In this document: piece by piece, positions 1 to 64,000 of the stretch
Position numbering within the stretch: position 1 is the first letter of the stretch
Layout: every line of letters starts with the position of its first letter
Notes under the pieces: generated by a model
Seen by the model: only the letters and a program-made list of their open reading frames with translations
Database searches by the model: none
Told to the model about the DNA's origin: nothing
DNA from: a virus
Taxonomy: Duplodnaviria > Heunggongvirae > Uroviricota > Caudoviricetes
Direction: 5' to 3' (one strand)
Virus record (IMG/VR): IMGVR_UViG_3300045253_000164
Span: 26,314 to 90,313 of that record
DNA length: 64,000 nucleotides
Made by a program: the position numbers and the translations under genes

Positions 1-36
1 TCGGCGGGTAACAGAAAGCCCTGGAAACGCAAGCAC

Positions 37-1908
37 TCACCAGCGGCGTGCGTACTCCGGGAGGTAGGTCGTCGGAGAGGGCGGTGCGTTCGCGCGCGAT
101 ACCGCCGTGACGCTGGTCCGGGCCTTGTGCACGATCGCCAGCCAATAGCCCAGGGCCGACGATCCGTGGGAGCGTGTGAGCCCAGAGCCGTCGTCATCCT
201 CTGTCGTCTGGTTCACGTCGGTCCGATTGCCGTTCCAGACGCCATACTCGAAGTCTTTCCGGAGTTCCTCGGCAGCCGGATTGAGCACCAGAAAATTGTA
301 CTTGAGTGCGTGGTTCACGATTTCCAACCGATGGGCCACCGGCGGATTTTTCGGCGGCACCTTGAGCGTCACGGCGAATCCGTAGCCCGCAAAGGCGTGC
401 TTCATCCCCTGATAAGTCTTGATCCGGTTATGGACCGTCGACTTCTCTTCGGTCGCATCCCCGTAGATGTAGAGCGGCCCGGTGTGGCCGAGTTCCCCGG
501 CAATGCAGGTGCCCTGTCGCCCATACTGATCTTGATAGTTTGCGTCTTGCGCGAAGAGGTCATCAACGACCTTGCGAGAGCCGTAACGCGCCGTGAACTC
601 CAAGATGCCATCATCCACCATGGCGCCCCGCCGGCAGATTTCGTCAATGACCCGGAAGATTGGTTGCACAGGCCAGACCTGCGCGATTTCCCACACCAGT
701 GGATCGAAGTTGAAGTCGCAGCAGAGGACCAAGGGGCGCCGTGGATCGTAGGCCACGGGGGTGCCAATTGGGCATTCCGCGCCCCCCGTCATGTGCCGCT
801 CGTGAGTAAACGGAGAGTAGACCCGGCCACCGATGGAGCCTTCGAAGTTGGTTTCCAGCTCTTGCGCGACTGCCTCAGTGGTCATGGACAGCCGCCGGAC
901 CTCCTGCTCCTTCCACGCCTCATTCCGATGCGGATGGAGGGACCAGTGGATGCGATACCGGGCGTACTGTCCTGGGTATCGGGGTTGATCACCCTGCGGA
1001 AATGCTGCGTAGGCCTCTTGGTGAATACGGTAGAACGCGTTGGCTTTCCCGTGCGGCGTCGAGGTGAGAATCTTGCCGCGAGCGCAGGCTTGGTTGACCG
1101 ATGCCATGACCAGCTCGCTGTTTTCGACCCAAGCAAACTCATCCAGGAACGCCCGCCGATAGCCGCCGCCACGGCCAGGACTGCGGCTCGAACCAAACCC
1201 CAAGAGGCTGGTGCCGCGACTGCGGTTCACCACCCGCAGGTGCTTGAACTCCAGCGGCTGCTGCAGGAAGTCCGGCAGATGATCATGGAGAAAGCGAACC
1301 TTTCCGAACAGCGAATAGCTGGTGGAGTTCTCTCCACCGTCGTCCACGTTGTCCTCGACGCGGGACAGCGCCATCATCGGCCAGATGCGTTCGAACAAGA
1401 GATCATGAAGCGCGATTGCCATCATGATCCATGTGGCCATCATGCGGCGACTCTTCACGATGATCGCATCGTGCGGCGGACACAGGGCTTGCACCAGCAC
1501 CCACACCTGGGGCCAGTTGGGAATCAAGTCCAGCGACGACGGGACGCTCTCCATCGCCTGCTCGTCGTGTAGATTCTCCGCAGCGCAGTAGGTGGTCACG
1601 AAATAGAGGGGATTGGTGGCGCAGCGATACAGTTCGCGTGCCACCCACGCTTCAAGGTGCTCACTGCCTCTGTAATGCCAGTCGCCTGCTTCGAACACGT
1701 ACGCGGGGGGCAACTGATCGCTGGATGGGTCCAGTGACGGCAACTGCGGCAGCGACAGCAGCCGCCGGGCGATGCGGGTTGGCGTGCTCAGTACGGCATC
1801 GTCGTCACCGACGGACCGCAGGCTCGCGCACGCCCGCGCCACGCCTTCGCCAATGACGGCTTCACGGGGGGCGGCCTCGTCGATGAAGTCGCCAAGGGTG
1901 ATGGGCAT
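37..1908 (-). CDS. phage terminase large subunit (TerL)
   Basis: 623 aa. IIVKSRRMMATW resembles the degenerate k-x-R-Q-x-G-x-T ATPase-region motif of TerL proteins. The acidic C-terminal half is nuclease-like. It is the last gene of a packaging-type trio, directly abutting the upstream MTase stop at 1909. Confidence 0.55.
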   Translation of the reverse strand: MPITLGDFIDEAAPREAVIGEGVARACASLRSVGDDDAVLSTPTRIARRLLSLPQLPSLDPSSDQLPPAYVFEAGDWHYRGSEHLEAWVARELYRCATNPLYFVTTYCAAENLHDEQAMESVPSSLDLIPNWPQVWVLVQALCPPHDAIIVKSRRMMATWIMMAIALHDLLFERIWPMMALSRVEDNVDDGGENSTSYSLFGKVRFLHDHLPDFLQQPLEFKHLRVVNRSRGTSLLGFGSSRSPGRGGGYRRAFLDEFAWVENSELVMASVNQACARGKILTSTPHGKANAFYRIHQEAYAAFPQGDQPRYPGQYARYRIHWSLHPHRNEAWKEQEVRRLSMTTEAVAQELETNFEGSIGGRVYSPFTHERHMTGGAECPIGTPVAYDPRRPLVLCCDFNFDPLVWEIAQVWPVQPIFRVIDEICRRGAMVDDGILEFTARYGSRKVVDDLFAQDANYQDQYGRQGTCIAGELGHTGPLYIYGDATEEKSTVHNRIKTYQGMKHAFAGYGFAVTLKVPPKNPPVAHRLEIVNHALKYNFLVLNPAAEELRKDFEYGVWNGNRTDVNQTTEDDDGSGLTRSHGSSALGYWLAIVHKARTSVTAVSRANAPPSPTTYLPEYARRW

Positions 1909-3285
1909 CTAGGGTGGGGGCGGCTCCAGTAGCACGGGTGTCTTCTGGGTGGCGTCTTGGTAGCGCTGGAGAATCATGGCGCAGTAGTCCGGGCTAATCT
2001 CCATCGCCCTCGCCTGACGGTGCGTGTTCTCTGCGGCAATGATCGTGCTGCCCGAGCCGGTGAATGGGTCGTACACGACATCTCCCGCATCCGTAAATGC
2101 GTTGATGAAAAACGACGGCAGGCCCACGGGAAACGCCGCAGCATGCCCAACAGCATCATGCGTCGCCGCCATTGCCGGGATGCGATTGCCCGGATAGGCC
2201 ATCCCTGGTCCGATATACTCACCGGCATCTTTCGATCTGCCTTGGACATCCGACATCAACGCCGATGTTCCATTGCGCCGTTTCTTGGCCGCACCAAATG
2301 AACCGGAAACGCTCTTCGCACCACGTCCGCCCTGCACATCGCGCCAACTCGTCTCGCCACTTCCCGCACCTCCGGCCCGTGGCACATTCTCGCTTGCATG
2401 GCGTACATGATCAGGGCGCATTTTCCATCGCCCGCGAACGAATTGGTAAATGGGCTCGAACTGGTTTTTGAACCGCTGCGTTACCGACTTCGGCACGCCA
2501 TTGCGCTCCCAGCAAAACTCGGTCGCAAAGTGCCATCCCCACGTGCGAACATGGGCAATCACCAAATCCATCACGTAGAGAAACGTATCGAGACCGTCGC
2601 AGGACGGTTTGATGTTTACGAACCACGACCCATCCGGCGCGAGATGCGCGGCCACGTGCGCAGCGACGGGCGCGAACCACTCCACGTACTGATCCGGGGC
2701 GATAGGTTTGAACCCCGACTTCGCATCGTAGTCGCGCTGCTCTGCATAGGGCGGCGACGTGAATGCGATGTTTATTTTCTCGCCGCCCATCAGCCGCGCC
2801 ACGTCCTCCGCCTTCGTGCTGTCGCCACAGAGTAGCCGATGCTCCCCCAGCTGCCAGAGTTGCCCCGTCGCCGTGCGCCACTGCTGCTGTAACTCCGCTG
2901 CGCGATCGATTTGCGGCTCGGCGTCGGCATCGCCGTGGCCCTCATCGCTGGCCGCCGCAATCAATGCCCGCAGCTCCTTGTCGCTCCACATCGCCTTCGT
3001 TGCCTCGGGCATCTCGGTCGCGATCTGCTGGAGGACGGTCGTATCCCATTCAGCGAGCTCAGCGGTACGATTGTCGTACAGCGCGAGCTTCGTTTTCTGC
3101 TCGGGGGTCAAGCCGGTGCGACGCACGGCCACCAGCGTCTCGCCATCGGTATCGACCACTTGCACGCGTTCAATCCCCGCTGCAGCAGCGGCCTCGATCG
3201 TGGCGTTGCCGGCTAGAACCACGCCATCCTCGTCGATGACGATGGGCCGGGCGGCGCCCACGTCCCGCATGGACTGCTCCACCAT
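1909..3285 (-). CDS. ParB-like nuclease domain fused to amino-(N6A/N4C) DNA methyltransferase
   Basis: An N-terminal ParB/Srx-like segment is present (RPIVIDEDGVVLAGNATIEAAAAAGIERVQVVD). MTase motif IV INIAFTSPPY comes first, followed by motif I DPFTGSGST near the C-terminus (beta-class order). The ORF track extends to 3414 with an alternative start; the internal ATGs at 3285 and 3270 avoid overlap with the upstream gene, so the true start is uncertain. Confidence 0.7.
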   Translation of the reverse strand: MVEQSMRDVGAARPIVIDEDGVVLAGNATIEAAAAAGIERVQVVDTDGETLVAVRRTGLTPEQKTKLALYDNRTAELAEWDTTVLQQIATEMPEATKAMWSDKELRALIAAASDEGHGDADAEPQIDRAAELQQQWRTATGQLWQLGEHRLLCGDSTKAEDVARLMGGEKINIAFTSPPYAEQRDYDAKSGFKPIAPDQYVEWFAPVAAHVAAHLAPDGSWFVNIKPSCDGLDTFLYVMDLVIAHVRTWGWHFATEFCWERNGVPKSVTQRFKNQFEPIYQFVRGRWKMRPDHVRHASENVPRAGGAGSGETSWRDVQGGRGAKSVSGSFGAAKKRRNGTSALMSDVQGRSKDAGEYIGPGMAYPGNRIPAMAATHDAVGHAAAFPVGLPSFFINAFTDAGDVVYDPFTGSGSTIIAAENTHRQARAMEISPDYCAMILQRYQDATQKTPVLLEPPPP

Positions 3286-3362
3286 ACCGACATTGCGCGG
3301 AGTATGCCGCCGGGCGTTGCGTGGATCGGGCCGCAAGTCTCGGAGGTGCGTGCTGGGTGTCG

Positions 3363-4064
3363 TCACGCGGCGCCGAGCCGAATTGTGGCCCACCGCTTTT
3401 CGATTCTTTCGCATACTGCCTCGTCCTTCACTTCGTTGCGCACGTCGAGCCCCATCTGCGTCATGATCCGGTAGAAGTCGTGGCGCGACATATTGCCCTT
3501 GATGTCTTCGATGGTTTGTACGACCCGGGCAATGGCCAGGATGGTGTTGCGGGCTTCGGAGATGTCGACGATCTGCCGCGGCTTGCCCTCATCGGCCAGT
3601 GTGGCGTGTTGACTCAGCGTCTCAATGGCGCCGCGAATCTTGTCGGGGTCCTGCGTGCGCAGCGCATACTGAAAAGCTCCCACGGCCTTGGCAAACTCGT
3701 CACGGGTGGATTTCCAGCTCTGATGCCATGTCAAGATGGCGTCTCGCCAGGCGTCGTAGCGCTCGATGAAGTCGACGAGAATCGCCCGGGCGTGGAACAG
3801 CTCGGGCAGGAGGTTCAGGGGGTCCTTGTCCTTGGCGAACTGTGCGGCGAGCTCCTTGAGGCGTTCATGCTGGAGCCCCTCGTACCGTTGGCTGCGCCGC
3901 CCGTGCTTCAACTGCTTCGTGACGTTGCGGCCGCCGTGGTACATACAACGGCCAGATTTTGGGTGATCTGTGCCCGCTCCCGCACTATTTTGACAGAACT
4001 TTCCCGGCTTTTTGGCGAGACGGGAATTACACTTATCGGTCGGGGGTGGGGAGTTGCGCGCCAT
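3363..4064 (-). CDS. putative terminase small subunit / packaging-associated DNA-binding protein
   Basis: 233 aa, basic N-terminus with a Cys/His cluster (CNSRLAKKPGKFCQNSAGAGTDHPKSGRCMYHGG). It sits immediately upstream of the MTase-TerL pair. Assignment rests mainly on position. Confidence 0.3.
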   Translation of the reverse strand: MARNSPPPTDKCNSRLAKKPGKFCQNSAGAGTDHPKSGRCMYHGGRNVTKQLKHGRRSQRYEGLQHERLKELAAQFAKDKDPLNLLPELFHARAILVDFIERYDAWRDAILTWHQSWKSTRDEFAKAVGAFQYALRTQDPDKIRGAIETLSQHATLADEGKPRQIVDISEARNTILAIARVVQTIEDIKGNMSRHDFYRIMTQMGLDVRNEVKDEAVCERIEKRWATIRLGAA

Positions 4065-4144
4065 TCACGGTCACGGCCGCGCCCTCGATACCGGCGGGGC
4101 CTTCAAATTTGGCGGGTAACGCACACCGCGGTGTTGTGCAAGCC

Positions 4145-5902
4145 CTACATCAGCCGTTCCGCCGTCAGGTAGAGGTTGAACACGGGCGCCCCCACTAGCC
4201 CGGTCAGGACCGCGTTGTAACGGATGGCGGCATCTGTGGTCGCCCGTAGAATCGCCTGCCCCTGTCCGAAACTGTCCAGGACTCCGAGGTTGACGTTTGA
4301 CGCAGGTGACGCAGACTGATTTCCCGCATCGTCGGTCCACGTAACCGTGGTCGCCAACGTGCCGGCTGTCGCGCCGCTCGTGGTGAGTTGGTAGACCCCG
4401 ACACGGTACACGCCTGCGGTGGAAGGCAGCAGCAGAACCCCAGAGACCGACGTGGTTTGGTTGCGCAACGACACACTGGCGAGCACTGGCGCGTAGAGCA
4501 GTTCCCCGGAGGTGACGTAGCGCGCCGCGGTGCTTATGGCACCTTGATACATCGGCACCAAAGGCACCACGGCGTCAGCCTGCACATGCGCGGTTTCCAG
4601 ACCGCTAACGCTCAGCAGGATGTCGCTTTGATCGGTGCGCACCGTGAGGGCGGCGCCCACGGCATTCAGCACGGCACGGTCGGGAAAATCGCTGTGCGCA
4701 GATGAGCCAATGCTATGGCCCAGCAAATGGCCAAGATCGTTGATGGACGCAACCACAGCTGCCGCACTCGTGCCGGCGCTCGCGCTCACTACCGCAACGC
4801 CGCTGTCATTGTCCGCTTCGCTATAGACGGTCAAGTCGAGCGCCGGTGTCGTTTTGCCCACTACCACCGGGCCGTTGAACTGCGACGGCGCATCCCCGGC
4901 AGCGAAGAACGCATAGCGACCACCCGCACCAGCGCTGATCGCCGAATACACCCCATAGACGGCGTCGCCGGCACTTTGATCTTCGATGTTGATGCCAATG
5001 TTACGGCCAAGATTTATGGCACCAACACCAACCGTGGTTACGTCGCGGACGTGGAGACCCGTACGGCCGGAGACCGTCACGACTCCCGTGGAAGCTGCGG
5101 GCTCCAACGTCACCCCAATATCAACACCGATGACCTGGTTGACGGTGAGGACGCCGCTACTGAGCGTTTCCACCGTTGGTTGGATATAGAGCCCAATGAT
5201 TTGCTGTTGGGCTACGCTATGGACGCCGTTCGCCAACACACCGGGTGTGTGGGCGTAACTGATAACGTCGGGAAGGTTGACGCCCCAATCGCCCGCTACA
5301 TTGGGCTGGTCCTGCATTCCGTAGAGCGTGCTGCCCGTGGCCGTACGCAGCACCGACAGGGTGGGGTTGATATTGAACCCCCGCAGCACCGTGTTCGTGC
5401 AGATGCCGCTGGCCATAACCAGCGTCGGCTTGTAGAGGCCAAAGTCGAAGCTCACATTATTATTGATGTCGAAGCTCGGCGCGAAGTAGAACGCCTGCCC
5501 GAAGTTCGGTGTGGCTTCGAGGCTACCGGTCAACGTGGAGCTTGCCGTCGATAACCATTGGTCGGGTGGGGTCACGGCTTCACCAGCGCCAGAAACGGTG
5601 ACGGACAACCCCACATCGGGCGTTGCGACGATGAGGAGATCCACGAGGCCGACCACGACGCTGGCATCACCGAGATGCCCGGTGACTTGGATGCGCCGGG
5701 TGGTGGGGAGCTGTGTCGGCGCCGCGCCAATCGCCGCGATTGCAGAGAGCCCATCAGCGGCGACTGTCAGCGTCACACTGGCATTGTTGACGGCACCGTC
5801 CACGACCCGCCACACGGGAATATCGGCGAGGGAGGTGATGTCGATCCCGAGGGCGGCGACCGTCAGATTGATGCTGCTGTTGGCTGCGACGATGTACCCC
5901 AT
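4145..5902 (-). CDS. tail fibre protein (shares a module with the giant fibre)
   Basis: 585 aa, Ala/Gly/Ser/Thr/Val-rich beta-type composition. It contains TDQSDILLSVSGLETAHVQADAVVPLVPMYQ...ARYVTSGEL, near-identical to a segment of the 1966-aa protein. Confidence 0.55.
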   Translation of the reverse strand: MGYIVAANSSINLTVAALGIDITSLADIPVWRVVDGAVNNASVTLTVAADGLSAIAAIGAAPTQLPTTRRIQVTGHLGDASVVVGLVDLLIVATPDVGLSVTVSGAGEAVTPPDQWLSTASSTLTGSLEATPNFGQAFYFAPSFDINNNVSFDFGLYKPTLVMASGICTNTVLRGFNINPTLSVLRTATGSTLYGMQDQPNVAGDWGVNLPDVISYAHTPGVLANGVHSVAQQQIIGLYIQPTVETLSSGVLTVNQVIGVDIGVTLEPAASTGVVTVSGRTGLHVRDVTTVGVGAINLGRNIGINIEDQSAGDAVYGVYSAISAGAGGRYAFFAAGDAPSQFNGPVVVGKTTPALDLTVYSEADNDSGVAVVSASAGTSAAAVVASINDLGHLLGHSIGSSAHSDFPDRAVLNAVGAALTVRTDQSDILLSVSGLETAHVQADAVVPLVPMYQGAISTAARYVTSGELLYAPVLASVSLRNQTTSVSGVLLLPSTAGVYRVGVYQLTTSGATAGTLATTVTWTDDAGNQSASPASNVNLGVLDSFGQGQAILRATTDAAIRYNAVLTGLVGAPVFNLYLTAERLM

Positions 5903-5915
5903 TTAGTCCCCTGTC

Positions 5916-6950
5916 CTAGAACGAGTAGACGCGGACTTCACCGCGGCCACCGCCGCCGCCAGCACCGCCGGTCGTTGTGCCCCCTGCGCCACCGCCGCCC
6001 CCGCCGCCGGCGTTGCCGCCAGCACCGCCAGCACCCCCCGTCGCCGCCAGTGTTCCACCACCCCCACCACCGCCCCATCCGGCGAAGTAGGTGCCATTGG
6101 TACCAGCGCCCCCCGGAGTTCCTGCCGGTCCCCCCGCGCCGCCACCACCACCGCCAATGGTAAAGAATTGGTTCATGCCGCCGTCGCCGCCAGTTTGCGC
6201 GGCGTTCACGGAAGTCACCATGCCACCACCACCACCGCCGCCGCCACCCTTGAGACTGGTTCCGCCGTTCTTGGCCGGACCCGCTCCGGTGGCTGTGCCG
6301 CCACCACTACCGCCGCCATGCTCTGCGGGGCTGCCGGCCGCACCTGAAGCTGACCCTGCGCCGCCGCCGCTGGTACCGTTGACGTTCGCGCTGATCGTCG
6401 GAAGACCCCCAGAGGACGAGGCGGCTTGTGCCCCAGCAGTCCCATCGCCACCGCTGCCACCACCGCCACCGCCAGAAGCGACGCCGGTACCACCCCCGGC
6501 TCCGCCACCGCCACCGCCGGCCTGCACCAGATTCCCGAAGGCTGAGGAGGTGCCGGCAGATCCTCCTGTTCCAACATTGTTGGCACCACCGCTGCCCGCA
6601 TTTCCACCAGTGCCAACGGTGATGGCGATAGTTGACGCAAGGTCCGATGCTTCGAAAATCGCCTCGTTGTACGCACCGCCTCCACCACCACTGCCGCCAT
6701 ATCGATTGGTCGCCGCCGCGCCGCCCTTACCGCCGCCACCGCCCCCACCGCCGCCGATGCAGATGACTTTCACCAGCTTCACGCCCGCGGGCTTGGTCCA
6801 AGTCCCGTTGGCGGAGAATGTCTGTACATCGACGGTCGCGCCACCGCCCGAGAGTTCACCGCTGACCACATACCGCGCGCCGCCGGTCTGCACGCCTTGG
6901 TAGACCGGATTGTAATGCAACGTGACGCCACTGGCCTGCACGTCACCCAG
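5916..6950 (-). repeat. GGC/GCC-rich codon tracts encoding the polyglycine-rich C-terminal domain
   Basis: The plus strand shows runs such as ccgccgccgccagcaccgccgg... and ccaccaccaccgccgccgccaccc, which are the reverse complement of Gly codons. Confidence 0.7.
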
Positions 6951-9900
6951 GAAGGTTGACGTGCCACTGGCGGTAAACGTGGTCGTGCTGCTCAGGACGA
7001 TCTTGCTACCGGTCCAGAATGAATCCTGGTTCATTCGCGCCAGGCGATACTTTCCAAGCTCGCCGGAAGCCATGAGGCGCAGTTGCGGACCGATGGCCCA
7101 TATGCCAGCGCCGTCAGTGTTCAAAAACACCGGAGGTGCCAAGACGACTGACGCAACCCCGAACACCGCCGCCGGTGCGCACAGCACCTGGCCGATCGCG
7201 CCTGTCGTGTCGTACCCGGCGAGCTCGAGCCCGTTGGACGGATTCGACGCCATGATCCCGGGCCGGCTGGCCCCGTAGATCAGCAGCTTGCCATCGACGT
7301 TGCCGCCGCTGATCTGGACGAGCCCCTGAGATGAGATAACCGTGCCGCCCGAGACACTGAAGAACGCATCGCTGTACGTGCGCAGCGATCCTGACACCGT
7401 GAGATCGCGGAGCACCGTGCTGCCGCTGACGCTCAGCGTTGTCGTCGCGCCGAACACCTGCTGCGGGCCGCTGACGTAGTTGGACGAGCCCTTGACGAAG
7501 TCGCCCGTCCCCGCACCGGCTTGCAGCTCGCCCGAGGTCACATACCGATTGCCCCCGGTGACGCTGCCGTTGTAGATCGGGTTGGCGCTAAGCGTGGTGC
7601 CGGCATTCTGAATCGTGAACCGGCTGGAGGAATTGATCAGAAAGTCGAGGTACCCACCGCTCGCGATGTTGTTGAAGCGAAACTCGCCAGTCGATGGTTT
7701 GAATCCGGTGAAGACTCCGGCCGCACCCGTGTTGTCGAGATATTCAACGCCAGCGAAATTCGTCGAGGCTGCGCCTTGTGGACGGAACAACGCATCCCCA
7801 TCCGTGGACTGCAACACGACCATCGTCGCCGCGCCGCTGCCGTAACCAGACTGCGCCGCGCCGCGGATGTGCAGATAGATGTCCGCAGCCCCAGTCCCGA
7901 GGCCAAGGTTGCCGTAGACGCGCTCATTGCCACTAACCTGGAGATCGCCGGCTGCCGTCAGTTTAGTGCTCCCGGTCGACCCAAAGAGCGTCAGGCCGCT
8001 GAACGTGACAACCGCGCCGGGCGCAAAGACGTTGGCGGCTGTCCAGAAGTTCGGGCTCGTCCGCGTGGCGTCCCCGGTTCCCGCTCCGGTGGTCAGCTCT
8101 CCCGAGGTGATGTAGCGCGCGCCGCCGCCGGTACCAAAGCCGTTGAACATCGCGCCGCCGATGACGTTGATCGGCGAGCCGCTGATCATGACGTTGGGAT
8201 CGCCGGTGATCGGACCATAGGCCAGCGTCGTACCGCTCACCTGCAGATCGGTGGTGACGATGGTGCCGGTGTTGCCAATACCCTTGGTTCCGACAGGCGA
8301 CAGGAACGCCAGGTTGTCGCCGCTGTTGCCGGTGGTGAAGATCGCGGTTCCGATCAGCACCATCGATCCCGTGATGCCGCCCGATCCCACCACGGCCCAG
8401 GTGTTGCCGTTCACATCTGCGCGGTTGCCGCCGAAGTACTGATAGGGGCGCCCATCGCCCACCTGGGTGCCGATGGCCACCGAGTCGACGGCATTGCCAT
8501 ACGTTATGAGCGCACCCGAGACGCTGGTGTCGCGAAGCACGGTCACGCCGCTGACGCTCACCGCGGTCGACGGCCCGAAGACGATCGGCGAGCCGGTCAC
8601 ATAATTGGCAGAGCCTTTGACGAAATCACCCGTGCCGGCGCCCAACTCCCCCGACGTTACATAGCGCTGCGAGCCGGTGATCTGGCCGGCATAGAGGCCG
8701 TTATAGACGATCGAGGCGCCACTGATTTGCAGCGGGCTCGAAGCCAGGAACACGATCGGCGAGAAGGCAAAACTCGACGCTTGCGTGCTGCCGACCAGAA
8801 TCAGATTGGCTGAATAGCTGGCCTGCGACTTGAAGAACACGTTGCCACGGTAGGTCGTGGTGCCATAGCTAACCTGGGTACCGGATACCGTGAGGTCATT
8901 GAGGATAGCGGTGCCGCTGATGGTGACTGTCGTTCCGGCGCTGAACACATTCTGCGAACCGGTCCAGAAGTTGTCCGCGGCACGTACTGCATCGCCACTA
9001 CCACTACCCCCAGGTAGTTCACCGCTCGTGACATACCGCTGCGCACCGGCAACACGCTGGTTGTAGAGAGATACGTAGCTAACCACAGGATCGCCGCCGC
9101 TAAGTGTTAGTGCACCAACCGGGGCATGAAAGAGCAATTGGTCTTTAGGGTTGTATGGGTTGAACACCTGCGTGCCGATAAACAGCCCAGATACCGTCGA
9201 TGCCTGCAACGAATAGCCGTTGGTATCGAGCGCTTGAAAGACGAGCGAGACACCACCGCCACCCGGCACGGGCACTGATTCCAACACGCCCGTGAAGTTA
9301 TTGGTGCCGGTGAACGTGTTGTTTCCAGCAAGGACGGCCAACGCAGTGAGCTCCCCACTGATCACAAACCGCGTCGCGGCAAGTGTCCCGAACTTCGAGT
9401 ACATCGGGGCACCAACGACGTGCACCGAGGTAACGCCGCTGATAATCAAGTCGGTCGGGGCCGTCACCGGACCATAAAGCAGGGCAATTCCACTCGCGCT
9501 CACGTCACCACCGAGCACCGTGTTGCCGCCGACCTCGAGACGGGCACTCGGCGACGCGACGTTCACACCTAAGTTGCGGCTGTTGGTAATGAGGAGCGCG
9601 CTGGTGCCCCCGATCAGGAAATTGATCGTGCCGGCGGCGTAGATGTTGTTGAATCGAAACTCTGCGGTGGACTGCTTGAATCCCGTGAAGACCGCGGCGG
9701 TCCCCGTGCTGTCCAGATACTCGACGCCGGCAAAACTTGTCGACGTGCCACCCTGCGGGCGGAAGAGCGCATCGCCGTCGGTTGACTGCAGGATGAGATC
9801 CGTGGCGGGTCCACTCCCGAACCCCGCTTCCGCCGGCGCCTTGATGTGCAGATACCCATCCGGTGCGGCGCTGGTCCCGATCCCGACCTTGCCGTAGACC

Positions 9901-11816
9901 AGCGCATTGCCGCTGACCTGGAGATCCCCAGCTGCTGTCAGTTTGGTGCTCCCCGTTGAGCCGAATTGCGTCAGGCCGCTGAACGTCACCAAGGCCCCAG
10001 GGGCGAAGACGTTGGCGGCGGTCCAGAAATTGGGGCTGGTGCGTGTGGCATCGCCCGTTCCGCCACCGGTGGGGAGCTCGCCAGACGTCACGTAGCGATG
10101 CGGCCCCGTCGCGCTGACGGCGAACAACGGCACGTCGATGAAGACCAACGTGTCGCGGGGCGTCCACTGCCGATAGGTCGCTGCCCCGCGCACGTCCCCG
10201 CTGCCGATCAGCAGATAGGTGAGTGCGGTGGGCTTGTTCTGGCCGTACACGGTCAGCGACGCCCCCGTCGAGTCGCCGATGATCAGGAAGTCGTCGCGCG
10301 AGCCCCAGGTCGTGACGGCCCCGCTGACCGTGAGGTCACTCCCGGTAATGCTGGTGCCACCGGTGGCGCCGAACGTCGTGCGGCGATAGCTGCGCACCAC
10401 ACCGCTCGCCTGAATGTCGCTGGCGCTGTCGAACACCGTTGGGATCGAGGCAAACGCAATCCGGTCTCCCAGCGTCAACTGGCTGAACTGGAAGAAGCCC
10501 GCCATCGATCCGGAGCCGACCAGTGCCAGGTTGTAGCCGGTCGACGCGTTCCCTTCGCCGGTGAACAGCGCATAGCGCGTCGAGCCGACCTGGAAGACAT
10601 CGGCCGCATTTCCCACCGGAGCGAACGCTGCCCCCACGCGCTGAATGGGTTTCGCATAAAGCGCCAGGGTACCGCTGATCTGGGTGTCCCCCGGAACGAA
10701 CAGGCGGCCGCTGATTGTGACGTTGCCGGAGAAGATGTTGGCCGCGCTGAAATAGTTGGGGCTGCTCCGCGTCGCATCCCCAGTCCCGCTGCCCGTCGGC
10801 AATTCACCGGAGGTCACATACCGCGCTCCGCCAGTGATGAAGTTCTGGTAGAGCGGTACCGTCGGGACGACTGCGTCAGCCCGGACGTTCACCGTTTCCA
10901 GGCCACTCACGCTGAGTCGCAAGTTGCTTTGATCAGTCGCCAGGCTCAGGGCTGCGCCGACACCTACTACCGCGGCGCGATCTGCCACCGTTGGGTCGCT
11001 GTTGACTGAGCTGAACATCGCCACGAACAACGAGTGGCCCACGTCGTTCTGGAAGATGTTGAGCGCCGCTGCGTTCGCGGTCGCACTAGCGTTTGCGCAA
11101 AAGATGCCGGCCAGGGCATCCGCATTATCGCGAATCTCCAGGCTGTAAGCGGGAGAGACAACGGTGCCGATACCAACGTTCCCCAGGAACACCCCGTTCC
11201 CGTAGGTGATGGCGCCACCGCTAACTTGCAGTTCACCAGCGGCGCTGACCCGCGTGCCACCGGCGGAGCCGAACCGCGTCAAGCCGCTCAGCGTGACCGT
11301 GGTTCCGGCGCTGAAGACATTCTGGCTGCCGGTCCAAAAGTTGTCGGACCCGCGAAGCGCGTCGCCACTGCCGCCCCCGCCACCGGCAGCAATCTCGCCA
11401 CTGGTGAGGTAGCGCCTGGACCCCGCCAGCGCTCCGTTGAACACCGCGCCGGTAAACAAGGAAATCCCGGGGTTGTCGATCAGCTGCAGTTGGATATGGC
11501 TCTGACCACCCAGGGACAGCGTCCCCGTGCTGTACAACGGCGTTGTGATCGCCCCATTTACGCCGACGTCGCTGTTGAGGTTGATGGCCGCGTTGACCGT
11601 GACCGGCGCCGTGAAGACGTTGGTGCCACGCCAGAGGTTGTTGCCGGCGAGAAACGCGTCGCCGAAGGCCCCTGGTGTGATGAAGAACGTCCGATCCTGA
11701 CTAAGGTCTCCACCGCCTTGCAGTGGCGACGTCGTCGCAATGACACGCGTCTGCGGCACCGGCGTGCTGCCGGCCGCTCCGCCAGAGGGCGTCAGCCCGG
11801 TCTTGAGATTCGGCAT
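5916..11816 (-). CDS. giant tail fibre / minor tail protein with internal repeats and a C-terminal glycine-rich domain
   Basis: 1966 aa with at least 8 copies of a module beginning (Q/A/H/N)RY(V/I/L)TSGEL followed by a Gly-rich turn. The C-terminal ~330 aa are polyglycine-rich (GGGGGGGGGKGG etc.). It lies downstream of TMP and the distal tail genes. Confidence 0.65.
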   Translation of the reverse strand: MPNLKTGLTPSGGAAGSTPVPQTRVIATTSPLQGGGDLSQDRTFFITPGAFGDAFLAGNNLWRGTNVFTAPVTVNAAINLNSDVGVNGAITTPLYSTGTLSLGGQSHIQLQLIDNPGISLFTGAVFNGALAGSRRYLTSGEIAAGGGGGSGDALRGSDNFWTGSQNVFSAGTTVTLSGLTRFGSAGGTRVSAAGELQVSGGAITYGNGVFLGNVGIGTVVSPAYSLEIRDNADALAGIFCANASATANAAALNIFQNDVGHSLFVAMFSSVNSDPTVADRAAVVGVGAALSLATDQSNLRLSVSGLETVNVRADAVVPTVPLYQNFITGGARYVTSGELPTGSGTGDATRSSPNYFSAANIFSGNVTISGRLFVPGDTQISGTLALYAKPIQRVGAAFAPVGNAADVFQVGSTRYALFTGEGNASTGYNLALVGSGSMAGFFQFSQLTLGDRIAFASIPTVFDSASDIQASGVVRSYRRTTFGATGGTSITGSDLTVSGAVTTWGSRDDFLIIGDSTGASLTVYGQNKPTALTYLLIGSGDVRGAATYRQWTPRDTLVFIDVPLFAVSATGPHRYVTSGELPTGGGTGDATRTSPNFWTAANVFAPGALVTFSGLTQFGSTGSTKLTAAGDLQVSGNALVYGKVGIGTSAAPDGYLHIKAPAEAGFGSGPATDLILQSTDGDALFRPQGGTSTSFAGVEYLDSTGTAAVFTGFKQSTAEFRFNNIYAAGTINFLIGGTSALLITNSRNLGVNVASPSARLEVGGNTVLGGDVSASGIALLYGPVTAPTDLIISGVTSVHVVGAPMYSKFGTLAATRFVISGELTALAVLAGNNTFTGTNNFTGVLESVPVPGGGGVSLVFQALDTNGYSLQASTVSGLFIGTQVFNPYNPKDQLLFHAPVGALTLSGGDPVVSYVSLYNQRVAGAQRYVTSGELPGGSGSGDAVRAADNFWTGSQNVFSAGTTVTISGTAILNDLTVSGTQVSYGTTTYRGNVFFKSQASYSANLILVGSTQASSFAFSPIVFLASSPLQISGASIVYNGLYAGQITGSQRYVTSGELGAGTGDFVKGSANYVTGSPIVFGPSTAVSVSGVTVLRDTSVSGALITYGNAVDSVAIGTQVGDGRPYQYFGGNRADVNGNTWAVVGSGGITGSMVLIGTAIFTTGNSGDNLAFLSPVGTKGIGNTGTIVTTDLQVSGTTLAYGPITGDPNVMISGSPINVIGGAMFNGFGTGGGARYITSGELTTGAGTGDATRTSPNFWTAANVFAPGAVVTFSGLTLFGSTGSTKLTAAGDLQVSGNERVYGNLGLGTGAADIYLHIRGAAQSGYGSGAATMVVLQSTDGDALFRPQGAASTNFAGVEYLDNTGAAGVFTGFKPSTGEFRFNNIASGGYLDFLINSSSRFTIQNAGTTLSANPIYNGSVTGGNRYVTSGELQAGAGTGDFVKGSSNYVSGPQQVFGATTTLSVSGSTVLRDLTVSGSLRTYSDAFFSVSGGTVISSQGLVQISGGNVDGKLLIYGASRPGIMASNPSNGLELAGYDTTGAIGQVLCAPAAVFGVASVVLAPPVFLNTDGAGIWAIGPQLRLMASGELGKYRLARMNQDSFWTGSKIVLSSTTTFTASGTSTFLGDVQASGVTLHYNPVYQGVQTGGARYVVSGELSGGGATVDVQTFSANGTWTKPAGVKLVKVICIGGGGGGGGGKGGAAATNRYGGSGGGGGAYNEAIFEASDLASTIAITVGTGGNAGSGGANNVGTGGSAGTSSAFGNLVQAGGGGGGAGGGTGVASGGGGGGSGGDGTAGAQAASSSGGLPTISANVNGTSGGGAGSASGAAGSPAEHGGGSGGGTATGAGPAKNGGTSLKGGGGGGGGGMVTSVNAAQTGGDGGMNQFFTIGGGGGGAGGPAGTPGGAGTNGTYFAGWGGGGGGGTLAATGGAGGAGGNAGGGGGGGAGGTTTGGAGGGGGRGEVRVYSF
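7620..8120 (-). repeat. segmental duplication copy A inside the fibre gene (~0.5 kb)
   Basis: Near-identical antisense ORFs occur at 7927..8115 and 9907..10095 (MPLTWRSPAAVSLVLPV...) and at 7615..7845 versus 9643..9897. DNA alignment by eye gives ~80-85% identity at an offset of ~1980 bp. Boundaries are approximate. Confidence 0.6.
9600..10100 (-). repeat. segmental duplication copy B inside the fibre gene (~0.5 kb)
   Basis: Partner of 7620..8120. It encodes the second copy of ...GTGDATRTSPNFWTAANVFAPGA(L/V)VTFSGLT(Q/L)FGSTGSTKLTAAGDLQVSGN... Confidence 0.6.
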
Positions 11817-11823
11817 TTGACTT

Positions 11824-12888
11824 TTACGTCAACTCGCTGCGCTGCGCTCCCAGAAGCCCCGGACGCGCCGTAAAGCTGACGCCCAACACCCGAAGTCCCG
11901 CGGGCGAACCCGACTCAGAAAGGGCCGATCCAGACACGACCGTGTACGGAAACCGCGGGATGAAGACGCCCAGGCCGTAGCCGATCGCCGTTCGTGTGAC
12001 ACTGACGGCACCGAGGGTGATCGTGGCAAACACATTGGCACCCGGCGAACTCACATCATCCGGGTTCTGCGCGACGACAAGCGGCACGGTCTCCAGCCGG
12101 GTGGTCAGCGGTGTATCGGTCCCTCCGCTACTCACGCTGTTTTCCCCGCGCCACAGGGTGAGCCCAACGGTGACCATCGAGGGAATCGGGACGGTGGTGC
12201 CGTAGACGTTGCGTGTGCCGCTGGAGGCGGCGCCAGACAGGACCACGCTCACGGTGGCGCGCAGCTCGGTGACTTGTCCGGTGATCTGGTTGTCCGTGAG
12301 TTGCAGCCACGCGATTCCGCTGGCGTGCACGCTATCGATCGGACCACTGCCCGCGATCGACGCGATGGAGCCGATGGGCGGTCCCGAGTTCGAGGTGAAG
12401 TCCCCGTCGGTGGTCTGGTACACCAAACGACTGCGGGTAGCGGTGATCGCGACATACTGCCCTCGCGCTTCCTTGCTCGAGTCGTTCCACGGTCCCATGA
12501 GATGGGCGGTGTCGTTTGACGGATTCCCCGTCTGCACCCATCCCAGGTACTCCGCATCCCACCGGGGAGGCTGCGTAGGAGACAGTAACGCCGCCGCACC
12601 AGAGACCAGGAAGGTACCGTCGGAGCGCACGAACACCGAATAGCCGGTCCCGGCCGCCGTGGGGCCAAATGAGATCGACTGCATCCCGCTGGCAAACACG
12701 TAGCCGGGACCGCCGATGCCCACTTGGTTGGCCGGCCCAGACGGGTACCGCAGGCTCCCGGGACTGATGAACAGTCGCACGACCCCGGCTGCATCACCAC
12801 CAGCGGCCACCGTGCCGGAGGCGATCCAGAACGGTTGATTCATCCGCGATCGCGTGCCGCTATCTCCATTTTGCCAGTCGTTTTTCAT
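11824..12888 (-). CDS. minor tail / baseplate-region protein
   Basis: 354 aa, Ser/Gly/Thr-rich, positioned between the distal tail protein and the fibres. Confidence 0.45.
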   Translation of the reverse strand: MKNDWQNGDSGTRSRMNQPFWIASGTVAAGGDAAGVVRLFISPGSLRYPSGPANQVGIGGPGYVFASGMQSISFGPTAAGTGYSVFVRSDGTFLVSGAAALLSPTQPPRWDAEYLGWVQTGNPSNDTAHLMGPWNDSSKEARGQYVAITATRSRLVYQTTDGDFTSNSGPPIGSIASIAGSGPIDSVHASGIAWLQLTDNQITGQVTELRATVSVVLSGAASSGTRNVYGTTVPIPSMVTVGLTLWRGENSVSSGGTDTPLTTRLETVPLVVAQNPDDVSSPGANVFATITLGAVSVTRTAIGYGLGVFIPRFPYTVVSGSALSESGSPAGLRVLGVSFTARPGLLGAQRSELT

Positions 12889-12895
12889 TGTGTCC

Positions 12896-13303
12896 TCAGT
12901 TCACCGTGCCGCTCATCGTTAGCACCAGATCAAGATTGACCGTGCTCGAGGCGTTTTTGCCGTACGGCGAGGGCTCCGCCGCCACCGCAATCAGCGTCCC
13001 GCTGTTGGCCGCGCCGTTGGCGCCACTGCCCCCATACAGCCCGTAGTAACAGACCACCTGGTTCTGGTTGTCCGTGAGGCCCAAGAAGGCGTGGAAGATG
13101 GCCGCGGTGCCCGCTGCGTCCGCACCGACGATCGCGGTCCGGAAGGTTTCAGCCGGCAGTTGCCACCAGAACCGCCCGGGGGCCGGGGGCGAAGGAAGTG
13201 TCCCCGAGGAGACCGCAATCCACATCGGCGGCGTCGGATTCAGCCCGATGGCGAAATCCCGAAAGAACGCCAGCCCTCCACTCGTCAACACTGCATTCGC
13301 CAT
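12896..13303 (-). CDS. small tail-associated hypothetical protein
   Basis: 135 aa beginning MANAVLTSGG... at an internal ATG. The upstream 5' part of tracked ORF 12896..14230 overlaps the 768-aa gene in another frame and is judged artefactual. Confidence 0.4.
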   Translation of the reverse strand: MANAVLTSGGLAFFRDFAIGLNPTPPMWIAVSSGTLPSPPAPGRFWWQLPAETFRTAIVGADAAGTAAIFHAFLGLTDNQNQVVCYYGLYGGSGANGAANSGTLIAVAAEPSPYGKNASSTVNLDLVLTMSGTVN

Positions 13304-13311
13304 AGCGTGCC

Positions 13312-15618
13312 TCAGTACAACGTCGGATCCACCACCCAGTAGCTCGCCACAATGTAGGGCGTCGTGCCGCTGCCCCAATCCGGGGCCACATGGAACGGCG
13401 GCGTGTTCACCGTCGCGGTCACCGAACCCGGCACCACCAGCAACGTCGTGGCGGCGTCGAGCTCGATGAGATTGAGCGCCGCGACCTGGCCCTGCTGCAC
13501 TGCTTGCGCCTGCACGCCCAGCAACATCTGCTGATAGTCCAGAAAGTTGAACCGGGTGGCCTGGCACTGCACGGAGTACCGCGCGCGCTCCGCTCCCACG
13601 AAGCCCACGTCCAGCTCTTGGACCAAGGCCGTTCCGGAGAACGTGAACCCCGTGACCGCCGGCGTCACCACCACCGGCACCGAGTCGCCCACCTTCCACG
13701 TCGGCACCCAGGAGTCGAAGCTGATGACGGTGACCACGTTGCTCCACCGCGCAAGCTCCAGGTCGCCGCGCGCCCGCGCAACCGCAAACGACGTGAGCGA
13801 GGTATCGTTCACGGCATAGTCGCGGACGCCGCCGTACAGCGCCGCATTGTAGTGCTCGGCAATCTGCGTCCCGGACAGCGCGTAGGCATACACCGCCACT
13901 TCGTCCAACGACCCCAGCAACCGGTGGCTGCCGGTGTCGTAGTTGTAGTTGCCGATCTCGATGCCGCTGCCCGGAACCGTGCCGGGGTTGAGGAGTACCG
14001 AGTCCTGCGCGACGAGCGTATTGTTGACGTACAGCGACCGGACCCGCGAGATGCCCACCGTCTGCCAGGTGCCGACCACATGGTCCCAGTTGGTCCCGGT
14101 CGGCTGGCCGCTGGCCGCAAACGCTACCAGTGGCGGATTCGTCGGATAGTTCTGGTCGTAGGCCAACCCATACGTGCCGCCAGAGGTCACCCACAGCGCG
14201 GCGCCGCCGCGAGCAAACGCGGTGTCCCATTGCCCCACAATACCCGCGTCACGATAGGCCGGGCTGCCATCGGGCAACGTGCTGCCAGTCTGGAATGTCG
14301 ACGTCCGGACCCAGGCCTCCAAGCTCCCGTTGCTCGTGGGAATCTTCGCCCCGCTCACCATCAGGATACGACCGCCGGCGAGATCCAGCGCCGTGTCGGT
14401 ATCCGCGTGAATCACCCCAGCGATGCCCAGCGTGGCATTGCCAGTCAGCATTCCCGAGAACGTGACCCCGGTGGCCGCGCTGTTCGCGATGCGGGATCCT
14501 GACGCCTCATCCAAGCGCCAGTAAAAGATTGGAGAGTCGCCCAGGACGACCGTAGAATAGGCGGTGCCATCCAGGGCGGCGACCGCCGCTTGCGACGGTT
14601 GGCTCTCGCGCATCACGGAGATCGGCACCTGCCATTGGTACGAGAACACCACCCGCGAGCCATCGGGAATGGTATCCGTGCCCACCGGGGTCCGGACATG
14701 CGCATTGTTGCCCGGCTCGAGAATGAAGCCGCCGGCGAACGTGCTTTCGTCCACCACCCCAGCCAGACCGACGCGCTGCGCGACGCCGTCGATCGTCATG
14801 AACGGCGACGCGCCGCTGATGGTCAGCGTGGCGACCACGTTATCGTGTGCCAGCGGAAAGACCGTGGTCTGGCCATCGGCGTCCCACTGGTCGATGACAG
14901 GAGTCGAGGATGCCGCACCCCCTTGCACAAAGATGCGGTTGCGCACCTGGTCCAGCTGCGGCTCGATTGACAGATTGTCGTAGTTCTGACTGGTGTTGGT
15001 GACCGACTCCGCCGAGGCCTGCGTCGTTGTACCGGCAGGGTAGAAGTGCAGCACGAGCGTGGCGTCGACGTAAAACTCGTAGGTAACGATCTGCGCGAGC
15101 TGCTGCACGACCGCCAAGGGATAGACAAACGCAAAGCTCACATGATCGAGGATGGTGGCCGTGTCCATCACGTTCGCGTCGATAATGACCTGCGGGGCGT
15201 ACTGGCGCACGACGTCGCGGACGATGTCAGAGACTTCCCAGCCGACGTACGTCTTGTTGACCAGAATCTGCGCCAGGAGGTTGGTGTAGTCGACGCACTG
15301 AATATCCCAGCGGGCCGCGCCTGGGCCCACCTTCACCTGCGTCACGTGACTGATGGATCCGCCAAACCGCGCGACAAACGGCTGGCCCGTACCGTTCTGC
15401 ACCTCGATCAATACCGACTGGCCGACGGTGGGCAGTGATCCCCCTGCCGTCCGCCATGAGCTTGGGGGAAACAGGGAGAACGACGCTGAGTCCACCTGGG
15501 CGCCCAGGATCTGACGGACCTGGATCGTGGAGGCCATCACCTCGCCCGTCGCCGTGCGATCGACGCCCGCGACCCAGACGCGGACGCTTGGCAGCGGCAG
15601 CGGGTAGGTAGTGGCCAT
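13312..15618 (-). CDS. distal tail protein (Dit/Tal-like) with a ConA/LamG-like jelly-roll domain
   Basis: 768 aa, immediately downstream of TMP. The central segment GSLEAWVR...GSLDEVAVYAYALSGTQIAEHY resembles a LamG/ConA-like lectin fold. Confidence 0.5.
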   Translation of the reverse strand: MATTYPLPLPSVRVWVAGVDRTATGEVMASTIQVRQILGAQVDSASFSLFPPSSWRTAGGSLPTVGQSVLIEVQNGTGQPFVARFGGSISHVTQVKVGPGAARWDIQCVDYTNLLAQILVNKTYVGWEVSDIVRDVVRQYAPQVIIDANVMDTATILDHVSFAFVYPLAVVQQLAQIVTYEFYVDATLVLHFYPAGTTTQASAESVTNTSQNYDNLSIEPQLDQVRNRIFVQGGAASSTPVIDQWDADGQTTVFPLAHDNVVATLTISGASPFMTIDGVAQRVGLAGVVDESTFAGGFILEPGNNAHVRTPVGTDTIPDGSRVVFSYQWQVPISVMRESQPSQAAVAALDGTAYSTVVLGDSPIFYWRLDEASGSRIANSAATGVTFSGMLTGNATLGIAGVIHADTDTALDLAGGRILMVSGAKIPTSNGSLEAWVRTSTFQTGSTLPDGSPAYRDAGIVGQWDTAFARGGAALWVTSGGTYGLAYDQNYPTNPPLVAFAASGQPTGTNWDHVVGTWQTVGISRVRSLYVNNTLVAQDSVLLNPGTVPGSGIEIGNYNYDTGSHRLLGSLDEVAVYAYALSGTQIAEHYNAALYGGVRDYAVNDTSLTSFAVARARGDLELARWSNVVTVISFDSWVPTWKVGDSVPVVVTPAVTGFTFSGTALVQELDVGFVGAERARYSVQCQATRFNFLDYQQMLLGVQAQAVQQGQVAALNLIELDAATTLLVVPGSVTATVNTPPFHVAPDWGSGTTPYIVASYWVVDPTLY

Positions 15619-15619
15619 C

Positions 15620-18600
15620 TCAGCTCAGCAGCGCATTGCGCTTGATGTCCCGCATCTGGACGTTGCTGACCAGGCGCGCCAGCCGGTTCGCGCTCGCCTC
15701 GTCAAGAATATAGTTGCCGGTGAAGACGTACTGAACCGTCGGCGCCAGCGCATTGCCTCGGGACAATGGCACCACCGCCTCCGGACCACGCTCGCCCAGG
15801 AGCGCCAACGTAGGCGCGCTGACGATGCCGCCTGCAGCCAGCTTTGGCAGCCCGAGGTTGTTGACGGTCGAGAAGATCGTGGTCAGGCCTGGGGAGCTGA
15901 TAATGCGGTTGATCGTCCCGAGGGCCGTGGAGATGTTCGGGCCGGCAGTGGTCAGCGCCGTATCGAACGCCGCGAAAGCGGCATCGACCTGCGCTTTCGT
16001 GGCGTTCGGATCACTGAGCGTGGTGCTCAACGCCTTGAGCGCCAAAAACATGGGGGCCAGGGCAACCTGAATCACGCCCTGCTTGACCAGCGCGTCCACT
16101 ACGCCACTCAGAATGGCGTCGCGGACTCCCTGCTGGATGGCGGCGCGCATCGACCCCTGTGGTGAGGCCAGGGCATCGGCCGCTGCTTTGTCCGCCAGGC
16201 GCTGCTTCTCGGCGGCCTGTTCCGCCTCGCGCGCATACTCCTCGGAGGCGCGCTGCATCTGGAGCTGCGCTTCTGTGACCGTGTCGCCGAAGAGTCGTGC
16301 CTGCTCGATTTGCAGGCCCAACGTTTTGATGTTGCTCTCGTGGGTCGCCTGACTCAGCGCGTACTGTCGCTCGGCGGCCTGCTCCTGCAGCGTGAGCGCC
16401 GTCTGCTGTTCGGGCGTGAGGCTCAGCGCGGTCGCCAGCGCCTTGATGCTGGCGGTGATCGCTGACGAGGCAAGGTTGTTGAGCCCCGTCGTCAGCGTCT
16501 GAACCGCGGCCGCGAGCTCGTCCACGTTCACGATGGACTTGTCGCCAACCTTCTCCATGTATTGCAGCGCCAACGCGCCCGCGTCGACGCCCTGGGGGAG
16601 GTCCGAGGCGAAAATCTTTACGGTGTCCGCCACCGAGGCGTTGTACTGGTCCTGGGTAATCTTGCTGGTGAGCAGCTGCTTGTTGGCTTCATCGAGCACA
16701 TTGGGCAACGTTGCGCCGATCGACGTGAGAAATCGCGAGAGGTACATGCGCGACTGGTCGATCGAGAGGCCCAGCGCACGGAAGTTGTTGACCATCGTAT
16801 TGGCCCACATGAGGCCGTACTGGGCGTTGCCGCCCTGCAACACCTGCCCGAGGCCAGCCAGGGGATCACGGAGCACCTCGGAGGCAGGGTTGCCCTGTAG
16901 GATCTTTTGGAACTCCGGTTTCCCCGCATCCTTCTGCGCGGCGATCGTCGCCAACGGTCGGTCATACACGGAGTCCTTGAACGACACCGCCTGCGGGATG
17001 TTGGCCTTCGCGAAGGCCTTGTCGAGCGACTTCCCGAACTGGTCTTCCAGTGTCGGCCCGGGCCCGATGATCAGGCTCGCAAGCAAATCAATCGGATTCG
17101 AGAACGCCATCGCCAGCTTGCCGCCCGTGGTGCTTCCACCGCCGAACAGCGAGGACGTCGCCTGTCCGGGCTCAATGGCGTTCACGATGTTCGCGAGCGC
17201 GGCGCTCTTGAACCCGAACGCCCCCAGGAAGCCCTCGCCAAACTGCTCATATGCGATCCGCTGACGTTCCGCAGGAGAGATGTAGTGAAATCCCTGAAAG
17301 ACATTCTTCGTATCGTAGGCATTCGAGAGCCCTTCGCCAGCGTTGATGGCTCCCTGAATGCCCGCAGCAATCAAAGCAGCGTAGCCCGCCACCGCGGCGC
17401 TCCCGCTGGCGGCGGCGGCCCCAGAACTACCCACCTGCTGTCCCTGTGCGGAAAAGTCCTGGCCGCCAGTGGAGGCGCTTTGCCCTCGCGGAAACAGCAG
17501 CGCCGATTCCTGCTGGGTCAAGGCCGTCGCGGAGGTCGCGGTCGTGTATGTTGGCGGACCACCCGTCCAGGACGCCAAGCCACCCGACACAGTCGCGCCG
17601 CGGCCGACTCCTGGGCCTCCGCTCAAAAGATCGAACGCTGCGCTGATATTCTTCACGATGCCGGAGCCACCTTCGGCAGCCATGCCGGGCAGCGTCTCGG
17701 TCATGTTGATGTTGAACTTCTGATCAAACCCGATCTTCTTGATCAGCGCCTCTTCGAATCCCTTGGCGAATTGCTTTCCAATGGACTGCGTGAAGGCCTG
17801 CAGCGCATCGCTACCCTTGCGGGTGCCGTTGATGACGGCGTTGAATGCGTCGTCGCTCGCCTGGGTGAACACCTTCCCGAGATCGATGACGGAGCCCTTT
17901 GCATCAGCCACCATTTGCGCGTACGCCGCATCGACCTCGGCGAGATACTCGAGGTGGCCGGACTTCTTGATTTCCTCAACGAGCTTGTCGTGCGCCTTGG
18001 CGAGCTCGGCGAGCTTGTTCTGCGTCTCGGTGCCGAACGCCTTTGCATAGTAGGCCTGGACGTCGTCGGACAGCTTCTGCTGGGCGGCGCGCTCCTTCTC
18101 CATCGCCTCAATGCGCTTGGTGACTTCCTCGGCATCGCCAATTGTCCGCTGCCGATTCAGTTGCGCGATCTGTTCGTTGATGGCCGCGATCTGACTGGGC
18201 TCCAGCACTGCGACCGCGAGCCAGTCCTGGAGCGCCTTGACGCGGGCATCGAGCTTCTGGTTTTCCAGCGCATGAAGCTGCTCGAGTTCCTGCGCCGCGC
18301 TGATCTGGTGGACGGCGGCCAGTTGCTTCACGCCCTGTTGAGCGATGTCGAGCGTGGCGATCGTCGCCTTCTCGCGCGCGTCGATGGCGGTCTTGGCGAT
18401 GGCCTGGCCTTCGTCAAAGGACAGCTTCTCGCGTTCGTTCTGGGCGGTCTTTTCTGCCGCGAGATCCTTGGCGCGCGCCTCGGCTTTCGCCGCCTCGTAA
18501 TCGTTGTAGGCCTTCCCGCCTTTGTTGAGTGACGAGACATCGCCCTGCTCACGGGCAATGAGCGCGTCACGCTGCATCTCCAGCTCTTTTGCGTTGGCGG

Positions 18601-20299
18601 TTTTCTCGGCCTCCAGCCGCGCATCGATGCCGGCGATCTTTCCCTTCGTGCGCTCGGCTTCACCTGCAGCAAGCTCCCCAGCGGCCTTGTCGGTTGCCTG
18701 GTATGCCTTCAAGACCTTGTCGAGCTGCTGCACGGTTGCGTCCGCGAGCTGTGCGGCTATGTCGGGCGGCAGCATGTCGCGCAGCAACGCTTCGGGCTTG
18801 ATCCGCAGCGTGGTGGCAACCGCGTCGCTCAACGCGTGAGCAGCCTTGAGTAAGTGCTCGGGCATCTGTCCCGTGGTCTCATCAACAGCAACGAGCCACT
18901 GATAGAGCGTCTCCACGGCGCGCCCGAGCCCCGCAGCCGCCTGCTCCATGGTGCTCATGGATTCGGTCGCGGGCTGACTTTGCACAGGCAAAGAATCCAG
19001 CACGGCAGACAGCCGCTGGAACTCTTGTTCTGAGAGCGCGCCGCTGGCTTTTAGCGACTCGAGCTGCGCGCGCGTCTCTGCCATTCCCTGCGCCGATTGA
19101 TGCAGTGCCAGGTACAACCCGGTCGCACCGGCGGCCGCGGCGCCTAGCAGCGCCGGCCAGTTTCCGATCAGCGCGTCGAATATCGCCAGGGAGATCTCCA
19201 GGGCGCCCAACTCCACCCCAAGACCCGTGAGCGCCGCCGAGATGAGCGCGATCCCCTTCACGACAGCCTCCGAGGCGATGAAGACCCCGAGGCCGACCGC
19301 GAGAGACTCCAGCACCTTCGCAACGACCACGATCTCTGCGTGGAAGCTCTGCAGCACCGGCACGACCGCCTTGAGCCCACTGCCCAGCGCCACGACCAGC
19401 GGCTCGAGGGCCTCGGCGAGAAACGCGCCCCAGATGTGCCGCTGCGCATCCATGAGCACGCCGATGGTGGCCCATTCCTCGTGCCACCGATGCCCGGCCT
19501 CCAGCAGCTGGCCATCAAGAATGACGCCCATGGCCTTGAGCTGCCCCACGAACGCCTCGGAGCCACCCGCCATTTGCGCCAGGACGGGCAGCAGCAGTGA
19601 ACCCTGGCGGCCGAACAGCTGAAGCGTCAAGGCCACCTTGGCGGCCCCGTCCTGCATGCCGTTCAGCGCCTGGGCCGTCTCGAACAGCAGCTCCTCCGTC
19701 GGCTTGAGCCTGCCGCCAGAATCGGTGACCTGGACGCCGAGCCGGTTGAACAGCTCGCTGGCCTTCCCGCTGCCCTCTGCCGCGGCTTCGACGGAGCGCG
19801 AGAAAATGCGCATGGCGAAGGAGCCCGTGTCGGCGTCCTGCCCGATCAACGTCAGCCGAATGCGGAACGCCTCAATGAACTCCTGCGACACACCGAGCTG
19901 GAGACTGGCGTTGTGCACCTGGGTCGCAAAGCTGGCGAAGCGCTCCGCCTGCTCGAGGGTGAGGTCGCTCAGCGCCTGAAACGGCACCTCCAGCTCGCGC
20001 ACGGCAAAGCGGACAGCGGTAATGGCGCCGATCGCTTCTTGTAGCCATCCGGGCATCAAGCGGAAGGTCTCGCTGAAGCCCTTCATCACCTGCCCGAAGC
20101 CCCCGAAGCTCTCGGAGGCGTCGTCGACCGTCTTCGTCAGCTGGGTGAAGCCGCTGTTGGCTTGAACCTGGACGTTCAGGATGTTCTGCAGCTGCCCGTG
20201 GATCTGGCCCAGCACCGACATGAGGCCGGAGAGCTCGGAGACGGCCCGGCTCGTGTCGGCCTGGACCTGCAGCAGAAGTTGATTGTCGTCACCGGGCAT
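15620..20299 (-). CDS. tail tape measure protein
   Basis: 1559 aa, long Ala/Gln/Glu/Lys-rich coiled-coil stretches, Gly-rich internal segments. It lies between the chaperone pair and the distal tail genes. Confidence 0.7.
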   Translation of the reverse strand: MPGDDNQLLLQVQADTSRAVSELSGLMSVLGQIHGQLQNILNVQVQANSGFTQLTKTVDDASESFGGFGQVMKGFSETFRLMPGWLQEAIGAITAVRFAVRELEVPFQALSDLTLEQAERFASFATQVHNASLQLGVSQEFIEAFRIRLTLIGQDADTGSFAMRIFSRSVEAAAEGSGKASELFNRLGVQVTDSGGRLKPTEELLFETAQALNGMQDGAAKVALTLQLFGRQGSLLLPVLAQMAGGSEAFVGQLKAMGVILDGQLLEAGHRWHEEWATIGVLMDAQRHIWGAFLAEALEPLVVALGSGLKAVVPVLQSFHAEIVVVAKVLESLAVGLGVFIASEAVVKGIALISAALTGLGVELGALEISLAIFDALIGNWPALLGAAAAGATGLYLALHQSAQGMAETRAQLESLKASGALSEQEFQRLSAVLDSLPVQSQPATESMSTMEQAAAGLGRAVETLYQWLVAVDETTGQMPEHLLKAAHALSDAVATTLRIKPEALLRDMLPPDIAAQLADATVQQLDKVLKAYQATDKAAGELAAGEAERTKGKIAGIDARLEAEKTANAKELEMQRDALIAREQGDVSSLNKGGKAYNDYEAAKAEARAKDLAAEKTAQNEREKLSFDEGQAIAKTAIDAREKATIATLDIAQQGVKQLAAVHQISAAQELEQLHALENQKLDARVKALQDWLAVAVLEPSQIAAINEQIAQLNRQRTIGDAEEVTKRIEAMEKERAAQQKLSDDVQAYYAKAFGTETQNKLAELAKAHDKLVEEIKKSGHLEYLAEVDAAYAQMVADAKGSVIDLGKVFTQASDDAFNAVINGTRKGSDALQAFTQSIGKQFAKGFEEALIKKIGFDQKFNINMTETLPGMAAEGGSGIVKNISAAFDLLSGGPGVGRGATVSGGLASWTGGPPTYTTATSATALTQQESALLFPRGQSASTGGQDFSAQGQQVGSSGAAAASGSAAVAGYAALIAAGIQGAINAGEGLSNAYDTKNVFQGFHYISPAERQRIAYEQFGEGFLGAFGFKSAALANIVNAIEPGQATSSLFGGGSTTGGKLAMAFSNPIDLLASLIIGPGPTLEDQFGKSLDKAFAKANIPQAVSFKDSVYDRPLATIAAQKDAGKPEFQKILQGNPASEVLRDPLAGLGQVLQGGNAQYGLMWANTMVNNFRALGLSIDQSRMYLSRFLTSIGATLPNVLDEANKQLLTSKITQDQYNASVADTVKIFASDLPQGVDAGALALQYMEKVGDKSIVNVDELAAAVQTLTTGLNNLASSAITASIKALATALSLTPEQQTALTLQEQAAERQYALSQATHESNIKTLGLQIEQARLFGDTVTEAQLQMQRASEEYAREAEQAAEKQRLADKAAADALASPQGSMRAAIQQGVRDAILSGVVDALVKQGVIQVALAPMFLALKALSTTLSDPNATKAQVDAAFAAFDTALTTAGPNISTALGTINRIISSPGLTTIFSTVNNLGLPKLAAGGIVSAPTLALLGERGPEAVVPLSRGNALAPTVQYVFTGNYILDEASANRLARLVSNVQMRDIKRNALLS

Positions 20300-20309
20300 G
20301 AGCTATCGG

Positions 20310-20723
20310 TCACTCCACTTCGTGCTCGCGCGCCATGGTGCGCTGACCGTTTGCCCAGGCGAACAGGATCATCTTCGTCGTTTCGTCGATGTCGTCGACA
20401 GACAGGGCGTCATCCCGAGCCTCGCCGGCCGGCGTCACCGGCGGCTCGAGCACCAGATACGGCAACACCGCGTCCATCAGCGGCACCAGCTGGTGCACCT
20501 GAACGACGCCAGACGCGCCGGCCAGGGAGATGAGCGCCTGGGCATCGATGACGCCCAGCCGAGCAAGCTTCGCCCAGTCGGGGCGCTTGACCTTGAGGAC
20601 GAATCCGTTGGGCAGCGTAAGAATAAACGCGGCGCGTGCGCGGCGCCTCCACTCGGCAGGACTGGTGATCGTCGGTGGGGCGTCATTCGGTGGCGGAGCT
20701 GCCTGTACTTCTTCTTCAGGCAT
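20310..20723 (-). CDS. tail assembly chaperone candidate (second of pair)
   Basis: 137 aa, immediately upstream of TMP. It has its own AAGGAG SD and ATG. Confidence 0.35.
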   Translation of the reverse strand: MPEEEVQAAPPPNDAPPTITSPAEWRRRARAAFILTLPNGFVLKVKRPDWAKLARLGVIDAQALISLAGASGVVQVHQLVPLMDAVLPYLVLEPPVTPAGEARDDALSVDDIDETTKMILFAWANGQRTMAREHEVE

Positions 20724-20734
20724 GGTGGGTGGGT

Positions 20735-20740
20735 CTCCTT
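20735..20740 (-). promoter_or_regulatory. Shine-Dalgarno AAGGAG for gene 20310..20723
   Basis: Minus strand reads ...caataa cgtcagacgAAAGGAGacccacccacc ATG; 11-nt spacer. Confidence 0.4.
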
Positions 20741-20750
20741 TCGTCTGACG

Positions 20751-21461
20751 TTATTGGTGAAAGCGCTGCTGCATCCCGATCTGTCCATCTCCTTCCAGGC
20801 CTCCGGCCGACAGCGGCAACATCCGGAGACCGGCACGGGCCGCTCGCTTGGCATACGTATCGGCATGCACGACGCGCGCGTCCCCGGGCACATCGGCCAG
20901 GTACCGGGCCGGCACGCGGTGCGTATCGCCGAACACGTCGGTCACCTCCCGCTCGCCGCCGGCGGCGTCCCGTTCCTGAGACAGCGCGCGATACGCGACG
21001 GCCAGGTCCAGATCGACGGCGGTTGTTGATGCGGGATCGAATCCCAGACACGTCGACGGGCGCACCATGTATCGACGGCACATGGCGTCCAAGAGCAACG
21101 CGCCATCCCCGCGGATGAGCGTCACGCAGTCCGATTCGCGATAGGGGAAGCTCCCACAGGGAACCGCCGGCGCTTCGACCTCCAGCGTCGTGGCCCACTG
21201 GTAGATCGCCATGCGATCCACCAACGGCAACGCGGACACCTCGACGTCGGCGTCCACGATCGCGGCCGCACACGCCGCGTCCAGTTGCGTCAGTGTTTCA
21301 GGGGGAGTGTCGTTTTCCGATTCCTGACATGCAGCGGCCGCCATGAGCAATGGCAGCAGCAAGACCCCGTGCATCAGGAGCGCGCGGTGGTCGAGCTTGC
21401 GGACACGGATAGCGCCCCCGCTCGGAAGCGGGAGCGCATATACCGTATAGGTTGGAGCCAT
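20751..21461 (-). CDS. tail assembly chaperone candidate (first of pair)
   Basis: 236 aa, between the major tail protein and TMP. No slippery overlap with the next gene was seen. Confidence 0.35.
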   Translation of the reverse strand: MAPTYTVYALPLPSGGAIRVRKLDHRALLMHGVLLLPLLMAAAACQESENDTPPETLTQLDAACAAAIVDADVEVSALPLVDRMAIYQWATTLEVEAPAVPCGSFPYRESDCVTLIRGDGALLLDAMCRRYMVRPSTCLGFDPASTTAVDLDLAVAYRALSQERDAAGGEREVTDVFGDTHRVPARYLADVPGDARVVHADTYAKRAARAGLRMLPLSAGGLEGDGQIGMQQRFHQ

Positions 21462-21504
21462 CAGTCCCTCGGCTCATCCTCCGCACGCACCGACACATCA
21501 GCCA

Positions 21505-22188
21505 TCATTGGCGTACTACGAACTGAAAGAGTTGGTCCCCGATCGTCCGTGAGGTGTCGGAGATCATCTCAAAGTCCGTCTTCCACACGGTCTCCTTGCC
21601 GCGGCTGAACGGGGCATCGAAACCGGCGGTGCTGACGGCGTTGTAGCCGCAGAAGACGTATGAGTAGGGACCGGTGGTCCCGATCCGGCGACCGGGCGAG
21701 ATGAAGGCGATGCACTGCGGGGCCACCAGGCGCAAGCCGCCGACGGTGATTGTGTGGCGGGTTTGGCCAGGCATCAACGGATCCGCGCTGGTGCTCAACG
21801 TTGCCACCGGCTGGTTCCAGTAGCTGCCGGGCAGCGACGCCGCTTGGAGAACCTCGGCGGTGAGCTCGGCCAGCGCGAAGGTGCAGTGCGCCTCTTCGGT
21901 GTTCAGCACCTTCTCGACCTTGGCCGTGGACGTCTCGATCATGATGTCGACGAACGTCGGCTTGTAGCTGATGCCGCTGTCGCCGATCGTCGATCCGACA
22001 AAGGTGCCGCTGACCGTGTACAGGGCCGGCCCGTACACGCGCTGGTCCTGCACGCCGGACACATTGCCACTGACGAGCAGCTGCGCCTGGTCGGCCGGCT
22101 TCGTCACGTTCGTGTAGAGCAGCCCCGGTCCGACCTGAATGAGTGTCGGATTGGTCGATGCTGTTTGAATCGTCGGAATATTGCTCAT
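21505..22188 (-). CDS. major tail (tube) protein candidate
   Basis: 227 aa, Ser/Thr/Gly-rich, positioned between the connector genes and the chaperones. Confidence 0.45.
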   Translation of the reverse strand: MSNIPTIQTASTNPTLIQVGPGLLYTNVTKPADQAQLLVSGNVSGVQDQRVYGPALYTVSGTFVGSTIGDSGISYKPTFVDIMIETSTAKVEKVLNTEEAHCTFALAELTAEVLQAASLPGSYWNQPVATLSTSADPLMPGQTRHTITVGGLRLVAPQCIAFISPGRRIGTTGPYSYVFCGYNAVSTAGFDAPFSRGKETVWKTDFEMISDTSRTIGDQLFQFVVRQ

Positions 22189-22206
22189 GACTCTACCCCT
22201 CCCCGC

Positions 22207-22749
22207 TTACGGTATCGGCGTCAGCTGATCGTCGTGACGCACCAGCAGCTGCACCCACACATCCTTGCGAAACACGCGCTGCGGACTGTCCTTCGGCGTG
22301 AACATGGCCCCGTAGTCCACCTTCGTCACAAACACCTTGGTCGCTCGGGTGGTGATCGTCGGTGGCGTGATGTCCTGGTCGTGCACCGTGGCGTCGATCG
22401 CATCCGCCATGCGATAGCAGCACCGCGTCAGCGCCTCTTCGCCCGGCGCCTCCATGAGAATGTCGAGCAGCACCGTATGCTCCTGATGGAGCATCGTCGC
22501 CCATTCCCCCGCGCGACCTTCGTTCGGCCGCACCGTGCTCGGCACGATGAGAAACAGCGCCGGCGCTTGATACGCCCGGTACCGACTCTGCTCGCCGATG
22601 AAGTAACTGGCCGCTCCCGGCACGGCGATGCCGTAGCTCGGACGCCCCACGCTGTTGGCCGCGTTCATCACCGTGGTCAGCGCCGTCGGCAAATGCGCCT
22701 GAAGATAGGCCGACAGATCGTCGACGATGGCCTCGATGTTCAGCGCCAC
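22207..22749 (-). CDS. head-tail connector / tail completion protein candidate
   Basis: 180 aa, in the MCP-to-tail-tube interval; alternative-frame ORF 22193..23218 rejected. Confidence 0.35.
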   Translation of the reverse strand: MALNIEAIVDDLSAYLQAHLPTALTTVMNAANSVGRPSYGIAVPGAASYFIGEQSRYRAYQAPALFLIVPSTVRPNEGRAGEWATMLHQEHTVLLDILMEAPGEEALTRCCYRMADAIDATVHDQDITPPTITTRATKVFVTKVDYGAMFTPKDSPQRVFRKDVWVQLLVRHDDQLTPIP

Positions 22750-22752
22750 GGT

Positions 22753-23262
22753 TCATTCCGACGCCCCTGGGCGACGGCCTCCCACAATCCACGCAAGCAG
22801 CCCATTGACCATGAGCTTCCGGAAACGATCCCGCACCACGATGATCTTGCGCTGCGGCATCCGACCGCGGCCCTGATCGTGCACGGCCATGTAATTGGTC
22901 CGGCCGTCCTCCGCGAGCACTGCCGCGCCGTACCAGGCCTGCTGCGGCTCGATGACCTTGACATGCTCCCCGTTCTCGGTGGTCAACGCCTCGTAGCCAC
23001 GACCGCTCCGGTACAGGATGCCAAACGGCGCCGGCGGTGGCGGTTTGCGCCGGGCGTACTCCGGCGACAAGGCTTCCCACTGTGTCCCACCTTGCAGGTA
23101 GGCCCCTTGCGTCCGGAACTGCTCGGCCATCTCGAGACGGAACCCCTGATCGCCCATTTCGAACACCGGGGTCAGGTCCTGGGCGCGCGCCGCCATGTCT
23201 CCCGTCAGTTGCACCCACGGGATTGGCGTTTCGCTCACCGAGAGCTTCATCAGTTCAGGCAT
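22753..23262 (-). CDS. head-tail connector / tail completion protein candidate
   Basis: 169 aa, tightly packed with its neighbours. Confidence 0.35.
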   Translation of the reverse strand: MPELMKLSVSETPIPWVQLTGDMAARAQDLTPVFEMGDQGFRLEMAEQFRTQGAYLQGGTQWEALSPEYARRKPPPPAPFGILYRSGRGYEALTTENGEHVKVIEPQQAWYGAAVLAEDGRTNYMAVHDQGRGRMPQRKIIVVRDRFRKLMVNGLLAWIVGGRRPGASE

Positions 23263-23265
23263 GGC

Positions 23266-23988
23266 TCACCATTTCGGTGTCCACGGCGATGGGATGCGAT
23301 TCAGCATTCCATAGGCCGGCGCTTTCCCGCGCGACATGCGCAGATCGTAGTACGAGTCGCGCAACGCGAGTCCCGCCGCCATTTTCGAGGCCTCTTCCTG
23401 CTGATGGAACGTGATCCGCGCTTCGGCTTCCTTGCGCGCCGGCTCGTCCTCGAGCAGGAACTGTTCGCTCTTGCGCTGCTGCCACCGAATCGCCAACGCG
23501 CCGTGCGCCATGGATGCCGCAAAGTTCATCGCGGCGAGCTGAAGGCCCGGCAGCACTTGGTCCGGCGTGTCGCTGTTCACCTGGATCGCGGCCTGGTTGA
23601 GAAAGAACGTCAGCTCGCTGTCGAGGTGCTGCTGAAAATGGTACGTGCCCGTGAGCAGTCCATTCCCCGACGCCAGAAACATCGTCTGCACTTCGCCCCG
23701 CACTTGATCGGTGACCAAGACACCCGAGGCCGATAACTCGACACCATTGTCGCCGCCGGTCGCCGACCAGAACAACCGCAGCGGAACGCCGCAGATCGCT
23801 TGGTTGCCCGAGGCCAACAGCCGATCTTCGAACGTCATGAACGTTCGATTCTGCCCGGCCTGCGTGTTGCCGAAGAGCTTCTTGTTCTTGACGAGGTTGT
23901 CGTTCTGGGTGTCCCGCAGGAACGTTCGTAGGTCCGCAATCGGGGAGGCCCAGTTGGCCATGATCACACCGTCGTGCCATACATCCAC
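23266..23988 (-). CDS. head-tail connector region protein
   Basis: 240 aa with normal composition. The overlapping Arg-rich alternative frame 23255..23980 is rejected. The true start may be the internal ATG at 23961. Confidence 0.35.
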   Translation of the reverse strand: MDVWHDGVIMANWASPIADLRTFLRDTQNDNLVKNKKLFGNTQAGQNRTFMTFEDRLLASGNQAICGVPLRLFWSATGGDNGVELSASGVLVTDQVRGEVQTMFLASGNGLLTGTYHFQQHLDSELTFFLNQAAIQVNSDTPDQVLPGLQLAAMNFAASMAHGALAIRWQQRKSEQFLLEDEPARKEAEARITFHQQEEASKMAAGLALRDSYYDLRMSRGKAPAYGMLNRIPSPWTPKW

Positions 23989-24383
23989 CCGGAGACCGTG
24001 ATGGCGGCCGACTGGTTACTGATCGCCACCACGCGCCACCAGCGCGCGCATACGGCCCCCGATCCCGCCAAGCTCTGCGTGCTCACGACCCCCGGAGCCA
24101 GAGACGTCCAGGTCGTCGCGGTGGACTCCCACAGCGCCGGATTTGGTGCCGGCAGCGCTACGCCGGGCGTCGACGAGGTCGTGCCGGCCTCCGAGCCGCC
24201 CTGATCCGGATTGATTTGCAGGACCGCACCGCTGAGCGTCTGCGGCCCCACGTTGAGCAACGTGAACGACTTCCGCGGCACCCGCAACAGATCGAAGGGG
24301 CCGAGCACCACGGCCTGCACACCCGATGCGAGCGTGACGCCCGCCACCGCCGTTCGGACGTCGGGTTGGACGATCATGCTCAT
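23964..24383 (-). CDS. head-tail connector region protein
   Basis: 139 aa; start/stop overlap with neighbours. Confidence 0.35.
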   Translation of the reverse strand: MSMIVQPDVRTAVAGVTLASGVQAVVLGPFDLLRVPRKSFTLLNVGPQTLSGAVLQINPDQGGSEAGTTSSTPGVALPAPNPALWESTATTWTSLAPGVVSTQSLAGSGAVCARWWRVVAISNQSAAITVSGWMYGTTV

Positions 24384-24859
24384 GCAGCCACCTGTGTTGC
24401 GCGGCGCTCATCGGCCAACGTCTTGATGGGCTCACAGCTCCAGATCGGATGGCCATCAGGCCCCGGGACCGTCAACGCGGCCGGCGAAAAGTACATGATC
24501 GCGCGGGGCTCACACCAGGCCTGCTTTGCCAAAACGTCGCCCTCGGCAACAGGCTGCAGGTCCACCGCAATGCCCAAATGCGGGAACCAATATTCGAAGG
24601 TCAGCGTGCGGCCGGCCTCGACACAGGATCCGAACGGGCGCCGGACGCCGCGAGAGAGACCGACCAAGTTACTGGCGTGATGCTCTGCGTAGCGGATGCC
24701 GACCGCTTCGAAGAGCTGCTCACGCTTGGATCGAGGAGCGTGCAGGCCGCCGCGGCTCACGCCGCCACCCACCGTCGCCGCTGCCGCAGCGGTGACTGCA
24801 CGCTCCAGTCCCTGGCTGCTGGCAGCAAAGGACGTTGTCTGATGCGTACCAAGTTTCAC
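24380..24859 (-). CDS. head-tail connector / head completion protein candidate
   Basis: 159 aa, directly downstream of MCP. Confidence 0.35.
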   Translation of the reverse strand: MKLGTHQTTSFAASSQGLERAVTAAAAATVGGGVSRGGLHAPRSKREQLFEAVGIRYAEHHASNLVGLSRGVRRPFGSCVEAGRTLTFEYWFPHLGIAVDLQPVAEGDVLAKQAWCEPRAIMYFSPAALTVPGPDGHPIWSCEPIKTLADERRATQVAA

Positions 24860-24874
24860 GAGGTCTCACGGGGC

Positions 24875-26122
24875 TTACAGCTGTCCGGTCGTGGTCCCAT
24901 CGTTGATCAGGTACCAGAAGCGGCTGCCGCCTCCGATCCAGTCGACTTCGAAGCGCCGCCGCGAGCGGTAGCGCACAACGTCGAAGCTGAACGACATGCC
25001 CGAGTTGGGTCCCTCCTGGATCACCTCGAGCGGATCGCGCTCCTGGAAGACGATGCCGCGGGCCTTCTGACCCAACGCACAGGCCCAGTCGGGCATGTAG
25101 CGCTCGCAGACGTCCTTGATGCCCATGCCGGCCCACGGATTCGGCGACATCACACCACCGGGCATGCCAGCCAGCACGCCTTGGTTGGCGCCTGCCGCAG
25201 ACACCGTACCGCCGGTCACCGGGGCATTCGCTGCCGAGGCAAACGATTGGCCCGGCACCGCCGGGTAGAGGCCCGGTGCCAAGAGCAGCGCCGCGTTGAT
25301 CTTGTCCATCGCGCTGACGAGCAGCGTGTCCGGATTCACGACGATGCGGTTGTTCTGCGGATCGGTCGCAACCAGGAGCGCCTGATAGGCGTTCTTCATT
25401 GCGCCCATGGTGAGCTGGGTGAAGGACGAGGGCCGATTGCCGGTCGTGGCGCTGTACAGCGAGGTGCTGAACGGCGAGGTGATCGATGTGCCGGCCGGGT
25501 TGGTCGTCGAGTAGTTCGACGCCGGGACGGTCAACGGCCCATAGGTCCGGGCGCTCCCCAAGAAGCGATAGATCGCCCAGATGCCCTCGGTCGTGGCCAT
25601 GCCACGGCCCATGCCGCCGGCGCGCTTGGCGATCTGACCGGTCTGGTCGTCGTCGAAGAGTTCGCGCTCGAGCGAGATCATTCGACCGAACTTCCGATTA
25701 CGCAGCGAGCTATCTTCGCCGACGATATTCTGGTCGGAGAACTGTTGCCCCGCGTTCACCGGCAGCGCGATCGCCTCGGTGTAGAGCGGCGCATACCACT
25801 CGGCCACCGCGTTGCTGCTGGCGACATCACAGTACTCGCGCCACTTGACGTCGACGGCGTCATACCAGTCGGTAGCGATCGCCTGCACGCCCTTGCGCAG
25901 AAGGAAGCCCAGGGCGCTCTCGGAATTGGCCTCACGGAGCCGGTTGCAGGCCCCTTCGACCATCTCCATCCAGCGCCGCAGAGATCCACGCCGGCCCGCG
26001 GCTTCCTTGAAGCCCTTGATGGCCGGAATCGCCAGGTCGACGAGCTCGCCGATGCCACGCATGGCCCGCTCGCGCCGCGACAGGCCGCCGATGCTCTTGA
26101 TGTCTGCTTCTGTGAACTTCAT
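24875..26122 (-). CDS. major capsid protein candidate (HK97-fold type)
   Basis: 415 aa, located after the scaffold-like and small decoration-like genes. Composition and size are typical of an MCP. Confidence 0.5.
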   Translation of the reverse strand: MKFTEADIKSIGGLSRRERAMRGIGELVDLAIPAIKGFKEAAGRRGSLRRWMEMVEGACNRLREANSESALGFLLRKGVQAIATDWYDAVDVKWREYCDVASSNAVAEWYAPLYTEAIALPVNAGQQFSDQNIVGEDSSLRNRKFGRMISLERELFDDDQTGQIAKRAGGMGRGMATTEGIWAIYRFLGSARTYGPLTVPASNYSTTNPAGTSITSPFSTSLYSATTGNRPSSFTQLTMGAMKNAYQALLVATDPQNNRIVVNPDTLLVSAMDKINAALLLAPGLYPAVPGQSFASAANAPVTGGTVSAAGANQGVLAGMPGGVMSPNPWAGMGIKDVCERYMPDWACALGQKARGIVFQERDPLEVIQEGPNSGMSFSFDVVRYRSRRRFEVDWIGGGSRFWYLINDGTTTGQL

Positions 26123-26141
26123 GACCTACACCTCCCCCCGC

Positions 26142-26633
26142 TCACGAAATCGCCGACGACGGCAGCAGGCTGTTGTTGGTCAGGTCGCCCATCACATTGA
26201 CGTTGACCGAGGTGCCTGCTGCGCCGGTGACCGAGCTGCCGTCGGGCAGATGGACGCGCCCGATCATGCGCGTCGAGCCGACGGTGCTGATGGTCTGCTG
26301 GTCCGCGCCCTGGTAGACCGGCGTGCGGTGGACATAGGTCTCGCCGCTCGTGGTCTTGAACACGAAGATGCCGCTCGACTTGATCCGCGCCGCGCCGAGC
26401 GTCAGCGGATTGCTGGCCGTGCCGAGGCCCGCCATCGGGTTGCAGTCATCGCTGACGCCCAGGAAGATCGATCCCGAGGCGAGCAGCGCGTTGGTAGCGA
26501 CCCGGGCATTCGGGTCCCACTGCATCATGTCGCCCTGGTTGATGCCGGACGACGTGTAAATCTTGTACGACTCCATCCCGGCCCCCTGGCCGAAGACTTC
26601 GTAGATGAACCGCATCACGTTGCTGTTCGCCAT
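26142..26633 (-). CDS. head decoration-like protein candidate
   Basis: 163 aa, Gly/Ser/Thr-rich, sited between scaffold and MCP as lambda gpD is. Confidence 0.3.
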   Translation of the reverse strand: MANSNVMRFIYEVFGQGAGMESYKIYTSSGINQGDMMQWDPNARVATNALLASGSIFLGVSDDCNPMAGLGTASNPLTLGAARIKSSGIFVFKTTSGETYVHRTPVYQGADQQTISTVGSTRMIGRVHLPDGSSVTGAAGTSVNVNVMGDLTNNSLLPSSAIS

Positions 26634-26645
26634 GGCGTGCCCCCT

Positions 26646-27848
26646 TTACTCGTCGGTCGACGCCGGCGCGCCGCCCCATTCCGACTCGAAGAACTGCCGC
26701 GCCGACTGGCCATTGCCAGCCACCGTGCGACCACCGGCCGGACCACCTTGGGCGACTTCAGTGTTGAACACCGGATGCCGACCCGCGTGCGTCAAGCCCA
26801 GGTTGATGATGCCGGGCCACTGCGACTCGACGAACGCCGGCTTCCCGGGCTCGGTGCCCACCAGGTCATCGACGGTGATGATGCCGTCGGCGCCGCGCTC
26901 CGTGATGAGCTTCTGGGCTGCTTCGCGCTGGGTCCGGAAGCGCTCCGCCGCGCGCAACGCCGTCAGTTCCTCGCGCTCGGCTTCCACCAGCTTCGGCGTC
27001 TCAGCGGGTTTCGCGGCCTCGCGCAGCTGCTGAAGTTCCGCAGCCTGCCGAGCGATCGTGGCTTGCGCCTCGACCAACTCCGGCGACGGTTCCGATTCCT
27101 TTTTCGCTGCCTCTTTCGTTACCTCTGGCATGTGCCCTCCTACACCCCCAGCCGCCCTCGGCAGGGTGAAAGTATTTGCGCCTCCGCAATGTTCGCATTT
27201 CATGAGAATCTGACGTTCCGTCGCGGCAGGATCGGCGTTGCTGGCGTCGTCGTTCTCGTCCGCTTCGTCGGCTTCGATTTCCTGCTCGGCGATCTCGCTA
27301 TCCAGGAACGCCCCGACGGCACCGAGCACCGCAGCGATCTTGATCGGATCACTGGTCGCTGTGATCTCCGTCACCTGATTGCGCAGGTCCTCGACGGTCG
27401 TCAGGTCCTGCTCCTCCGCACCAGCGGCTTGTGCCGCTTCGCGCCACGCCTTCAGGCCGAAAGCGACGTCGGGGAGTTGCGTCGGATCCGTCGTGGCCTC
27501 GGCACAGCGCGCGCGCAGCATGCGCAGCGCCTCGAGCTTCGGCGCCATGCACTCGCACTCGTGCCGGTTGCAGGCCTCGCACAGCGTGTCGGCGTCGGAC
27601 TCCTGCAGCGCCGGCGGCCCGGCCTTGTCGATCTGCTTTTTCCAAGCCGCGACAATGCGCGCCTTGATCGACTTCGCGTCGCCCGCGCTGTACTTGGCGG
27701 CGTTCTTCGAATGATGAATGTAGGACCACGCCGCCTTGATGTGCTCGGCAGTGTCGAGGGGATACTTCTTGTTCGTCGGATCGCCAAAGGTCACATCGCC
27801 GTACTCGGCAACGCCACGCTTCGGATTGACGTCGGTGCGTTTCTTCAT
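26646..27848 (-). CDS. scaffolding-like protein with conserved N-terminal domain
   Basis: Start set at MKKRTDVNPKRG (internal ATG 27848, ATGA overlap with upstream stop). N-terminal ...KKYPLDTAEHIKAAWSYIHHSKN... domain, then an acidic Ala/Glu/Gln-rich coiled-coil region. Confidence 0.45.
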   Translation of the reverse strand: MKKRTDVNPKRGVAEYGDVTFGDPTNKKYPLDTAEHIKAAWSYIHHSKNAAKYSAGDAKSIKARIVAAWKKQIDKAGPPALQESDADTLCEACNRHECECMAPKLEALRMLRARCAEATTDPTQLPDVAFGLKAWREAAQAAGAEEQDLTTVEDLRNQVTEITATSDPIKIAAVLGAVGAFLDSEIAEQEIEADEADENDDASNADPAATERQILMKCEHCGGANTFTLPRAAGGVGGHMPEVTKEAAKKESEPSPELVEAQATIARQAAELQQLREAAKPAETPKLVEAEREELTALRAAERFRTQREAAQKLITERGADGIITVDDLVGTEPGKPAFVESQWPGIINLGLTHAGRHPVFNTEVAQGGPAGGRTVAGNGQSARQFFESEWGGAPASTDE

Positions 27849-28738
27849 GCGGCCCTCAGCATGTTCGTGAACTGCGCGCGCCACACCGCCCGTTCGAACT
27901 GCCCCCGCCAACGGTCGGACTCGACGAGCCGTTGCGCTTCCGTCAGTCCTACAACGCGGCCGCCGCGGGCCGGGAAGGTGACCAGGTCCACTGACATGGC
28001 CGAGGCGATTCCATCCACGACATTCCACGTGTCGCGCAGCGCCAGCGCCGCGGCATACTGCGGGTAGCTCTCGATCAGATCGCCAGCCGTCGCTACGTGC
28101 GAGGGACCCTCAGCGTTGATGGAGAACCCCAGGAGCACCTTGTCGGTGCCGGGATACTGACGCCCGTAGGCAATGGCCGCCTCGACGCACCGCTGCATCT
28201 CGACGGCAGCCTCGGCCAGCTGGCCCTGCAGATCACCCTTGTAGTTGACCAGCGCTGTCACCTCGGTGTTCGGAGAGACCGCCACGCCAGAGAACCAGCC
28301 GGAGATCTCCTGCACCGCGCGCTCGGGACGCTCTTCGTCCTCGCTGCGCGTCGGATGGTTCAGGAAGCACTTGACGCCTTCGAACACGCCGGCATCTCGC
28401 TGGATAACATCGGGGGGATAGAAGTTGCCGTCGCGACGGTTGCCCGGACCAGCGGTAATCAGCACGACTTGCGGCGTGCCGGATTCCGCAGTGGCTGCGG
28501 CTTCGCGGAACGGCGAGAAGCAGCTCAGGTGCGTTGCACGTGGAACACGCGCGGACTCGCGCTGCACGGCACCCAGGGCGCTGGCGCTGTTCGCCTCGGT
28601 CCACCCCTCATGGCACGCGCGGCGATAGAGTGCGGCCGCGTCGTACGGTACGCCGTTTTCCTTGTGCGGCGTGTAGCCCTTGTCGGCCATCCAATTGGCG
28701 AGGGCGTAGGGATTCGAGATGTCGGCGTGGCCCTTCAT
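27845..28738 (-). CDS. head morphogenesis protein (possible prohead protease/maturation protein)
   Basis: The tracked ORF starts with TTG at 28822 inside the terminator T-tract. The first ATG (28738, MKGHADISNPY...) has GAGGA ~12 nt upstream. Function is inferred from position ahead of the scaffold gene. Confidence 0.35.
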   Translation of the reverse strand: MKGHADISNPYALANWMADKGYTPHKENGVPYDAAALYRRACHEGWTEANSASALGAVQRESARVPRATHLSCFSPFREAAATAESGTPQVVLITAGPGNRRDGNFYPPDVIQRDAGVFEGVKCFLNHPTRSEDEERPERAVQEISGWFSGVAVSPNTEVTALVNYKGDLQGQLAEAAVEMQRCVEAAIAYGRQYPGTDKVLLGFSINAEGPSHVATAGDLIESYPQYAAALALRDTWNVVDGIASAMSVDLVTFPARGGRVVGLTEAQRLVESDRWRGQFERAVWRAQFTNMLRAA

Positions 28739-28820
28739 GGCGAGGACGGTGTCCTCCCAGCCGGGCGGGGCCTTCTCAATCTGGTGTGCGTCTGCGCGCT
28801 CTCTCACGTCTCGCGATCCC

Positions 28821-28858
28821 AAAAAGAAAACGGACGACCTCCGTCTGGAGATCGCCCG
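28821..28858 (-). terminator. Rho-independent terminator candidate (minus strand)
   Basis: Minus strand reads CGGGCGATCTCC-AGAC-GGAGGTCGTCCG (12-bp stem, 2 mismatches) followed by TTTTCTTTTT. It separates the upstream accessory genes from the head module. Confidence 0.5.
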
Positions 28859-28982
28859 TTTGAGTTCAGTCCGCCTGCGAGGCTTGCGCCGCCGCAGGGC
28901 GTTATCGTCAAACTGACTTGTTTCGGCGGGTAAAGGAAAGGTCAGCGCATGTCAAGCGGGAAGTTGAAAAAAGTTTGAGGAG

Positions 28983-29294
28983 CTAAGAATCGCCGTCCAC
29001 GATCCACGCAATCTGGTCCACACGCACTTCGAGTCCCCGACCATAACCGCACACTTCAAGCTCACCCGGATCACCTCGCAAAAACCGCACGCCGTTTAGC
29101 CGAACGTAGTAGGGGTTGCTGGGCTCCGCAGATTCAAAGTGAATCACCTCCCCGGAACGCAATCGACAAGCATAATACCACGAGTCTGAGCACGCCTTCC
29201 TCAGTACCCAGGGCCAGTCCTTAGTAACCTCTTCAATCCAAGCCGCTTCTTCGCGCTCATCTTGCGTTCCCGAATCGTCTTCCACTGCGTCCAT
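28983..29294 (-). CDS. hypothetical protein
   Basis: 103 aa, acidic N-terminus. Confidence 0.35.
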   Translation of the reverse strand: MDAVEDDSGTQDEREEAAWIEEVTKDWPWVLRKACSDSWYYACRLRSGEVIHFESAEPSNPYYVRLNGVRFLRGDPGELEVCGYGRGLEVRVDQIAWIVDGDS

Positions 29295-29559
29295 GCTTCC
29301 TCCCTCGCGTTTCAGCCGCGCAGCCGGCGCCCGATCGCACCGTTCAGATCCTTCACGCTCCCGACGTTGGGCCGCACATCGAATTTCGTGGCCGCGCCGT
29401 CGTGGAACTCCACCAGCAACGAACCCGCGCCTTGTTGCTTCACCAACCGATAGCCGGTCAACACGCGCTGCTCATCGGGCGCGAGCTCCCAGAGCAAGAC
29501 GCCGCTGGCCAGGATCGGCTGCACGCCGACAGGGATGCCGATGGTTGCGGTCGCCACAG

Positions 29560-30291
29560 TCAGTCGCCGTATTCGCATTCGCGCAACGTCGACGTGTTGA
29601 ACGCGCGCAGCGGCAGCGGCCGGTGGCAGTGCTGACAGCGAATCGCGCTCCACGCCCGGAGCATCCCGGCATCATTCGCCTGCGTCAGCTCCACGAACTC
29701 GGCGTCGCTGAGCTGCCGTGCCATTGCTTGCACGCGTTCATGCGCCGGCATGTCCGGCGCGAAGTTGCACTGGTAGACCTTGTCCGGCGTCAGCACTTCG
29801 TTGGCCATCGGCTGCCAGCGGAAGTACACCGCCGTCTTGGGAAGGGGCTCCTCCGTCAGTATGAGCAACCGCGCATCCGTGAACGGCGGCAACGACGCAT
29901 GGCCTTCGACGACGAAACTTCCCAGGTCCGGATCGGACACCCCGAGGCTCACCATCTGTTCCTTCGCCGACACGAGCTGAATGGCGCGGAACAGCAGATC
30001 ATTGCGCTCGCTCTGGAAGCGATGGCGCCACGGCTCCACGCAGTGCCAGCTGCAGCGGTACCAATCGAGCACCGCGTCGCGACCCGCCGGTGTGCCGAGG
30101 TCGATGTCGGACATGGTCAGCAGCTCGGCCAGGTCCACGGCGTCGAGGCTCGGTATCGGCTGACCGTCGCGCTTGCAGATCCGGCACTGCCGCGCCGGGC
30201 GGACCTTCAGGCGCAGGCGGTACCCGCGGACACTGTCGTGGCGGCAGTCGTCGTAGCAGCAGTCGAGTCCAAAAACGGCACCAGTGCTCAT
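29560..30291 (-). CDS. hypothetical Cys-rich protein
   Basis: 243 aa with multiple Cys pairs (CCYDDC, CRIC, CQHCH); ATGA overlap with 30288..30668. Confidence 0.4.
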   Translation of the reverse strand: MSTGAVFGLDCCYDDCRHDSVRGYRLRLKVRPARQCRICKRDGQPIPSLDAVDLAELLTMSDIDLGTPAGRDAVLDWYRCSWHCVEPWRHRFQSERNDLLFRAIQLVSAKEQMVSLGVSDPDLGSFVVEGHASLPPFTDARLLILTEEPLPKTAVYFRWQPMANEVLTPDKVYQCNFAPDMPAHERVQAMARQLSDAEFVELTQANDAGMLRAWSAIRCQHCHRPLPLRAFNTSTLRECEYGD

Positions 30292-30668
30292 AATGTCTCC
30301 TTGTCCGCTACGCGACGTACACGAGGGTCGATGTACTCCGTAAATTCCGCACGCCAGATACGATCACCGCCCCACTCACACCAGACCTTGATGGCAGACA
30401 GCAGTGGCTTGCGACCGTCAATAAGAATCTCGCATTTGCCGTTGCGCTCAGCATGGATCGCTAGTGTTCCAACTTCGACGTCCAAACGCGACGGCTGCAC
30501 CACTTGTGTCTCAGCCGCAAGCGGATGAATCGACGAACCGAACCGCTCCATCAATCGCTTCGCCAGCTGGCCACTGTGCATGCCACCGGCAAGCCCTGCC
30601 GCAAGTTCCTGCTCGAGATCATCGCGGGTTGCGCACAGGAGTCGCGCCGACCCTTCGTCTGCTGCCAT
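30288..30668 (-). CDS. hypothetical protein
   Basis: 126 aa; stop abuts the start of GT gene 30672..31718. Confidence 0.35.
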   Translation of the reverse strand: MAADEGSARLLCATRDDLEQELAAGLAGGMHSGQLAKRLMERFGSSIHPLAAETQVVQPSRLDVEVGTLAIHAERNGKCEILIDGRKPLLSAIKVWCEWGGDRIWRAEFTEYIDPRVRRVADKETL

Positions 30669-30671
30669 GCT

Positions 30672-31718
30672 TCACTCCAACCCCAGGCCCTGCAGCACCC
30701 GCGCCGCCAGGTGCTTGTACAACCACTTCTCCATCGTGAGCGCGTAGGCCCGCTGCGTGATGGCGTCGTACTGATCCGGGTTGTCGCGCACCCATTGCGC
30801 GGCGTCTCCCATGCTAACGGCATCGCGGCTGTGCGCCAACCAGATCCCGTCGGGATCCGTCGGTCCCTCGTGTCCGAAGCAGCGCCGCGGCGCGCCGAAC
30901 GCGGACACCATCGACGGGACGTGATCGCTCAGCATCACGCAGCCCATGGCGAACGCCTCGACGATGCGCATGGGCACGAAGTCGACGTTGGAACAGCTGA
31001 GGGCACAGAGCGCCCGGTTGTAGGCGTCGGCCATGCCCTGATAGCTGAACACCTTGCCGAAGATCGTGCTGGCACTCTCACCCAGGTTGGAGCCGTACCA
31101 CTGGGCCGGCATCGCTTCGGCACCATCGAACCGCGCGCGCAGCTGGTTCCAGATGGTCGGGCGGGGTTCGTAGTGGGTGCCGATCTGACAGATCAGCTTG
31201 TCGCGATCGGCGCCGGGTTTGGTCAGCGGATGAATCTCGGGGTCCGCACCGAACACGAACCATTCCGCCGGACGCCCCTGGCGATCGACGGGTAGCGGCA
31301 CTTTGGCCGTGCGGCCGTTGTCGTCATGCTGGATGAAGTAGGCCTCGAAGTCCGCAGCGCGGAGTTGACTGCGGCTGTGCTGCTCGGCGTTAAAATTTTC
31401 GATTGCCAGGTGTCCCCACTTGATGCCCTCCGGCGCGGTGCCCGTGATAACCAAGTGGTCGTATTGATCAACCGTGCAGACCACGTCCGGTGACCATCCC
31501 ATGTCCGTGCGCGCCAGCTCGACGACGGTCCCAATGTCCACCGGCGCGTTGGGCAGCTCGAGATCGTTGCGGCGATACTCCGCCCACTGACTGAAGCCGT
31601 AGACCTCGGGCGAGCTCGGCCCCGCGGTCAACACCTCGTGGCCCAGTTGCTGGAACGCGCGGCGGACGAACAGCCCGACACACATCGGGCGACTCATGTA
31701 CGTACACAACACCCTCAT
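30672..31718 (-). CDS. GT-B fold glycosyltransferase (GT1/GT4-like, CgeB-like)
   Basis: Start at MRVLCTYM (internal ATG 31718, ATGA overlap). The C-terminal domain has DFVPMRIVEAFAMGCVMLSD, resembling the GT1 E-x7-E region. It is paralogous to 38689..39624. Confidence 0.55.
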   Translation of the reverse strand: MRVLCTYMSRPMCVGLFVRRAFQQLGHEVLTAGPSSPEVYGFSQWAEYRRNDLELPNAPVDIGTVVELARTDMGWSPDVVCTVDQYDHLVITGTAPEGIKWGHLAIENFNAEQHSRSQLRAADFEAYFIQHDDNGRTAKVPLPVDRQGRPAEWFVFGADPEIHPLTKPGADRDKLICQIGTHYEPRPTIWNQLRARFDGAEAMPAQWYGSNLGESASTIFGKVFSYQGMADAYNRALCALSCSNVDFVPMRIVEAFAMGCVMLSDHVPSMVSAFGAPRRCFGHEGPTDPDGIWLAHSRDAVSMGDAAQWVRDNPDQYDAITQRAYALTMEKWLYKHLAARVLQGLGLE

Positions 31719-32722
31719 CCCACTGTCCTCCCTGATCCTAACCGCCCCACGATGTCCAACAGGTACCGTGCGCGGGCTTCGCTCGTGTGATGCCGCAGGA
31801 AATGCGCGTGTCCCGCGGCCGCGATCTGCCGCGCCCGGTCCTCGCGATCCATCAACCACAGCGCCACATCTGCCACGCGCTCACTGCGCTGCACGTAGAA
31901 GCAGTGCACGCCATCTTCCGGGGCTTCTGGAATCTGGATGCGTGGCGCTTCGGCGACCTGGCACAACCCGTAGGCGAACTGTTCCCAGAAACGATTGTTA
32001 TCCCACTGCGTCACGTAGGGATGGCCGTTCCAGCTGATGCCGACCAACGCCTCCGCCATCCGGGCGTGATACTCCTCAGGAGACGGCCGTGTGCCTTTCT
32101 CCTGCCCGCGGTACAACCCGCAGTCGAGTTGCTCGCGTGTGATCTCACCGCGCCCTACAGCGGCTTGCAGCCCTTCGACGATCTGCATCCGCGGTCGCCC
32201 AGGGCCGTCGAAGCCGTGCGCGGTCGCGTGATAGAAGACGCGCAGCGCCTTCGAGGGCATCGGCGTCGGAACCCTGGACGCCGGATAGCAGAGTGGCAGC
32301 GGGTAACCCCAGTTGGCGCCAAGCGGCAGCTCCCGCTTGAAATAGGCAGCAAGCGGACGCCCGGCGCAGGCCTCGTAGAGACCCCGCTGATTGCCGACGT
32401 GGTCGCTGTAGTCGACCGCGACGATGGGCGTCGTGTCGTACTTCGGCAGCGCGCGTACGGTGTGCCGCACTTCTGCCGTGTGGATGGCGATCACGACAAG
32501 GTCGTACTCGACGCTCTCGGGCGCGGGTCGCGTCGGATAGAACAGATCCGAGTCGAGGCTGCATGCATCGCGTTCCGCCGGGTCGCCCAGGTGGTACGTG
32601 GGGTTTGCTGGCCAATCGATCACGTTGTGGTAGCCGAGCACGGAGACCAGGCCGTCGAAGAGGAAGGCGTTGCCATAATCGTGGCCATGCAGGCCGGAGC
32701 CGGCGAGGTAGAGGACTCTCAC
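31715..32722 (-). CDS. GT-B-like putative glycosyltransferase paralogue (family of 3)
   Basis: 335 aa, MRVLYLAGSG...AGHAHFLRHHTSEARARYLLD. It shares the N-terminal MR(V/I)L(Y/L)L motif and C-terminal helix with the other island paralogues. The GTG start overlaps the upstream stop. Confidence 0.35.
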   Translation of the reverse strand: MRVLYLAGSGLHGHDYGNAFLFDGLVSVLGYHNVIDWPANPTYHLGDPAERDACSLDSDLFYPTRPAPESVEYDLVVIAIHTAEVRHTVRALPKYDTTPIVAVDYSDHVGNQRGLYEACAGRPLAAYFKRELPLGANWGYPLPLCYPASRVPTPMPSKALRVFYHATAHGFDGPGRPRMQIVEGLQAAVGRGEITREQLDCGLYRGQEKGTRPSPEEYHARMAEALVGISWNGHPYVTQWDNNRFWEQFAYGLCQVAEAPRIQIPEAPEDGVHCFYVQRSERVADVALWLMDREDRARQIAAAGHAHFLRHHTSEARARYLLDIVGRLGSGRTVG

Positions 32723-32895
32723 CGCCGCACTTCCTTCCCCGGCCAGCCGCTGCCCTTCAGCACGAACGTCGTTGCCGACACCAGTCGCGTCACCTTGCCA
32801 CTACACCGCGGACAGCGGCGCAACGCGGGCTCCGTAATGCGCTGCTGGCGCTCGAAGGGGCCACAGCGTGGACAGTGGTACTCATAGGTCGGCAT
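32719..32895 (-). CDS. FmdB-family zinc-ribbon protein
   Basis: MPTYEYHCPRCGPFE...RRCPRCSG matches the FmdB motif MPxYEYxCxxCG plus a second CxxC. Start at internal ATG 32895. Confidence 0.55.
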   Translation of the reverse strand: MPTYEYHCPRCGPFERQQRITEPALRRCPRCSGKVTRLVSATTFVLKGSGWPGKEVRR

Positions 32896-33289
32896 TCGTG
32901 GTGATCTCCGCAGTGACCTCCGCCATTCGACGCCAATGTTCCGCAAGCGCCATCAGCAGCTTTCGCGCAGCAGAGTCACCGCATAGGCCAGCTGCAACGG
33001 CTTCTGCGTCGCTCGCACAGAACCGCAACACCCCCACCTGCACTTGGCAACGGGATGCTTCGTTTGGAGCCTCATTGAGTTGAGACAGAATCCACTCAAC
33101 ATCCGCTTCGTCAACGACGGTATAGATGCCGTTGTAGACGCCGGTGCCACGAACAGTCTGGATAGGGACGCCGCCACTGACCGGTTTCGCGTCCCGGAAG
33201 GGTCCCCCGATCTCCCACCGCGCACCCGGCATAATCTGGCGACACCAAGCAACAGCCTCTTCCTTCTTATTCACCCTCATGCCATCCAC
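32882..33289 (-). CDS. hypothetical protein
   Basis: 135 aa; overlaps its neighbours by a few nt. Confidence 0.35.
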   Translation of the reverse strand: MDGMRVNKKEEAVAWCRQIMPGARWEIGGPFRDAKPVSGGVPIQTVRGTGVYNGIYTVVDEADVEWILSQLNEAPNEASRCQVQVGVLRFCASDAEAVAAGLCGDSAARKLLMALAEHWRRMAEVTAEITTNADL

Positions 33290-33723
33290 TCCATCTGCCG
33301 CGCCCCGAATCCCACCGCCAGGTACAGCGCCGTCGCCGCCGTGTTCTCTGGCTTCAGGTTTACAATCACGCGGGTAATGCCCTGGGTCTTGAGCCAGTCC
33401 AACAGCAACGCAATCGCTTCGCGCATGTAGCCCCTGCGTCGCTGTTCGGGGGCCATCAAGACCTGGCCCAGCTCGATCGACGCGCCGTCGTGGTTGGAGA
33501 CGCCGAGCTGTCCGATGGCCACGCCGTCGTGCTCGACGATGAGCATCGTATCAGTGCCGCTCAAGTACTTCGCAAACCACGCTTCATGCTGTGCCATCGT
33601 CAATTCAGCATTGTGAAAGAACGCCTCACGGCTCGCGTTGCGCCAGACAAGCGTCAGCAGCAAATCGGCCTCGGTGAGGGGGCGCAGCGCGATGCGGGCA
33701 CCGAGAAGCGCGGGCGCTTTCAT
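33277..33723 (-). CDS. GNAT-family N-acetyltransferase
   Basis: IALRPLTEADLL...; motif A QRRRGYMREAI; KPENTAATALYLAVGF tail. Confidence 0.6.
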   Translation of the reverse strand: MKAPALLGARIALRPLTEADLLLTLVWRNASREAFFHNAELTMAQHEAWFAKYLSGTDTMLIVEHDGVAIGQLGVSNHDGASIELGQVLMAPEQRRRGYMREAIALLLDWLKTQGITRVIVNLKPENTAATALYLAVGFGARQMEWMA

Positions 33724-34856
33724 CGCAGCCCCCGCATCACGCGCCCGACGCGCTCCACGTCATCGAACGTCATCCCGACATGCAACGGCAACGACAGCAG
33801 TTCTGCCGCAGCACGCTCCGCACGCGGGCACCGTGCGGCACCGGCATACATCGGGTAGCTCGTGTTGCACTGATAGTGGACGCCGGGGAAAATCCCCTGC
33901 GCGTTTAGCTGTTGCAACAGCTGGTCACGGTTCAGAACGCGCACCTGATAGAGATGCCGCGACGACACACAACCGGGCGCTTGCGGGATTCGCTGCGCCC
34001 ACACCGGCAATACGGCATCGTAGATCTGACTGAGTTCTCGTCGCCGCAAATTGTCGGCCTTCAAATAGCGCAGCGCCACCAAGCCCATCGCCGCCATCAC
34101 CGCGTTGCCGTGATACTTGAAGCCGACGCGCGGCACGTCGTACTGCCAACGGTAGCCGCTCGTCGCCTGAGTCCGGCTGTAGGTGTCCTTGGTGATCCCG
34201 AGCCACGTGAGTTGGCGGCAGAGGTGATCGTGGGTTGGATCACGGAAGCAGACCATCCCACTGTCGGCCGTTGGCAGATTCTTTACCGCATGAAAACTGA
34301 ACACGGTCGCGTCTGCTTCTGACCCCACGTGCCGGCCGTTCCATTCGGTACCCGCCATGTGCGCGGCGTCGAGGATGAGCCGCAGGTTGTAGCGGTGGCA
34401 GATCGCAATGATCTCCGGCAGCTGTCCTGTGTTGCCCCCGATGCCAACGAACATCACGGCCCGGGTCCGCCGCGTGATCCGGGACTCTACCGACTCTGGA
34501 TCGAGGCACAGGTACTCATCAACATCGGCGAACACCGGTCGGAGTCGTTCGTAGAGGATCACATGGTTCGTCGACACAAACGTCAGCGGCGTCGCAATGA
34601 TCTCGTCGCCGTCCTGCCAGCCATCTTCAGACTTCAAGGTGTGCACAGCGAGGTGCAATCCGGCCGTCGCGGAGTTGACGAAGTGCGCGTGCGGCAATCC
34701 CGTGAAGGCTCTCCACGCCGCTTCGAAGCGCTGCGTTGTTTCACCGGGGCCCGTCCAACCGGATTCCAGGCACGGGCGAATGGCGTCCAGCACTTCGTCG
34801 ACGCGGTACATCGGTCGGAATAGATGCAACGGTGTGACCGAACCTGTGACGGTCAT
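33720..34856 (-). CDS. DegT/DnrJ/EryC1/StrS-family PLP-dependent sugar aminotransferase
   Basis: 378 aa; FSFHAVKNL contains the family's Schiff-base Lys motif (SFHxxK). GLHLAVHTL is also present. Confidence 0.75.
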   Translation of the reverse strand: MTVTGSVTPLHLFRPMYRVDEVLDAIRPCLESGWTGPGETTQRFEAAWRAFTGLPHAHFVNSATAGLHLAVHTLKSEDGWQDGDEIIATPLTFVSTNHVILYERLRPVFADVDEYLCLDPESVESRITRRTRAVMFVGIGGNTGQLPEIIAICHRYNLRLILDAAHMAGTEWNGRHVGSEADATVFSFHAVKNLPTADSGMVCFRDPTHDHLCRQLTWLGITKDTYSRTQATSGYRWQYDVPRVGFKYHGNAVMAAMGLVALRYLKADNLRRRELSQIYDAVLPVWAQRIPQAPGCVSSRHLYQVRVLNRDQLLQQLNAQGIFPGVHYQCNTSYPMYAGAARCPRAERAAAELLSLPLHVGMTFDDVERVGRVMRGLR

Positions 34857-35650
34857 GTCAGCACCGCTTGGTGCACGAGCACGTCGGCCATGGTCACGCC
34901 CTTGGGTGCAATCCGGACGGCACGGCCGGCAACGTCGATGTGCTCACCGTCAAGTCTGCGCGCTGGAAGGACCGGCGTAGCTGCGGAGACCTCAGTCTTG
35001 CCCGTCGCGTAGCTTTGGAAGTGCGGATGCCCGTTCGCCCCCAGGCCCAGGACGCGGCGTGTGTTGTCAGGCACCCAGTGATGATCGGAGTTGAGCAGGA
35101 TACTCCAGATGGCATAGCCCTGTTGCAGCGCCCAAATACAGGGCTCCCACGCCCCGTAGCCATAGCCGAAGCGCAACGCCCCAACACAGCCCCGTTCGCG
35201 GAACAGGTCGACACGGAAGCCGAACGAGAAGCTGTCCAACGTGACGCCGAGATGATCAACCGACGGCAGGCTGGGGTTGGCCTGCTCATCCCACACGGAG
35301 TAGGCGCACCAGGTCGCCAGAGCCACGCGCCAGCCGTGTGCCAGCTCCAGCTGATGCTCCCAGCCCGGCTCACGCATCGCAAAATCGTCGTGGACCACCA
35401 TGCACCAGTCCCACTGCTGGGCAACGGCGTAGTCCAGGCACCATTGCCAGAGGTCGCACTCGTCCTCGAAACGGCCGACCTGCTGCACCACCTCGACGCC
35501 CTCAGGAATCGGCGGCAACTCCCCAGCGGTGATCCCGTTCAGCAAAGCAATCACCGGGGTATCGCGTTGAGAGAAGTGCCGACAACTCCACCAGGCACGC
35601 TCCTGCATGGCGTGACGGGTGCAAGTAGGGATGATGAGGCCGACCTTCAT
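34853..35650 (-). CDS. putative GT-A fold glycosyltransferase
   Basis: 265 aa; MKVGLIIPTCTRH resembles the GT2 N-terminus; VHDDFAM is a DxD-like motif. Weak. Confidence 0.3.
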   Translation of the reverse strand: MKVGLIIPTCTRHAMQERAWWSCRHFSQRDTPVIALLNGITAGELPPIPEGVEVVQQVGRFEDECDLWQWCLDYAVAQQWDWCMVVHDDFAMREPGWEHQLELAHGWRVALATWCAYSVWDEQANPSLPSVDHLGVTLDSFSFGFRVDLFRERGCVGALRFGYGYGAWEPCIWALQQGYAIWSILLNSDHHWVPDNTRRVLGLGANGHPHFQSYATGKTEVSAATPVLPARRLDGEHIDVAGRAVRIAPKGVTMADVLVHQAVLT

Positions 35651-37093
35651 CTACCCTTCCACCATACGATCGCCGACCGCCAGCATATCCACGCCCAACT
35701 GCCGCGCCGTACCTTCCGCGTCGGTCACGGTGTTTGCCATCGCCTGCCCGTGCCCGTTGAAGCTGGTGTTGAGCAGCATCGGCACACCCGTTGCGCAACC
35801 GAACGCCGCGAGGATGTGACCGAGCACAGACGACTCGTCGACGAGCTGCACACGCGCCGACCCGTCGGCGTGTACAGCGGCCGGCGCCAGCCGCCGCATC
35901 TCCTCGGTGGCCTGGCAGATCGTGGTCATGAACTCGTAGGCGCCGGGATCGATCAGGTCGAAGTAACGTCGGGCGTGTCGACGCAGCACGACCGGCGCCA
36001 CCGGCCGCCACGGCGCGCGCTGCTTCATCTCGTTCAGCCGGCCCTTGATGGCGAGCGATCGCGGATCCGCCAAAAGCGAGCGATGACCCAGCGCTCTTGG
36101 TCCCGACTCAGCGCGGCCGTTCACCAGCGCGACGATCTGCCCCTCGAGCAGCGCGTCGACGACGCGATCAACATTGGGTGTGCCTTCCAATCCCGGCTCC
36201 GTCCAGCCGGCAAACGCCACCTGCTCCACGGAGTACCGTCGGCGTGGCTCTCCCAGGATCCGATGCAGGACATACAACGCTGCCCCGATGGACAGGCCGC
36301 CATCGTCGCACGCAGGAGGTACCCATGCAGCGGGAACATGACCGGAGCGGAGCAATGCATGCACGGCAATCCCGTTGAGCGCGCAGCCGCCGGCGATCAC
36401 CACCGGACGCCCTGCAGGCACGAGCTCGTGGAACGCGTCGATCGTCTGGGCCTCGAGCGTCGCCACGCGCGATCGGACGGCGGGGTCCATTCCCGTTCGA
36501 GCGGTGAAATCCTCCGCGGGAATACCGAGCAGCGCCATGACGGTGCCTTCTTGAAACTGCCCGCCGCAGATCTGGTGGGAGGCGTCGTTCCAGGCGCCCC
36601 CGATACCAGGGCAGGGATGCCAGCGGATGCCGAAGGTTTCGCCGTTGCCATTGCCCACTGCGCAGGTGATCACCTTGAGCCCTTCGGGCGTCTTGTAGGC
36701 GTCGCCGCCGCCGTCCAGCGCGAGAATCGAAGCCTGGTCGTAAGGACTCGTGTAGTAGGCATACGCGGCGTGGGCCGTGTGATGAGGAATGCCGAAGGCG
36801 CGGCGATCTCCACCGAGCACGCAGCTCGAGCGGTCATCGAACTGCATCAGGTCGTCCCAGCCGTTGCGCGTAATGCCGAACATCCCCGATACGCCGGCCA
36901 TATAGGTGATCTGCTCCCGGGTGATCCCGATCAGTCGGCAGGCGTCGTCGACCTGCTCCATCGGTGCTAGGGTATCGTGCCGGATGCGGGTGAAGCGCTC
37001 GCGCTCGAAGTGGACGATCTTGCCGTCGCCGACAATGGCGAAGCTGCCGTCGTGGCCCTGGTAAGCGCCCAGCACGTAGATGGGGTCAGCCAT
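35651..37093 (-). CDS. NodU/CmcH-family O-carbamoyltransferase
   Basis: 480 aa; IPHHTAHAAYAYYTSPY, ESGPRALGHRSLLADPR and MLLNTSFNGHGQ match the conserved carbamoyltransferase N- and C-domain motifs. Confidence 0.75.
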   Translation of the reverse strand: MADPIYVLGAYQGHDGSFAIVGDGKIVHFERERFTRIRHDTLAPMEQVDDACRLIGITREQITYMAGVSGMFGITRNGWDDLMQFDDRSSCVLGGDRRAFGIPHHTAHAAYAYYTSPYDQASILALDGGGDAYKTPEGLKVITCAVGNGNGETFGIRWHPCPGIGGAWNDASHQICGGQFQEGTVMALLGIPAEDFTARTGMDPAVRSRVATLEAQTIDAFHELVPAGRPVVIAGGCALNGIAVHALLRSGHVPAAWVPPACDDGGLSIGAALYVLHRILGEPRRRYSVEQVAFAGWTEPGLEGTPNVDRVVDALLEGQIVALVNGRAESGPRALGHRSLLADPRSLAIKGRLNEMKQRAPWRPVAPVVLRRHARRYFDLIDPGAYEFMTTICQATEEMRRLAPAAVHADGSARVQLVDESSVLGHILAAFGCATGVPMLLNTSFNGHGQAMANTVTDAEGTARQLGVDMLAVGDRMVEG

Positions 37094-37096
37094 CCG

Positions 37097-37369
37097 CTAG
37101 ACTTCTTCCCATCCGCACAACCACAGTGTGTCGAGATTATCGCTGCGGCCGGCCAGTACCACATCCACCATGACATCAATGTCCCTGATGCGCAGGCCGA
37201 ACAAAACATTTGCCGTCTGAACGCAGAGATGAAGCGCGGCTTCCGCGGATCGCGACAAATTGCCACCGACAGATACCGCTGCCTCAATCAGTGACCACGG
37301 ATTCAACCCTCGATAGGGATTCACGCGGTTGCTCAGTCGGTGATCGATGCGAATCCAATTCTGGTTCAT
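37097..37369 (-). CDS. hypothetical protein
   Basis: 90 aa from internal ATG 37369 (MNQNWIRIDH...), with ATGA overlap to the upstream stop. Confidence 0.35.
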   Translation of the reverse strand: MNQNWIRIDHRLSNRVNPYRGLNPWSLIEAAVSVGGNLSRSAEAALHLCVQTANVLFGLRIRDIDVMVDVVLAGRSDNLDTLWLCGWEEV

Positions 37370-38376
37370 GCCAACAACTCCACCAGCCGCGCCACATACA
37401 GCGCCCTGGCCTCGCTGGTGTGCCACTGCGCAAACCAAGCGTGTCCAGCCTTGGCGATGTCCAACGCCCGCTGCGGCTCGTGAATCAACGATTCCACTGC
37501 GGCGCCCACCGCCTCTGGAGTGAGCGCGTACACACAATGCACGCCGTCCACGAACGGCTTCGGAATCTGGATCCTCGGGGATTCGATCACCTGGCACACA
37601 GCATAGGCAAATTGCTCCCAGACACGATTGCAGTCCCAGTTCTGGACGTAGGGGAAGCCGTTCCACGAAATCCCCACCAGCGCCTCGGTCATCTGGGTGT
37701 GGTAGTCGACCGGCAGCAGGTTGGTGGCGCGGCTCGTGTGGAGACCGACGTTCAACGTGTCGCCGTACGGCATCCTCCGGCGCAGGTCATCGACGATTTG
37801 CCGCCGCACGGCGCCGGCGCCGTCGAGCGTGTCGCCATGGCCGCTCGCATGGTAGAAAACCCGTACTAGCTTGTGCACCGGCGCCTGAGGGATACGACTA
37901 GCCGGATACATCAGCGGCAGCGGCAACGCCCAGGTCGCGCCGATCGGGAGCTCGCGCTTGAAGTGCGCGGTCAGCGGCCGTCCCGCGAGCGAGCGGTACC
38001 AGTCGCCGTTGTTGACACCGAAGGCGTCGCCCAGATCGCAGGCAATCACCGGCTTGGTGCGAGGCCACGCGCGCAGCAACGGCTCATGCGCGCGCATGTG
38101 ATGGTCACCGGGTTGCGTGGCGATGCAGAGCACGTCACAGCCATCCATGACGTCCATCGCCGTATGCCCCTTGCGCGGCCAGTCCTGGTCGGAGTCGTAA
38201 GGGCACTCTCGGCACACCGGACACTCCGCCGTCTCACGTGGTCGGTGCAGGGAATCGGACTCCGGCACCGCAAACACGTTGTCGATGCCGAGCGTGGCGT
38301 AGAAGCCACCCAGCAGGAAGTCCGCGCCCAGGTCGTGAGAGTGGGCGCGCGGGGACATGAGGTAGAGGACGCGCAT
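37366..38376 (-). CDS. GT-B-like putative glycosyltransferase paralogue (family of 3)
   Basis: 336 aa MRVLYLMSPRAHSHDLG...AGHAWFAQWHTSEARALYVARL; paralogue of 31715..32722 and 44661..45644. Confidence 0.35.
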   Translation of the reverse strand: MRVLYLMSPRAHSHDLGADFLLGGFYATLGIDNVFAVPESDSLHRPRETAECPVCRECPYDSDQDWPRKGHTAMDVMDGCDVLCIATQPGDHHMRAHEPLLRAWPRTKPVIACDLGDAFGVNNGDWYRSLAGRPLTAHFKRELPIGATWALPLPLMYPASRIPQAPVHKLVRVFYHASGHGDTLDGAGAVRRQIVDDLRRRMPYGDTLNVGLHTSRATNLLPVDYHTQMTEALVGISWNGFPYVQNWDCNRVWEQFAYAVCQVIESPRIQIPKPFVDGVHCVYALTPEAVGAAVESLIHEPQRALDIAKAGHAWFAQWHTSEARALYVARLVELLA

Positions 38377-38377
38377 T

Positions 38378-38692
38378 CTACTTCGTCAGCTCAGCCAATC
38401 GCTCGCGCAGACCTGGGAGTCGTGCGGCCTGCTTCTCGACAAATTCAATCTGCGCGGTCACTACACACATTTCGCACCAGGCCACTGGACGACACCCATG
38501 AGCAAACTCCAACGCTGACAACTGTTCGCCGCTCCACCACTTTGTGCCTGGTCGCGTCTTGCAATTCCCGCAAAGTGCCTGTCCGTCAGGTTTTCTGAAG
38601 TAGGCCTCCTGGGGAATGTACGACCCCACATCAACCACGTAACCCGCCTGCGCGCCGCTGGCCGTTATCTGCCCCACCGAGTAATCGCTCAC
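38378..38692 (-). CDS. small Cys-containing hypothetical protein
   Basis: ~104 aa from GTG 38692 (GTGA overlap with the upstream stop); CGNC...CEMC. The 5' part of the tracked ORF overlaps the next gene and is rejected. Confidence 0.25.
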   Translation of the reverse strand: MSDYSVGQITASGAQAGYVVDVGSYIPQEAYFRKPDGQALCGNCKTRPGTKWWSGEQLSALEFAHGCRPVAWCEMCVVTAQIEFVEKQAARLPGLRERLAELTK

Positions 38693-39624
38693 CGCAGCCC
38701 CATCCCTTCCAGCACCCGCCGCAACCGATGCTGATACGAGTCGCGCCCGCGCACCAACTCGTACGCCCGCTGCGCCATGCCGCCGTCGCCTTCCCGTCGG
38801 AGTCGACGCACGGTGTCGATGAGCCACTCGGGATCCGGCATCCCTTCGCCGCCTGGTCCTGGGATGGGATCGAAGCCGATGAAGTGCTCGCCATCGTTGA
38901 ACAGCTTCAGCGTCGACGGGTTCCTGTCGGCAATCACCACGCATCCCATGGCCATCGCCTCGAACACCCGCGTCGTCACGAAGTCCAGCGTAGAGCAACA
39001 ATAGGTGGCGAGGCTGTTCTGATAGGCGCAGGCGTACAGCGGTCCCCAGACATCACCGAAGAAGGTATGGATATCGGGGGCGCGCTCACGCACGGTGTGC
39101 CAGATGTGCTGGCGTGCCTCGCGGGCGCTGGCCAGTTGGACCAGGTCGTATTCGCGGGAGGCGCCGGAGAATGACGCGCAGTACGGCGGGATCCAGTGCT
39201 CGTCGGCGTCGAACGCCTTGGGCAGCCACTGCACGCCGGCGTCTGCGCCGTTGCACATGATCTCCGCGTAGCGATGCGGCGTTAGGCCCCGCGACCATTC
39301 CATCGCGGCGCCTTCGGAGTCGATGTGCGCCCAGGGAATGTCGGGCAGGTCCCCGTCGGCCCAGCGCAGGCCTTCGCCGCCACTGGCAATGATCGCGCAG
39401 TCGAGAGGTTCAGTGAAGTTCAGCACCGCAATTGTCTCGCGCCACGGGACCGGCATGCTCGTATTGAGAAACGCCTGCGGCTCGCGCCCCCGCGTCCCCC
39501 ACGGCTCCTGGTCGCGCCACGGGCCAACGGTAACGACCTCATGACCGAGCTGCCGCAGCGCCCGAAGGTAGTAGTATGGCAACCCGCAGCGCCGGTGCCA
39601 CGTGCCGAGGAGCAGGATTCTCAT
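38689..39624 (-). CDS. GT-B fold glycosyltransferase (GT1/GT4-like, CgeB-like)
   Basis: Start at MRILLLGTWHRRCG (ATG 39624). The C-terminal DFVTTRVFEAMAMGCVVIAD parallels that of 30672..31718. Confidence 0.55.
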   Translation of the reverse strand: MRILLLGTWHRRCGLPYYYLRALRQLGHEVVTVGPWRDQEPWGTRGREPQAFLNTSMPVPWRETIAVLNFTEPLDCAIIASGGEGLRWADGDLPDIPWAHIDSEGAAMEWSRGLTPHRYAEIMCNGADAGVQWLPKAFDADEHWIPPYCASFSGASREYDLVQLASAREARQHIWHTVRERAPDIHTFFGDVWGPLYACAYQNSLATYCCSTLDFVTTRVFEAMAMGCVVIADRNPSTLKLFNDGEHFIGFDPIPGPGGEGMPDPEWLIDTVRRLRREGDGGMAQRAYELVRGRDSYQHRLRRVLEGMGLR

Positions 39625-39781
39625 GTCGTTGGATACCTGTGATACATTCGGCACATCATGTGGGCAGGTAATAACCCACTAACGCCGCCCCACATTGGCT
39701 GCCACGGCCACACAAACCAGCCGCACAAATAGCAAACATGGTTGTGGTAATAGTTCGCGCCGTCCGACCATCCCTGCGATC

Positions 39782-40705
39782 TCACTCCCGCACCTCGGCA
39801 CTGCTGATCCCATCGCTGAGCCCGTGGTAGGCCTTGCTGACCGCCCAGCAATCCACGCCAACGAAGTAGTGCGCGCGGGCCAGCATCTCGAAAAACGCCG
39901 CATCGCCCACGCCGTGTCGATTGTCCTCGCCCCAGTACTCGACATTGTTGGGGCCGTGGACGCGGCCATACTCGACCCACACCAAACACGCCCCCAGACA
40001 GTTGACGCGGTGCATCACCTGGTTGTGATCACAGCGTCCATCGACGCCGTAGCGCATCAACCCAGGACGCCAGAAGCCCTCTTCAACCCAGGATGCGTGC
40101 GTGTCGGGATCCACCCCGTCGTCGTACAGCGCGCGAAAACTCGCGCCGCCGTTCAACGCGGCGCGCGGGCCGGTCGGCAGCGGGAAGTCCGCCGTCAGCG
40201 GCTGCGGAGGCCCGCTGTTCTGCCACTGGTTGCGGGAGCCATCGGCGCCAAACTGCACTGATCGCAGCCGCCCGTACACGACGTGTTCTTGAGGGTGCGC
40301 ATCGAGATACTCGGCCCGCAGTCGGACACTGTGCGGGTGCAGGACGTCATCGTCGCAGAGATACGTCAGGTACCGCTCGTCACGCCGCAGATGATTCAGC
40401 CCGATGTTGATGGTCCTCGAGTAGGGGATCGTCGCCTTGCGCTCGGCCATCGTGCGATCCGGTCCCATCCACCAGGTCACGCGATCGGTGCTCACCGCGA
40501 CGCCGCCGGCGACGTGCTGCTCGGAGTCCCACGCGGTGAGGCCCTGGGCGTCACGAATGGCGGCGCGCGCCTCAGGATTGCAACCGTCGTCGAGCACAAG
40601 TAACCGCCAGCGGTCGCAGTCCTGCGCCAGCACCGAGGCGATCGCCGCCGCCACCATGCGCGGCCGGTTGTAGGTGGTCAGCAGCACCAGGGTGTCGCGG
40701 CTCAT
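39782..40705 (-). CDS. family-2 (GT-A) glycosyltransferase
   Basis: LVLLTTYNRPRMVAAAIASVLAQDCDRWRLLVLDDGCNPEA plus YLCDDDVL (DxD). Start at MSRDT (ATG 40705, ATGA overlap). Confidence 0.7.
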   Translation of the reverse strand: MSRDTLVLLTTYNRPRMVAAAIASVLAQDCDRWRLLVLDDGCNPEARAAIRDAQGLTAWDSEQHVAGGVAVSTDRVTWWMGPDRTMAERKATIPYSRTINIGLNHLRRDERYLTYLCDDDVLHPHSVRLRAEYLDAHPQEHVVYGRLRSVQFGADGSRNQWQNSGPPQPLTADFPLPTGPRAALNGGASFRALYDDGVDPDTHASWVEEGFWRPGLMRYGVDGRCDHNQVMHRVNCLGACLVWVEYGRVHGPNNVEYWGEDNRHGVGDAAFFEMLARAHYFVGVDCWAVSKAYHGLSDGISSAEVRE

Positions 40706-41646
40706 TCCAGCCTCCGCACCATCGTCAGCCCGAAACCCCACGGGAGCGTCAGCACCTCGAACTCCGGGCGCTGCCGCAGCTCGTTCACCACGATCGCCAC
40801 GCCAGTGTCGGCGTTCGTGGCCGCGCCGTTCTCAAAATAGTCGTGCAGCAGACAGAGTCCGTTGACGCGAACGCGGGGCAGGTAGCGCTCGACGTCAGCC
40901 CGCACCTGGGCCTCGCTGTGATCACCATCGATCCAGAGCAGATCGAGCGTCTCGGGCGGCTCAAAGTCGTTGGAGTTGATCACATGCAGCGCCCACCATT
41001 GGCTCAGCTTGGCCTGGTCGACGTAGCACGCGGCCTTCTCGGCAGCCTCTGCGTCGCACTCCAGCGAATGCAGGAGTCCACCTGTCTCGCGCATGGCGTA
41101 GAGCAACGGCATCGTCGAGATGCCTTCACGTACGCCGATCTCCAACACCACTGGCGGTCGTACAGGTCCCCGAGATTCGGGGTCGGGCCAGTTGACCCAC
41201 TTCGCAATGCTGTAGAGCACCAGCAAGTGCGGCCGTGAGTCGTAGAAGTCGCCGGCCTCCGTCCACCAGGCAGTGTCCCGGCTCAGCGCCACGAGCTCGG
41301 CGTCGCCGAACGGGCCGCGCCAGGGAGCGTTGACGCCGCCCCCCGATGGTCGCGGACTCCCGGGGCGTATGGCGCGTTGGAGGTCCACGCGTTCCGCCGC
41401 CAGCGAGAAATCCAGACGTCGTGGCGCGGTCAACGGCGGCGGTAGAATCGTTGCCCGCGTCGGTTGCAGCGTCGGCTGCGCCAAGCTCACCGGCGCCGAG
41501 CGTGGCGCAGGTGTCTGGGCAACGCTAGTCGCGAAGCGCAGGAAGAAGCTGAGGCCTGTGCGGGCGATCAGCTCTACCTGGTCCGGTGCGAAGCGATCGG
41601 CGAAGGTCGATCGCATCGCGGATTCGAATTGCTCGGCGGCGCTCAT
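40702..41646 (-). CDS. class I SAM-dependent methyltransferase (TylF/MycF-like, probable O-methyltransferase)
   Basis: LEIGVREGISTMPLL (motif I), LLWIDGDHSEAQV...LLHDYF. Confidence 0.6.
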   Translation of the reverse strand: MSAAEQFESAMRSTFADRFAPDQVELIARTGLSFFLRFATSVAQTPAPRSAPVSLAQPTLQPTRATILPPPLTAPRRLDFSLAAERVDLQRAIRPGSPRPSGGGVNAPWRGPFGDAELVALSRDTAWWTEAGDFYDSRPHLLVLYSIAKWVNWPDPESRGPVRPPVVLEIGVREGISTMPLLYAMRETGGLLHSLECDAEAAEKAACYVDQAKLSQWWALHVINSNDFEPPETLDLLWIDGDHSEAQVRADVERYLPRVRVNGLCLLHDYFENGAATNADTGVAIVVNELRQRPEFEVLTLPWGFGLTMVRRLE

Positions 41647-41873
41647 CGCGGATGTCCAGCGTCACAGGCCCACGACGTGGAGCTGCCGACCTCGAAGGCG
41701 TCGTGGGGCCACCACGAGGCACGAATTGGTACGACGGTGATCGATGTACCGTGCGTCAACTCCCTCGCGAGGAAATAGCGCGCGCGGGACACAACGCAGA
41801 AGTCTGCTCCTGGATGCGCAGCCAGCGCGGCACAGAGCCGTTCGCGGAACACTTCGTCGGTCATCTGGTCCAT
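41643..41873 (-). CDS. hypothetical protein
   Basis: 76 aa, translationally coupled between the two MTase paralogues. Confidence 0.35.
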   Translation of the reverse strand: MDQMTDEVFRERLCAALAAHPGADFCVVSRARYFLARELTHGTSITVVPIRASWWPHDAFEVGSSTSWACDAGHPR

Positions 41874-41876
41874 GGG

Positions 41877-42674
41877 CTACAGCTCCACAATCCGGTCGTC
41901 CGGCTCGAAGGCCGGCGACAACACCCGCACCAACGTCAGGCCGAATGAAAACGGTAGTGTCAAGATCTCATAGCACCCCGTCTGCCGCAGCTGTTCCACG
42001 GCGGCGCTGACGTAGCTCGGGAACGGCGGCTGAATCGGCGGATCGCACGGCCAGGGCTTGGAGTAGTAGTCGTGCAGCGCAATGAGCCCTCCGGGCCGCA
42101 CCTGCGGCACGAAGCGCTCGACGTCCTTGCGCACCTGGTCGAGGCCGTGATCGCCGTCGATCAGCAGGAAGTCCAGCGGCCGCCCCAGCGTTGCGCAGTC
42201 GAAGTCGTCGGAGCGCTGGATGCGCAGGTCCCACCACGGCGTCAGCTGGGCCCGCTCGATGACGTCAGCCGCGGCACGCGCCCAGTCCGGATCACACTCC
42301 AGTGACACCAAGCGCCCATTGGCTTCGCGCATCGCGTGCAGCAGGTTCAACGTGCTGACGCCATGACGCACACCAATCTCCAAGCAGAGCGGTGGTCGTA
42401 GCGGCCGCGGCGCGCGGGGGTCGGGCCAATTGATGTTCCTGGCCAGCGCGTAAAGGATCGGCCCATGCGCACGCACATCGAACCAGTCGTCGACGCTCTT
42501 GCCATCAGGGCCGGTGTTGATGAACGCGCGGGTGTCGCGGCTCAGCGCCAGTAGCATAGCGTCATCCCAGGTGGCGCTGGTGACACTGGCGGACGCAGGG
42601 GGGACCGCTGCGGGCACCGCCACCGATGATGGCGGTGTCCCGCAGCGGAGACGATAGAGGGCGTCGAGGTCCAC
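41877..42674 (-). CDS. class I SAM-dependent methyltransferase (paralogue of 40702..41646)
   Basis: CLEIGVRHGVSTLNLL, FLLIDGDHGLDQV...ALHDYY. Confidence 0.6.
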   Translation of the reverse strand: MDLDALYRLRCGTPPSSVAVPAAVPPASASVTSATWDDAMLLALSRDTRAFINTGPDGKSVDDWFDVRAHGPILYALARNINWPDPRAPRPLRPPLCLEIGVRHGVSTLNLLHAMREANGRLVSLECDPDWARAAADVIERAQLTPWWDLRIQRSDDFDCATLGRPLDFLLIDGDHGLDQVRKDVERFVPQVRPGGLIALHDYYSKPWPCDPPIQPPFPSYVSAAVEQLRQTGCYEILTLPFSFGLTLVRVLSPAFEPDDRIVEL

Positions 42675-42681
42675 GGCTTAT

Positions 42682-43032
42682 TCAGACCGTCCAGATTTCC
42701 ACGTCCACCTGCGTCGCCGCGGTGATGGGTAGCGTGATGATGGACGGGCGCGACGGCGTCGGTCCCTGCTGAGGCACCGGCATTTTGTTCTGTGGGGTCC
42801 ATGTCTTGCCGTCGGGTGTCTTGACGATCACGTTCATTTCGCTCGCGCTGCTGGCCTTGATGACCTGATACTGCGCGACCGCGGACAGCGGGTTCAGCAC
42901 GGCGAGTGTCGTCGTGTCCATCGCTACCCACGAGAACGTCGTGCCCGAAGGGAGATCACGGCGGCTGCCGTCCGACATGACCGCGACCGCGCGGACGCTG
43001 ACGACCTGACCGAGTTGCAAAAGGGTGCTCAT
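42682..43032 (-). CDS. bacterial Ig-like (Big_2-like) domain protein
   Basis: 116 aa; LQLGQVVSVRAVAVMSDGSRRDLPSGTTFSWVAMDTTTLAVLNPLSAVAQYQVIKASSASEMNVIVKTPDGKTW fits the Big_2 pattern. Confidence 0.45.
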   Translation of the reverse strand: MSTLLQLGQVVSVRAVAVMSDGSRRDLPSGTTFSWVAMDTTTLAVLNPLSAVAQYQVIKASSASEMNVIVKTPDGKTWTPQNKMPVPQQGPTPSRPSIITLPITAATQVDVEIWTV

Positions 43033-43035
43033 GAC

Positions 43036-43428
43036 TTACTCCTTCTCCCGCAGCAAGCGGGGCTGTAGTTGCGTGATTCGAGACGCGTGCCATTGACCGC
43101 GGCGCTGACGTTCCGCCATGAAGGCGTCGGCAACGTCGAACGCGGCGATCACGATCAGCTCGCTGGCGCGCTCGGCTCCGACCGCCTGTTTCGCAGCGGT
43201 CGCAAGCTCCGGATCAGTAGCCATGCGTGCCAGCAGCACCATGGCGCACTCGTCGCGGAGCGCAGTGTCGGGGTCGTGGCCGTTGAGAACGGTTCCGGTG
43301 GTAGGGCCTATGCGTTCCATCCTGTCCTTCCTACTCGCGCACCTGCAGGTCGGTCCGATGGCCGTGTGCGTGGTAACAGTCGGAATCGAGCCATCACTCG
43401 CGCCTGCTCGGATCACTTCGGTGTCCAT
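43036..43428 (-). CDS. hypothetical protein
   Basis: Tracked ORF 43036..43542; plausible starts at ATG 43428 or 43320; C-terminal helical region. Confidence 0.3.
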   Translation of the reverse strand: MDTEVIRAGASDGSIPTVTTHTAIGPTCRCASRKDRMERIGPTTGTVLNGHDPDTALRDECAMVLLARMATDPELATAAKQAVGAERASELIVIAAFDVADAFMAERQRRGQWHASRITQLQPRLLREKE

Positions 43429-44338
43429 ACGGATGCCCGTATCGCTTGACCACCACGACGTCCGGGACGCTGTGAAAGGGACCGAGGCCGGCGAGCTCCA
43501 GGCGATAGAACCAGCCAGCGTCAGGACAGTCGAAGCGCTCACCAGGCAACCACGATTCCGAAAACGGCGCGTCGTCTATTTCTTCAAGTTGCCGGATGCG
43601 TCCATGCTCTTCATACCGAAAGATTTCCCGCGTTCGCGTTTCTGGCCATTGCGGAATACTCATCGGCAATCCGGCCAAGCCGCCATAGATGAACCCGTCG
43701 GGACCTGTATGCTCAAGCATGTTCGGTACACGCCGCACCATCGGCATCCCGTGGTCACAGCGGTTGGCGATGCGCGCCACGGGTTCGGCGGAGTAGAAGC
43801 TGTTGCGGTCATGCTTGCACTTGCCAGCGCCCTGAAGGAACGACGGCAAGCTGGGTCGTACCCCAAATTCGCCACAGTCAATCCCCTCAGGCAACGAATG
43901 CAGTCCCATTGCTGGCATGGGCGACTTACAGCTTTCCAGCCGCCCGTAAACCACATTCACCTCGGGATGCTCGATCAAGTACCGCACCCGGACTTCGATG
44001 CTGCCCAGCGTAAGAAAATCATCGTCAGGTAAATAGACCACGAAGTCCCCGTGCACGCACGCCATCGCCGTGTTGATGCAGATGGCGCAGCGCTGACCGT
44101 GCTGGCGCTCCTCCGGCGTCGGCGGCGGTCCAGGCTGGACGCACAACAGGCTGCGACCCTCGGTGAAGCACGAGCCGTACTCGGCGAGCACGTCGTGCAC
44201 AGCGTGATCGCTCCAATCGTCGGCGACAATGACCTCGATGTTCGGCCAGGTCTGCGCGAGGATGCTGTCCAGCGCATCACGGATCAACGTTGGCCGATTG
44301 TACGAGCTGAGTACGACACTGACGAGCGGCTCGTTCAT
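43394..44338 (-). CDS. family-2 (GT-A) glycosyltransferase
   Basis: VSVVLSSYNRPTLIRDALDSILAQTWPNIEVIVADDWSD plus VVYLPDDDFL (DxD). Confidence 0.7.
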   Translation of the reverse strand: MNEPLVSVVLSSYNRPTLIRDALDSILAQTWPNIEVIVADDWSDHAVHDVLAEYGSCFTEGRSLLCVQPGPPPTPEERQHGQRCAICINTAMACVHGDFVVYLPDDDFLTLGSIEVRVRYLIEHPEVNVVYGRLESCKSPMPAMGLHSLPEGIDCGEFGVRPSLPSFLQGAGKCKHDRNSFYSAEPVARIANRCDHGMPMVRRVPNMLEHTGPDGFIYGGLAGLPMSIPQWPETRTREIFRYEEHGRIRQLEEIDDAPFSESWLPGERFDCPDAGWFYRLELAGLGPFHSVPDVVVVKRYGHPYGHRSDPSRRE

Positions 44339-44664
44339 GGCTTCTGCCCGTTCGGCACTTCCCGCACCCAGCCGAGCCCTTGCTGCGCCTGCGTGCGGTA
44401 GAAATCCGCGCGGCCCATGGCGCGAGCGAATTGCTCATCGCTCAGCGGGTAGGGCTGCATCCACTCGCGGCCCTCGGCATCGGCCACCGCTGCCTCGGCC
44501 ACCGCCATGCACCACTGCACCAACTCGCCGGGCTTGGTCGTCAGCGCTGCGGTGTTCGTCGCGGCGGCGCGCAGCAAGTCGAGCACGATACGAAAGCGCA
44601 GGTCGAGCTGGAGGCCCTCGTCGCGGTCGTTGCTGAGGGGACTGCGGAAGTACGGCGTGCTCAT
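44335..44664 (-). CDS. hypothetical protein
   Basis: ~110 aa from internal ATG 44664 (MSTPYF...), ATGA overlap; the upstream part of the tracked ORF is rejected. Confidence 0.35.
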   Translation of the reverse strand: MSTPYFRSPLSNDRDEGLQLDLRFRIVLDLLRAAATNTAALTTKPGELVQWCMAVAEAAVADAEGREWMQPYPLSDEQFARAMGRADFYRTQAQQGLGWVREVPNGQKP

Positions 44665-45644
44665 GCGGCCTCCGGGAGTGTACTGTGAATGGCGCACCAG
44701 ACTGTCTCGGCACGGTGGCGCGTGGTGTGGTGACGGAGCCACCAGGCTTGCGCAACCTCCGCCAAGGCATGGGCGGCTATTGAGTCTGCCAGGAGCTGTT
44801 GCACAATGCGGAGAGCCTTGTCTGCGGTGCGAAACAGCGGAGTGACAATGCCCGACAGGCCCTGAATCCCGCAGGGAGCACCCGCGCGTGGTTGGTGACC
44901 ATCCTCCAACACCGGGCAGCACCCATCCGCGATGATCTCGAGGTGCCGGTTGGTGTGGTAACCAAGCCCCGCCGGCGACACGGCAATCAACGCAGACCGA
45001 TTCGCGGCGTGATTCTCCGCAACGTCCCACCGGGAACCGTCGGGCGGCATGACCACGCCCAGCTCGCGCAACCCTTCGCGCAACTGAGCTCGCGTCGAGT
45101 CCGGCGTGCACCAGTCCCACAGATGGGCTGAGTACACGACAGACGGCTCACGCTCGCCCACGGGCACCTGCCGTGAGGCCGGATAGCCGAAGGGCAGGGA
45201 CGTCGCCCAGTTCGCGCCCACCGGCAGTTCGCGCTTGAAGTACGCCACCGGCGCGGCGCCGAGGCACTCCGTGAACAGCGGCTGCGTGTTGTGCGGGTGG
45301 TCTTCAGCATCGTACGCGACGAGGCGATCGCGGGAGGCGTTCAGCAGCCCGGCACGCGCCCAGCTCCGCAGTTGCGACCGTACCTCGCCACGCACCGTCG
45401 GTACGATCACGGCAGCGAACGTCCCGTCGCGCAGGGCTTGCGCCACACGCTCGGCGCTCCAGTCGTGCTGGGGTCGATGCAGATCGCAGTCGAACGTCGC
45501 CGGAGCACCCTCGGACAGATGCAGCGACGGCTTCGGCGGCCAGTCGATCACGTGACCATCACCGAGCAGCTCGCAGAAGCCGTCGTACAGATAGTCCGGG
45601 CCGTAGTCCGGCGACGGATCGGTAAGAAACAGAATATCAGGCAT
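44661..45644 (-). CDS. GT-B-like putative glycosyltransferase paralogue (family of 3)
   Basis: Start at MPDILFLTDPSPDYG (ATG 45644). It shares the N-terminal and C-terminal (AQAWWLRHHTTRHRAE) signatures with 31715..32722 and 37366..38376. First gene of the island operon. Confidence 0.35.
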   Translation of the reverse strand: MPDILFLTDPSPDYGPDYLYDGFCELLGDGHVIDWPPKPSLHLSEGAPATFDCDLHRPQHDWSAERVAQALRDGTFAAVIVPTVRGEVRSQLRSWARAGLLNASRDRLVAYDAEDHPHNTQPLFTECLGAAPVAYFKRELPVGANWATSLPFGYPASRQVPVGEREPSVVYSAHLWDWCTPDSTRAQLREGLRELGVVMPPDGSRWDVAENHAANRSALIAVSPAGLGYHTNRHLEIIADGCCPVLEDGHQPRAGAPCGIQGLSGIVTPLFRTADKALRIVQQLLADSIAAHALAEVAQAWWLRHHTTRHRAETVWCAIHSTLPEAA

Positions 45645-45882
45645 GGGCGCGCGCCGGGGACCGGCGACCGTGGGTGGGGCCATGTCAAAAGCGCGGGTAA
45701 CGAGAGATGGTTCATGTGTCAAGCGGTTTCCGTGCGATGATCGTAAAGATGGCGCCGTGCAGCGCTGGGAGGACCGGATGCACTTCCCAGATCGACCAAC
45801 CGGCGGACTCCAGGGCGTTCAACTGCTGCTCCAGATAGAGCTGGTCGACGTTGGCTTGGATCTTCCAGGTATACGGCATCGT

Positions 45883-46206
45883 TCACTCCCGCGAGCGCAC
45901 AAAGACGCGGTGCTGGCCCCAGGTCGACGCGGAATCGGTGACCTCGCGAAGTTCGCCAAGTTCAACCATTCGGTCCAACGCGGCCAGCGCGAGCCAGGAG
46001 TCACCGATCATGACGTGGCTCGATTGGAATGCCCCAGCCTTCCCCAACAGGTCCTGGACCTTGTCGCGAATAGCCAGGAAGCTGCGCTGTCCGTCTTCGG
46101 TGAACAGTCGGTCCCGCTGGCCGGCATAGCTGTATCCCGGCCGCTCTGCTTCATGGGCGCGCATGGCGGCAAGCCTCCCTTCTTCTCTGGCAATGGCTTT
46201 GCACAA
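45883..46206 (-). CDS. hypothetical protein upstream of the island
   Basis: 107 aa; its 5' end abuts the GCACAA(A/G)AGC motif cluster. Confidence 0.35.
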   Translation of the reverse strand: MCKAIAREEGRLAAMRAHEAERPGYSYAGQRDRLFTEDGQRSFLAIRDKVQDLLGKAGAFQSSHVMIGDSWLALAALDRMVELGELREVTDSASTWGQHRVFVRSRE

Positions 46207-46259
46207 GAGCTAGCACAATCGCGCCTGCTTTTGTGCAGAAATGGGCGCCGCACAAAAGC
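46197..46259. promoter_or_regulatory. operator-like motif cluster: TTGCACAAGAGC, plus perfect inverted repeat GCTTTTGTGC-N13-GCACAAAAGC
   Basis: Seen directly in sequence; GCTTTTGTGC at 46227-46236 and GCACAAAAGC at 46250-46259. The same GCTTTTGTGCAGA 13-mer recurs at 47968. Confidence 0.45.
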
Positions 46260-46320
46260 TCGGCGTGATCCCCAGCTCGTACATCATATACTAGAAGTAT
46301 AGCCAAGGCAAGGGAAATCT

Positions 46321-46380
46321 ACCGAAAGTTGCGAGTTTTCTTCGTACCGCAGAAACCGCGAGTTGACTTCATACCGTAAC
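46321..46380. repeat. two imperfect ~30-bp direct repeats in the AT-richer divergent intergenic region
   Basis: ACCGaaAGTTGcgagttTTCttcgTACCG versus ACCGcgAGTTGacTTCaTACCG. Confidence 0.4.
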
Positions 46381-46381
46381 T

Positions 46382-46579
46382 GTGAGACAAGGGCGCATGC
46401 CACGGAAAGAGCGCACCGTTACAATCTGGGTGTGCAACCGCTGCGATCACGAGTGGCAGTCGCGCACCGATGAGGAACCGACGGTCTGCGCAAACTGCAA
46501 GAGTCCGTATTGGGACAAGCCGCGCCGCAACGCGGTCCCGAAGAAGACGCACCGAGGTGGAAAGCATGCCGCAGGTTGA
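46382..46579 (+). CDS. zinc-ribbon protein
   Basis: 65 aa, GTG start; CNRCDHEW...CANCKSPYW (two CxxC). It overlaps the start of the downstream MTase. Confidence 0.45.
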   Translation: MRQGRMPRKERTVTIWVCNRCDHEWQSRTDEEPTVCANCKSPYWDKPRRNAVPKKTHRGGKHAAG

Positions 46580-47534
46580 ACTCGCTGATCATGAATTAGG
46601 GCCAGCGGCGGCGCGGATGGACGACGGAGTTGCCTGGAAGGTGCAGAAGGGCGACGCCTACGATCTCCTACAGAAAGTTGCGCCCGCATCCGTCGACTTG
46701 ATTTTAACAAGGCCGCCCTATTGGGGGCATCGCTCATACGGGCAGGATCACAACTGGAACACGCTCCGCGAATGGCTGGCGACTAACAAGGATGCGGTCA
46801 CCATCCCATCCTACGAGTGGTATCGCGCACAAGGCGGCGTGCTTGGGCTGGAACCGCTGCCCGAGTGGTACGTGGCCCACATGGTCGAAATTTTCGAGCA
46901 CGCCCGCACCTGCATGAAGCCCACGGGAAGCATGTGGGTCAACATGGGCGATACGTACTTCGCGCGCTGGGCCAGCATCCGCGAAGGTGGTCGGCAAGGA
47001 CTCGGCGGGAATCCGCGCGCGCGGCGGCGCACGCCAATGGGCGGATACCGCCAGGAAAAACAACTCCTCATGGTGCCGGCGCGCTTCGCAATAGCGATGC
47101 AGGACAGCCGCTGGATACTCCGCAACGACCTGATTTGGTACAAGCCCAATGTTCCACCCCGACCCGAGTCGGATCGCCTACGCTTGGCTCACGAACACTT
47201 CTTTCACTTCGTGAAGCGACCGAAGATCGGGCGGGCCAAATATTACTATGCCATCGACCAAGTTGAACCTGGCACCACTGACGTGGTGACCTGTTACGCC
47301 AGCGCCGGTGGAAACGGCCACAGCGCCACATTTCCAGAGAAGCTGATCCGACCGCGCATCCTGAGTTCCTGCCCGGCAGGTGGCCTCACGATTGATCCCT
47401 TCTGCGGGACGGGCCGCGCGCTAACGGTCGCTGTCGAATCAGGCCGCCGCGCCATTGGCTTCGATTCTTCGGCAATGTATGTACGGGCAACACGTGCTGC
47501 ATTGCAGAAGCTGAATGCCGAAGCGCACAAATAA
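46566..47534 (+). CDS. amino-(N6A/N4C) DNA methyltransferase, beta-class
   Basis: Start at ATG 46566 (MPQVELADHELG). Motif IV DLILTRPPYW comes first; motif I IDPFCGTGRALTVAVESGRRAIGFDSS is near the C-terminus. Confidence 0.7.
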   Translation: MPQVELADHELGPAAARMDDGVAWKVQKGDAYDLLQKVAPASVDLILTRPPYWGHRSYGQDHNWNTLREWLATNKDAVTIPSYEWYRAQGGVLGLEPLPEWYVAHMVEIFEHARTCMKPTGSMWVNMGDTYFARWASIREGGRQGLGGNPRARRRTPMGGYRQEKQLLMVPARFAIAMQDSRWILRNDLIWYKPNVPPRPESDRLRLAHEHFFHFVKRPKIGRAKYYYAIDQVEPGTTDVVTCYASAGGNGHSATFPEKLIRPRILSSCPAGGLTIDPFCGTGRALTVAVESGRRAIGFDSSAMYVRATRAALQKLNAEAHK

Positions 47535-47693
47535 GCCGCGCACTCCTCGCAAGCGTCCCACCGCCGCGAAGAAGCCGCCGCGCGACAAGGGCCAACGAGC
47601 AACTACGATACGCACACCGGTGGAACACCCACCGACGGCGAGCTGTGCAACCAGTGCAAGGGGAAAGAGAAAGACGGGAAGTGCGACTAGCGC

Positions 47694-47954
47694 CTATGCG
47701 TCGATAGCGCGCGCGACTGTCAGCCGCAGAACCGCCTTGTCCCCCGCGAACCACAATTCCCGGATATGCCGGGCGTAAGCGACGTTCCGCTGTCGCGCGA
47801 ACTCATCGAAGCAGAACAGGCAGACGACGCGGTTGAGGAGTCTGGGCGGCACCACCGCCGCCCAGACCTCATCTGGCACGCTGAAATCAAACTTATCCGG
47901 AAACCCGCACATCTTGCAGGTCTGGCGCTGGCGATTGTCCCCAGGTCGCTTCAC
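47694..47954 (-). CDS. hypothetical Cys4 protein
   Basis: 86 aa; CKMCG...CLFC. Confidence 0.35.
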   Translation of the reverse strand: MKRPGDNRQRQTCKMCGFPDKFDFSVPDEVWAAVVPPRLLNRVVCLFCFDEFARQRNVAYARHIRELWFAGDKAVLRLTVARAIDA

Positions 47955-47967
47955 TCAAGCACCTTGA

Positions 47968-48015
47968 GCTTTTGTGCAGACGGCCGAGCTATTGTGCGGG
48001 AGCCAGCTATTGTGC
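47968..48015. promoter_or_regulatory. operator-like motif cluster: GCTTTTGTGCAGA, GCTATTGTGC x2
   Basis: Three spaced copies of the GCT(T/A)TTGTGC motif just upstream of the start of gene 47694..47954. Confidence 0.45.
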
Positions 48016-48261
48016 AAAGCCTCTGGCAATCAGCCTCTTCGTGCTTTCGATTAGGCGATCTGGAATGAAGGCATCACAAATCATCGCGCAGCTCCTTTCG
48101 CGCAACTTTGCATCCACGCCAGAAACGCCCGCCAGCACGCGACGCACAGGTGCATCTTGGTCACGTTCCACGCCTCATTCGTCGGCGGTGAAAAAGCTAA
48201 GCCGCCTGGAGCATCCAATTCCTGAGAGCACCGCGCGCACGTGACCTTGATCATCGCTCCC

Positions 48262-48720
48262 TCACCACGAGTTGATCAGCGCCCGGTGGCTGCGCTGACA
48301 CGTGACACCCGTACCCACCACCAGCGTGCACTTCTGCGCCCGCAGCAGCACGGCGTACGAAGCCACAGGCCGATAGCTCAACGTGGCCACCACGGATACC
48401 AACGGCGCGCCGTTGAGACACAGCACAATCAGCGTGAACCGCAGCCGCGCGCCGGCACGATGTGTGGACGAGGCCACCGCGCACTCGGTGTCGACGTTGG
48501 TGTCCAACAGCTGCAGATCGGCAAATCGATCCGCGGGGTAATCCACCATCAGCTCGTAGGCCAATGCATCACCGGGAAGCACCGGCAAGCCATCGGGCAC
48601 GTCGATGTCCACCGCCGCATCCCCGACGGGCACGATCAGCGCCGGCACGCCCTCGTGGAGCTCGGCGTGTGCGGTCAAGGCCGTGACTAACAGTGTGACA
48701 ACGACAATCGTGCGCATCAT
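48262..48720 (-). CDS. secreted protein (signal peptide)
   Basis: 153 aa from ATG 48720: MMRTIVVVTLLVTALTAHA has a hydrophobic core and an AHA cleavage site. The 5' part of the tracked ORF is rejected. Confidence 0.45.
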   Translation of the reverse strand: MMRTIVVVTLLVTALTAHAELHEGVPALIVPVGDAAVDIDVPDGLPVLPGDALAYELMVDYPADRFADLQLLDTNVDTECAVASSTHRAGARLRFTLIVLCLNGAPLVSVVATLSYRPVASYAVLLRAQKCTLVVGTGVTCQRSHRALINSW

Positions 48721-48986
48721 GCCGCCTTCGTCCGCGATGTCCGCTTCGCGTGCCGTTGCGTTGCGGGGTTCCACAATCGGCCCACGCGGCAGGCGTAACA
48801 ACCAGGACCGCACGGGCAGCGCTCTGTCTCGATGCCCGACGTCGTCACCCGGCGCGCCGCCACTGGCAGTGGTTGGCCGGGATGCCAATCCTTCGTACGC
48901 CGGAGTTGATCGATGGTCCGTGCATCGGCTTCCCGGACCGTACCGAACGCGTGCGTGCCTGGTGACCACGTCGTCGCCATAGTCAT
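48717..48986 (-). CDS. small Cys-rich protein
   Basis: ~89 aa from ATG 48986; CPCGPGCYAC; ATGA overlaps at both ends. Confidence 0.35.
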   Translation of the reverse strand: MTMATTWSPGTHAFGTVREADARTIDQLRRTKDWHPGQPLPVAARRVTTSGIETERCPCGPGCYACRVGRLWNPATQRHAKRTSRTKAA

Positions 48987-49990
48987 CGCCCCATCCCCTC
49001 CTGCACCCAACTCGGCGGCAGCTGTTTCGTGATCTCAATCTGCGCAAAGCGCGTCGGCTCCTGGGGGCCGCGCTGGCGCGCCCAATGCGCCATTTCGGCG
49101 AGACCCAGAGCGAGCGGCGTTGACGGTCGGTCGCCGAACACACGGCGGAGCTTGTCGTGCGTACAGTAGGCGTCCCGCACCTCGACGCGCGCCGGCAGAT
49201 GGACGAACGGCGCCTGGGGCATGCCCATTGCCGCCGCTGTCAGATAGGCAATCTCGTTGATCGTGTATGCGGTGTCGGCGCCGACGTTGAAGACCTCCCC
49301 GCAGACGTCGGGTCGGGTCACCGCTTCCGCGATCAGCGGCGCGACGTCCGCGATGTAGCTGAACGCCCGCGTTTGGTTGCCGTCGCCGAAGATGGTCAGC
49401 GGCTCCCCGCGCAAGAGCTGGTTCATGAAGATACCGATGACGTTCCGGTAGCGGTCGCCGATGTGCTGATGTCCCCCGAATACGTTATGAGGACGGAAGA
49501 TCACCGTCTCCAAGCCGAACAGCCGTGCGGCCGTCGCCAGGTGTTGCTCGACCGCGTACTTCGCGATGCCGTAGGGGTCCTCGGGCTGTGGCTGCGTCTC
49601 CTCGGTCATCGGCACCGGCGCCGCGCCATACACCGCCATGCTTGAGGTGAACACGAAGCGCTGGACCCCATGGTTCACTGCAGCTGCAATCAGGTTGCAC
49701 GAGCCCACCAGGTTGTTCTCGTAGTTGAACCGGGGAATGAAGTGGCTGAGCCCCTCCGCGGCATACGCAGCCAGGTGACACACCGCGTCGAAGCGATGGT
49801 CGGTGAACACGCGATGCACGAAGAACGGGTCCGTGATGCTGCCCTGCCAGAAGCTCGCCGCGGGCGGCACGTTGTCCAGAAAGCCGCCGCTCAGATCGTC
49901 GACCGCGCACACCTGATGGCCGGCCTTCAGCAGCTCGGCGGCGACGTGAGACCCGATGAAGCCTGCGGCCCCGGTGACCAGGACGTTCAT
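48983..49990 (-). CDS. NAD-dependent NDP-sugar epimerase/dehydratase (extended SDR)
   Basis: MNVLVTGAAGFIGSHVA (Rossmann GxxGxxG), YGIAKY (YxxxK). Confidence 0.7.
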   Translation of the reverse strand: MNVLVTGAAGFIGSHVAAELLKAGHQVCAVDDLSGGFLDNVPPAASFWQGSITDPFFVHRVFTDHRFDAVCHLAAYAAEGLSHFIPRFNYENNLVGSCNLIAAAVNHGVQRFVFTSSMAVYGAAPVPMTEETQPQPEDPYGIAKYAVEQHLATAARLFGLETVIFRPHNVFGGHQHIGDRYRNVIGIFMNQLLRGEPLTIFGDGNQTRAFSYIADVAPLIAEAVTRPDVCGEVFNVGADTAYTINEIAYLTAAAMGMPQAPFVHLPARVEVRDAYCTHDKLRRVFGDRPSTPLALGLAEMAHWARQRGPQEPTRFAQIEITKQLPPSWVQEGMGR

Positions 49991-50211
49991 GCGGCCCTCC
50001 GCTGACGACAGTCAGGGCAGCGAGAATGCCCATCGGTCTTGCCGCCACACTGACCGCACAACCCCGCAGCGCGGCGTCGGTGGTAACGGTTCAGCGTACG
50101 GGTCTTGGATTTCGCCGAGCATTGGCGGCACAGCACGCGGTTGGCAGGACGCGGCGCGCCGCACTTCTCGCAGAGTCGGAGTTTGCGCCGGCGGCAGAGG
50201 ATGCAGCTCAT
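49987..50211 (-). CDS. small zinc-ribbon-like Cys-rich protein
   Basis: MSCILCRRRKLRLCEKCGAPRPANRVLCRQCS...CGQCGGKTDGHSRCPDCRQ; the ATG at 50211 overlaps the upstream TGA (verified in sequence). Confidence 0.4.
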   Translation of the reverse strand: MSCILCRRRKLRLCEKCGAPRPANRVLCRQCSAKSKTRTLNRYHRRRAAGLCGQCGGKTDGHSRCPDCRQRRAA

Positions 50212-51179
50212 GCCGCCCTCCGCTTTTCCATTCCCAGCTGCCGCGCCTGGTCGTCCACCACGTCCCGCACGATGTCCTCCCAGCGGTCCACGAAGCTCAG
50301 GCCCGTGAGGCGCTGGAGCTTGGTCGTGTCCGGAACTCGGCATTGCATCCGCTGCCACGCCAAGTCGCCGGTCTCTTCCCAGGGGATGTGGTTGACGCCC
50401 TGCGGCAGCACGCCGTACCGCTCCATCACGTCGAGCTGGATCCGCAGCGCGGCGGAGCGCATCGACAACCGCGGCTCAGTGGCACCGACGTTGACCACCT
50501 GGCCCACGGCCTCGGGGGTCTCGGCGAGCGCCAGCAGTGCCCGCACCGTGTCGCTGACGTGCGTGAAGCAGCGTTCCTGCTGTCCGGTGCCGTGGATCGT
50601 GATCGGCTCGCCCTTCAACGCAGCGCGCGCGAAGATCGGTAGCACGAACGCGTGGCGTTGGCCCGACCCGACGCAGTTGAACAGCCGGGCGATGATCGCT
50701 TGGGCGCCGCCCTCCGCATGACTGGCCAGCGCGACGTGCTCCATCGCCAGTTTGGACACCGCATAGCCCCAGCGCGGATGGCAGGAGGGACCGATCACGG
50801 ACTCGTCGACGTCCTCGCGAAACGGCGGCGACGTGTTGGCGCCGTAGACCTCGGAGCTCGAGGTGAAGACAATGGGGCAGCCGGCATACATCGCTAGGCT
50901 ACACAGGTAAGCCGCATCATCGGCGTGTTCCGTCATCATGCGGAACCGCAGGCGCACCACATCGGCAGGCCCCACTATGGCTGCCAGATGAAAGATGGCG
51001 TCGAGCTTCCCCAGACCGGCTTCCCGAACGTCGCATTGACGAAAGTCGATGGCGGGACTTCCGGGCGGCAACGGGTGGTGATCACAGCCAGCCACGTCCC
51101 ACCCCTCGGCCACCAGATGCCGCGCCAAGTGCTGCCCGATGAATCCCGACACTCCCGTAATCAACGCTCGCGTCATCAC
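50208..51179 (-). CDS. NAD-dependent NDP-sugar epimerase/dehydratase (extended SDR)
   Basis: MMTRALITGVSGFIGQHLA, YAVSK. Confidence 0.7.
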   Translation of the reverse strand: MMTRALITGVSGFIGQHLARHLVAEGWDVAGCDHHPLPPGSPAIDFRQCDVREAGLGKLDAIFHLAAIVGPADVVRLRFRMMTEHADDAAYLCSLAMYAGCPIVFTSSSEVYGANTSPPFREDVDESVIGPSCHPRWGYAVSKLAMEHVALASHAEGGAQAIIARLFNCVGSGQRHAFVLPIFARAALKGEPITIHGTGQQERCFTHVSDTVRALLALAETPEAVGQVVNVGATEPRLSMRSAALRIQLDVMERYGVLPQGVNHIPWEETGDLAWQRMQCRVPDTTKLQRLTGLSFVDRWEDIVRDVVDDQARQLGMEKRRAA

Positions 51180-51206
51180 AACCCCTCCACCACCAGACCA
51201 GCGGCG

Positions 51207-52013
51207 CTACTCAATGCCCTTGATCAGCGGAATACCGTTAGATCCGCTCGGGATGTAAACCGTCGTGTGGTTCTGGGACCGGGACATCTCGAACTGCGCC
51301 TTGATCGCTTCATGCTGGAGATACAGCGGCGTCAGCGTCGTATTGATAATCTTCTGTGACTCAGCGATGCCCTTCGCCTCTTCGATGCGTACCTGCGCAT
51401 CCTGCTTCGCAATGTCGATCTCGAACCGCTTCTGTTCGAGCTGCGTCTCTTTGGTGATCTTCTGTTCCTGGGCTTGCGCGACGAGGCCCGGTAAATTGAT
51501 CACGCCAATTACAACCGACTGAATCTCGAAAGGCATGTTGGCGACGTAGGCCGCCAGTTTCTCGTGAACGACCTTCGACATCTCCTCGCGTCGGGCCTTT
51601 GCTTCTAGCGCGTTCAAGCCAGACACAGCTTCGTACACTGCATTGCGGAACGGCTGTTGAATCACGCGGTCGTACCACCAGCCCCCGCCGTAGAGTTCCA
51701 CAAGCAGTTTGACGCTTCCTGACTTCGGGCGCATGACCACGTGCGCGTGAAACTTCAACGACAGATTGTCTGCGGACATGACATCGAACTCTTCGTTGAT
51801 GGTTCGCCACTGCATGTCGATGTTGTCGACCTCAAGCATCCACCCGATTCCCGTTGACATTGGTCCGGTCTGGGTGCCGTAAAACCGCGCCTGTCCAAAT
51901 AGCGCCCCCTTTTTCACGTACCCTTCCCATCCCGCGCCGGTTTCTGGATTGCTGCACCCAGCGCAGCCAGACAATCCTAACGCCATTACAACCATCGCCA
52001 GCAGCCGCTTCAT
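51207..52013 (-). CDS. SPFH/band-7 (prohibitin/HflK-like) lipoprotein
   Basis: Start at MKRLLAMVVMALGLSGCAGC (lipobox LSGC); an SPFH-like core is followed by a coiled-coil C-terminus (QEQKITKETQLEQKRFEIDIAKQDAQVRIEEAKGIAESQK). Confidence 0.55.
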   Translation of the reverse strand: MKRLLAMVVMALGLSGCAGCSNPETGAGWEGYVKKGALFGQARFYGTQTGPMSTGIGWMLEVDNIDMQWRTINEEFDVMSADNLSLKFHAHVVMRPKSGSVKLLVELYGGGWWYDRVIQQPFRNAVYEAVSGLNALEAKARREEMSKVVHEKLAAYVANMPFEIQSVVIGVINLPGLVAQAQEQKITKETQLEQKRFEIDIAKQDAQVRIEEAKGIAESQKIINTTLTPLYLQHEAIKAQFEMSRSQNHTTVYIPSGSNGIPLIKGIE

Positions 52014-52078
52014 GTTCTCCTCCCACTCAAAAACGTTCGGGCGACACCACCCACGCAACGGCATCGCCAGGTTCACCC

Positions 52079-52621
52079 TCATCCCTCCTTCCGCAACACC
52101 ATCGCGAGGCTCCACTGCGGGCACGCTTCGCTGAACTGCACCAGGCGCGCGTCGCACCACGCCAGCCACGGCCGCGTCGTCTCGGCATCCCACGGCGTTG
52201 GCGATAGACCAAGGACCTCGAGCGCGAGCTCCGGTGGCGACCACTCGTGCCGATGCGGCGTCGCATCGGTGTTCTGCCCCAGCGTGTAGATCGTGTTGGG
52301 AATGACGCAGACCACGCGGCCTCCCGGGCGCACAACCCGCAACCACTCCTGCAACGCGTGGCGCGGCTCGGCCAGGTGCTCGAGCAGGTGCACCGTCAAC
52401 ACGAAGTCGAACGTCGCGTCCACATAGGTCAACGCGCAGGCATTCCCGCACAGCTGGGAGGCGTGAGTCGGCTGCAGGTCGCAGCAGGTGATCTCCGGCC
52501 GCAGCGTGCGACCGCCGGCACCTGGATCGAGACCGTCCCCCTGGCACCAGCGCACCACCGAGGCAATCTCCTGCCGCCACATTGCGTCGGCACAGACCGG
52601 CTGGCCCTCGTAGTACTCCAT
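52079..52621 (-). CDS. class I SAM-dependent methyltransferase (Methyltransf_11-like)
   Basis: Start at MEYYEGQ (ATG 52621; alternative 52651). LDPGAGGRT motif I-like; DFVLTVHLLEHLAEP...VRPGGRVVCVIPN. Confidence 0.55.
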   Translation of the reverse strand: MEYYEGQPVCADAMWRQEIASVVRWCQGDGLDPGAGGRTLRPEITCCDLQPTHASQLCGNACALTYVDATFDFVLTVHLLEHLAEPRHALQEWLRVVRPGGRVVCVIPNTIYTLGQNTDATPHRHEWSPPELALEVLGLSPTPWDAETTRPWLAWCDARLVQFSEACPQWSLAMVLRKEG

Positions 52622-52659
52622 GGGTGTTCGTGCTGACGCGGCTGACTGCATGGGGCGCG

Positions 52660-52947
52660 TCACGGATGCCGCTTCTCCGGGGCGCCATCGGCCGCCGCCC
52701 GCTGTCGCTCCAATCCCTGTGAAGTGGTCAATGGCGGTCGCTTCGGAGGCATCAAACGAGCCCTCCGGCCCGCGCCGCCGATACGAAACGCTCGACGGCC
52801 CCAGCACGATGCGGCCGCCATGAGCTTGGCAGTTTCCGGCGAGCGCCAGGCTTCACCGAGCGTGACTTCGAAGCCCAGGGCGAGCGCCTGGTTGATCAGC
52901 TTGGGCAGCAGGGTGGCAAAGAGGCGTTGCTGTTCGGAGAGGGTCAT
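52660..52947 (-). CDS. hypothetical protein with weak M15/VanY-like peptidase N-terminal resemblance
   Basis: 95 aa; LFATLLPKLINQALALGFEVTLGEAWRSPE loosely resembles the G-x-R-S-x-x-Q region of L-Ala-D-Glu peptidases, with no downstream catalytic motifs; possibly a remnant. Confidence 0.25.
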   Translation of the reverse strand: MTLSEQQRLFATLLPKLINQALALGFEVTLGEAWRSPETAKLMAAASCWGRRAFRIGGAGRRARLMPPKRPPLTTSQGLERQRAAADGAPEKRHP

Positions 52948-53408
52948 GAATCGCGCTCCTGAAGTTGGCGAGCCTGTTCGCGTAGAACCTCGCGTCGTTC
53001 CTCGCGGCGCTGCAGCACGCCAGCGTCTTCGACTTCGGCCGCGGTCACGCTTTCGGCATCAACCTCAAGCACCGGCCGCGCCAAGTGCGCCGCGAGTTGC
53101 CGCACGAGATCTCGAGGGCCGGTGAGCTGCCGCCGTTCCTCCCCGTGCAGCCGCTTCCACTCCGGGCTGCCGATGGTGTGCTCGGCGCTCCACTTGCGCT
53201 CGCCGATAAGCGTCCGCAGACGGCCGATGGACGGGCGTTCGTTGTCGAGCCGCGTGCGGATCAGATCGTGAACGGCGGCAGCCGCTGGATCGTACGGCAA
53301 GTCCAACAGTTCCTGCACGTAGAGCTGGATGGTTTCCCGTGGCCAAGCGGGCGTCGGATAGGCCGCCGAGACCATCGCCACGAGCCGCAAAGATTCTGCG
53401 CCCGTCAT
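52944..53408 (-). CDS. hypothetical replication-module protein
   Basis: 154 aa, ATGA-coupled downstream of the replisome-organizer gene. Confidence 0.35.
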   Translation of the reverse strand: MTGAESLRLVAMVSAAYPTPAWPRETIQLYVQELLDLPYDPAAAAVHDLIRTRLDNERPSIGRLRTLIGERKWSAEHTIGSPEWKRLHGEERRQLTGPRDLVRQLAAHLARPVLEVDAESVTAAEVEDAGVLQRREERREVLREQARQLQERDS

Positions 53409-54247
53409 TTCGCGACCCCCATCTCGCGCGCGACCTGGTGCAGGTTGTCGATAGTCTGCTCACCAGCAGACAGATGGCGGCGCCCGGCCGCCATCGCTGC
53501 GGGGACGCTCACCCACTGCGCCCAGGTGGATGCAAACTTAGGAAGGTCGATGTATCCGGCGCGGGGGCCTTGGTGCAGATCGAGATAGTTGCCGAACGCT
53601 CGCAGGATTTTGCCGTAGTCGGCCGACTCAGGAGGCGCGGTAGCAAACAGCGCCGCAAACACCTTCGCGCAGATACCGGCCGGAAATTGGCCGCCCATCT
53701 TCTCGCTCCAGATTTCGGCTACCGGGGTCAGCCAGGTGACGACGACCGGAGGCTTTTCGCCGCCGATCGGTTCGGCGGAAATCTTTTCTTCCTTTACACT
53801 TCCTTTACTCTTACTTTCCGTATCGCTTCTCCTATTGCGTCTCCCACTAGGTATGGCTATTGGTGACCCAGTAGGTGACCCATTGGGTATTGTATTGGGT
53901 GAGGCATTGGCACCAGTGGATTTACCCCACCGCCGCGCCGCCGCCTCTCGACCATCAACACGCTTCTTTTGCAACTGGGTTTCCTGCGCAACCGGATAGC
54001 CAAACAGGACTAGGTCATCACCGTCCCACACGAACAAACGGCAACCATTTCGCACCTCTCGCGCGGTGACCTTGCAGAGCTGCTGCCACTGTCGATCCTT
54101 CCAACTGTGTGCACCGATGATGTGGCCACCGTTTTCCTGCCCGATGCAGTAGCGCATCAGACAGAGCCAAGTGGCGCGTTCAGTAGGGTCGCTGCCAACG
54201 AACTCTGGTGAGTCGAGCGTTGACACGTGTAGGTTCAGCCACTCCAT
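53405..54247 (-). CDS. replication initiator with replisome-organizer-like N-terminal domain
   Basis: MEWLNLHVSTLDSPEFVGSDPTERATWLCLMRYCIGQENGGHIIG fits the phage replisome organizer N-terminal pattern. It is followed by a low-complexity linker (IPNGSPTGSPIAIPS) and a C-terminal domain. Confidence 0.45.
   Translation of the reverse strand: MEWLNLHVSTLDSPEFVGSDPTERATWLCLMRYCIGQENGGHIIGAHSWKDRQWQQLCKVTAREVRNGCRLFVWDGDDLVLFGYPVAQETQLQKKRVDGREAAARRWGKSTGANASPNTIPNGSPTGSPIAIPSGRRNRRSDTESKSKGSVKEEKISAEPIGGEKPPVVVTWLTPVAEIWSEKMGGQFPAGICAKVFAALFATAPPESADYGKILRAFGNYLDLHQGPRAGYIDLPKFASTWAQWVSVPAAMAAGRRHLSAGEQTIDNLHQVAREMGVAK
53786..53900. repeat. ori-like segment inside the initiator gene: iterons plus an AT-richer tract
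   Basis: TTCCTTTAC x2 (53788, 53799; 11-bp period), GGTGACCCA x2 (53861, 53873), ATTGGGT x2 (53881, 53893), all within a locally AT-rich stretch. Confidence 0.45.
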
Positions 54248-54404
54248 GTCTACTCGCCGTCACTTTTTCTGCGGACAGGTGTCACGAGTGAGTGCCCATG
54301 CGTTACGCGCTCGGAAACGGCTTGGCGGATTGCGCCTAGAACCGACGGCGTGGCATTTCGCAAACGCCGCCCCTGGCGCGCCGATATACTTCCGCTTCGC
54401 CATC

Positions 54405-54599
54405 CTACCCCACCTTCCCGCCGACCAACCGCTGCCGATCGCACTGCTGGCGGTGCTGCTCGAGCGCCCGGGTGCGGGCCATACCTGCCGTAGTGTCAGC
54501 CACGATGTGCTCACAGCCGAGCGCCGGCCCGGTGGCGTGGCGGATGCGCGCTGTGAGCTGGCCGCGGACGCTGAGGATCATCACGCGGTAGCGCCTCAT
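54405..54599 (-). CDS. small hypothetical protein
   Basis: 64 aa from ATG 54599 (MRRYRVMILSVRG...), ATGA overlap with the VRR-NUC stop. Confidence 0.25.
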   Translation of the reverse strand: MRRYRVMILSVRGQLTARIRHATGPALGCEHIVADTTAGMARTRALEQHRQQCDRQRLVGGKVG

Positions 54600-55045
54600 G
54601 CCGCCCTCACTAGTCGCTCGCCGCGCCACTCATGGACACAGCCCGTCAGGTACTCCAGGAGCACCGTGGCCGCGAATTGCCATGAGTAGCAGACCATCAC
54701 GCGGTAGCCGTGCTGCTTCAGCTGCTCATGTCGGGCTGATTGTTCAGGACTGACCCGACCCGTGCCGGCCTTCATCTCGATGCACAGTCCGTGATAGCCG
54801 CTGCGCGGCACTAGCAACAGCAAGTCGGGCTCCCCAGAGCGGACACCTTCACTTTTGAGCCGCTGCACCCGGGCGACATTCGCCTTGAAACCGCCGCTGT
54901 AGCCGCCGGCGTTGGGTACGGCGAAGAGTTCCGCGAGCTCCGGGTAGCGTGGAGACATGCGGGCGCACCAATCGATCAACGCCACCTGCTCGTGGTGCTC
55001 GAGCTGGCGTGGCTTCTGCCGGGTGTGTGACAGCCTGAGCGCCAT
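54596..55045 (-). CDS. VRR-NUC domain nuclease
   Basis: EHHEQVALIDWC...LFAVPNAGG...PDLLLLVPRSGYHGLCIEMK...SPEQ...GYRVMVCYSW matches the VRR-NUC layout (PD-(D/E)xK-type). Confidence 0.65.
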   Translation of the reverse strand: MALRLSHTRQKPRQLEHHEQVALIDWCARMSPRYPELAELFAVPNAGGYSGGFKANVARVQRLKSEGVRSGEPDLLLLVPRSGYHGLCIEMKAGTGRVSPEQSARHEQLKQHGYRVMVCYSWQFAATVLLEYLTGCVHEWRGERLVRAA

Positions 55046-55654
55046 CTACGCCGCCTTCCTGACTGCCACGTCGCGCCACTCCAGGAACGGCCAGCGATGC
55101 CGCGCCAGCCGTGACAAGGTCCGGTACTGCTTGGGGATCTCCGGGCGTACCCGGACATGCAATGTCCGCGATACACCGACCCGAAACGCGACCCGTCGGC
55201 CATCAGGCGTCACCAGGATGTGGATGCAGTGCGGTCTCACCCGGGCGGCCTTGTAGTAGCCTGAGGCGTGGGGATGAATCCGCCACTGGTAGTGGACGAA
55301 ATGCACGCGGATCGGGGTCGTGCCGAGCAGTGCCACGACCCGCTGATGGTCGACGACAACCAGCTTCACCCCAGGTCTGCGGCGCATCAGCTCAGCGACG
55401 ATGCGCCCGGTGGGGCTCTGGCGGTACGCAGTGAGGGCTTGTGCGGTTCGGGCGTGATGCGCAGTAGCTAGCTGACGGCGCCGGCGTTGCTTACGATCGG
55501 TACAGCCGGCCTTCTGTAGCACGAGATGCACGGCTTGGCGGGTGAGGGGAATCCCGGTGCGCGCGGCAATCTCCTGGGCAATGGCGGCCAGGCTCGGCGT
55601 TGTCGGCTGGGCGGCCAGCTCGACGATGAGGGCGTTGCGGGTAGCACGGGTCAT
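55046..55654 (-). CDS. HTH DNA-binding protein
   Basis: 202 aa; N-terminal IAQEIAARTGIPLTRQAVHLVLQKAG helix-turn-helix. Confidence 0.4.
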   Translation of the reverse strand: MTRATRNALIVELAAQPTTPSLAAIAQEIAARTGIPLTRQAVHLVLQKAGCTDRKQRRRRQLATAHHARTAQALTAYRQSPTGRIVAELMRRRPGVKLVVVDHQRVVALLGTTPIRVHFVHYQWRIHPHASGYYKAARVRPHCIHILVTPDGRRVAFRVGVSRTLHVRVRPEIPKQYRTLSRLARHRWPFLEWRDVAVRKAA

Positions 55655-56331
55655 GGACGGACCTCGTTCCCCGCAAAGCTCAACACTTCCTGCGCGCAGC
55701 GCTTGGCGGCGATTTCGCAGTAGCGTTCCTCGATCTCGACGCCGATGGCCTTGCGGCCAAGCGTCTTAGCCGCCTCGAGGGTTGTGCCACTGCCTACAAA
55801 TGCGTCCAGCACTGTTTCACCTTCAAGGGTAGCAAGGGCAACCAACCACAGCATGAAAGCGATAGGCTTCGGGCACGGGTGGCCATTGTATTCTCCGGTG
55901 ACGTGCAGCCCCGGATGGTACATCACCCGCACAGTCGGCTCCTTTGTGGTGCGCGGTGGCAGTCCATAAAAGAGCACGGGATGCAGACAGTTGAATCCCC
56001 ATGCCCCAATGCCGCCGCCGTTTGGGCAAACTATTCCACCTATGTCTCTAGGGCCCGGATACGAATGCAGATTGCGAGAGCCGCAAAATATCGCCCCTCG
56101 CTTCACTCGTAACAGTGCTTCTCTAACTCGGGGAAGCACCTCGAGGCTGAAGGATTCTGCGGTGTCGTGATAGCCGTCCACCTGGTGCTTCGCGTGCTTG
56201 GTGTGAATGCCGGAGAACTCTACGCCATAGGGCGGGTCAGTCACCAATGCATCCGCCTCGAGGGCAGGCAGCACGTCGCGGCAGTCCCCATGGTACAGCG
56301 TCACCGCCGCGTCTTGGTAGTACGGCGTCAT
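55651..56331 (-). CDS. amino-(probably N6A) DNA methyltransferase, beta-class
   Basis: Start at MTPYYQD (ATG 56331). Motif IV LVTDPPYGVEF comes first; motif I LDAFVGSGTTLEAAKTLGRKAIGVEIE is at the C-terminus. Confidence 0.7.
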   Translation of the reverse strand: MTPYYQDAAVTLYHGDCRDVLPALEADALVTDPPYGVEFSGIHTKHAKHQVDGYHDTAESFSLEVLPRVREALLRVKRGAIFCGSRNLHSYPGPRDIGGIVCPNGGGIGAWGFNCLHPVLFYGLPPRTTKEPTVRVMYHPGLHVTGEYNGHPCPKPIAFMLWLVALATLEGETVLDAFVGSGTTLEAAKTLGRKAIGVEIEERYCEIAAKRCAQEVLSFAGNEVRP

Positions 56332-56413
56332 GGACGCCGCCCCCCCCCACGGGTGAACCAGGTGCCTGCAACGAGCAGGCAGAGGGTGAGGAAGACGAGG
56401 CCGGGTGGGTGGA

Positions 56414-56953
56414 TCATGCGGAGGCCTCCGCGGCAGCCGCACCAGGCCGGCGCCATCCAACAATCCCATTGAACGGCAATGGACGCTCGCCGGCCCGGTG
56501 CGAACGCCAGAACTGCTTCTTGCGCCGACTCAAGTGGCACGACACGCACAGCACCAACCGGTTCTCGTCGCGCCAGTCGCAGGCGTCGTTGTTTCGGTGC
56601 GTGTTGCACAGTCGCTCGGTACTGCCGCAGGCTTCACAATGCGTGCGCGGCGCGTGGCGCCACGGGCGTTGATGCGCGCCACCCTTCCAATTCCAGTGAC
56701 GCGGGCCGCCACGGGCAATCCGCTTGCGATGCTGGCGCGAGAGTCGCTTGCCGGTCCAGGGTGCGCAGAGCCGTCCCGCCGCCCGTGCTACGGCGCTCGC
56801 CTCAACGAGTGATCGCCGCGGTTCTCCGTGCCGGCGCAGCAAGGTGAGCACGCTGGCCGCGTGGCAGTGGTACCGCTCGGCAATCTGCCCACTGGACAGA
56901 CCATCACGATAGAGCGCCACGACGTCGGCGACTGGCAGGAGTTGGCGGCTCAT
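56414..56953 (-). CDS. HTH + HNH endonuclease
   Basis: N-terminal LSSGQIAERYHCHAASVLTLL (HTH); C-terminal CEACGS...LCNTHRNNDACDWRDENRLVLCVSCH (HNH with Zn Cys). Confidence 0.6.
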   Translation of the reverse strand: MSRQLLPVADVVALYRDGLSSGQIAERYHCHAASVLTLLRRHGEPRRSLVEASAVARAAGRLCAPWTGKRLSRQHRKRIARGGPRHWNWKGGAHQRPWRHAPRTHCEACGSTERLCNTHRNNDACDWRDENRLVLCVSCHLSRRKKQFWRSHRAGERPLPFNGIVGWRRPGAAAAEASA

Positions 56954-57291
56954 GTGTGATCCTCAGCGAATAGCGTCGCCGGATGGCCACAAGCGTTCGG
57001 TGACACCCACAGCACCTCAGTCCGTTTGCGAGCACCGTCGGCTAGGGCCTGTCGCTCCACGCGATGCCAGTCGGCATACAGCTCGCGGTCATAGAGATCG
57101 CATGCATAGCCAGACAAAATGACCATGCCCGTCACCGAACGGAGGACCTGCGCGAGCGCGCGATGATCCTCATTTCCCATCTCATGGCGATAGCCCTTGT
57201 TGGCCCTGAGCGTGTGCGGGCTGCGCGTAATCCGCATATAGGGCGGATCCACGTAGTGAAGCGTGAGCGGCGAATCATGTTGCAGAATCAC
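56950..57291 (-). pseudogene. C-terminal fragment of a Dam-family (D12-class) N6-adenine MTase
   Basis: LHYVDPPYMRI...GMVILSGYACDLYDRELYADWHRVERQALADGARKRTEVLWVSP parallels the Dam region from DPPY to the C-terminus. Motif IV lies at residue ~14. The ~170-aa SAM-binding N-terminal half is absent; the upstream frames encode unrelated small ORFs. Confidence 0.55.
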
Positions 57292-57718
57292 ATCAACCGC
57301 CGGTCGATTTTCGATTACAACACCAGCGAGCCGACGATCATCAAGGTCACGGCGCTGCTATACGCCGTCGCGGCGACCAGACGCATGGCGGTGATCGCCT
57401 CGCGCTCGTCCTGATCGACGGGGCGGCCGCCACTCGCCGCCTCTGCCTCTAGTTGCGCAAGATCGGCGCACGCGGCCGCGTCGAGCTTCTCCGCCTCATG
57501 CCTCATCTCTTCTGGGGTCATCATCTGCCGTTCTCCCAGGCCCCGAGCCGCATCAAGATGCGGGTGGCCGTGTTTCGCAGTGCCGTGCTCGCGTCCTTGA
57601 TTCCCACGGCGTTGTCCGAATGCGCCGCCCGGTGAAGCTGGAGCGCTTGCTCGCGCGCCAAGCCGGCGTCCTTCACGTTCGCCTTACGGCGCTGGATTGG
57701 CGTAAGAGTTTCAGCCAT

Positions 57719-59242
57719 CTACTTCACCGTCTTGAGCTGCACCTGGAGATCGCCGCTAGTCGCTCTAGTCGTGCTGGCAATCCCCAGCGTACCATCAGCG
57801 GCTCGATCGACCGAGACGCTGGCCGTGTCCAGGATCGATGCGACGTCTGTGAAGGTCGGTAGGACGCCGGGTATGTCGCTGACGGTCGCTTGCCGGAGCA
57901 CAGTGCCGCCGCTGGCGCCGGCCACCGGATAGAACGCGAGCCATGCACTTGGCTTGCGGAGAATCCTCGTCGTGAACCGCAGGCCCGGGCCCAATGAGTC
58001 GGCATCCACCGGCGGCTCGAGTAGAATGGTCTTGACGGCCGCTATGCCACCGGCAGACGGCCGTTGAAATAGCGTCAGCCGCGACTGCGTCAGGCGACCG
58101 CCAGCCGTGCCCTGTCTGTCGAGCCGCTCCGTCCAGAGCGCGGCGAAGTGCCCGGCCCCATCGCCCGCGAGTTGATTGTTCGTCTGCTCGAGAAAGGATC
58201 CGGGAATGATCCGACTCTGCGAGCTCGCAATGTTGGCGCGCTGATTCAGGGAATAGAGCAGGACGCCGCCCCACATGCTCCCGGCGTCGCAAACAACCGT
58301 GGCCAGCCAGCCGCCGGCGGGATTCCAGGCGAACGCCGGATTGACAGAATGCGATCCCATGACCTTGAGTGTGATCTGGATTCCGGGAGTGAACTTCGTC
58401 GCGCCCGTCAGTGAGCACTTGAAGAAGTAGGTGCATTGGTGCATCGGATTCGCTTGCCAATCCGACTCTGCGCCAATCAGCCAGCCATTGCCGTTGGTCT
58501 GCGGAAAGTCGACGTCGTTGGTGACCGGCATCATGTCGCCGATGCCGCCATGGACGCCCAGGAAGTCGAGTAGCGTGGCGAACGTCGACGAGAGGGTACC
58601 GGTGACCGGATCCAGCGTATAGAGCAGCTGATGCGTCGTGCGTGTGAGCGAGCCATCAGGACGCGGGGCCCCGAGCGGGCCGATCATCTCGTTGACGACG
58701 ATGCCAATCACCTTCGCCCCCGGGTGCCAGGCGGCCAGGTAGACCGGCTCCCGATCGTACCGATGGATATCGAGGAGCTTTCGGGCGGTGACCTTCGGCG
58801 TGCCATCGAAGCCATTGAGCGCATACCAGAGTTCCGAGACGGCATGCTGATCTTGAAGTCCAGCATCGACGCGATTCTGAATCCAGAGCATCGCCCAGCC
58901 GACGTCGGTGGCGAAGAGCCGGACGCGGCGAATCGCCTGGACGGCGTCGCTGTGCACAAGCCCCGCCATGTCGGGCTGCGGAGGCACGGCCGCAGGTAAC
59001 TCCTGCAGGAAGGCGCCGGCCGGAAAGGTCGTGATTTGACCAGCGACCGCTTGCGCGATGAGGTGCGCGTCGTTCATCGTCACCTTCCCGTCGTTGTCGA
59101 CATCGGCGCAGCGCTTCTGATCGGCCGTCAGCACCGAGGGCTTGCCAGCGGCGATCGCCTGCAGTTCTTGCTCGACGAGGACGACGTCCTGCATCGAGAG
59201 GGCTGCATTTCCGGAAACGTCACCGAGTAGTAGCTTCGCCAT
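57719..59242 (-). CDS. dockerin-repeat-containing protein
   Basis: 507 aa; N-terminal GDVSGNAALSMQDVVLVEQ and ADVDNDGKVTMNDAHLIAQAV form two dockerin-type Ca-binding repeats. The rest is a Gly/Trp-rich beta-type region. Confidence 0.5.
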   Translation of the reverse strand: MAKLLLGDVSGNAALSMQDVVLVEQELQAIAAGKPSVLTADQKRCADVDNDGKVTMNDAHLIAQAVAGQITTFPAGAFLQELPAAVPPQPDMAGLVHSDAVQAIRRVRLFATDVGWAMLWIQNRVDAGLQDQHAVSELWYALNGFDGTPKVTARKLLDIHRYDREPVYLAAWHPGAKVIGIVVNEMIGPLGAPRPDGSLTRTTHQLLYTLDPVTGTLSSTFATLLDFLGVHGGIGDMMPVTNDVDFPQTNGNGWLIGAESDWQANPMHQCTYFFKCSLTGATKFTPGIQITLKVMGSHSVNPAFAWNPAGGWLATVVCDAGSMWGGVLLYSLNQRANIASSQSRIIPGSFLEQTNNQLAGDGAGHFAALWTERLDRQGTAGGRLTQSRLTLFQRPSAGGIAAVKTILLEPPVDADSLGPGLRFTTRILRKPSAWLAFYPVAGASGGTVLRQATVSDIPGVLPTFTDVASILDTASVSVDRAADGTLGIASTTRATSGDLQVQLKTVK

Positions 59243-59245
59243 AAC

Positions 59246-59464
59246 TCACTTCCTTGCAATGCTGTCGACGCGCAAGCGGATGGCGAGGAGTCGAGTGTGC
59301 CACGCCTCGATCATCGCTATGAATCGTGCATCGTCATCGGAGCGCAAGCGCCCTAAGCCGATGTTGGCTTTCAGCGTCGCGAGCATCTCGCCCGCGAGAG
59401 CGTCCAGGTCCGTAGCCGCACCACCGAAGTCGCGCACCGCAGTGACCAGGGGATCGGCGTTCAT
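59246..59464 (-). CDS. hypothetical protein
   Basis: 72 aa from ATG 59464, ATGA-coupled. Confidence 0.3.
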   Translation of the reverse strand: MNADPLVTAVRDFGGAATDLDALAGEMLATLKANIGLGRLRSDDDARFIAMIEAWHTRLLAIRLRVDSIARK

Positions 59465-59703
59465 GCCCCACCTCGCAGCTTCGCCAGCGCCACGGTGGCG
59501 GCGTCGTGGGCCTGACGGAGCGCCGACATTGCTACGGCTCGGGCTGCCGTGGCCTGTCCAGTCGGCTGAGAAGCCCATGCGACGTAAGCGCGCCGACACT
59601 CCACCTCCGCCTCATGCTCAGCGATCAGCGCCGCGACCATCTGCGTAAGATGTTGTCGAGGGCGATGAAGAACGATGGCATCGCTTGCCGCCCTTGGCAC
59701 CAC
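59461..59703 (-). CDS. hypothetical protein
   Basis: 80 aa helical. Confidence 0.3.
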   Translation of the reverse strand: MVPRAASDAIVLHRPRQHLTQMVAALIAEHEAEVECRRAYVAWASQPTGQATAARAVAMSALRQAHDAATVALAKLRGGA

Positions 59704-59942
59704 GTTTTGATGCGTTCACCGACATTGCGCCACTCCTTTACTTCAGCCCGCGCCGTATCCCGCTCCTCGGTGACGCGGGTCAGGGCGGTGCGGAGGCGGT
59801 CAACTTCACGCCCTAACGGTGTCCGAACTACGGCGTCTGGAGCTACCGTTGCGTCAACGCGCCCTTGTCTATCGTCGCAGTTCGGACAATACGGATTCGC
59901 TATAGAAATTCGCGCTCCGCAAGTGTCGCATTCATTGTACAT
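59625..59942 (-). CDS. zinc-ribbon protein
   Basis: CDTCG...CPNC. Confidence 0.35.
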   Translation of the reverse strand: MYNECDTCGARISIANPYCPNCDDRQGRVDATVAPDAVVRTPLGREVDRLRTALTRVTEERDTARAEVKEWRNVGERIKTWCQGRQAMPSFFIALDNILRRWSRR

Positions 59943-59963
59943 GACGGACTCCTTTTGCGCGGC

Positions 59964-60212
59964 TCATCGCTCGGTGCCCTCCTGTGGGGGCTGCGACGGA
60001 TGAAGATGCTCCCACTTCCACTCGGCTGGTTGCGCGTCGCCAATCGGTCGCGCGGGCACGTAGCAATGCACCGGGTGCCCGAATTTCGGCAGGTAGCACG
60101 CGACGCAGCGCCCCATGCGACTCAAGTAGTCGTACCAACGAAAGCCGCGAAACTCGTGCGGACCAACGGCGTTGGCCTGCTTCTCAGCATCTGTCAGCGG
60201 TTTGATATTCAT
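59964..60212 (-). CDS. hypothetical protein
   Basis: 82 aa. Confidence 0.3.
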   Translation of the reverse strand: MNIKPLTDAEKQANAVGPHEFRGFRWYDYLSRMGRCVACYLPKFGHPVHCYVPARPIGDAQPAEWKWEHLHPSQPPQEGTER

Positions 60213-60697
60213 CGTCCCTCCGGGCCGCTGTCGAGGGCGGCGAGTGCTACGAGCTTAGCGTGTAGATTCTCGTACAAGGCGGTTCGTTGCAGGTAGCCAA
60301 GGGTCATCGGGGCGTCGTCGTATGCCTTCGCCGCCTCCACCACCGCCCGCTCGCGCTCTGCACGCTGGATCAGGGCGGCGGTGTCGGGCGCCGGGGTAAC
60401 GATCAGGGCACCAGCCGCGTGGTACGCACACAGGAAGCCCGACTTGAGCATGTCGCTGTGAGGGATGCATTCGGCGCACGCCCAATCTGAGTTTGGCGCG
60501 CTGTTGAACCAGTAGAGCTTGGAGAGCAGTGATAGTACGGTACCCCGCCCCGCCTCGCTGGCTTGGAGCTGGGCGTTGCGCTCAACAGCGTCGATGCGCA
60601 GGGAGCTGATAATCTCGTCGCGCTCAGCGAGCTGCCCCCGCAGCCAGGCGTTGCACTGCTCGGGGGTGTCGTGGGGCTGAGGGCAGGGGCAGCTCAT
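60209..60697 (-). CDS. hypothetical protein
   Basis: Start at MSCPCPQ (ATG 60697), ATGA-coupled. Confidence 0.35.
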   Translation of the reverse strand: MSCPCPQPHDTPEQCNAWLRGQLAERDEIISSLRIDAVERNAQLQASEAGRGTVLSLLSKLYWFNSAPNSDWACAECIPHSDMLKSGFLCAYHAAGALIVTPAPDTAALIQRAERERAVVEAAKAYDDAPMTLGYLQRTALYENLHAKLVALAALDSGPEGR

Positions 60698-60864
60698 GGA
60701 ATGAACTCCCACCAGAACTCATACGATCCCCACTCCAACTCGCGGCGCGCGAATACCTGCCACGCGAACGTGCCCTTCATGGCGTCGATGTTTTGAAGCA
60801 CCGTATTGAAGCGGGCACGGCCAATGCCGGGCCGTTCAAGGTCTTCGCTGATGTTCGCGCTCAT
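60694..60864 (-). CDS. hypothetical protein
   Basis: Start at ATG 60864, coupled. Confidence 0.25.
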   Translation of the reverse strand: MSANISEDLERPGIGRARFNTVLQNIDAMKGTFAWQVFARRELEWGSYEFWWEFIP

Positions 60865-61118
60865 CGCGGCCCCCGGTCGGGCGGGGTTGGCTCCCAAAAG
60901 CCCGGCGACCATACCTGCGGCAGTTTGGCACCGTCACGGAGTACGCGGATGCAGAAGTGATCCCCCGCCATTCCGCGCATGACCCACGCAACTACCGTTC
61001 CCGTATTGGTCCGTCCGTTTGCGGCGATGCCACGGGCGCTCACGCGCGTGCCCACGGGCAATAGTTCTTCTCGCCGCTTCCCGAGCGCTCGGACTTCGGT
61101 GTCGGATAGGAAGCCCAT
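60861..61118 (-). CDS. hypothetical protein
   Basis: Start at MGFLSDTEV (ATG 61118). Confidence 0.25.
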   Translation of the reverse strand: MGFLSDTEVRALGKRREELLPVGTRVSARGIAANGRTNTGTVVAWVMRGMAGDHFCIRVLRDGAKLPQVWSPGFWEPTPPDRGPR

Positions 61119-61120
61119 GG

Positions 61121-61525
61121 TCACGCCCCCGCTTTCGCTGGTGGCGGTTTCGGTAGGAGCTTCGCAAAGCACCGGCGCCCGACCTTGGTGTCGTCGGTAG
61201 GGTTGCCGTAACAGTCGGTGATGATTGCCCGCCCGTGCTCGGCGAGCGTCTGCAACGCCCACGCATTCGCCGTGAGCGCCATGCTGTCGAGGACGTCGGG
61301 ACGGTTGTCGTCGCCGGCGCAGTGCTGATTCGCCATGTCCGTGAGCACGTCGAGCAGTTCCCGCACCTGCCGCTCCTGCTCCTGCTTCTCCAGCCGCAGC
61401 CGGGCGACTTCGCGCAGGGTGTCGGTAAGGTTATGGATCGTGGCGGGCCGTGCGCCCGTTAGCCACGCCTCCTCCGCACCCGTCAGCATGTCGCGCTCTT
61501 CTGCCGTCAGATCGTCAGTGGCCAT
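61121..61525 (-). CDS. hypothetical protein
   Basis: 134 aa, acidic and helical. Confidence 0.35.
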   Translation of the reverse strand: MATDDLTAEERDMLTGAEEAWLTGARPATIHNLTDTLREVARLRLEKQEQERQVRELLDVLTDMANQHCAGDDNRPDVLDSMALTANAWALQTLAEHGRAIITDCYGNPTDDTKVGRRCFAKLLPKPPPAKAGA

Positions 61526-61940
61526 TGCGCGCCTCCGTTGGGGACTTCACCGCGGCAAGAATACTGTCCGCCTCGATCAGCGCCATGTCGATGGACCCCT
61601 TGTGCCAATCCCGCTGCGGCACTCCGACCTCGACGGCGTCGCGCAATTCCCGCAGCGCCAGGCGGGTGCGGGCCAGGTCGCGCAGGGCGGCGGCGTAGTG
61701 GTTGCGGGCGTGGACGATCAGGGCGGCATCCTCATCGGTGTTGCAGTCCGCCGTTTCGCAGGCCGCTACGATGGAGATCAAGCGGTTCGGCGGTTCCGTG
61801 CGTTCCCATGTCACATAGGGCGGCGAATGCGGTGTGCGAACCTTTAGCGTCCACTCCCCCGGCGTTGCCGCCGCGTCGAGCCGCAGCCCTTCGGCGATGT
61901 CAGCGTCCGTCAGCGCGGCGGGGCTCTCGTCCTGTGCCAT
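61515..61940 (-). CDS. hypothetical protein
   Basis: Start at MAQDESP (ATG 61940, 1-nt TGATG overlap). Confidence 0.35.
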   Translation of the reverse strand: MAQDESPAALTDADIAEGLRLDAAATPGEWTLKVRTPHSPPYVTWERTEPPNRLISIVAACETADCNTDEDAALIVHARNHYAAALRDLARTRLALRELRDAVEVGVPQRDWHKGSIDMALIEADSILAAVKSPTEARNGH

Positions 61941-62119
61941 CAGCCCACCACCGCTGAACAGCCCGCGTAGTGCGGGGTTCCGAGATGCAACATGGCCCGA
62001 CACTCCGGGCACTGCTGGAAGTGCGAGCAGGATTTCAGGTGGACGTTGAAGGTGCAGAAGCACTCCGGGCAGGGTGTGTCGGGCGTGATGATCTCGGTGG
62101 GCATGAGGGTGTCAGACAT
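61940..62119 (-). CDS. small Cys-rich zinc-binding protein
   Basis: 59 aa; CPECFC...CSHFQQCPEC; ATG at 62119 overlaps the upstream TGA (seen in sequence). Confidence 0.35.
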   Translation of the reverse strand: MSDTLMPTEIITPDTPCPECFCTFNVHLKSCSHFQQCPECRAMLHLGTPHYAGCSAVVG

Positions 62120-62670
62120 CACGCGACCTCGCCTGTGCTTGCATCGTGCGCTCGAAACACCTTGTGGCATCCGTGCACGAAGTCGTCGAAGTCAATGGCG
62201 ATAAGATCGAGGATGCGAAAGAGCCGCGCTACTTCCTCACGGGAGAGCGCCAGCATTGCCCCACCAATCGCCACATGCAGCGCCGCCTCTGCAACGAACG
62301 CCCCGGGCGTCATGTGCAACGCGCTAGCCGCCTCAGAGATCGCCGCCAATTCTTCCGCGTCGAATACACTGAGTACTGCATCCATTTCTGGTTCGCCGGT
62401 AATCCGATAAGTATCGACCGTGTCGAACGGAGCCGCCTTGCCACGCGTATGGTTGTGCGTGCTGCACACCGGCTCGACGCGCAACGGCTCCAAGTAACTG
62501 CGATGATCATACTGGCGCGCTGGCGTTCCGTCCCCGCAATCCGTGCACAGCCGCGCAGACGCTGGCGGAAGATGGCCCCGCTGCACTGCTGTCGAAATGA
62601 TCAAGTTAGCGAGGCCGCGCAACGTCCGATGCTTGGCGCGGTTAATCCGCCGATGAGATAGCTTTCCCAT
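62119..62670 (-). CDS. HNH-like zinc-finger domain fused to an RHH domain
   Basis: CTDCGDGTPARQYDHRSYLEPLRVEPVCSTHNH (HNH-like); C-terminal SVFDAEELAAISEAASALHMTPGAFVAEAALHVA is ribbon-helix-helix-like. Confidence 0.4.
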   Translation of the reverse strand: MGKLSHRRINRAKHRTLRGLANLIISTAVQRGHLPPASARLCTDCGDGTPARQYDHRSYLEPLRVEPVCSTHNHTRGKAAPFDTVDTYRITGEPEMDAVLSVFDAEELAAISEAASALHMTPGAFVAEAALHVAIGGAMLALSREEVARLFRILDLIAIDFDDFVHGCHKVFRAHDASTGEVA

Positions 62671-62685
62671 TGTGGGCGGACCCGC

Positions 62686-62862
62686 TTAGGCAGCTTGCAA
62701 CAGATCGTTCAGCGCCTTGCGCACGAACGGGCTCAGCTGATCATACCCGTGCCGTTTGGCGAGCGCTTCGTATCGCGCTCGGAGTTCTGCCGTGCAGCGG
62801 ACCATGATGTAAGCCTGGTCCAGCCGCGCCTTGGGCCGCGTGTTTCGCTTGGGGGTTTTCAT
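62686..62862 (-). CDS. 58-aa ribbon-helix-helix (CopG/Arc-like) protein, absent from the ORF track
   Basis: Translated by hand: MKTPKRNTRPKARLDQAYIMVRCTAELRARYEALAKRHGYDQLSPFVRKALNDLLQAA*. SD AAGGGGA is 4 nt upstream of the ATG. The left arm of the inverted repeat lies in its promoter region. Confidence 0.55.
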   Translation of the reverse strand: MKTPKRNTRPKARLDQAYIMVRCTAELRARYEALAKRHGYDQLSPFVRKALNDLLQAA

Positions 62863-62874
62863 ACGGTCCCCTTT

Positions 62875-62904
62875 TTAATGCGGACCGCAATACAATGTCA
62901 AGCG
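62875..62904. promoter_or_regulatory. left arm of the 30-bp inverted repeat (TTGACA-containing; -35/-10-like on the minus strand)
   Basis: TTAATGCGGACCGCAATACAATGTCAAGCG; its reverse complement is 28/30 identical to 63325..63354. Minus-strand reading gives cgcTTGACA-N17-TTAAAA, then SD-ATG of the 58-aa RHH gene. Confidence 0.5.
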
Positions 62905-62929
62905 AATAGTTAGCGGAGCGGAAACTTTT

Positions 62930-63187
62930 TTAATCGGGGGGCACGAGGCGCCAGCCGCGCACCAGTTTCAGCAGGGCGCTGCGGGCGAAGTTGGCCGTGG
63001 TTTCCTCCGCCGCAATGGCGGCATCATCAATGAGCCGTTTCTGATCTGCGTCAACGCGGATCATGAGGAAGGATTCCTTGCGGGGGCGCTTGGCGACAAT
63101 CCGTCGCGCCGGTGGGGGCTGTTGCCTCGCTCGGGCCATCCATATCACCTTTGAGGGCTTTTCTTCGTCACCGCCGTCGCCCACCAC
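62930..63187 (-). CDS. ribbon-helix-helix (CopG/ParD-like) regulator
   Basis: SFLMIRVDADQKRLIDDAAIAAEETTANFARSALLKLV; probable start at MARARQQ (ATG 63139). Confidence 0.5.
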   Translation of the reverse strand: MVGDGGDEEKPSKVIWMARARQQPPPARRIVAKRPRKESFLMIRVDADQKRLIDDAAIAAEETTANFARSALLKLVRGWRLVPPD

Positions 63188-63324
63188 CGTGTCCCCCGTC
63201 TGCGCATTGTGGCTACACCTTGGTGACTGCCTACCTGATGTACATCCGCATACGGACGTGAATCAACCATCCGACCCGCGATTTTGCGGCGCTTTTCGGA
63301 AATGTGAACGACGCGCAATCTTTC

Positions 63325-63354
63325 CGCTTGACATTGTATTGCGTTCCGCATTAG
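63325..63354. promoter_or_regulatory. right arm of the 30-bp inverted repeat (TTGACA-N17-TTAGAA on the plus strand)
   Basis: CGCTTGACATTGTATTGCGTTCCGCATTAG, followed by AAAAGG and a GTG/ATG at 63364. Confidence 0.5.
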
Positions 63355-63396
63355 AAAAGGCGCGTGATGTTCACGGCGCCCACCCACCCACAGCCC

Positions 63397-63609
63397 TCAC
63401 CGCGGCCACCCCGCCAACGGTGCACGCCCGGCCAGCAGCAGATCGAGCGTGTAGATCACGGCGACCATGGCTGTAGCAATCGCGAGAATGCGGACAATCC
63501 AGTCGGTGTCGGCGCGGGCCATGAGCGCGATCATGCGCGTGAACAGGTAACAGCCCACCATCAACCCTATATCGGGGATCATGCGGCTACTCCCGCAGCG
63601 CGTCAGCAT
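63397..63609 (-). CDS. small membrane protein candidate
   Basis: Two hydrophobic helices (IGLMVGCYLFTRMIALMA; IVRILAIATAMVAVIYTLDLLL). It competes with the antisense plus-strand ORF 63364..63774 (low-complexity Pro/Gln-rich); which one is real is uncertain. Confidence 0.3.
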   Translation of the reverse strand: MLTRCGSSRMIPDIGLMVGCYLFTRMIALMARADTDWIVRILAIATAMVAVIYTLDLLLAGRAPLAGWPR

Positions 63610-63761
63610 GTCTCCCCGCCGCTCAGCCCCAGGGGCGCTGCCGGGCGGGACGTTGCAGCTATTTCGGCTGACTTGTCAAGCGACAACACCGACGACGATT
63701 TCGAGCCCGCCGACGATCCACTGTGGCTGGCGGATTTCGACCTGGGAGAATTGGAGGACGC

Positions 63762-64000
63762 ATGGGAAGGATAGTGGAGGTGCGGACGCAGAAAGAGCTA
63801 GACGCCGCGCTCCAGCAATATAACCAAGGCCGCACCGCGCAAATCGTACTCGTCGGCGACGGTCGGTTTGTGCTCACGACGAGCGGGCACCTTTACGTTA
63901 TGGGGTCCTCGCAGCCGCACGTGGTAGCGTGGGGGTCCTCGCAGCCGTACGTCGAAGCGCGGGAGTCCTCGCAGCCGCACGGGGTAGCGTGGGGGTCCTC
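63762..64000 (+). CDS. partial CDS (runs off the window) with decapeptide repeats
   Basis: GGAGGAcgcATG at 63762; open to the window end. MGRIVEVRTQKELDAALQQYNQGRTAQIVLVGDGRFVLTTSGHLYVMGSSQPHVVAWGSSQPYVEARESSQPHGVAWGSS. Confidence 0.4.
   Translation, partial: MGRIVEVRTQKELDAALQQYNQGRTAQIVLVGDGRFVLTTSGHLYVMGSSQPHVVAWGSSQPYVEARESSQPHGVAWGS
63901..64000 (+). repeat. 30-bp tandem direct repeats (>=3.3 copies, continuing beyond the window)
   Basis: tggggtcctcgcagccgcacgtggtagcg / tgggggtcctcgcagccgtacgtcgaagcg / cgggagtcctcgcagccgcacggggtagcg / tgggggtcctc. Confidence 0.7.

What the first reader, a model, noticed from the sequence alone, without database searches (positions are those of the whole stretch)
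48262..51179. Second sugar-nucleotide module: two SDR epimerase/dehydratases interleaved with Cys-rich mini-proteins and a secreted protein
The operon runs 50208..51179 (SDR), 49987..50211 (zinc-ribbon-like, 8+ Cys), 48983..49990 (SDR), 48717..48986 (Cys-rich), 48262..48720 (signal-peptide protein). Every junction is an ATGA overlap, confirmed in sequence at 50208-50211. These genes plausibly supply the 4-keto-6-deoxy sugar precursor for the DegT enzyme, even though they lie 3-17 kb away across the plus-strand block. Coupling small Zn proteins to SDR enzymes is unusual.
Basis: partly seen in the sequence, partly recalled or inferred. Interest (0 to 1): 0.55.

Follow-up and report, generated by a model that had tools for sequence, protein, structure and literature searches.

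The report
Phage sugar-nucleotide genes plus orphan mini-ORFs
Two ordinary sugar-nucleotide enzymes (a UDP-glucuronate-decarboxylase-like and a GalE-like epimerase) head a large glycosylation gene island in an uncultured phage, and the small cysteine-rich genes between them are orphan phage ORFs with no sign of being partners of the enzymes.

Summary
The five ORFs and all four ATGA start/stop overlaps are in the sequence as described. The window is an uncultured 64% G+C tailed phage.

- **SDR1 (50208-51179)** is not a 4,6-dehydratase. It has the [S/T]-S-E triad, R-W-x-Y-x3-K and an Arg at the ArnA R619 position. Its family profile and its AlphaFold model match UDP-glucuronate decarboxylases best (human UXS1, ArnA, PbgP3, Pcryo_0617).
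- **SDR2 (48983-49990)** is a GalE-type 4-epimerase (S-M-A triad) from a very large, conserved bacterial family.
- **Island membership:** a related phage contig keeps the order methyltransferase, SDR1, GalE-like SDR, then glycosyltransferases. The pair is therefore the head of the 30.6-45.7 kb glycosylation island, split here by inserted genes.
- **Link to DegT:** DegT matches ArnB best, so a 4-keto-pentose to aminopentose route is plausible but unproven.
- **Mini-proteins:** none has a homologue anywhere searched. The same slots hold unrelated small ORFs in the relative, small CxxC ORFs are scattered across the genome, and 4-nt overlaps are the genome's norm. "Zn-protein/SDR coupling" is not supported.

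This is a new member of a known kind, of modest interest.

The parts
50208..51179 (-). SDR1: extended SDR, UDP-glucuronate (uronate) decarboxylase-like (UXS/ArnA type). GVSGFIG at 9-15, S108-S109-E110, R136-W-G-Y139-AVS-K143, R281-V-P283.
   Evidence: Pfam Epimerase 9e-44. NCBIfam best hits are the UDP-4-keto-pentose/UDP-xylose synthase at 100.6 bits and ArnA at 84 bits, both below cut-off. Family profiles hit human UXS1 best, at 267 and 194 bits. The AF2 model has pLDDT 93.8, and all top 20 Foldseek PDB hits are ArnA, UXS, PbgP3 or Pcryo_0617. R281 aligns with the ArnA R619-equivalent Arg of PbgP3.
49987..50211 (-). B: 74-aa Arg/Cys-rich ORF with five CxxC pairs; a putative zinc-ribbon-type orphan protein.
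   Evidence: ATGA overlaps at both ends and an SD motif. Pfam DZR scores 23.2 bits, below the 27.3 cut-off. No homologue in the 5.8-billion-protein set, phage records, PHROGs or 129 loci. Codon support is weak. The AF2 single-sequence model has pLDDT 51 and is uninformative.
48983..49990 (-). SDR2: GalE-type NDP-sugar 4-epimerase-like extended SDR. GAAGFIG at 7-13, S116-S117-M118-A119, Y140-GIA-K144.
   Evidence: Pfam Epimerase 1.5e-55. TIGR01179 GalE scores 158 bits, the best NCBIfam hit but below cut-off. Best PDB hits are T. maritima UDP-glucose 4-epimerase 4zrm at 3e-54, then 6wjb. More than 8000 relatives at about 60-65% identity occur across bacterial phyla, with 56-64% relatives in metagenome and viral contigs.
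48717..48986 (-). D: 89-aa orphan ORF with one CxCx3CxxC cluster.
   Evidence: ATGA overlaps and an SD motif. No Pfam, NCBIfam or PHROG hit. No match in phage records or fetched loci. Codon support is marginal.
48262..48720 (-). E: 152-aa exported protein (Sec-type signal peptide, AHA|E), probably one beta-sandwich domain; orphan.
   Evidence: Strong coding signal. N-terminal hydrophobic segment. An exhaustive HMMER search found only itself plus weak hits (1e-7, 4e-4) to repeats of giant cadherin-like/Big_9 proteins.
52079..52621 (-). MT52: SAM-dependent methyltransferase (Methyltransf_11). It directly abuts SDR1 in the related phage and so belongs to the conserved module.
   Evidence: Pfam 4.8e-12. 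46% identical to the gene directly upstream of the SDR1 homologue in L045/L130.
51207..52013 (-). SPFH/Band 7 lipoprotein (lipobox LSGC), inserted between MT52 and SDR1; probably a moron, not part of the sugar module.
   Evidence: Pfam Band_7 5e-17 and phrog_200 'lipoprotein' 6.7e-33. 56% G+C against 66-68% in neighbours. Absent from this position in L130.
33277..37093 (-). Possible downstream users of the SDR1 product: NodU-like carbamoyltransferase (35651-37093), unknown 265-aa protein (34853-35650), ArnB/PseC-like DegT aminotransferase (33720-34856), GNAT acetyltransferase (33277-33723).
   Evidence: Pfam. NCBIfam gives PseC 226 bits and ArnB 216 bits, both below cut-off. Best PDB hits are ArnB 8sng/1mdo/4oca at about 1e-50.
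30672..45683 (-). Main glycosylation island: at least 7 glycosyltransferase-like genes with Pfam hits (PF13524-type and GT2) and two Methyltransf_24 methyltransferases, all without TM helices. Colinear with the related phage, where it directly follows the SDR pair.

Best explanation
The window is part of an uncultured, 64% G+C tailed phage. The stretch 48262-52621 is the upstream end of its glycan-synthesis island. The island has been broken up by inserted genes that have nothing to do with sugars.

**SDR1.** It is a UXS/ArnA-type NAD-dependent oxidative decarboxylase. It most likely takes the host's UDP-glucuronic acid (or a related UDP-uronic acid), oxidises C4, loses CO2, and yields UDP-4-keto-pentose and/or UDP-xylose.

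**SDR2.** It is a GalE-type 4-epimerase that widens the donor pool, for example UDP-Xyl to UDP-L-Ara, or UDP-Glc to UDP-Gal.

**Downstream steps.** The soluble glycosyltransferases and methyltransferases of the island use these donors. They build a decorated glycan on a cytoplasmic target, most likely virion proteins. In this phage the ArnB-like DegT and the adjacent GNAT may also turn the 4-keto-pentose into an N-acetylated 4-amino-pentose.

**Small ORFs.** B, D and E (with F and G downstream) and the SPFH lipoprotein are lineage-specific phage ORFs or morons. They sit in the gaps of the island and are translated through the usual 4-nt coupled junctions. They are not dedicated partners of the SDRs.

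**Shown:** family and fold assignment of both SDRs, catalytic motifs, synteny, and absence of homologues for the minis.

**Inferred:** substrate identity, release of the keto intermediate, the link to DegT, and the glycosylation target.
For: **Phage context.** Terminase and capsid are present. Capsid relatives occur only in viral contigs.

**SDR1**
- The [S/T]-S-E triad, R136/Y139/K143 and R281/P283 are invariant in 55 relatives.
- PMC10338323 states that the TSE triad and the Arg aligned with ArnA R619 are the marks used to recognise glucuronic acid decarboxylases.
- R281 aligns with that Arg in PbgP3.
- Family profiles hit human UXS1 first, at 267 bits for 55 sequences and 194 bits for the 7 closest. 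Next comes the Pcryo_0617 oxidoreductase/decarboxylase, 23-35 bits behind. Epimerases are at least 35 bits behind.
- The AF2 model (pLDDT 93.8) has ArnA, UXS, PbgP3 or Pcryo_0617 in all top 20 Foldseek hits.
- Some bacterial relatives share an operon with a UDP-sugar 6-dehydrogenase.

**SDR2**
- It has an S-M-A triad with no Glu.
- Its best hits are GalE-type.

**Island membership.** L045/L130 keeps the order MT52, SDR1, small ORF, GalE-like SDR, small ORF, then homologues of GT44661, GT2_43394, MT24, a GT, GT2_39782 and GT30672, at 37-58% identity.

**DegT.** Its best solved relatives are ArnB.

**Minis**
- No homologues were found.
- The small ORFs in the same slots in L045 are unrelated.
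- CxxC mini-ORFs are scattered over the genome.
- The SPFH gene has aberrant G+C and is absent in L130.

**Target.** No TM helices occur in any island enzyme.
Against: - SDR1 alone scores about equally against MoeE5 (a UDP-GlcA 4-epimerase), TunA and ArnA/UXS, at 80-90 bits. It is far below every NCBIfam equivalog cut-off. Subfamily assignment therefore rests on profiles, fold and motifs, not on orthology.
- GDP-mannose 4,6-dehydratases also carry a T-S-E triad (my own knowledge), so the triad alone does not exclude dehydration.
- No UDP-glucose 6-dehydrogenase is encoded in the window or in L130, so the substrate must come from the host.
- UXS-type enzymes normally keep the keto intermediate bound, which weakens the DegT link.
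- The related phage shows no DegT in the available 20.7 kb.
- The second SDR of the relative is not orthologous to SDR2, at 26% identity.
- The glycosylation target was not addressed by any direct evidence.
- Lack of homologues for B and D cannot show that they are functionless.
Confidence: 0.6

Rival explanations
1. One or both SDRs are NDP-hexose 4,6-dehydratases that make a 4-keto-6-deoxyhexose, which DegT aminates and the GNAT acetylates (a viosamine/perosamine/bacillosamine-type route).
For: PF16363 (GDP_Man_Dehyd) hits both SDRs. SDR1 has a Glu after the catalytic Ser/Thr, as dehydratases do. DegT also scores well on PseC, whose substrate is a 4-keto-6-deoxy sugar.
Against: NCBIfam dehydratase models score far lower for SDR1 than the decarboxylase models: RmlB 56 bits, Gmd 20 bits, against 100.6 and 84. 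SDR1 lacks the Asp-Glu pair of RmlB-type enzymes. Profile and fold searches put decarboxylases first and RmlB-type dehydratases 80-110 bits lower. SDR2 has M-A in place of the acid/base pair.
Confidence: 0.12
2. An Arn-like aminopentose branch is the main purpose of SDR1. On this reading SDR1 releases UDP-4-keto-pentose as ArnA does. The ArnB-like DegT makes UDP-4-amino-4-deoxy-L-arabinose, the GNAT N-acetylates it, and a glycosyltransferase installs it.
For: Two independent components each match Arn enzymes. SDR1 shares the ArnA-type xGPxxxPRWxYxxSK motif and has ArnA as its top fold hits. DegT's three best PDB hits are ArnB at 172-178 bits, against 120 bits for PseC. A GNAT overlaps the DegT stop by 4 nt.
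Against: The profile search favours UXS (a reducing enzyme) over ArnA by 50-80 bits. The genes lie 14 kb apart. The relative L130 has the SDR pair but no visible DegT. DegT is below the ArnB equivalog cut-off and scores slightly higher on PseC. In bacterial relatives the neighbouring DegT belongs to a WbpE-like upstream step, not to 4-keto amination.
Confidence: 0.3
3. The Cys-rich mini-proteins are dedicated partners of the SDRs (Zn-dependent scaffolds, chaperones or regulators), which would explain the interleaving and the translational coupling.
For: There are exact ATGA overlaps and SD motifs on both sides of B and D. A small ORF also sits between and after the two SDRs in the related phage.
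Against: B and D have no homologues anywhere searched. The small ORFs in the relative are unrelated in sequence, one is Cys-free and it is of doubtful coding status. Thousands of bacterial and phage SDR2 relatives show no such neighbour. CxxC mini-ORFs and other small ORFs are interleaved throughout this genome, and 4-nt overlaps are its norm.
Confidence: 0.05
4. The module serves modification of the host envelope (serotype conversion, LPS or capsule change, superinfection exclusion) rather than virion glycosylation.
For: An exported protein (E) and a lipoprotein (SPFH) are co-transcribed. Closest bacterial SDR1 relatives sit in polysaccharide loci with Wzy, GT-C/PMT_2 and GT2 genes.
Against: No flippase, polymerase, GT-C or polyprenyl-phosphate transferase is present, and no TM helix occurs in any island enzyme. 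The island lies next to the head genes, and in distant relatives SDR2 and the methyltransferases follow the capsid gene directly. No integrase was seen in the window.
Confidence: 0.15

Closest known systems
UDP-glucuronic acid decarboxylases of the extended SDR family (human UXS1; E. coli ArnA C-terminal domain; Burkholderia PbgP3; Ralstonia UDP-4-keto-pentose/UDP-xylose synthase; Psychrobacter Pcryo_0617)
   Same: SDR1 shares the Rossmann GxxGxxG, the [S/T]-S-E triad, R-x-x-Y-x3-K, the C-terminal R-x-P Arg at the ArnA R619 position, full-length profile alignment and the fold.
   Different: It is only 24-27% identical to them and far below the equivalog cut-offs. It has no fused formyltransferase domain, unlike ArnA. 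It is phage-encoded, and its substrate and product are untested.
GalE-type UDP-hexose 4-epimerases (T. maritima TM0509, PDB 4zrm; PDB 6wjb/6wj9)
   Same: SDR2 matches at 3e-54 over its whole length. It has the Ser plus YxxxK and no acid/base pair.
   Different: It is below the TIGR01179 cut-off (158 against 262 bits). It belongs to a distinct, very conserved environmental family whose substrate is not known.
Adjacent UDP-xylose synthase plus UDP-xylose 4-epimerase gene pair of Sinorhizobium meliloti (recalled from memory, not checked here)
   Same: A UXS-like gene sits next to a GalE-like gene, which would give UDP-Xyl and UDP-L-Ara.
   Different: No sequence comparison was made. Here the pair is in a phage and is separated by an orphan ORF.
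Arn (PmrHFIJKLM) L-Ara4N pathway
   Same: An ArnA-like decarboxylase is present together with an aminotransferase whose best solved relatives are ArnB.
   Different: There is no formyltransferase, ArnC-type membrane GT2, ArnD, ArnT or ArnE/F. The genes are 14 kb apart, and a GNAT stands in place of the formyl chemistry.
Phage virion glycosylation (mycobacteriophage capsid and tail-tube glycans; Freeman et al. 2023, as cited in PMC12619734) and nucleotide-sugar epimerase genes of phages (phrog_540)
   Same: Phage-encoded soluble glycosyltransferases and methyltransferases are present. Both SDRs hit phrog_540.
   Different: The gene set is far larger (at least 7 GT-like genes with Pfam hits, several methyltransferases, a carbamoyltransferase, an aminotransferase) and includes its own sugar-nucleotide enzymes. 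The target is not shown.

Membership tests
Extended SDR, NAD-dependent epimerase/dehydratase (PF01370) | Score above the Pfam gathering threshold; N-terminal GxxGxxG; catalytic Ser/Thr plus YxxxK | tested here: met
   SDR1 scores 150.1 bits and SDR2 188.7 bits against a cut-off of 20.9. Motifs are located.
UDP-glucuronate decarboxylase (UXS/ArnA type), for SDR1 | T/S-S-E triad after strand beta-4 | tested here: met
   S108-S109-E110. S109 and E110 are invariant in 55 relatives. The criterion is stated in PMC10338323.
UDP-glucuronate decarboxylase (UXS/ArnA type), for SDR1 | Conserved Arg aligned with ArnA R619 | tested here: met
   R281 (CRVPD) aligns with the Arg of QNRVPK in the ArnA homologue PbgP3. 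R281 and P283 are invariant in the family.
UDP-glucuronate decarboxylase (UXS/ArnA type), for SDR1 | Closest solved relatives by profile and by fold are decarboxylases | tested here: met
   Human UXS1 is first at 267 and 194 bits. The Foldseek top 20 are all ArnA, UXS, PbgP3 or Pcryo_0617.
UDP-glucuronate decarboxylase (UXS/ArnA type), for SDR1 | Score above the curated equivalog cut-off (NF008872 at 294 bits; NF005998 at 777 bits) | tested here: not met
   100.6 and 84.1 bits. SDR1 is not an orthologue of either named enzyme.
UDP-glucuronate decarboxylase (UXS/ArnA type), for SDR1 | NAD+-dependent conversion of UDP-GlcA to UDP-4-keto-pentose or UDP-xylose | not testable with these tools
   An enzyme assay is needed.
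NDP-hexose 4,6-dehydratase (RmlB / Gmd), for SDR1 | Asp-Glu (RmlB) acid/base pair and membership of TIGR01181 or TIGR01472 | tested here: not met
   SDR1 has Ser-Glu, not Asp-Glu. TIGR01181 scores 56 bits against a 365 cut-off, and TIGR01472 scores 20 against 415.
UDP-glucose 4-epimerase GalE (TIGR01179), for SDR2 | Ser plus YxxxK without a Glu or Asp-Glu next to the Ser | tested here: met
   S116/S117-M118-A119 and Y140-GIA-K144.
UDP-glucose 4-epimerase GalE (TIGR01179), for SDR2 | Score above the equivalog cut-off (262.3 bits) | tested here: not met
   158 bits. It is the best NCBIfam hit but below cut-off. SDR2 is GalE-like, not a proven GalE orthologue.
Double zinc ribbon (PF12773), for B | Score above the gathering threshold; paired CxxC knuckles | tested here: inconclusive
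   23.2 bits against a 27.3 cut-off, with no stretch significant on its own. Five CxxC pairs are present. The AF2 model is of low confidence.
ArnB (UDP-4-amino-4-deoxy-L-arabinose aminotransferase), for the DegT at 33720-34856 | Score above NF008658 cut-off (631 bits) | tested here: not met
   215.6 bits, while PseC scores 226 bits. ArnB is nevertheless the best solved relative.
Sec-exported protein, for E | n-region, hydrophobic h-region and an AxA cleavage motif | tested here: inconclusive
   The sequence MMRTIVVVTLLVTALTAHA|E and a Kyte-Doolittle segment at 1-19 were seen. No dedicated signal-peptide predictor was available.

The most novel reading that the evidence does not exclude
A lineage of uncultured high-G+C phages carries a self-sufficient, soluble glycan factory. 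It comprises a UXS/ArnA-like decarboxylase, a 4-epimerase, an ArnB-like transaminase, a GNAT, a NodU-like carbamoyltransferase, several O-methyltransferases and at least 7 glycosyltransferases. This factory would coat virions with a methylated, carbamoylated glycan containing pentose or aminopentose. That would be the first phage-encoded Arn-like aminopentose route and a much more elaborate virion glycosylation than the mycobacteriophage case. A weaker add-on is that the orphan Cys-rich proteins regulate or scaffold it.
Probability: 0.15. Interest if true: 0.6.

Novelty: new member of a known kind. Interest (0 to 1): 0.3.

Why it matters
On its own the finding is ordinary. Phages often carry nucleotide-sugar epimerase/dehydratase genes (phrog_540) and many small orphan ORFs.

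Its value lies in annotation. It corrects the predicted chemistry from a 6-deoxyhexose route to a uronate-decarboxylation (pentose) route. It also shows by synteny that the SDR pair belongs to one large glycosylation island that has been split by inserted genes.

If the island does decorate virions, this phage group would be a good system for studying complex, phage-encoded protein glycosylation and its role in host recognition or immune evasion.

Tried and rejected
- **DNA-level relatives:** blastn of 47600-52900 against 50,697 phage records gave no match.
- **Close relatives of SDR1 and DegT in IMG/VR:** none found.
- **Homologues of B, D and E:** none for B in the 5.8-billion-protein index. 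None for B or D in phage records. None in PHROGs, Pfam or NCBIfam. An exhaustive HMMER search for E returned only itself plus two weak repeat hits.
- **Structure of B:** the single-sequence AF2 model has pLDDT 51 and is unusable.
- **Promoter and terminator scan of 45.5-54.5 kb:** counts were at the level of shuffled controls.
- **tRNA scan for host clues:** none found.
- **Unknown 265-aa protein next to DegT:** no PDB or family hit.
- **DegT near bacterial SDR1 relatives as evidence for 4-keto amination:** 27 of 80 loci have one. I rejected this because the operons examined are WbpA/B/D/E-like, where the aminotransferase acts upstream of the SDR.
- **A Band_7 gene plus a zinc-ribbon gene near an SDR2 relative in a bacterial contig:** I judged this a coincidence, because the Band_7 proteins share no similarity. 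The zinc-ribbon gene there runs off the locus, is not in the ORF list, and was not compared with B.
- **Literature on PDB 8VR2/Pcryo_0617 and on Freeman et al. 2023:** neither is held in the library.

Full report
**1.

Reading 48200-51300 on the minus strand and the ORF list confirm five consecutive ORFs.

| ORF | Coordinates | Length | Notes |
|---|---|---|---|
| SDR1 | 50208-51179 | 323 aa | GTG start; an ATG follows one codon later |
| B | 49987-50211 | 74 aa | Five CxxC pairs, 10 Cys, 22% Arg |
| SDR2 | 48983-49990 | 335 aa | |
| D | 48717-48986 | 89 aa | One CPCGPGCYAC cluster |
| E | 48262-48720 | 152 aa | N-terminus MMRTIVVVTLLVTALTAHA\|E |

All four junctions are ATGA overlaps, and each start has a GGAGG-like motif upstream. 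An independent gene caller made the same calls on the identical Logan contigs.

Two further small CxxC ORFs follow: 48081-48254 and 47694-47954.

Codon statistics trained on 18 confident genes strongly support SDR1, SDR2 and E. B shows no whole-codon signal, because its composition is extreme. B and D show only a moderate synonymous-codon preference (0.18 and 0.16, against 0.30-0.33 for the SDRs and -0.11 for the antisense of B). B and D are therefore probable genes, not proven ones.

Four-nucleotide overlaps are the usual junction throughout this genome (gene tables). They do not single out this stretch.

**2. Context**

The window is an uncultured tailed phage with 64% G+C, and nearly all genes are on the minus strand.
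- It encodes a large terminase (37-1908), a major capsid protein (24875-26122) and several N6/N4 DNA methylases.
- No cultured phage is similar at the DNA level. The best capsid relatives in IMG/VR are 50% identical or less.
- Between 30.6 and 45.7 kb lies a glycosylation island. It holds five PF13524-type and two GT2 glycosyltransferases, two Methyltransf_24 enzymes, a NodU-like carbamoyltransferase, a DegT aminotransferase and a GNAT.
- None of these proteins has a predicted TM helix.
- No flippase, polymerase or GT-C was found.

**3. What SDR1 is**

Both large ORFs are extended SDRs and are only 31% identical to each other.

SDR1 on its own scores 80-90 bits against MoeE5, TunA, PbgP3, ArnA and UXS. 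Its best NCBIfam models are the bifunctional UDP-4-keto-pentose/UDP-xylose synthase (100.6 bits) and ArnA (84 bits). Both are far below their cut-offs. RmlB scores 56 bits, GalE 46 and Gmd 20.

The alignment with ArnA and PbgP3 shows a shared FxS[ST]SEVYG...ED...GP..(K/H)PRWxYxxSK block. It also places SDR1 R281 (CRVPD) on the Arg of PbgP3 that corresponds to ArnA R619.

In 55 relatives the invariant positions include S107, S109, E110, Y112, R136, Y139, K143, N168, R281 and P283. PMC10338323 states that most glucuronic acid decarboxylases carry a TSE triad. It also states that the Arg aligned with ArnA R619 has been used to pick them out of gene clusters.

Profile and fold searches agree with this.
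- A profile of the 55 sequences finds human UXS1 first (267 bits, full length). The Pcryo_0617 oxidoreductase/decarboxylase follows at 232 bits. PelX-like epimerases, ArnA/PbgP3 and apiose/xylose synthase then score 185-196 bits.
- A profile of only the seven closest sequences gives the same order: 194 bits, then 171, then 159 or less.
- An AlphaFold2 model (pLDDT 93.8) has ArnA, UXS1, PbgP3 or Pcryo_0617 in all of its top 20 Foldseek PDB hits.

In Nostocales genomes, members of this family share an operon with a UDP-sugar 6-dehydrogenase. Fourteen of 80 bacterial loci have one within 8 kb, although many of those loci are related to each other.

I conclude that SDR1 is a divergent member of the UDP-uronate oxidative decarboxylase group, not a 4,6-dehydratase. 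Whether it releases the 4-keto-pentose as ArnA does, or reduces it to UDP-xylose as UXS does, cannot be read from the sequence.

**4. What SDR2 is**

SDR2 has S-M-A where SDR1 has S-S-E. Its best matches are the GalE model (158 bits, below the 262 cut-off) and T. maritima UDP-glucose 4-epimerase (3e-54).

It belongs to a very large and very conserved family.
- More than 8000 proteins are about 60-65% identical to it, from Acidobacteriota, Chloroflexota, Gemmatimonadota, Elusimicrobiota and others.
- At least 577 metagenome loci carry a relative.
- In bacteria the gene stands alone or next to a single glycosyltransferase.
- Homologues at 55-59% identity occur in other environmental phages. In two distant capsid relatives the gene lies 5-6 kb downstream of the capsid gene among methyltransferases.

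**5. The pair belongs to the island**

SDR1's closest phage relative (P0006, 40% identity) lies on a 63.7-kb Logan contig (L045/L130). The gene order there is a methyltransferase (46% identical to MT52), the SDR1 homologue, a 69-aa ORF, a 386-aa GalE-like SDR and a 74-aa ORF. Homologues of GT44661, GT2_43394, MT24, a PF13524-type GT, GT2_39782 and GT30672 then follow, at 37-58% identity.

In the window the same series is interrupted at several points.
- The SPFH lipoprotein gene (56% G+C against 66-68% around it) sits between MT52 and SDR1.
- B sits between the two SDRs.
- D, E, F, G, a plus-strand DNA methylase with its own zinc-ribbon ORF, and two more small ORFs sit between SDR2 and the first glycosyltransferase.

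It also shows that the interleaved genes are insertions.

The second SDR of the relative is GalE-like by its PDB hits but is not orthologous to SDR2 (26% identity). The pairing of a decarboxylase type with an epimerase type is therefore conserved in kind only.

**6. The link to DegT**

DegT's three best solved relatives are ArnB (172-178 bits), ahead of TlmJ (166) and PseC (120). The NCBIfam models for PseC (226 bits) and ArnB (216 bits) score alike, and both are below cut-off. A GNAT overlaps the DegT stop codon.

An ArnA-like decarboxylase together with an ArnB-like transaminase suggests a route from UDP-GlcA through UDP-4-keto-pentose to a UDP-4-amino-pentose and then its N-acetyl derivative. 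I give this about 0.3, for three reasons.
- The profile evidence favours the reducing UXS type.
- The relative shows no DegT, GNAT or carbamoyltransferase in the 20.7 kb available.
- The DegT genes found near bacterial SDR1 relatives (27 of 80 loci) belong to WbpA/B/D/E-like operons, where the aminotransferase acts before the SDR.

No UDP-glucose 6-dehydrogenase is encoded in the window or in L130. The uronate must therefore come from the host.

**7. The mini-proteins**
- **B:** below the Pfam DZR threshold (23.2 against 27.3 bits).
  - No relative was found in the 5.8-billion-protein index, in phage records, in PHROGs or in 129 fetched loci.
  - Its single-sequence model is uninformative.
- **D:** equally orphan.
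- **E:** an exhaustive HMMER search found only itself and two weak hits to repeats of giant cadherin-like/Big_9 proteins. That fits a small exported beta-sandwich domain.
- **The relative's small ORFs:** the ORFs in the same slots are unrelated, one is Cys-free, and it has poor coding statistics.
- **Other small ORFs in this genome:** at least six small CxxC ORFs are scattered over the window, including an FmdB-like one inside the island. Non-Cys small ORFs also sit between many island genes.

The idea that Zn mini-proteins are coupled to the SDRs therefore has no support beyond adjacency. The simplest reading is that they are lineage-specific phage ORFs occupying permissive gaps.

**8. Target and mechanism**

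This part is inferred. All island enzymes are soluble, and no lipid-linked export machinery is present. The island also lies beside the head genes. The most likely target is therefore cytoplasmic, probably virion proteins, as is known for mycobacteriophages (cited in PMC12619734). Envelope modification through host machinery, and DNA glycosylation, are not excluded.

**9. Verdict**

It is wrong on the chemistry: decarboxylase plus epimerase, not dehydratases. It is unsupported on the Zn-protein coupling. The finding is a new member of a known kind, and its interest is modest.

Noticed in passing
window 30672-45683 (minus strand): A large, all-soluble glycosylation island. It holds five PF13524-type and two GT2 glycosyltransferases, two Methyltransf_24 enzymes, a NodU-like carbamoyltransferase, an ArnB/PseC-like DegT and a GNAT. 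Small unknown ORFs lie between many of the genes. The island is colinear with Logan phage contig L045/L130. Its target is unknown.
   Followed up: partly
window 51207-52013 (minus strand): An SPFH/Band 7 lipoprotein (lipobox LSGC, phrog_200) with 56% G+C against 66-68% in neighbours. It is absent from the same position in the related phage, so it looks like a recently inserted moron.
   Followed up: partly
window 32719-32895, 46397-46579 (+), 47694-47954, 48081-48254, 61940-62122: More small CxxC...CxxC zinc-ribbon-type ORFs are scattered over the genome. They include an FmdB-like one (MPTYEYHCPRCG...) inside the glycosylation island and one directly upstream of the plus-strand DNA methylase.
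   Followed up: no
window 1909-3414, 46566-47534 (+), about 55651-56469: There are three N6/N4-type DNA methyltransferase genes in 64 kb. One lies on the opposite strand and splits the glycosylation island.
   Followed up: no
window 57719-59242 (minus strand): A 507-aa protein with an N-terminal type I dockerin domain (28.7 bits), which is unusual in a phage. The rest of the protein has no family hit.
   Followed up: no
window 5916-11816, 13312-15618, 15620-20299 (minus strand): Three very large proteins (1966, 768 and 1559 aa) lie downstream of the head genes. The only domain hits are a Laminin_G_3 lectin-like domain and a weak glycine-rich domain. They are presumably tail or fibre proteins.
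   Followed up: no
L009 11800-17702 and L035 about 13000-19000: In distant capsid relatives from IMG/VR, several methyltransferases (Methyltransf_23, _24, _11) and the SDR2 homologue follow the capsid gene directly. This hints that head-proximal glycan or methylation modules are typical of this phage group.
   Followed up: partly
L174 3010-8984 (Scytonema hofmanni) and L148 6788-13404: Bacterial members of the SDR1 family sit in WbpA/B/D/E-like operons. These carry a UDP-sugar 6-dehydrogenase, a GFO/IDH/MocA oxidoreductase, a hexapeptide acetyltransferase and a DegT. This suggests decarboxylation of a diacetamido-uronic acid nucleotide in those organisms.
   Followed up: partly
L039 4163-10608: The 49%-identical bacterial SDR1 relative lies among a PMT_2 (ArnT-like GT-C), a UbiA prenyltransferase, a GT2, a YdjC-like protein and several radical SAM/B12 enzymes. 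This is an unusual lipid-linked glycan locus.
   Followed up: no
L130 1-2164: The related phage encodes a 736-aa ART-PolyVal (ADP-ribosyltransferase polyvalent) protein upstream of its glycosylation island.
   Followed up: no

Follow-up and report, generated by a model that had tools for sequence, protein, structure and literature searches.

A phage-encoded N-terminal dockerin fused to a beta-propeller of a new sequence family

The dockerin-propeller gene and its genomic setting

The window, that is, the whole stretch of 64,000 nucleotides of viral DNA analysed here, belongs to a tailed phage and encodes a large terminase (37..1908), a tape measure protein (15620..20299) and a major-head-like protein (24875..26122). 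Its GC content is about 64%, and nearly all of its coding sequence lies on the minus strand. An open reading frame of 507 codons plus a stop at 57719..59242 on this strand, taken from the open reading frame list and the sequence, encodes a dockerin followed by a beta-propeller. This reading frame had been described in an earlier note made from the letters alone; it is real, and the peptides quoted from it there are exact. The ATG at position 59242 is the first start codon downstream of an in-frame stop, and an N-terminal extension of the protein is therefore impossible.

The gene is located about 30 kb from the structural module, among a run of small ORFans. The upstream open reading frame stops 3 nt before its ATG, and the ATG of the next one lies immediately past its own stop codon. 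Scans for promoters and terminators around the gene returned nothing above shuffled expectation. Genes downstream in transcription order encode an HNH endonuclease, DNA methylases, a VRR-NUC protein, an SPFH protein and a glycan-biosynthesis cluster. When ten neighbouring open reading frames were compared with PHROGs, the HNH endonuclease alone was matched.

The N-terminal part of the protein is a type I dockerin (residues 6-65; 59048..59227, minus strand), as had been proposed from its calcium-binding repeats. The assignment is supported by a Pfam match, by three helices in the structural model and by conservation of the module in two further phage-type copies, P0002 and L089. The Pfam family Dockerin_1 (PF00404) matched residues 6-65 with E=1.5e-6 and 28.7 bits, against a curated gathering cut-off of 22.9 bits, and the match covered profile positions 1-55 of 57. 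With matches listed to E<=10, Dockerin_1 was the sole Pfam family found in the 507-aa protein and no EF-hand family was reported, which answers the question of a dockerin versus a generic EF-hand in favor of the former. Searches of PHROGs and NCBIfam with the same protein gave no match. JGI protein P0001 has the identical sequence and already carried the tag PF00404, and the dockerin is therefore findable by routine annotation.

Both calcium loops of the module were located with a relaxed motif (D-x-[DNST]-x-[DN]-[GA]-x-[VILM]-x3-D) scanned over the 128,000 six-frame codons of the window. The motif occurred twice, both times inside the 507-aa reading frame and 39 residues apart, compared with a mean of 0.05 occurrences in 100 codon-shuffled windows, none of which contained a pair. 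Loop 1 (DVSGNAALSMQD; residues 8-19, 59186..59221, minus strand) departs from the canonical pattern by a Ser at position 3 and an Ala at position 6. In homologs it reads DVTGDGTLSTTD and DVSGDGTLSLSD, position 3 being Thr or Ser and position 6 Gly. Loop 2 (DVDNDGKVTMND; residues 47-58, 59069..59104, minus strand), which is also supported by the alignment of homologs, has the canonical D1, D3, D5, G6, V8 and D12. Helices were modeled by AlphaFold at residues 17-31, 40-46 (the connecting helix) and 56-66, with pLDDT of 75-89, and the tandem loop and helix segments of a type I dockerin are thereby present, loop 1 with the first helix and loop 2 with the last.

A generic EF-hand-like pair of calcium-binding sites, or a chance match in GC-rich sequence, would be in keeping with the non-canonical residues at positions 3 and 6 of loop 1 and with a Pfam score just 5.8 bits over the cut-off. 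We consider this reading highly improbable, given that Dockerin_1 was the only family matched and over nearly its whole profile, that the motif pair was absent from every shuffled window, and that the model contains a three-helix module. Homologs also pass the Dockerin_1 cut-off independently, among them P0002 (34.1 bits), P0005 and P0010-P0012; the dockerin of L089 is 64% identical to that of the window, and the equivalent module in bacterial relatives adjoins cohesins. None of the tests run (Pfam, homologs, model and shuffles) supported a non-dockerin origin of the pattern.

A linker (residues 66-92; 58967..59047, minus strand), defined from alignments and with pLDDT below 50 at residues 79-92, separates the dockerin from the remainder of the protein. 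It contains the motif I-T-T-F-P-A-G (the FPA motif), which is also found directly after the dockerin in bacterial relatives, and L089 carries a short Pro/Thr linker here.

Residues 93-506 (57725..58966, minus strand) make up the second domain, here called domain X. The earlier note had described this part as Trp/Gly-rich beta structure of unknown function. As a description of composition this is roughly right, as the domain is all-beta with 10.4% Gly and 2.5% Trp, and with regard to fold "unknown" is now superseded. In an AlphaFold model built from a 14-sequence input (pLDDT 76.3, pTM 0.72), the 27 beta-strands past residue 93 form seven blades of four strands each, the last of which is closed by the first strand; a two-sequence input gave pLDDT 39 and was discarded. 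Based on this model, the C-terminal domain is a seven-bladed beta-propeller, and it represents a new sequence family. Foldseek matched it to sialidases, PLL lectins, LGI1 EPTP domains and GH43 proteins, all at about 10% identity (9-10% for sialidase), and because identity is this low the matches identify the fold only. The same fold-level likeness, at about 10% identity, holds for the seven-bladed YncE (3vgz), CylK (7ron) and PLL/BP39L lectins (5c9o, 6gxr) and for the six-bladed sialidase NanA (2vvz). No Pfam domain was found in the propeller part, and a search of PDB sequences with the propeller profile returned nothing meaningful. Asp-box repeats (S-x-D-x-G-x-T-W) and the (F)RIP motif are absent from the phage propeller even when relaxed, and it contains no WD dipeptides. 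Having neither Asp-box nor RIP motif, it is not a member of the sialidases (GH33).

Conservation within the family is concentrated in a few positions. In the 14-sequence alignment G215 and G235 are invariant and E259, H268, H298 and D319 nearly so, with C270, W370/E372 and the motifs HGGIGDM and HRxDREP also conserved. Most of these residues lie in or just ahead of the inner strands of successive blades, the arrangement that a putative site would have if it lay on one face, around the central channel. It is firmly established that the dockerin encoded by the phage is genuine and that it is fused to a seven-bladed propeller belonging to a new family.

Phage and bacterial relatives of the dockerin-propeller protein

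The propeller family is extremely rare. A word-indexed search of 5.8 billion clusters returned the window protein and one 42%-identical protein, P0002, and nothing else. An exhaustive phmmer search with residues 75-507 against 1.84 billion representatives found eight proteins, with E-values from 1e-71 to 8e-15 for seven relatives, and a profile search added six more. Dockerins had been said to be rare in phage proteins, and the searches are consistent with this: there was no PHROG match, just one contig in IMG/VR carried a dockerin of this type, and tblastn against 50,697 GenBank phage records gave two matches only, both weak. Dockerin-like phage genes have received no more than passing mention, one example being gene 40 of vibriophage VvAW1 (PMC3558961).

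Three phage-type copies were identified: the window copy, P0002 and L089. P0002 is intact, is 42% identical to the window copy, and is encoded on IMG/VR UViG_3300044708_000067 (L001), where it is flanked on one side by a gene for a DnaG-type (primase-like) zinc ribbon and a 117-aa open reading frame and on the other by a ResIII helicase gene. The gene of L089 is split by a frameshift in the assembly into parts of 191 and 320 aa, which may be an assembly error. All three copies begin with M-x-(K)-L-L-(L)-G-D-V right at the dockerin, and at 42-64% identity they have kept both calcium loops, the motif I-T-[TK]-F-P-A-G and the family-invariant residues of the propeller. No signal-peptide-like hydrophobic core was present in the phage copies (N-terminal hydrophobic core score at most 1.6, versus 2.0-3.2 in the bacterial proteins). 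The phage version is a minimal form, consisting of dockerin and propeller with no export signal. At E<1e-4 to 1e-5 no other gene was shared among the three contexts (window, L001 and L089) in the stretches compared; the upstream 117-aa open reading frames of the window and L001 are equal in length and have no detectable homology.

Seven full-length bacterial relatives (P0004, P0005 and P0010-P0014) are 600-850 aa long and have the order signal peptide, CarboxypepD_reg-like domain, Dockerin_1, Cys module (CGSDW...GDCTGNW), long Pro/Thr linker and propeller. Their Dockerin_1 scores range from 12.6 to 31 bits and exceed the cut-off of 22.9 in four of the seven. P0013 is encoded by a chromosomal gene on a 380-kb contig with housekeeping neighbours. 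Across the phage and bacterial members of the 14-sequence alignment the dockerin, the FPA motif and the propeller line up, and the pairing of dockerin and propeller is inherited. Because the bacterial relatives are secreted and chromosomal and share this pairing, it is old and extracellular, with the phage protein a stripped-down form of it.

The propellers of phage and bacterial proteins are 23-31% identical, with single-sequence E-values down to 1e-27. Among full-length bacterial proteins the P0004/5/9 group is nearest, with 29-31% identity to the phage propeller, and the Binatia P0013 group has 23-26%. The closest non-phage relatives of any kind are P0007 and P0008 (41-45% identity across the aligned segment in phmmer, 34% in BLASTP), in which a signal peptide and a short Pro/Thr linker are present and the dockerin is missing. 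The P0007 copy is truncated and lies in a contig resembling a mobile element.

The gene could alternatively be a passenger taken up from a bacterium, decaying and with no role in the phage or a role in the lysogen only, and several of these observations would fit. Three copies with no other gene in common would suit a mobile accessory gene. The family is also extremely rare, and decay does occur in it, as shown by the frameshift in L089 and by the truncated remnant P0007. Against this, the window and L001 copies are both intact at their level of divergence with calcium loops, FPA motif and invariant residues kept, and the frameshift of L089 is itself possibly an assembly artifact. The genes are also packed translationally into operons and have no separate promoter and terminator. 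The signal peptide, the CarboxypepD_reg domain and the Cys module have been lost alike in all three copies, which also share an identical start residue, suggesting that this form is maintained in phages. A passenger origin is for these reasons quite unlikely.

Genomes were scanned with patterns from the P0010-14 alignment, using one genome per GTDB species; the patterns are biased to the dockerin cassette of these proteins and missed the P0004/5/9 group. The scan gave 130 confirmed loci, of which 80 were kept, with 6-8 or more cassettes per MAG. Records with a named taxon were mostly Candidatus Binatia, with a minority labelled as Deltaproteobacteria, Desulfurellales and Thermodesulfobacteriota (a few) and as Acidobacteriaceae and Margulisiibacteriota (one each). 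About 15 loci were full-length propeller orthologs and the remainder cassette-only, the cassette in these paralogs following Peptidase_M10 (matrixin) domains or NHL/teneurin-type propellers.

Of 57 extracted open reading frames, 33 continue past the cassette with a tail of about 130 aa. Searched one by one, 7 of 24 tails matched Pfam Cohesin (best E = 7e-7) and none matched another family; scores included 24.5 bits for the tail of L056 and 21.7 for that of L078, relative to a cut-off of 24.1, and an N-terminal cohesin in L031 scored 41. A profile of the 24 tails searched against the PDB placed 2xdh, annotated "COHESIN", first (E = 0.0024), followed by NagJ cohesin modules and cellulosomal scaffoldins. 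The tail is, on these profile matches, a cohesin. Since secreted proteins that bear the cassette often carry a cohesin too, a cohesin-dockerin system of non-cellulosomal type is present in Binatia genomes. The searched literature contained no paper that brings Binatia or Binatota together with dockerin, and two things appear to be undescribed there, the Binatia dockerin(-cohesin) cassette and the propeller family with its conserved His, Glu and Asp.

Like the phage protein, the Binatia cassette proteins (P0010-P0014 and L007-L085) and the P0004/5/6/9 group have a homologous propeller after the dockerin and FPA motif. The phage proteins differ from the Binatia cassette proteins in having no signal peptide, CarboxypepD_reg-like domain, Cys module or long Pro/Thr linker. 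The window protein is not a member of the Binatia-type cassette, of which it has the dockerin and the FPA motif alone.

The relation between the phage dockerin and the cassette can be gauged from a profile of 45 independent cassette dockerins, which gave 85 bits to P0005, 75 to P0004, 50 to P0002 and 20 to the window protein. The window dockerin thus scores lower against the cassette profile than against the generic Pfam family (28.7 bits). The first calcium loop, moreover, is full in the phage dockerins and shortened in the Binatia cassettes. A direct or recent copy of a Binatia cassette was considered and rejected, because of the low cassette score of the window dockerin, 20 bits versus 75-115 for bacterial members, and its full first loop. 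The link between the phage and Binatia is not very tight. GC content is 0.640 in the window, 0.663 in L001 and 0.683 on average in the Binatia loci, and the phage is compatible with a Binatia-like host in this respect. Relatives of the phage terminase, at 44-50% identity, all lie on unbinned metagenome contigs and carry no host information. The cohesins are found in Binatia genomes that hold relatives of the protein, and the kinship of the minimal phage form with secreted dockerin-propeller proteins from such genomes is firm; Binatia is a possible host of the phage.

Candidate functions of the phage protein

The reading we prefer, at somewhat below an even chance, is that the dockerin docks the propeller onto a cohesin-bearing protein of the host surface, where the propeller then acts on a surface ligand. 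The protein would be made in the infected cell and would be active outside the cytoplasm, most simply upon lysis. Its dockerin would bind Ca2+ and place the propeller on a cohesin-bearing surface protein of the host population, and the docked propeller would bind or modify a surface ligand. Binding partner, host, timing and propeller activity are the parts of this scheme that we infer. A more specific version, in which the phage plugs its own propeller into a Binatia-like cohesin network, for example to mark, mask or remodel receptors after lysis, is possible but rather doubtful.

Docking onto a host scaffold or onto the virion had been suggested in the earlier note for this protein. The idea gains indirect support from the related bacterial proteins, which sit in genomes with a cohesin-dockerin system. 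It is weakened by three features of the phage: no cohesin was detected in the 64 kb of it that were searched, the protein has no signal peptide, and the gene lies in an early/DNA-metabolism region away from the structural genes. In both copies with informative neighbours, those of the window and L001, the gene is held in an operon of this early or DNA-metabolism type. Such a location is unexpected for an extracellular factor and for that reason counts against an extracellular role.

The main rival to host docking is a virion-attached accessory or receptor-binding protein, in which the dockerin would anchor to a cohesin-like beta-sandwich in the tail or head and the propeller would bind the receptor. 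Phage receptor-binding proteins are usually built in this way, with an anchor at the N-terminus and a binding domain at the C-terminus, and matches in BFVD included propellers with T7 tail-fibre or tailspike N-terminal domains as well as a cyanophage structural protein. The missing signal peptide fits assembly in the cytoplasm, and the phage has very large tail proteins of undefined domain content (one of 1966 aa, and one of 768 aa with a Laminin_G_3 domain). The gene is, however, remote from the structural module in the window and lies between primase-like and helicase genes in L001, and having the dockerin at the N-terminus is a trait inherited from the bacterial relatives rather than a phage-specific one. 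A Binatia cohesin profile run against six frames found no cohesin in L001 or in the window, the latter being 64 kb of a 90-kb parent contig with the other 26 kb outside the search (best E = 0.18), and no Pfam Cohesin was reported in about 30 larger open reading frames. In addition, a canonical dockerin requires Ca2+, and the cytoplasm is poor in Ca2+. We judge attachment to the virion to be unlikely, if somewhat less so than a passenger gene.

The protein might instead work inside the cell, as part of the replication or early module, with the propeller as a platform for proteins or nucleic acids and the "dockerin" as a helical interaction module independent of Ca2+. We regard an intracellular role as very unlikely, and it and the passenger gene are the less likely of the readings considered.

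A two-module protein that is signal-less and apparently extracellular, encoded in an early or replication-type operon in both copies with informative neighbours, is a puzzling combination.

Few known protein-protein interactions are as strong and as specific as those of cohesin-dockerin pairs, on which cellulosomes and many engineered assemblies are built. If host docking is true, a phage dockerin acting on host cohesins would be a new route of interaction between virus and cell surface, and orthogonal docking pairs could be drawn from it. In the version with a Binatia-like cohesin network, the protein would be the first component of a cohesin-dockerin system to be encoded by a virus, and it would open a first way into the phages of the uncultured phylum Binatota and into an undescribed Binatia cohesin-dockerin "surfaceome". 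Should the link to Binatia hold, it would provide a testable host assignment for a 90-kb phage with a large glycan-biosynthesis cluster.

Comparison with known docking and attachment systems

The phage module resembles the type I dockerins of cellulosomes (PF00404, as in Clostridium thermocellum) in its duplicated loop and helix, its length of about 60 residues and its three helices. It differs from them in its degenerate loop 1, and no scaffoldin is known for the phage. Compared with cellulosomal dockerin enzymes, the protein carries its dockerin at the N-terminus, has no signal peptide, and bears a propeller as cargo instead of a carbohydrate-active enzyme. It is not a cellulosomal enzyme, having neither a signal-peptide core nor a CAZyme-type Pfam domain, in addition to the N-terminal position of its dockerin.

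Cohesins and dockerins also occur outside cellulosomes, for example in Archaeoglobus fulgidus and in NagJ of Clostridium perfringens. Other non-cellulosomal cohesin-dockerin systems are already known (Peer et al. 2009, as cited in PMC9012536), including one in ANME archaea (PMC9012536). The likeness to these systems lies in modules that are attached to cargo unrelated to cellulose and in proteins that bear both a cohesin and a dockerin. Those systems are cellular, whereas in the present case a phage encodes one partner, with a presumed cohesin as the other.

Phage fibres and spikes provide a second comparison. Proteins of Pectobacterium phages MA13 and phiA41 found in BFVD likewise join a small N-terminal attachment module to a C-terminal propeller. 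The dockerin-propeller protein has no sequence relationship to the MA13 and phiA41 fibres, uses a dockerin as the adaptor, and is encoded outside the structural module. The dockerin itself belongs to a known family; what is new is its N-terminal, signal-less and phage-borne form with a new propeller as cargo.

Glycan-biosynthesis genes and an SPFH protein in the phage

The tailed phage carries a large glycan-biosynthesis cluster (33720..49990, minus strand), all of whose genes listed here are on the minus strand. It includes a gene resembling NAD-dependent epimerases and GDP-mannose dehydratases (48983..49990), two GT2 glycosyltransferase genes (43394..44338 and 39782..40741), two Glyco_trans_1_2 genes (38689..39654 and 37366..38376), two Methyltransf_24 genes (41877..42674 and 40702..41646) and a gene for a Nol-like carbamoyltransferase (35651..37093; phrog_1601, E=1.5e-75). 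The cluster could serve in modification of the host surface or in glycosylation of the virion. The phage also encodes an SPFH/Band 7 domain protein (51207..52688, minus strand), whose gene lies between a methyltransferase gene on one side and the epimerase gene on the other. Its longest ORF is 493 aa; the gene call on the Logan contig gives 289 aa.

DNA methylases, an HNH endonuclease and large tail ORFs

Three full-length N6_N4 DNA methylases are encoded by this one phage in the window, at 1909..3414 (minus strand), 46470..47534 (plus strand) and 55651..56469 (minus strand). The second, which is located within a dip in GC content (0.604), is one of very few plus-strand genes in the window. 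At 55651..57291 (minus strand), an HNH endonuclease ORF (56414..56953; phrog_8446/7545) is placed between a 113-aa ORF with a DPPY methylase motif (56950..57291) and a gene for an N6_N4 DNA methylase of 272 aa (55651..56469), all three on the same strand. This arrangement looks like a homing endonuclease that interrupts or flanks a methylase gene.

The terminase gene is downstream of the tail genes, with a methylase gene in between. A giant ORF of 1966 aa (5916..11816, minus strand) has a sub-threshold match to Gly_rich_2. Gene calls in 12896..15618 need care because a 768-aa ORF with a Laminin_G_3 domain (13312..15618, minus strand) is overlapped in a different frame by one of 444 aa (12896..14230, minus strand).

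Related viral contigs and propeller relatives

At the end of L001, a related viral contig, there is an ORF built of perfect (M/L)PPGLPPG repeats (13112..13588, minus strand). The called genes lie on the other strand, and this ORF is probably an artefact of translating a DNA repeat. The contig L089 holds a third phage-type dockerin-propeller gene (336..1870), which is split by a frameshift into two ORFs of 191 aa and 320 aa; the frameshift may stem from an error in assembly or mark a pseudogene. This copy has a short Pro/Thr linker, whereas the copy in the window has none.

One non-phage relative, P0007 (in the L087 region 8001..9052), is a truncated propeller protein of 220 aa with a signal peptide, a Pro/Thr linker and about 2.5 blades. 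It is directly followed by a RyR-domain gene on a contig of small ORFs and NikA-like genes, which is probably another mobile element.

A cohesin-dockerin cassette in Candidatus Binatia

Loci from GTDB genomes, mostly Candidatus Binatia (L007-L085), encode a non-cellulosomal cohesin-dockerin system. It is apparently undescribed so far, and no paper on it turned up in the literature library searched. In the conserved cassette, Dockerin_1 has a CarboxypepD_reg-like domain before it and a Cys module (CGSDW...GDCTGNW) after it, and in many cases a cohesin follows at the C-terminus. The cassette is present in 6-8 or more copies per MAG and is found on matrixin peptidases as well as on NHL propellers and on the new propeller. 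Proteins with dockerin and cohesin in one polypeptide could form chains.

What the first reader, a model, noticed from the sequence alone, without database searches (positions are those of the whole stretch)
62686..63367. Immunity-like switch: a 30-bp inverted repeat with TTGACA flanking an RHH gene, plus an unannotated 58-aa RHH ORF
Arms at 62875-62904 and 63325-63354 are 28/30 identical in inverted orientation. Each reads cgcTTGACA-N17-TTA(A/G)AA outward, followed by an SD and a start codon: leftward into a hand-translated 58-aa RHH ORF (62686..62862, missed by the 60-aa cutoff), and rightward into a GTG/ATG at 63364. Between the arms sits a second RHH (CopG/ParD-like) gene (62930..63187). 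Two RHH repressors with duplicated divergent promoter/operator elements look like a lysis-lysogeny or plasmid-copy-control-type switch.
Basis: seen in the sequence. Interest (0 to 1): 0.6.

Follow-up and report, generated by a model that had tools for sequence, protein, structure and literature searches.

The report
Twin leaderless promoters flanking phage regulators
Two almost identical 33-bp promoter-like cassettes point away from each other at the head of an uncultured phage's early genes, and one launches a tiny, probably ribbon-helix-helix regulator on a nearly leaderless mRNA; this looks like an ordinary repressor/operator control region built from an orphan protein family, not a demonstrated lysis-lysogeny switch.

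Summary
The inverted repeat is real and far beyond chance: 28/30 identical, against a best of 20-23/30 in simulations, and it is the top inverted repeat in the 64-kb window. Each arm reads CGC-TTGACA, 18 nt, TA(A/G)AAA, 9 nt, ATG.

The same TTGACA-N33-ATG geometry occurs at a third site in the window. It also occurs in front of the only small homologue of the 58-aa protein, on another metagenome contig (L005) where there is no SD. The arms are therefore best read as near-leaderless promoters, and the "SD" would not be in the arm-initiated transcript.

A motif next to the -35, TTGT(A/G)TTGC, is shared only by the arms and the L005 elements. The two proteins have an identical ribbon, YIMVRCT. 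This makes the 58-aa protein the likely repressor of both arms.

RHH assignments rest on sub-threshold hits only:
- 58-aa family: NikA-like, best E 6e-4.
- 85-aa ORF: weaker still, with borderline codon usage.

The rightward ATG/GTG opens a codon-usage shadow ORF that is antisense to a real 61-70-aa two-TM gene. No integrase or other recombinase was found, so a lysogeny role is unproven.

This is a new member of a known kind, of modest interest.

The parts
62869..62915 (-). Arm 1: promoter/operator cassette facing left. CGC 62904..62902, TTGACA 62901..62896, 18-nt spacer containing TTGTATTGC and the palindrome TGCGGTCCGCA, -10-like TAAAAA 62877..62872, 9 nt, then ATG 62862.
63314..63360 (+). 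Arm 2: the same cassette facing right. CGC 63325-63327, TTGACA 63328-63333, 18-nt spacer, TAGAAA 63352-63357, 9 nt, then ATG 63367. The half-sites CGCAAT 63314-63319 and ATTGCG 63338-63343 bracket the -35.
62686..62862 (-). 58-aa gene ('RHH58'): an orphan NikA/Arc-like ribbon-helix-helix candidate and the probable repressor of both arms.
   Evidence: Good codon statistics. Called by JGI and Logan. Two homologues found by exhaustive HMMER. 3 of 3 family members hit NikA-like, best E 6e-4, below the curated cut-off.
62930..63187 (-). 85-aa ORF (alternative start ATG 63139, 69 aa) between the arms: a possible second RHH-like protein with a basic, disordered N-terminus.
   Evidence: TacA1 E 0.07. 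hhalign to the RHH58 family is in register, P 0.0015, probability 17%. Codon log-likelihood ratio is borderline, 0.02 / -0.04. No homologue anywhere. The AF2 single-sequence model shows two helices at 47-61 and 65-76 at low confidence.
63281..63308 (-). Promoter-like site TTCACA-16-CAAAAT, back-to-back with arm 2 (19 bp between the -35 hexamers), facing the 85-aa ORF. An ATG at N32 (63270) opens a 41-codon uORF that ends at 63145, 5 nt before ATG 63139.
63397..63609 (-). 61-70-aa two-TM ORF (alternative start 63582, with GGGAG 7 nt upstream). Arm 2 would be transcribed antisense to it.
   Evidence: GC3 0.82, and coding log-likelihood ratio positive against all five other frames.
63350..63381 (-). 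Terminator-like hairpin plus U-run just after the TM ORF. The U-run is the complement of arm 2's A-run.
63674..63682 (-). CGCTTGACA -35-like element upstream of the TM ORF, convergent with arm 2.
63364..63774 (+). Long ORF opened by arm 2's ATG. Probably not a conventional gene: it is an antisense shadow over 63397-63609. It ends 13 nt past ATG 63762. The last 33 codons (63673-63774) have mild coding signal.
63762..64000 (+). First clear plus-strand gene. It runs off the window and contains decapeptide repeats. It is the likely target of rightward transcription from arm 2.
62119..62670 (-). 183-aa gene immediately downstream of RHH58. The N-terminus has an HNH-like CxxC...H..Y..PL.V...C..H motif, and the C-terminus a weak NikA-like RHH segment. 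It mirrors the HNH + RHH58-like fusion P0003.
   Evidence: motif level only; BLASTP not significant
45683..45725 (-). Third CGCTTGACA-N33-ATG site, in frame with a glycosyltransferase ORF. It shows that the geometry is a promoter class of this phage.

Best explanation
The two arms are duplicated copies of one host-sigma70-type promoter with a built-in operator, set divergently at the head of the phage's leftward early operon.

Shown from sequence and comparison:
- Each arm is CGC-TTGACA, 18 nt, TA(A/G)AAA, 9 nt, ATG.
- The same -35-to-ATG distance recurs at a third site in the window and in front of the homologous gene in an unrelated contig.

Inferred:
1. RNA polymerase starts 1-3 nt before the ATG. 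Arm 1 therefore makes a near-leaderless mRNA for the 58-aa RHH-like protein and the HNH-like gene behind it.
2. Read-through from the upstream promoter (63308..63281) also reaches the 58-aa gene and uses the AGGGGA SD.
3. The 58-aa protein binds as a dimer or tetramer to the TTGT(A/G)TTGC element abutting the -35, and to the flanking half-sites CGCAAT/ATTGCG at arm 2. This represses its own promoter and the rightward promoter together.
4. When arm 2 is free it transcribes rightward, antisense to and convergent with the small 2-TM gene and its promoter, toward the plus-strand genes that begin at 63762.
5. The 85-aa ORF between the arms may be a second RHH-like regulator expressed from its own promoter.

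Whether this circuit decides lysogeny or only times early transcription is not known.
For: - The repeat is far beyond chance and is present in an independent assembly.
- CGCTTGACA occurs 5 times against 0.68 expected. All are intergenic, and 4 of 5 are co-oriented with downstream genes.
- TTGACA-N33-ATG occurs 3 times against 0.3 expected, with a maximum of 2 in 100 simulations. The three open ORFs of 58, 135 and 340 codons.
- On L005 the homologue P0004 (45% identical) starts at TTGACA-N33-ATG with no SD. An inverted sister element reads TTGACATTGTGTTGCAC...TAGAAG-N9-ATG.
- The four-way alignment keeps TTGACA, GTnTTGC, TAnA and ATG in register.
- The motif after the -35 is absent from the three other CGCTTGACA sites.
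- The ribbon residues YIMVRCT are identical in the 58-aa protein and P0004.
- Symmetric half-site arrays surround the divergent -35 in both loci.
- All three family members hit the RHH family NikA-like, best E 6e-4.
- No terminator lies between the 85-aa and 58-aa ORFs, and there is a promoter-like site at 63308..63281.
Against: - There is no experimental or transcriptomic evidence.
- The -10-like hexamers lack the conserved T at -7, and the consensus scan did not call the arms as promoters. The host is unknown.
- Every RHH hit is below the curated thresholds.
- Single-sequence AF2 models and Foldseek were uninformative.
- Only two comparator contigs exist, so the operator inference rests on four elements.
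- Arm 2 points into the 3' end of a real opposite-strand gene, and no discrete product can be assigned to it within the window.
- Arm 1 lacks the left half-site seen at arm 2.
Confidence: 0.55

Rival explanations
1. Arm 2 is an operator only. The copy at 63314-63360 does not fire as a promoter. It serves as a second binding site, so the RHH protein bound at both arms loops about 420 bp of DNA and shuts off the promoter at 63308 and the 85-aa gene trapped between the arms.
For: - The two sites are near-identical and about 450 bp apart.
- The full palindrome CGCAAT-N18-ATTGCG occurs only at arm 2, directly upstream of the -35 of the 63308 promoter.
- There is no credible protein gene directly downstream of arm 2.
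Against: - Arm 2 keeps every promoter feature, including the ATG at N33. A pure operator would not need these.
- In L005 the equivalent inverted element clearly faces a gene.
Confidence: 0.1
2. Arm 2's main job is antisense control. It drives an RNA complementary to the small 2-TM gene and collides with transcription from the CGCTTGACA promoter at 63682, in the manner of a type I toxin-antitoxin pair or convergent-promoter interference.
For: - The 2-TM ORF is real by codon statistics and has its own promoter-like site and terminator-like hairpin. Arm 2 sits at its 3' end, facing in.
Against: - No plus-strand terminator was found between 63367 and the window end, so no discrete sRNA is defined.
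- There is no Rfam match.
- The TM protein has no family hit.
- At 61-70 aa with two TM segments, it is larger than typical type I toxins.
Confidence: 0.12
3. The repeat acts at the RNA level. In transcripts reading through from the 63682 promoter, the two arms pair into a duplex of about 47 bp. This encloses the 85-aa ORF and buries the SD and AUG of the 58-aa gene, acting as a processing site or translational gate.
For: - The minimum-free-energy fold of 62840-63400 (-) pairs the arms, z = -3.1.
- Arm 1 also forms a local hairpin over the SD/AUG, z = -3.3.
Against: - Any inverted repeat will fold this way.
- A terminator-like hairpin precedes arm 2 on that transcript.
- Arm 2 lies upstream of the nearer promoter at 63308, so most transcripts would carry only arm 1.
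- In L005 both elements lie upstream of both transcription starts, where RNA pairing is impossible, yet the sequence core is conserved.
- The two arm mismatches are not compensatory.
Confidence: 0.08
4. A recent, selectively neutral duplication of a promoter fragment. Arm 2 is a by-product with no role of its own.
For: - There are only two mismatches in 33 nt, and similarity stops within about 47 nt.
- There are no relatives of this phage in which to test conservation.
Against: - The same divergent two-element layout is found next to the homologue in an otherwise unrelated contig.
- Arm 2 is integrated with a back-to-back promoter and symmetric half-sites.
Confidence: 0.12
5. The arms are the recombination sites of an invertible DNA segment, or the terminal inverted repeats of a small mobile cassette carrying the 85-aa gene.
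For: Inverted repeats of about 30-47 bp flank a 398-bp segment that contains a promoter-like site.
Against: - No recombinase or transposase was found among the window ORFs scanned.
- There is no target-site duplication.
- The independent contig L004 has the same orientation.
- In L005 the two elements are only 26 bp apart.
Confidence: 0.03

Closest known systems
Phage P22 immI region (Mnt and Arc ribbon-helix-helix repressors with divergent Pant/Pmnt) (from established knowledge)
   Same: Small RHH repressors in a phage, operators overlapping divergent promoters, and probably autoregulation.
   Different: - In P22 the two genes are divergent and have different operators at overlapping promoters.
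- Here both small genes are co-directional, and the two promoter cassettes are near-identical copies about 430 bp apart.
- No antirepressor homologue is present.
- Similarity is only a sub-threshold match to the Arc-like PHROG (E 0.06).
NikA-like / MobC relaxosome accessory RHH proteins (Pfam PF21983, PF19514)
   Same: These are the best-scoring sequence families for all three members of the 58-aa family. The beta-strand, helix, G...S turn and second helix align in register.
   Different: - Scores are 13-18 bits against a cut-off of 27.
- There is no relaxase, oriT or conjugation context.
- The genomic setting is a phage early region.
Lambda PRM-cI, and leaderless first ORFs of actinobacterial transcripts (PMC4633059; 10.1101/834739; PMC9031893)
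   Same: - A regulator gene whose start codon sits at the transcript's 5' end.
- In mycobacteria, leaderless mRNAs often begin with short unannotated ORFs ahead of the operon (abstract of 10.1101/834739). This matches the ATG-first ORFs at arm 2, at the 63308 promoter and in L005.
   Different: - The repressor fold differs: HTH in lambda.
- Transcription starts here are predicted, not mapped.
- The predicted leader is 1-3 nt rather than 0.
- The host is unknown.
Omega (pSM19035) and CopG (pMV158) plasmid RHH repressors (from established knowledge)
   Same: One small RHH protein controlling several promoters through repeated short operator units overlapping the -35. CopG additionally works alongside an antisense RNA.
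   Different: - Those are plasmid copy-control and partition systems.
- No replication genes are present here.
- The operator units differ in sequence and arrangement.
Face-to-face promoter switches of coliphages 186 and P2 (from established knowledge)
   Same: Arm 2 and the CGCTTGACA promoter at 63682 are convergent, so transcriptional interference is possible.
   Different: - The separation is about 350 bp with a whole gene in between, against tens of bp in 186 and P2.
- There is no CI/Apl-type pair.
- This is untested.

Membership tests
Ribbon-helix-helix superfamily (58-aa protein) | Significant match to a curated RHH family model | tested here: inconclusive
   - RHH_10 E 0.072; NikA-like E 0.11 (13 bits against a cut-off of 27); Arc-like PHROG E 0.062; Tn5252_Orf10 E 0.09.
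- All 3 family members hit NikA-like, best E 6e-4, still below the cut-off.
- There is no PDB sequence match.
Ribbon-helix-helix superfamily (58-aa protein) | N-terminal beta-strand, then helix, turn with G...S/T N-cap, then helix, forming an intertwined dimer | tested here: inconclusive
   - The pattern YIMVRCT / AELRARYEALAKRHG / LSPFVRKALNDLL fits, with invariant G39, S44 and P45 in the family alignment.
- The single-sequence AF2 model gave two helices and no strand (pLDDT 73), and Foldseek gave nothing.
- The dimer was not modelled.
Ribbon-helix-helix superfamily (85-aa ORF) | Significant family match, or homology to a known RHH | tested here: inconclusive
   - TacA1 E 0.069.
- hhalign to the RHH58 family is in register, P 0.0015 but probability 17%.
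- No homologues were found.
- AF2 pLDDT was 57 and Foldseek was uninformative.
- Codon usage is borderline.
Sigma70-type promoter | -35 TTGACA and -10 TAnnnT at 16-18 nt spacing | tested here: inconclusive
   - The -35 is perfect, and the spacer is 18 nt.
- The -10-like hexamers TAAAAA/TAGAAA have T-12 and A-11 but no T-7, so the consensus scan did not call them.
- The same TA(A/G)A at the same spacing is seen in L005.
Leaderless (5'-AUG) transcription unit | Start codon at a fixed, TSS-compatible distance from the promoter, and no SD requirement | tested here: met
   - TTGACA-N33-ATG occurs 3 times in the window against 0.3 expected.
- The same N33 occurs in L005 with no SD, and N32 at two further promoters.
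- The actual transcription start is not testable with these tools.
Phage lysis-lysogeny immunity switch | Temperate lifestyle markers (integrase/excisionase or partition/replication module) linked to the repressor region | tested here: not met
   - No integrase or recombinase was found in any scanned ORF of the 64-kb window.
- About 26 kb of the 90-kb source contig lies outside the window and could not be fetched.
- Only the remote fusion homologue P0003 lies next to Xis-like and Int genes.
Phage lysis-lysogeny immunity switch | Repressor binding to shared operators at divergent promoters | not testable with these tools
   Only sequence-level support is available: duplicated cassettes, a conserved motif next to the -35, and half-site symmetry.
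Invertible promoter segment (inverton) | Site-specific recombinase nearby, and both orientations present in populations | tested here: not met
   No recombinase was found. The independent contig L004 has the same orientation.
Type I toxin-antitoxin | Small hydrophobic toxin plus a discrete antisense sRNA with its own promoter and terminator | tested here: not met
   - A 2-TM ORF and an antisense-facing promoter are present.
- There is no plus-strand terminator and no Rfam family.

The most novel reading that the evidence does not exclude
Every promoter in this control region places an ATG 32-33 nt after the -35. This holds for arm 1, arm 2, the 63308 promoter and both L005 elements.

Where the first real gene lies further downstream, that ATG opens an ORF that stops within -5 to +13 nt of the gene's start:
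- 135 codons from arm 2, read antisense across the 2-TM gene;
- 41 codons from the 63308 promoter;
- 26 codons in L005.

The unexcluded reading is an RHH-only phage switch in which leaderless 'bridge' ORFs are translated. Translation would carry ribosomes, and protection from premature termination, to distant genes. The rightward bridge would at the same time silence the opposite-strand membrane-protein gene by convergent transcription. The result would be a bistable choice between leftward and rightward programmes without any CI/Cro-type protein.
Probability: 0.1. Interest if true: 0.6.

Novelty: new member of a known kind. Interest (0 to 1): 0.3.

Why it matters
If correct, it defines the operator, promoter class and autoregulatory logic of an orphan RHH regulator family. 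Only three members were found among about 15 billion predicted proteins. The family sits in a very divergent, uncultured, high-GC phage.

It also gives a simple sequence rule, TTGACA-N33-ATG, for finding near-leaderless early promoters in such phages.

It does not overturn anything known. Repressor/operator regions with duplicated sites and leaderless regulator mRNAs are textbook. The possible use of translated leaderless bridge ORFs and convergent transcription is the only part that could be of wider interest.

Tried and rejected
**Searches for relatives that found nothing**
- DNA similarity of 61500-64000 to 50,697 phage records: none.
- Exact 19-mer of the arm in viral contigs: three hits, all the same unrelated coding sequence, so chance.
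- Word-index protein searches: only the self-hit for the 58-aa protein, nothing for the 85-aa protein, and nothing new with the family profile.
- Related-locus scans gave nothing, apart from one false positive (L007, a 15-residue coiled-coil match):
  - the 183-aa protein in metagenome and viral contigs;
  - the family profile in metagenome, viral and genome contigs;
  - the 69-aa form of the 85-aa ORF in viral and genome contigs.
- tblastn of the 58-aa protein and P0004 against phages and plasmids: none.
- Degenerate promoter-cassette pattern in viral contigs: none.
- P0002, a 522-aa repeat protein from the HMMER search, was judged a repeat-inflated false positive.

**Structure and RNA checks that were uninformative**
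- PDB sequence searches: nothing relevant.
- AF2 single-sequence models were poor, and Foldseek returned only generic helical hairpins.
- Rfam found no family in the region or the whole window, and there are no tRNAs.

**Context that could not be recovered**
- The rest of the 90-kb source contig could not be fetched, and exact look-ups of the TM ORF and the plus-strand ORF found nothing.

**Interpretations rejected**
- The plus-strand ORF 63364..63774 as a conventional gene, on codon statistics.
- Inverton or MITE readings: no recombinase, no target-site duplication, and a single orientation.
- HNH homology between the 183-aa protein and P0003: BLASTP was not significant, so the link is kept only as a motif-level note.
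Full report
**Setting**

The window is a 64% G+C, phage-like genome. It carries a large terminase subunit at 37..1908, a major-head-like protein at 24875..26122, several DNA methyltransferases, very large tail-like proteins, and a block of about 20 kb of sugar-modifying enzymes. Nearly all genes are on the minus strand.

It is very distant from any cultured phage. The terminase is at most 29% identical over less than half its length, and the region has no DNA match. No integrase, recombinase, tRNA or Rfam family was found among the ORFs and sequence scanned.

The finding lies at the right end, where the leftward gene array begins. A plus-strand gene starts at 63762.

Yes.
- The arms are 62869-62915 and 63314-63360: 47 nt, 85% complementary, 398 nt apart.
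- The 33-nt core CGCTTGACATTGTATTGCGKTCCGCATTARAAA occurs exactly twice, against none in 100 shuffles.
- Identity is 28/30, against a best of 20-23/30 in 30 simulated 6-kb sequences.
- It is the best inverted repeat of the whole window.
- A 1376-nt contig from an independent assembly (L004) is 100% identical across both arms, so the repeat is not an assembly artefact and has the same orientation there.

**Which ORFs are real?**

I trained a codon-usage log-likelihood test on 26 long genes of the window. True genes score 0.18 ± 0.10 per codon against the worst alternative frame, and antisense frames score -0.25 or below.

| ORF | Score | Reading |
|---|---|---|
| 58-aa, 62686..62862 (-) | 0.14 | coding |
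| 2-TM, 63397..63609 (-), or from 63582 | 0.13-0.16, GC3 0.82 | coding |
| plus-strand gene from 63762 | 0.16 | coding |
| 85-aa, 62930..63187 (-) | 0.02 (-0.04 for the 69-aa form) | borderline |
| plus-strand ORF 63364..63774, overlap with the TM ORF | -0.20 | antisense shadow |

The 58-aa ORF is not unannotated. It is a JGI 'hypothetical protein' on a 90,313-bp contig, and the Logan assembly also calls it.

**What are the arms?**

CGCTTGACA occurs five times in the window against 0.68 expected. All five are intergenic. Four point the same way as the genes, and arm 2 is the exception.

Each arm reads TTGACA, 18 nt, TA(A/G)AAA, 9 nt, ATG. The exact string TTGACA-N33-ATG occurs three times against 0.3 expected, with a maximum of 2 in 100 simulations:
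- at arm 1, opening the 58-aa gene;
- at arm 2;
- at 45722, where the ATG at 45683 is in frame with a glycosyltransferase ORF.

With the -10-like hexamer ending 9 nt before the ATG, transcription should begin 1-3 nt before the start codon. The SD-like AGGGGA lies at or upstream of that start. It could only serve transcripts that read through from upstream.

**Comparative evidence**

Word-indexed searches found no relatives. An exhaustive HMMER search of 1.84 billion representatives found two.

P0004 (62 aa, 45% identical) lies on the otherwise unrelated 1.7-kb contig L005.
- Its ATG sits exactly 33 nt after a TTGACA, and there is no SD.
- 26 bp upstream lies an inverted sister element, TTGACATTGTGTTGCAC...TAGAAG-N9-ATG, facing a divergent gene.
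- In a four-way alignment of the two arms and the two L005 elements, TTGACA, GTnTTGC, TAnA and ATG stay in register.
- The 10 nt after the -35 (TTGTATTGCG here; TTGTGTTGCA and AGGTGTTGCA in L005) are absent from the three other CGCTTGACA sites of the window.
- The predicted DNA-reading ribbon is identical in the two proteins: YIMVRCT.
- Both loci have symmetric half-sites around the -35 of the promoter that diverges from the RHH gene. These are CGCAAT-N18-ATTGCG at arm 2, and nested GTGCAAC/GTTGCAC pairs in L005.

This is the main support for reading the arms as promoter-plus-operator cassettes recognised by the 58-aa protein. It also argues against RNA-level or recombination-site readings, because both L005 elements lie upstream of both predicted transcription starts and are only 26 bp apart.

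P0003 (123 aa) is an HNH-type domain fused to a domain 53% identical to residues 16-53 of the 58-aa protein. It lies on L006 beside an HTH_17 excisionase-like gene and an integrase N-terminus.

**Protein identity**

The 58-aa family matches only RHH families, all below threshold:
- RHH_10, NikA-like, Arc-like PHROG and Tn5252_Orf10, at E 0.06-0.11 for the window protein;
- NikA-like for all three family members, best E 6e-4;
- MobC_2 at E 0.004-0.009.

The family alignment shows the strand/helix/G...S-P/helix pattern.

The 85-aa ORF has only a TacA1 hit at E 0.07, plus an in-register but weak hhalign match to the 58-aa family. It has no homologues anywhere.

AF2 single-sequence models and Foldseek could not test the fold. 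'RHH' is therefore likely for the 58-aa protein and merely plausible for the 85-aa ORF.

**Layout, read along the minus strand**

1. CGCTTGACA promoter-like site at 63682..63674.
2. The 2-TM gene.
3. A terminator-like hairpin and U-run at 63381..63350, whose U-run is the complement of arm 2's A-run.
4. Arm 2, pointing backwards.
5. 19 bp further on, a promoter-like TTCACA-16-CAAAAT at 63308..63281.
6. The 85-aa ORF, with no terminator after it.
7. Arm 1.
8. The 58-aa gene.
9. A 183-aa protein with an HNH-like N-terminal motif and a weak RHH-like C-terminus.

Topologically this matches L005: a divergent promoter pair with the RHH gene on one side. The difference is that about 400 bp carrying a second small gene sits between the two cassettes.

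**Most likely mechanism (confidence about 0.55)**

- The arms are co-regulated, outward-facing, near-leaderless promoters.
- The 58-aa protein represses both by binding next to the -35.
- Arm 1 gives autoregulated expression of the regulator and of the genes behind it.
- Arm 2 drives rightward transcription toward the plus-strand genes. This is antisense to the 2-TM gene and convergent with its promoter.

The steps from 'promoter' onward are inferred. Only the sequence architecture and its recurrence are shown.

**Rivals**

- Arm 2 as operator only, with DNA looping (0.10).
- A dedicated antisense or interference role against the TM gene (0.12).
- A long-range RNA duplex (0.08). The fold does pair the arms, but any inverted repeat would do so.
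- A neutral duplication (0.12).
- An inverton or mobile-cassette reading (0.03).

**Comparison with known systems**

The region works like P22 immI (Arc/Mnt), like plasmid Omega/CopG circuits, and like lambda PRM-cI in its leaderless regulator mRNA.

Membership in any named family fails or is inconclusive on the tested features. RHH family scores are below cut-off, no temperate markers were found, and there is no recombinase.

Leaderless first ORFs ahead of operons are well described in mycobacteria (PMC4633059; 10.1101/834739). That fits an unexpected regularity seen here. The ATGs at the leaderless position of arm 2, of the 63308 promoter and of the L005 leftward element open ORFs of 135, 41 and 26 codons. 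These end 13 nt after, 5 nt before and 8 nt after the start codon of the next gene. This was noticed post hoc and may be chance, at roughly 1e-3 by a crude estimate. It is the most novel reading left open.

**Verdict**

- It is wrong or unproven on SD use, on the rightward gene, and on the lysogeny or copy-control role.
- This is a new, orphan member of a familiar kind of regulatory region.
- Interest: 0.3.

Noticed in passing
window 30672-51179 (- strand): A block of about 20 kb of sugar and modification enzymes sits inside a phage-like genome. It holds six glycosyltransferases, two Methyltransf_24 proteins, an aminotransferase, a Nol-like carbamoyltransferase and two NAD-dependent epimerases. 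No DNA polymerase, primase or integrase was detected among the window ORFs scanned.
   Followed up: partly
window 46188-46214 and 48002-48028: A second inverted repeat (27 nt, 81%) brackets the only clear plus-strand gene inside the array, a DNA methyltransferase at 46470..47534.
   Followed up: no
window 28820-28958 (- strand): CGCTTGACA-N17-TACCCGC is the same extended motif as at 45717-45725. Here it is followed by about 100 nt of non-coding sequence containing a GC hairpin, and then a hairpin plus U-run, so it could be a small RNA. There is no Rfam match.
   Followed up: partly
window 63762-64000 (+ strand): A plus-strand gene runs off the window end and contains 30-nt tandem repeats that encode a decapeptide repeat (GSSQPHVVAW-like). 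It has a weak hit to PHROG 15773 (E 0.006).
   Followed up: no
window 63270-63145 (-), 63367-63774 (+); L005 261-181 (-): Leaderless-position ATGs open 41-, 135- and 26-codon ORFs that stop within -5 to +13 nt of the next gene's start codon. This may be translational coupling through leaderless upstream ORFs. The ORFs show no coding-type GC3.
   Followed up: partly
window 62119-62670 (-); L006 128-499: The 183-aa protein after the 58-aa gene and the remote homologue P0003 both combine an HNH-like CxxC...H..Y..PL.V...C..H motif with an RHH-like C-terminal segment. In P0003 that segment is homologous to the 58-aa protein. This suggests a functional link between this RHH family and an HNH nuclease.
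   Followed up: partly
window 63673-63774 (+ strand): A 33-codon acidic ORF (TTG start, ...DDDFEPADDPLWLADFDLGELEDAWEG) has coding-like codon statistics (log-likelihood ratio 0.13). It has no SD, and it overlaps the start of the 63762 gene.
   Followed up: no
window 57719-59242 (- strand): A 507-aa protein has an N-terminal dockerin type I domain (E 1.5e-6) and no other recognisable domain, which is unusual in a phage early/middle region.
   Followed up: no
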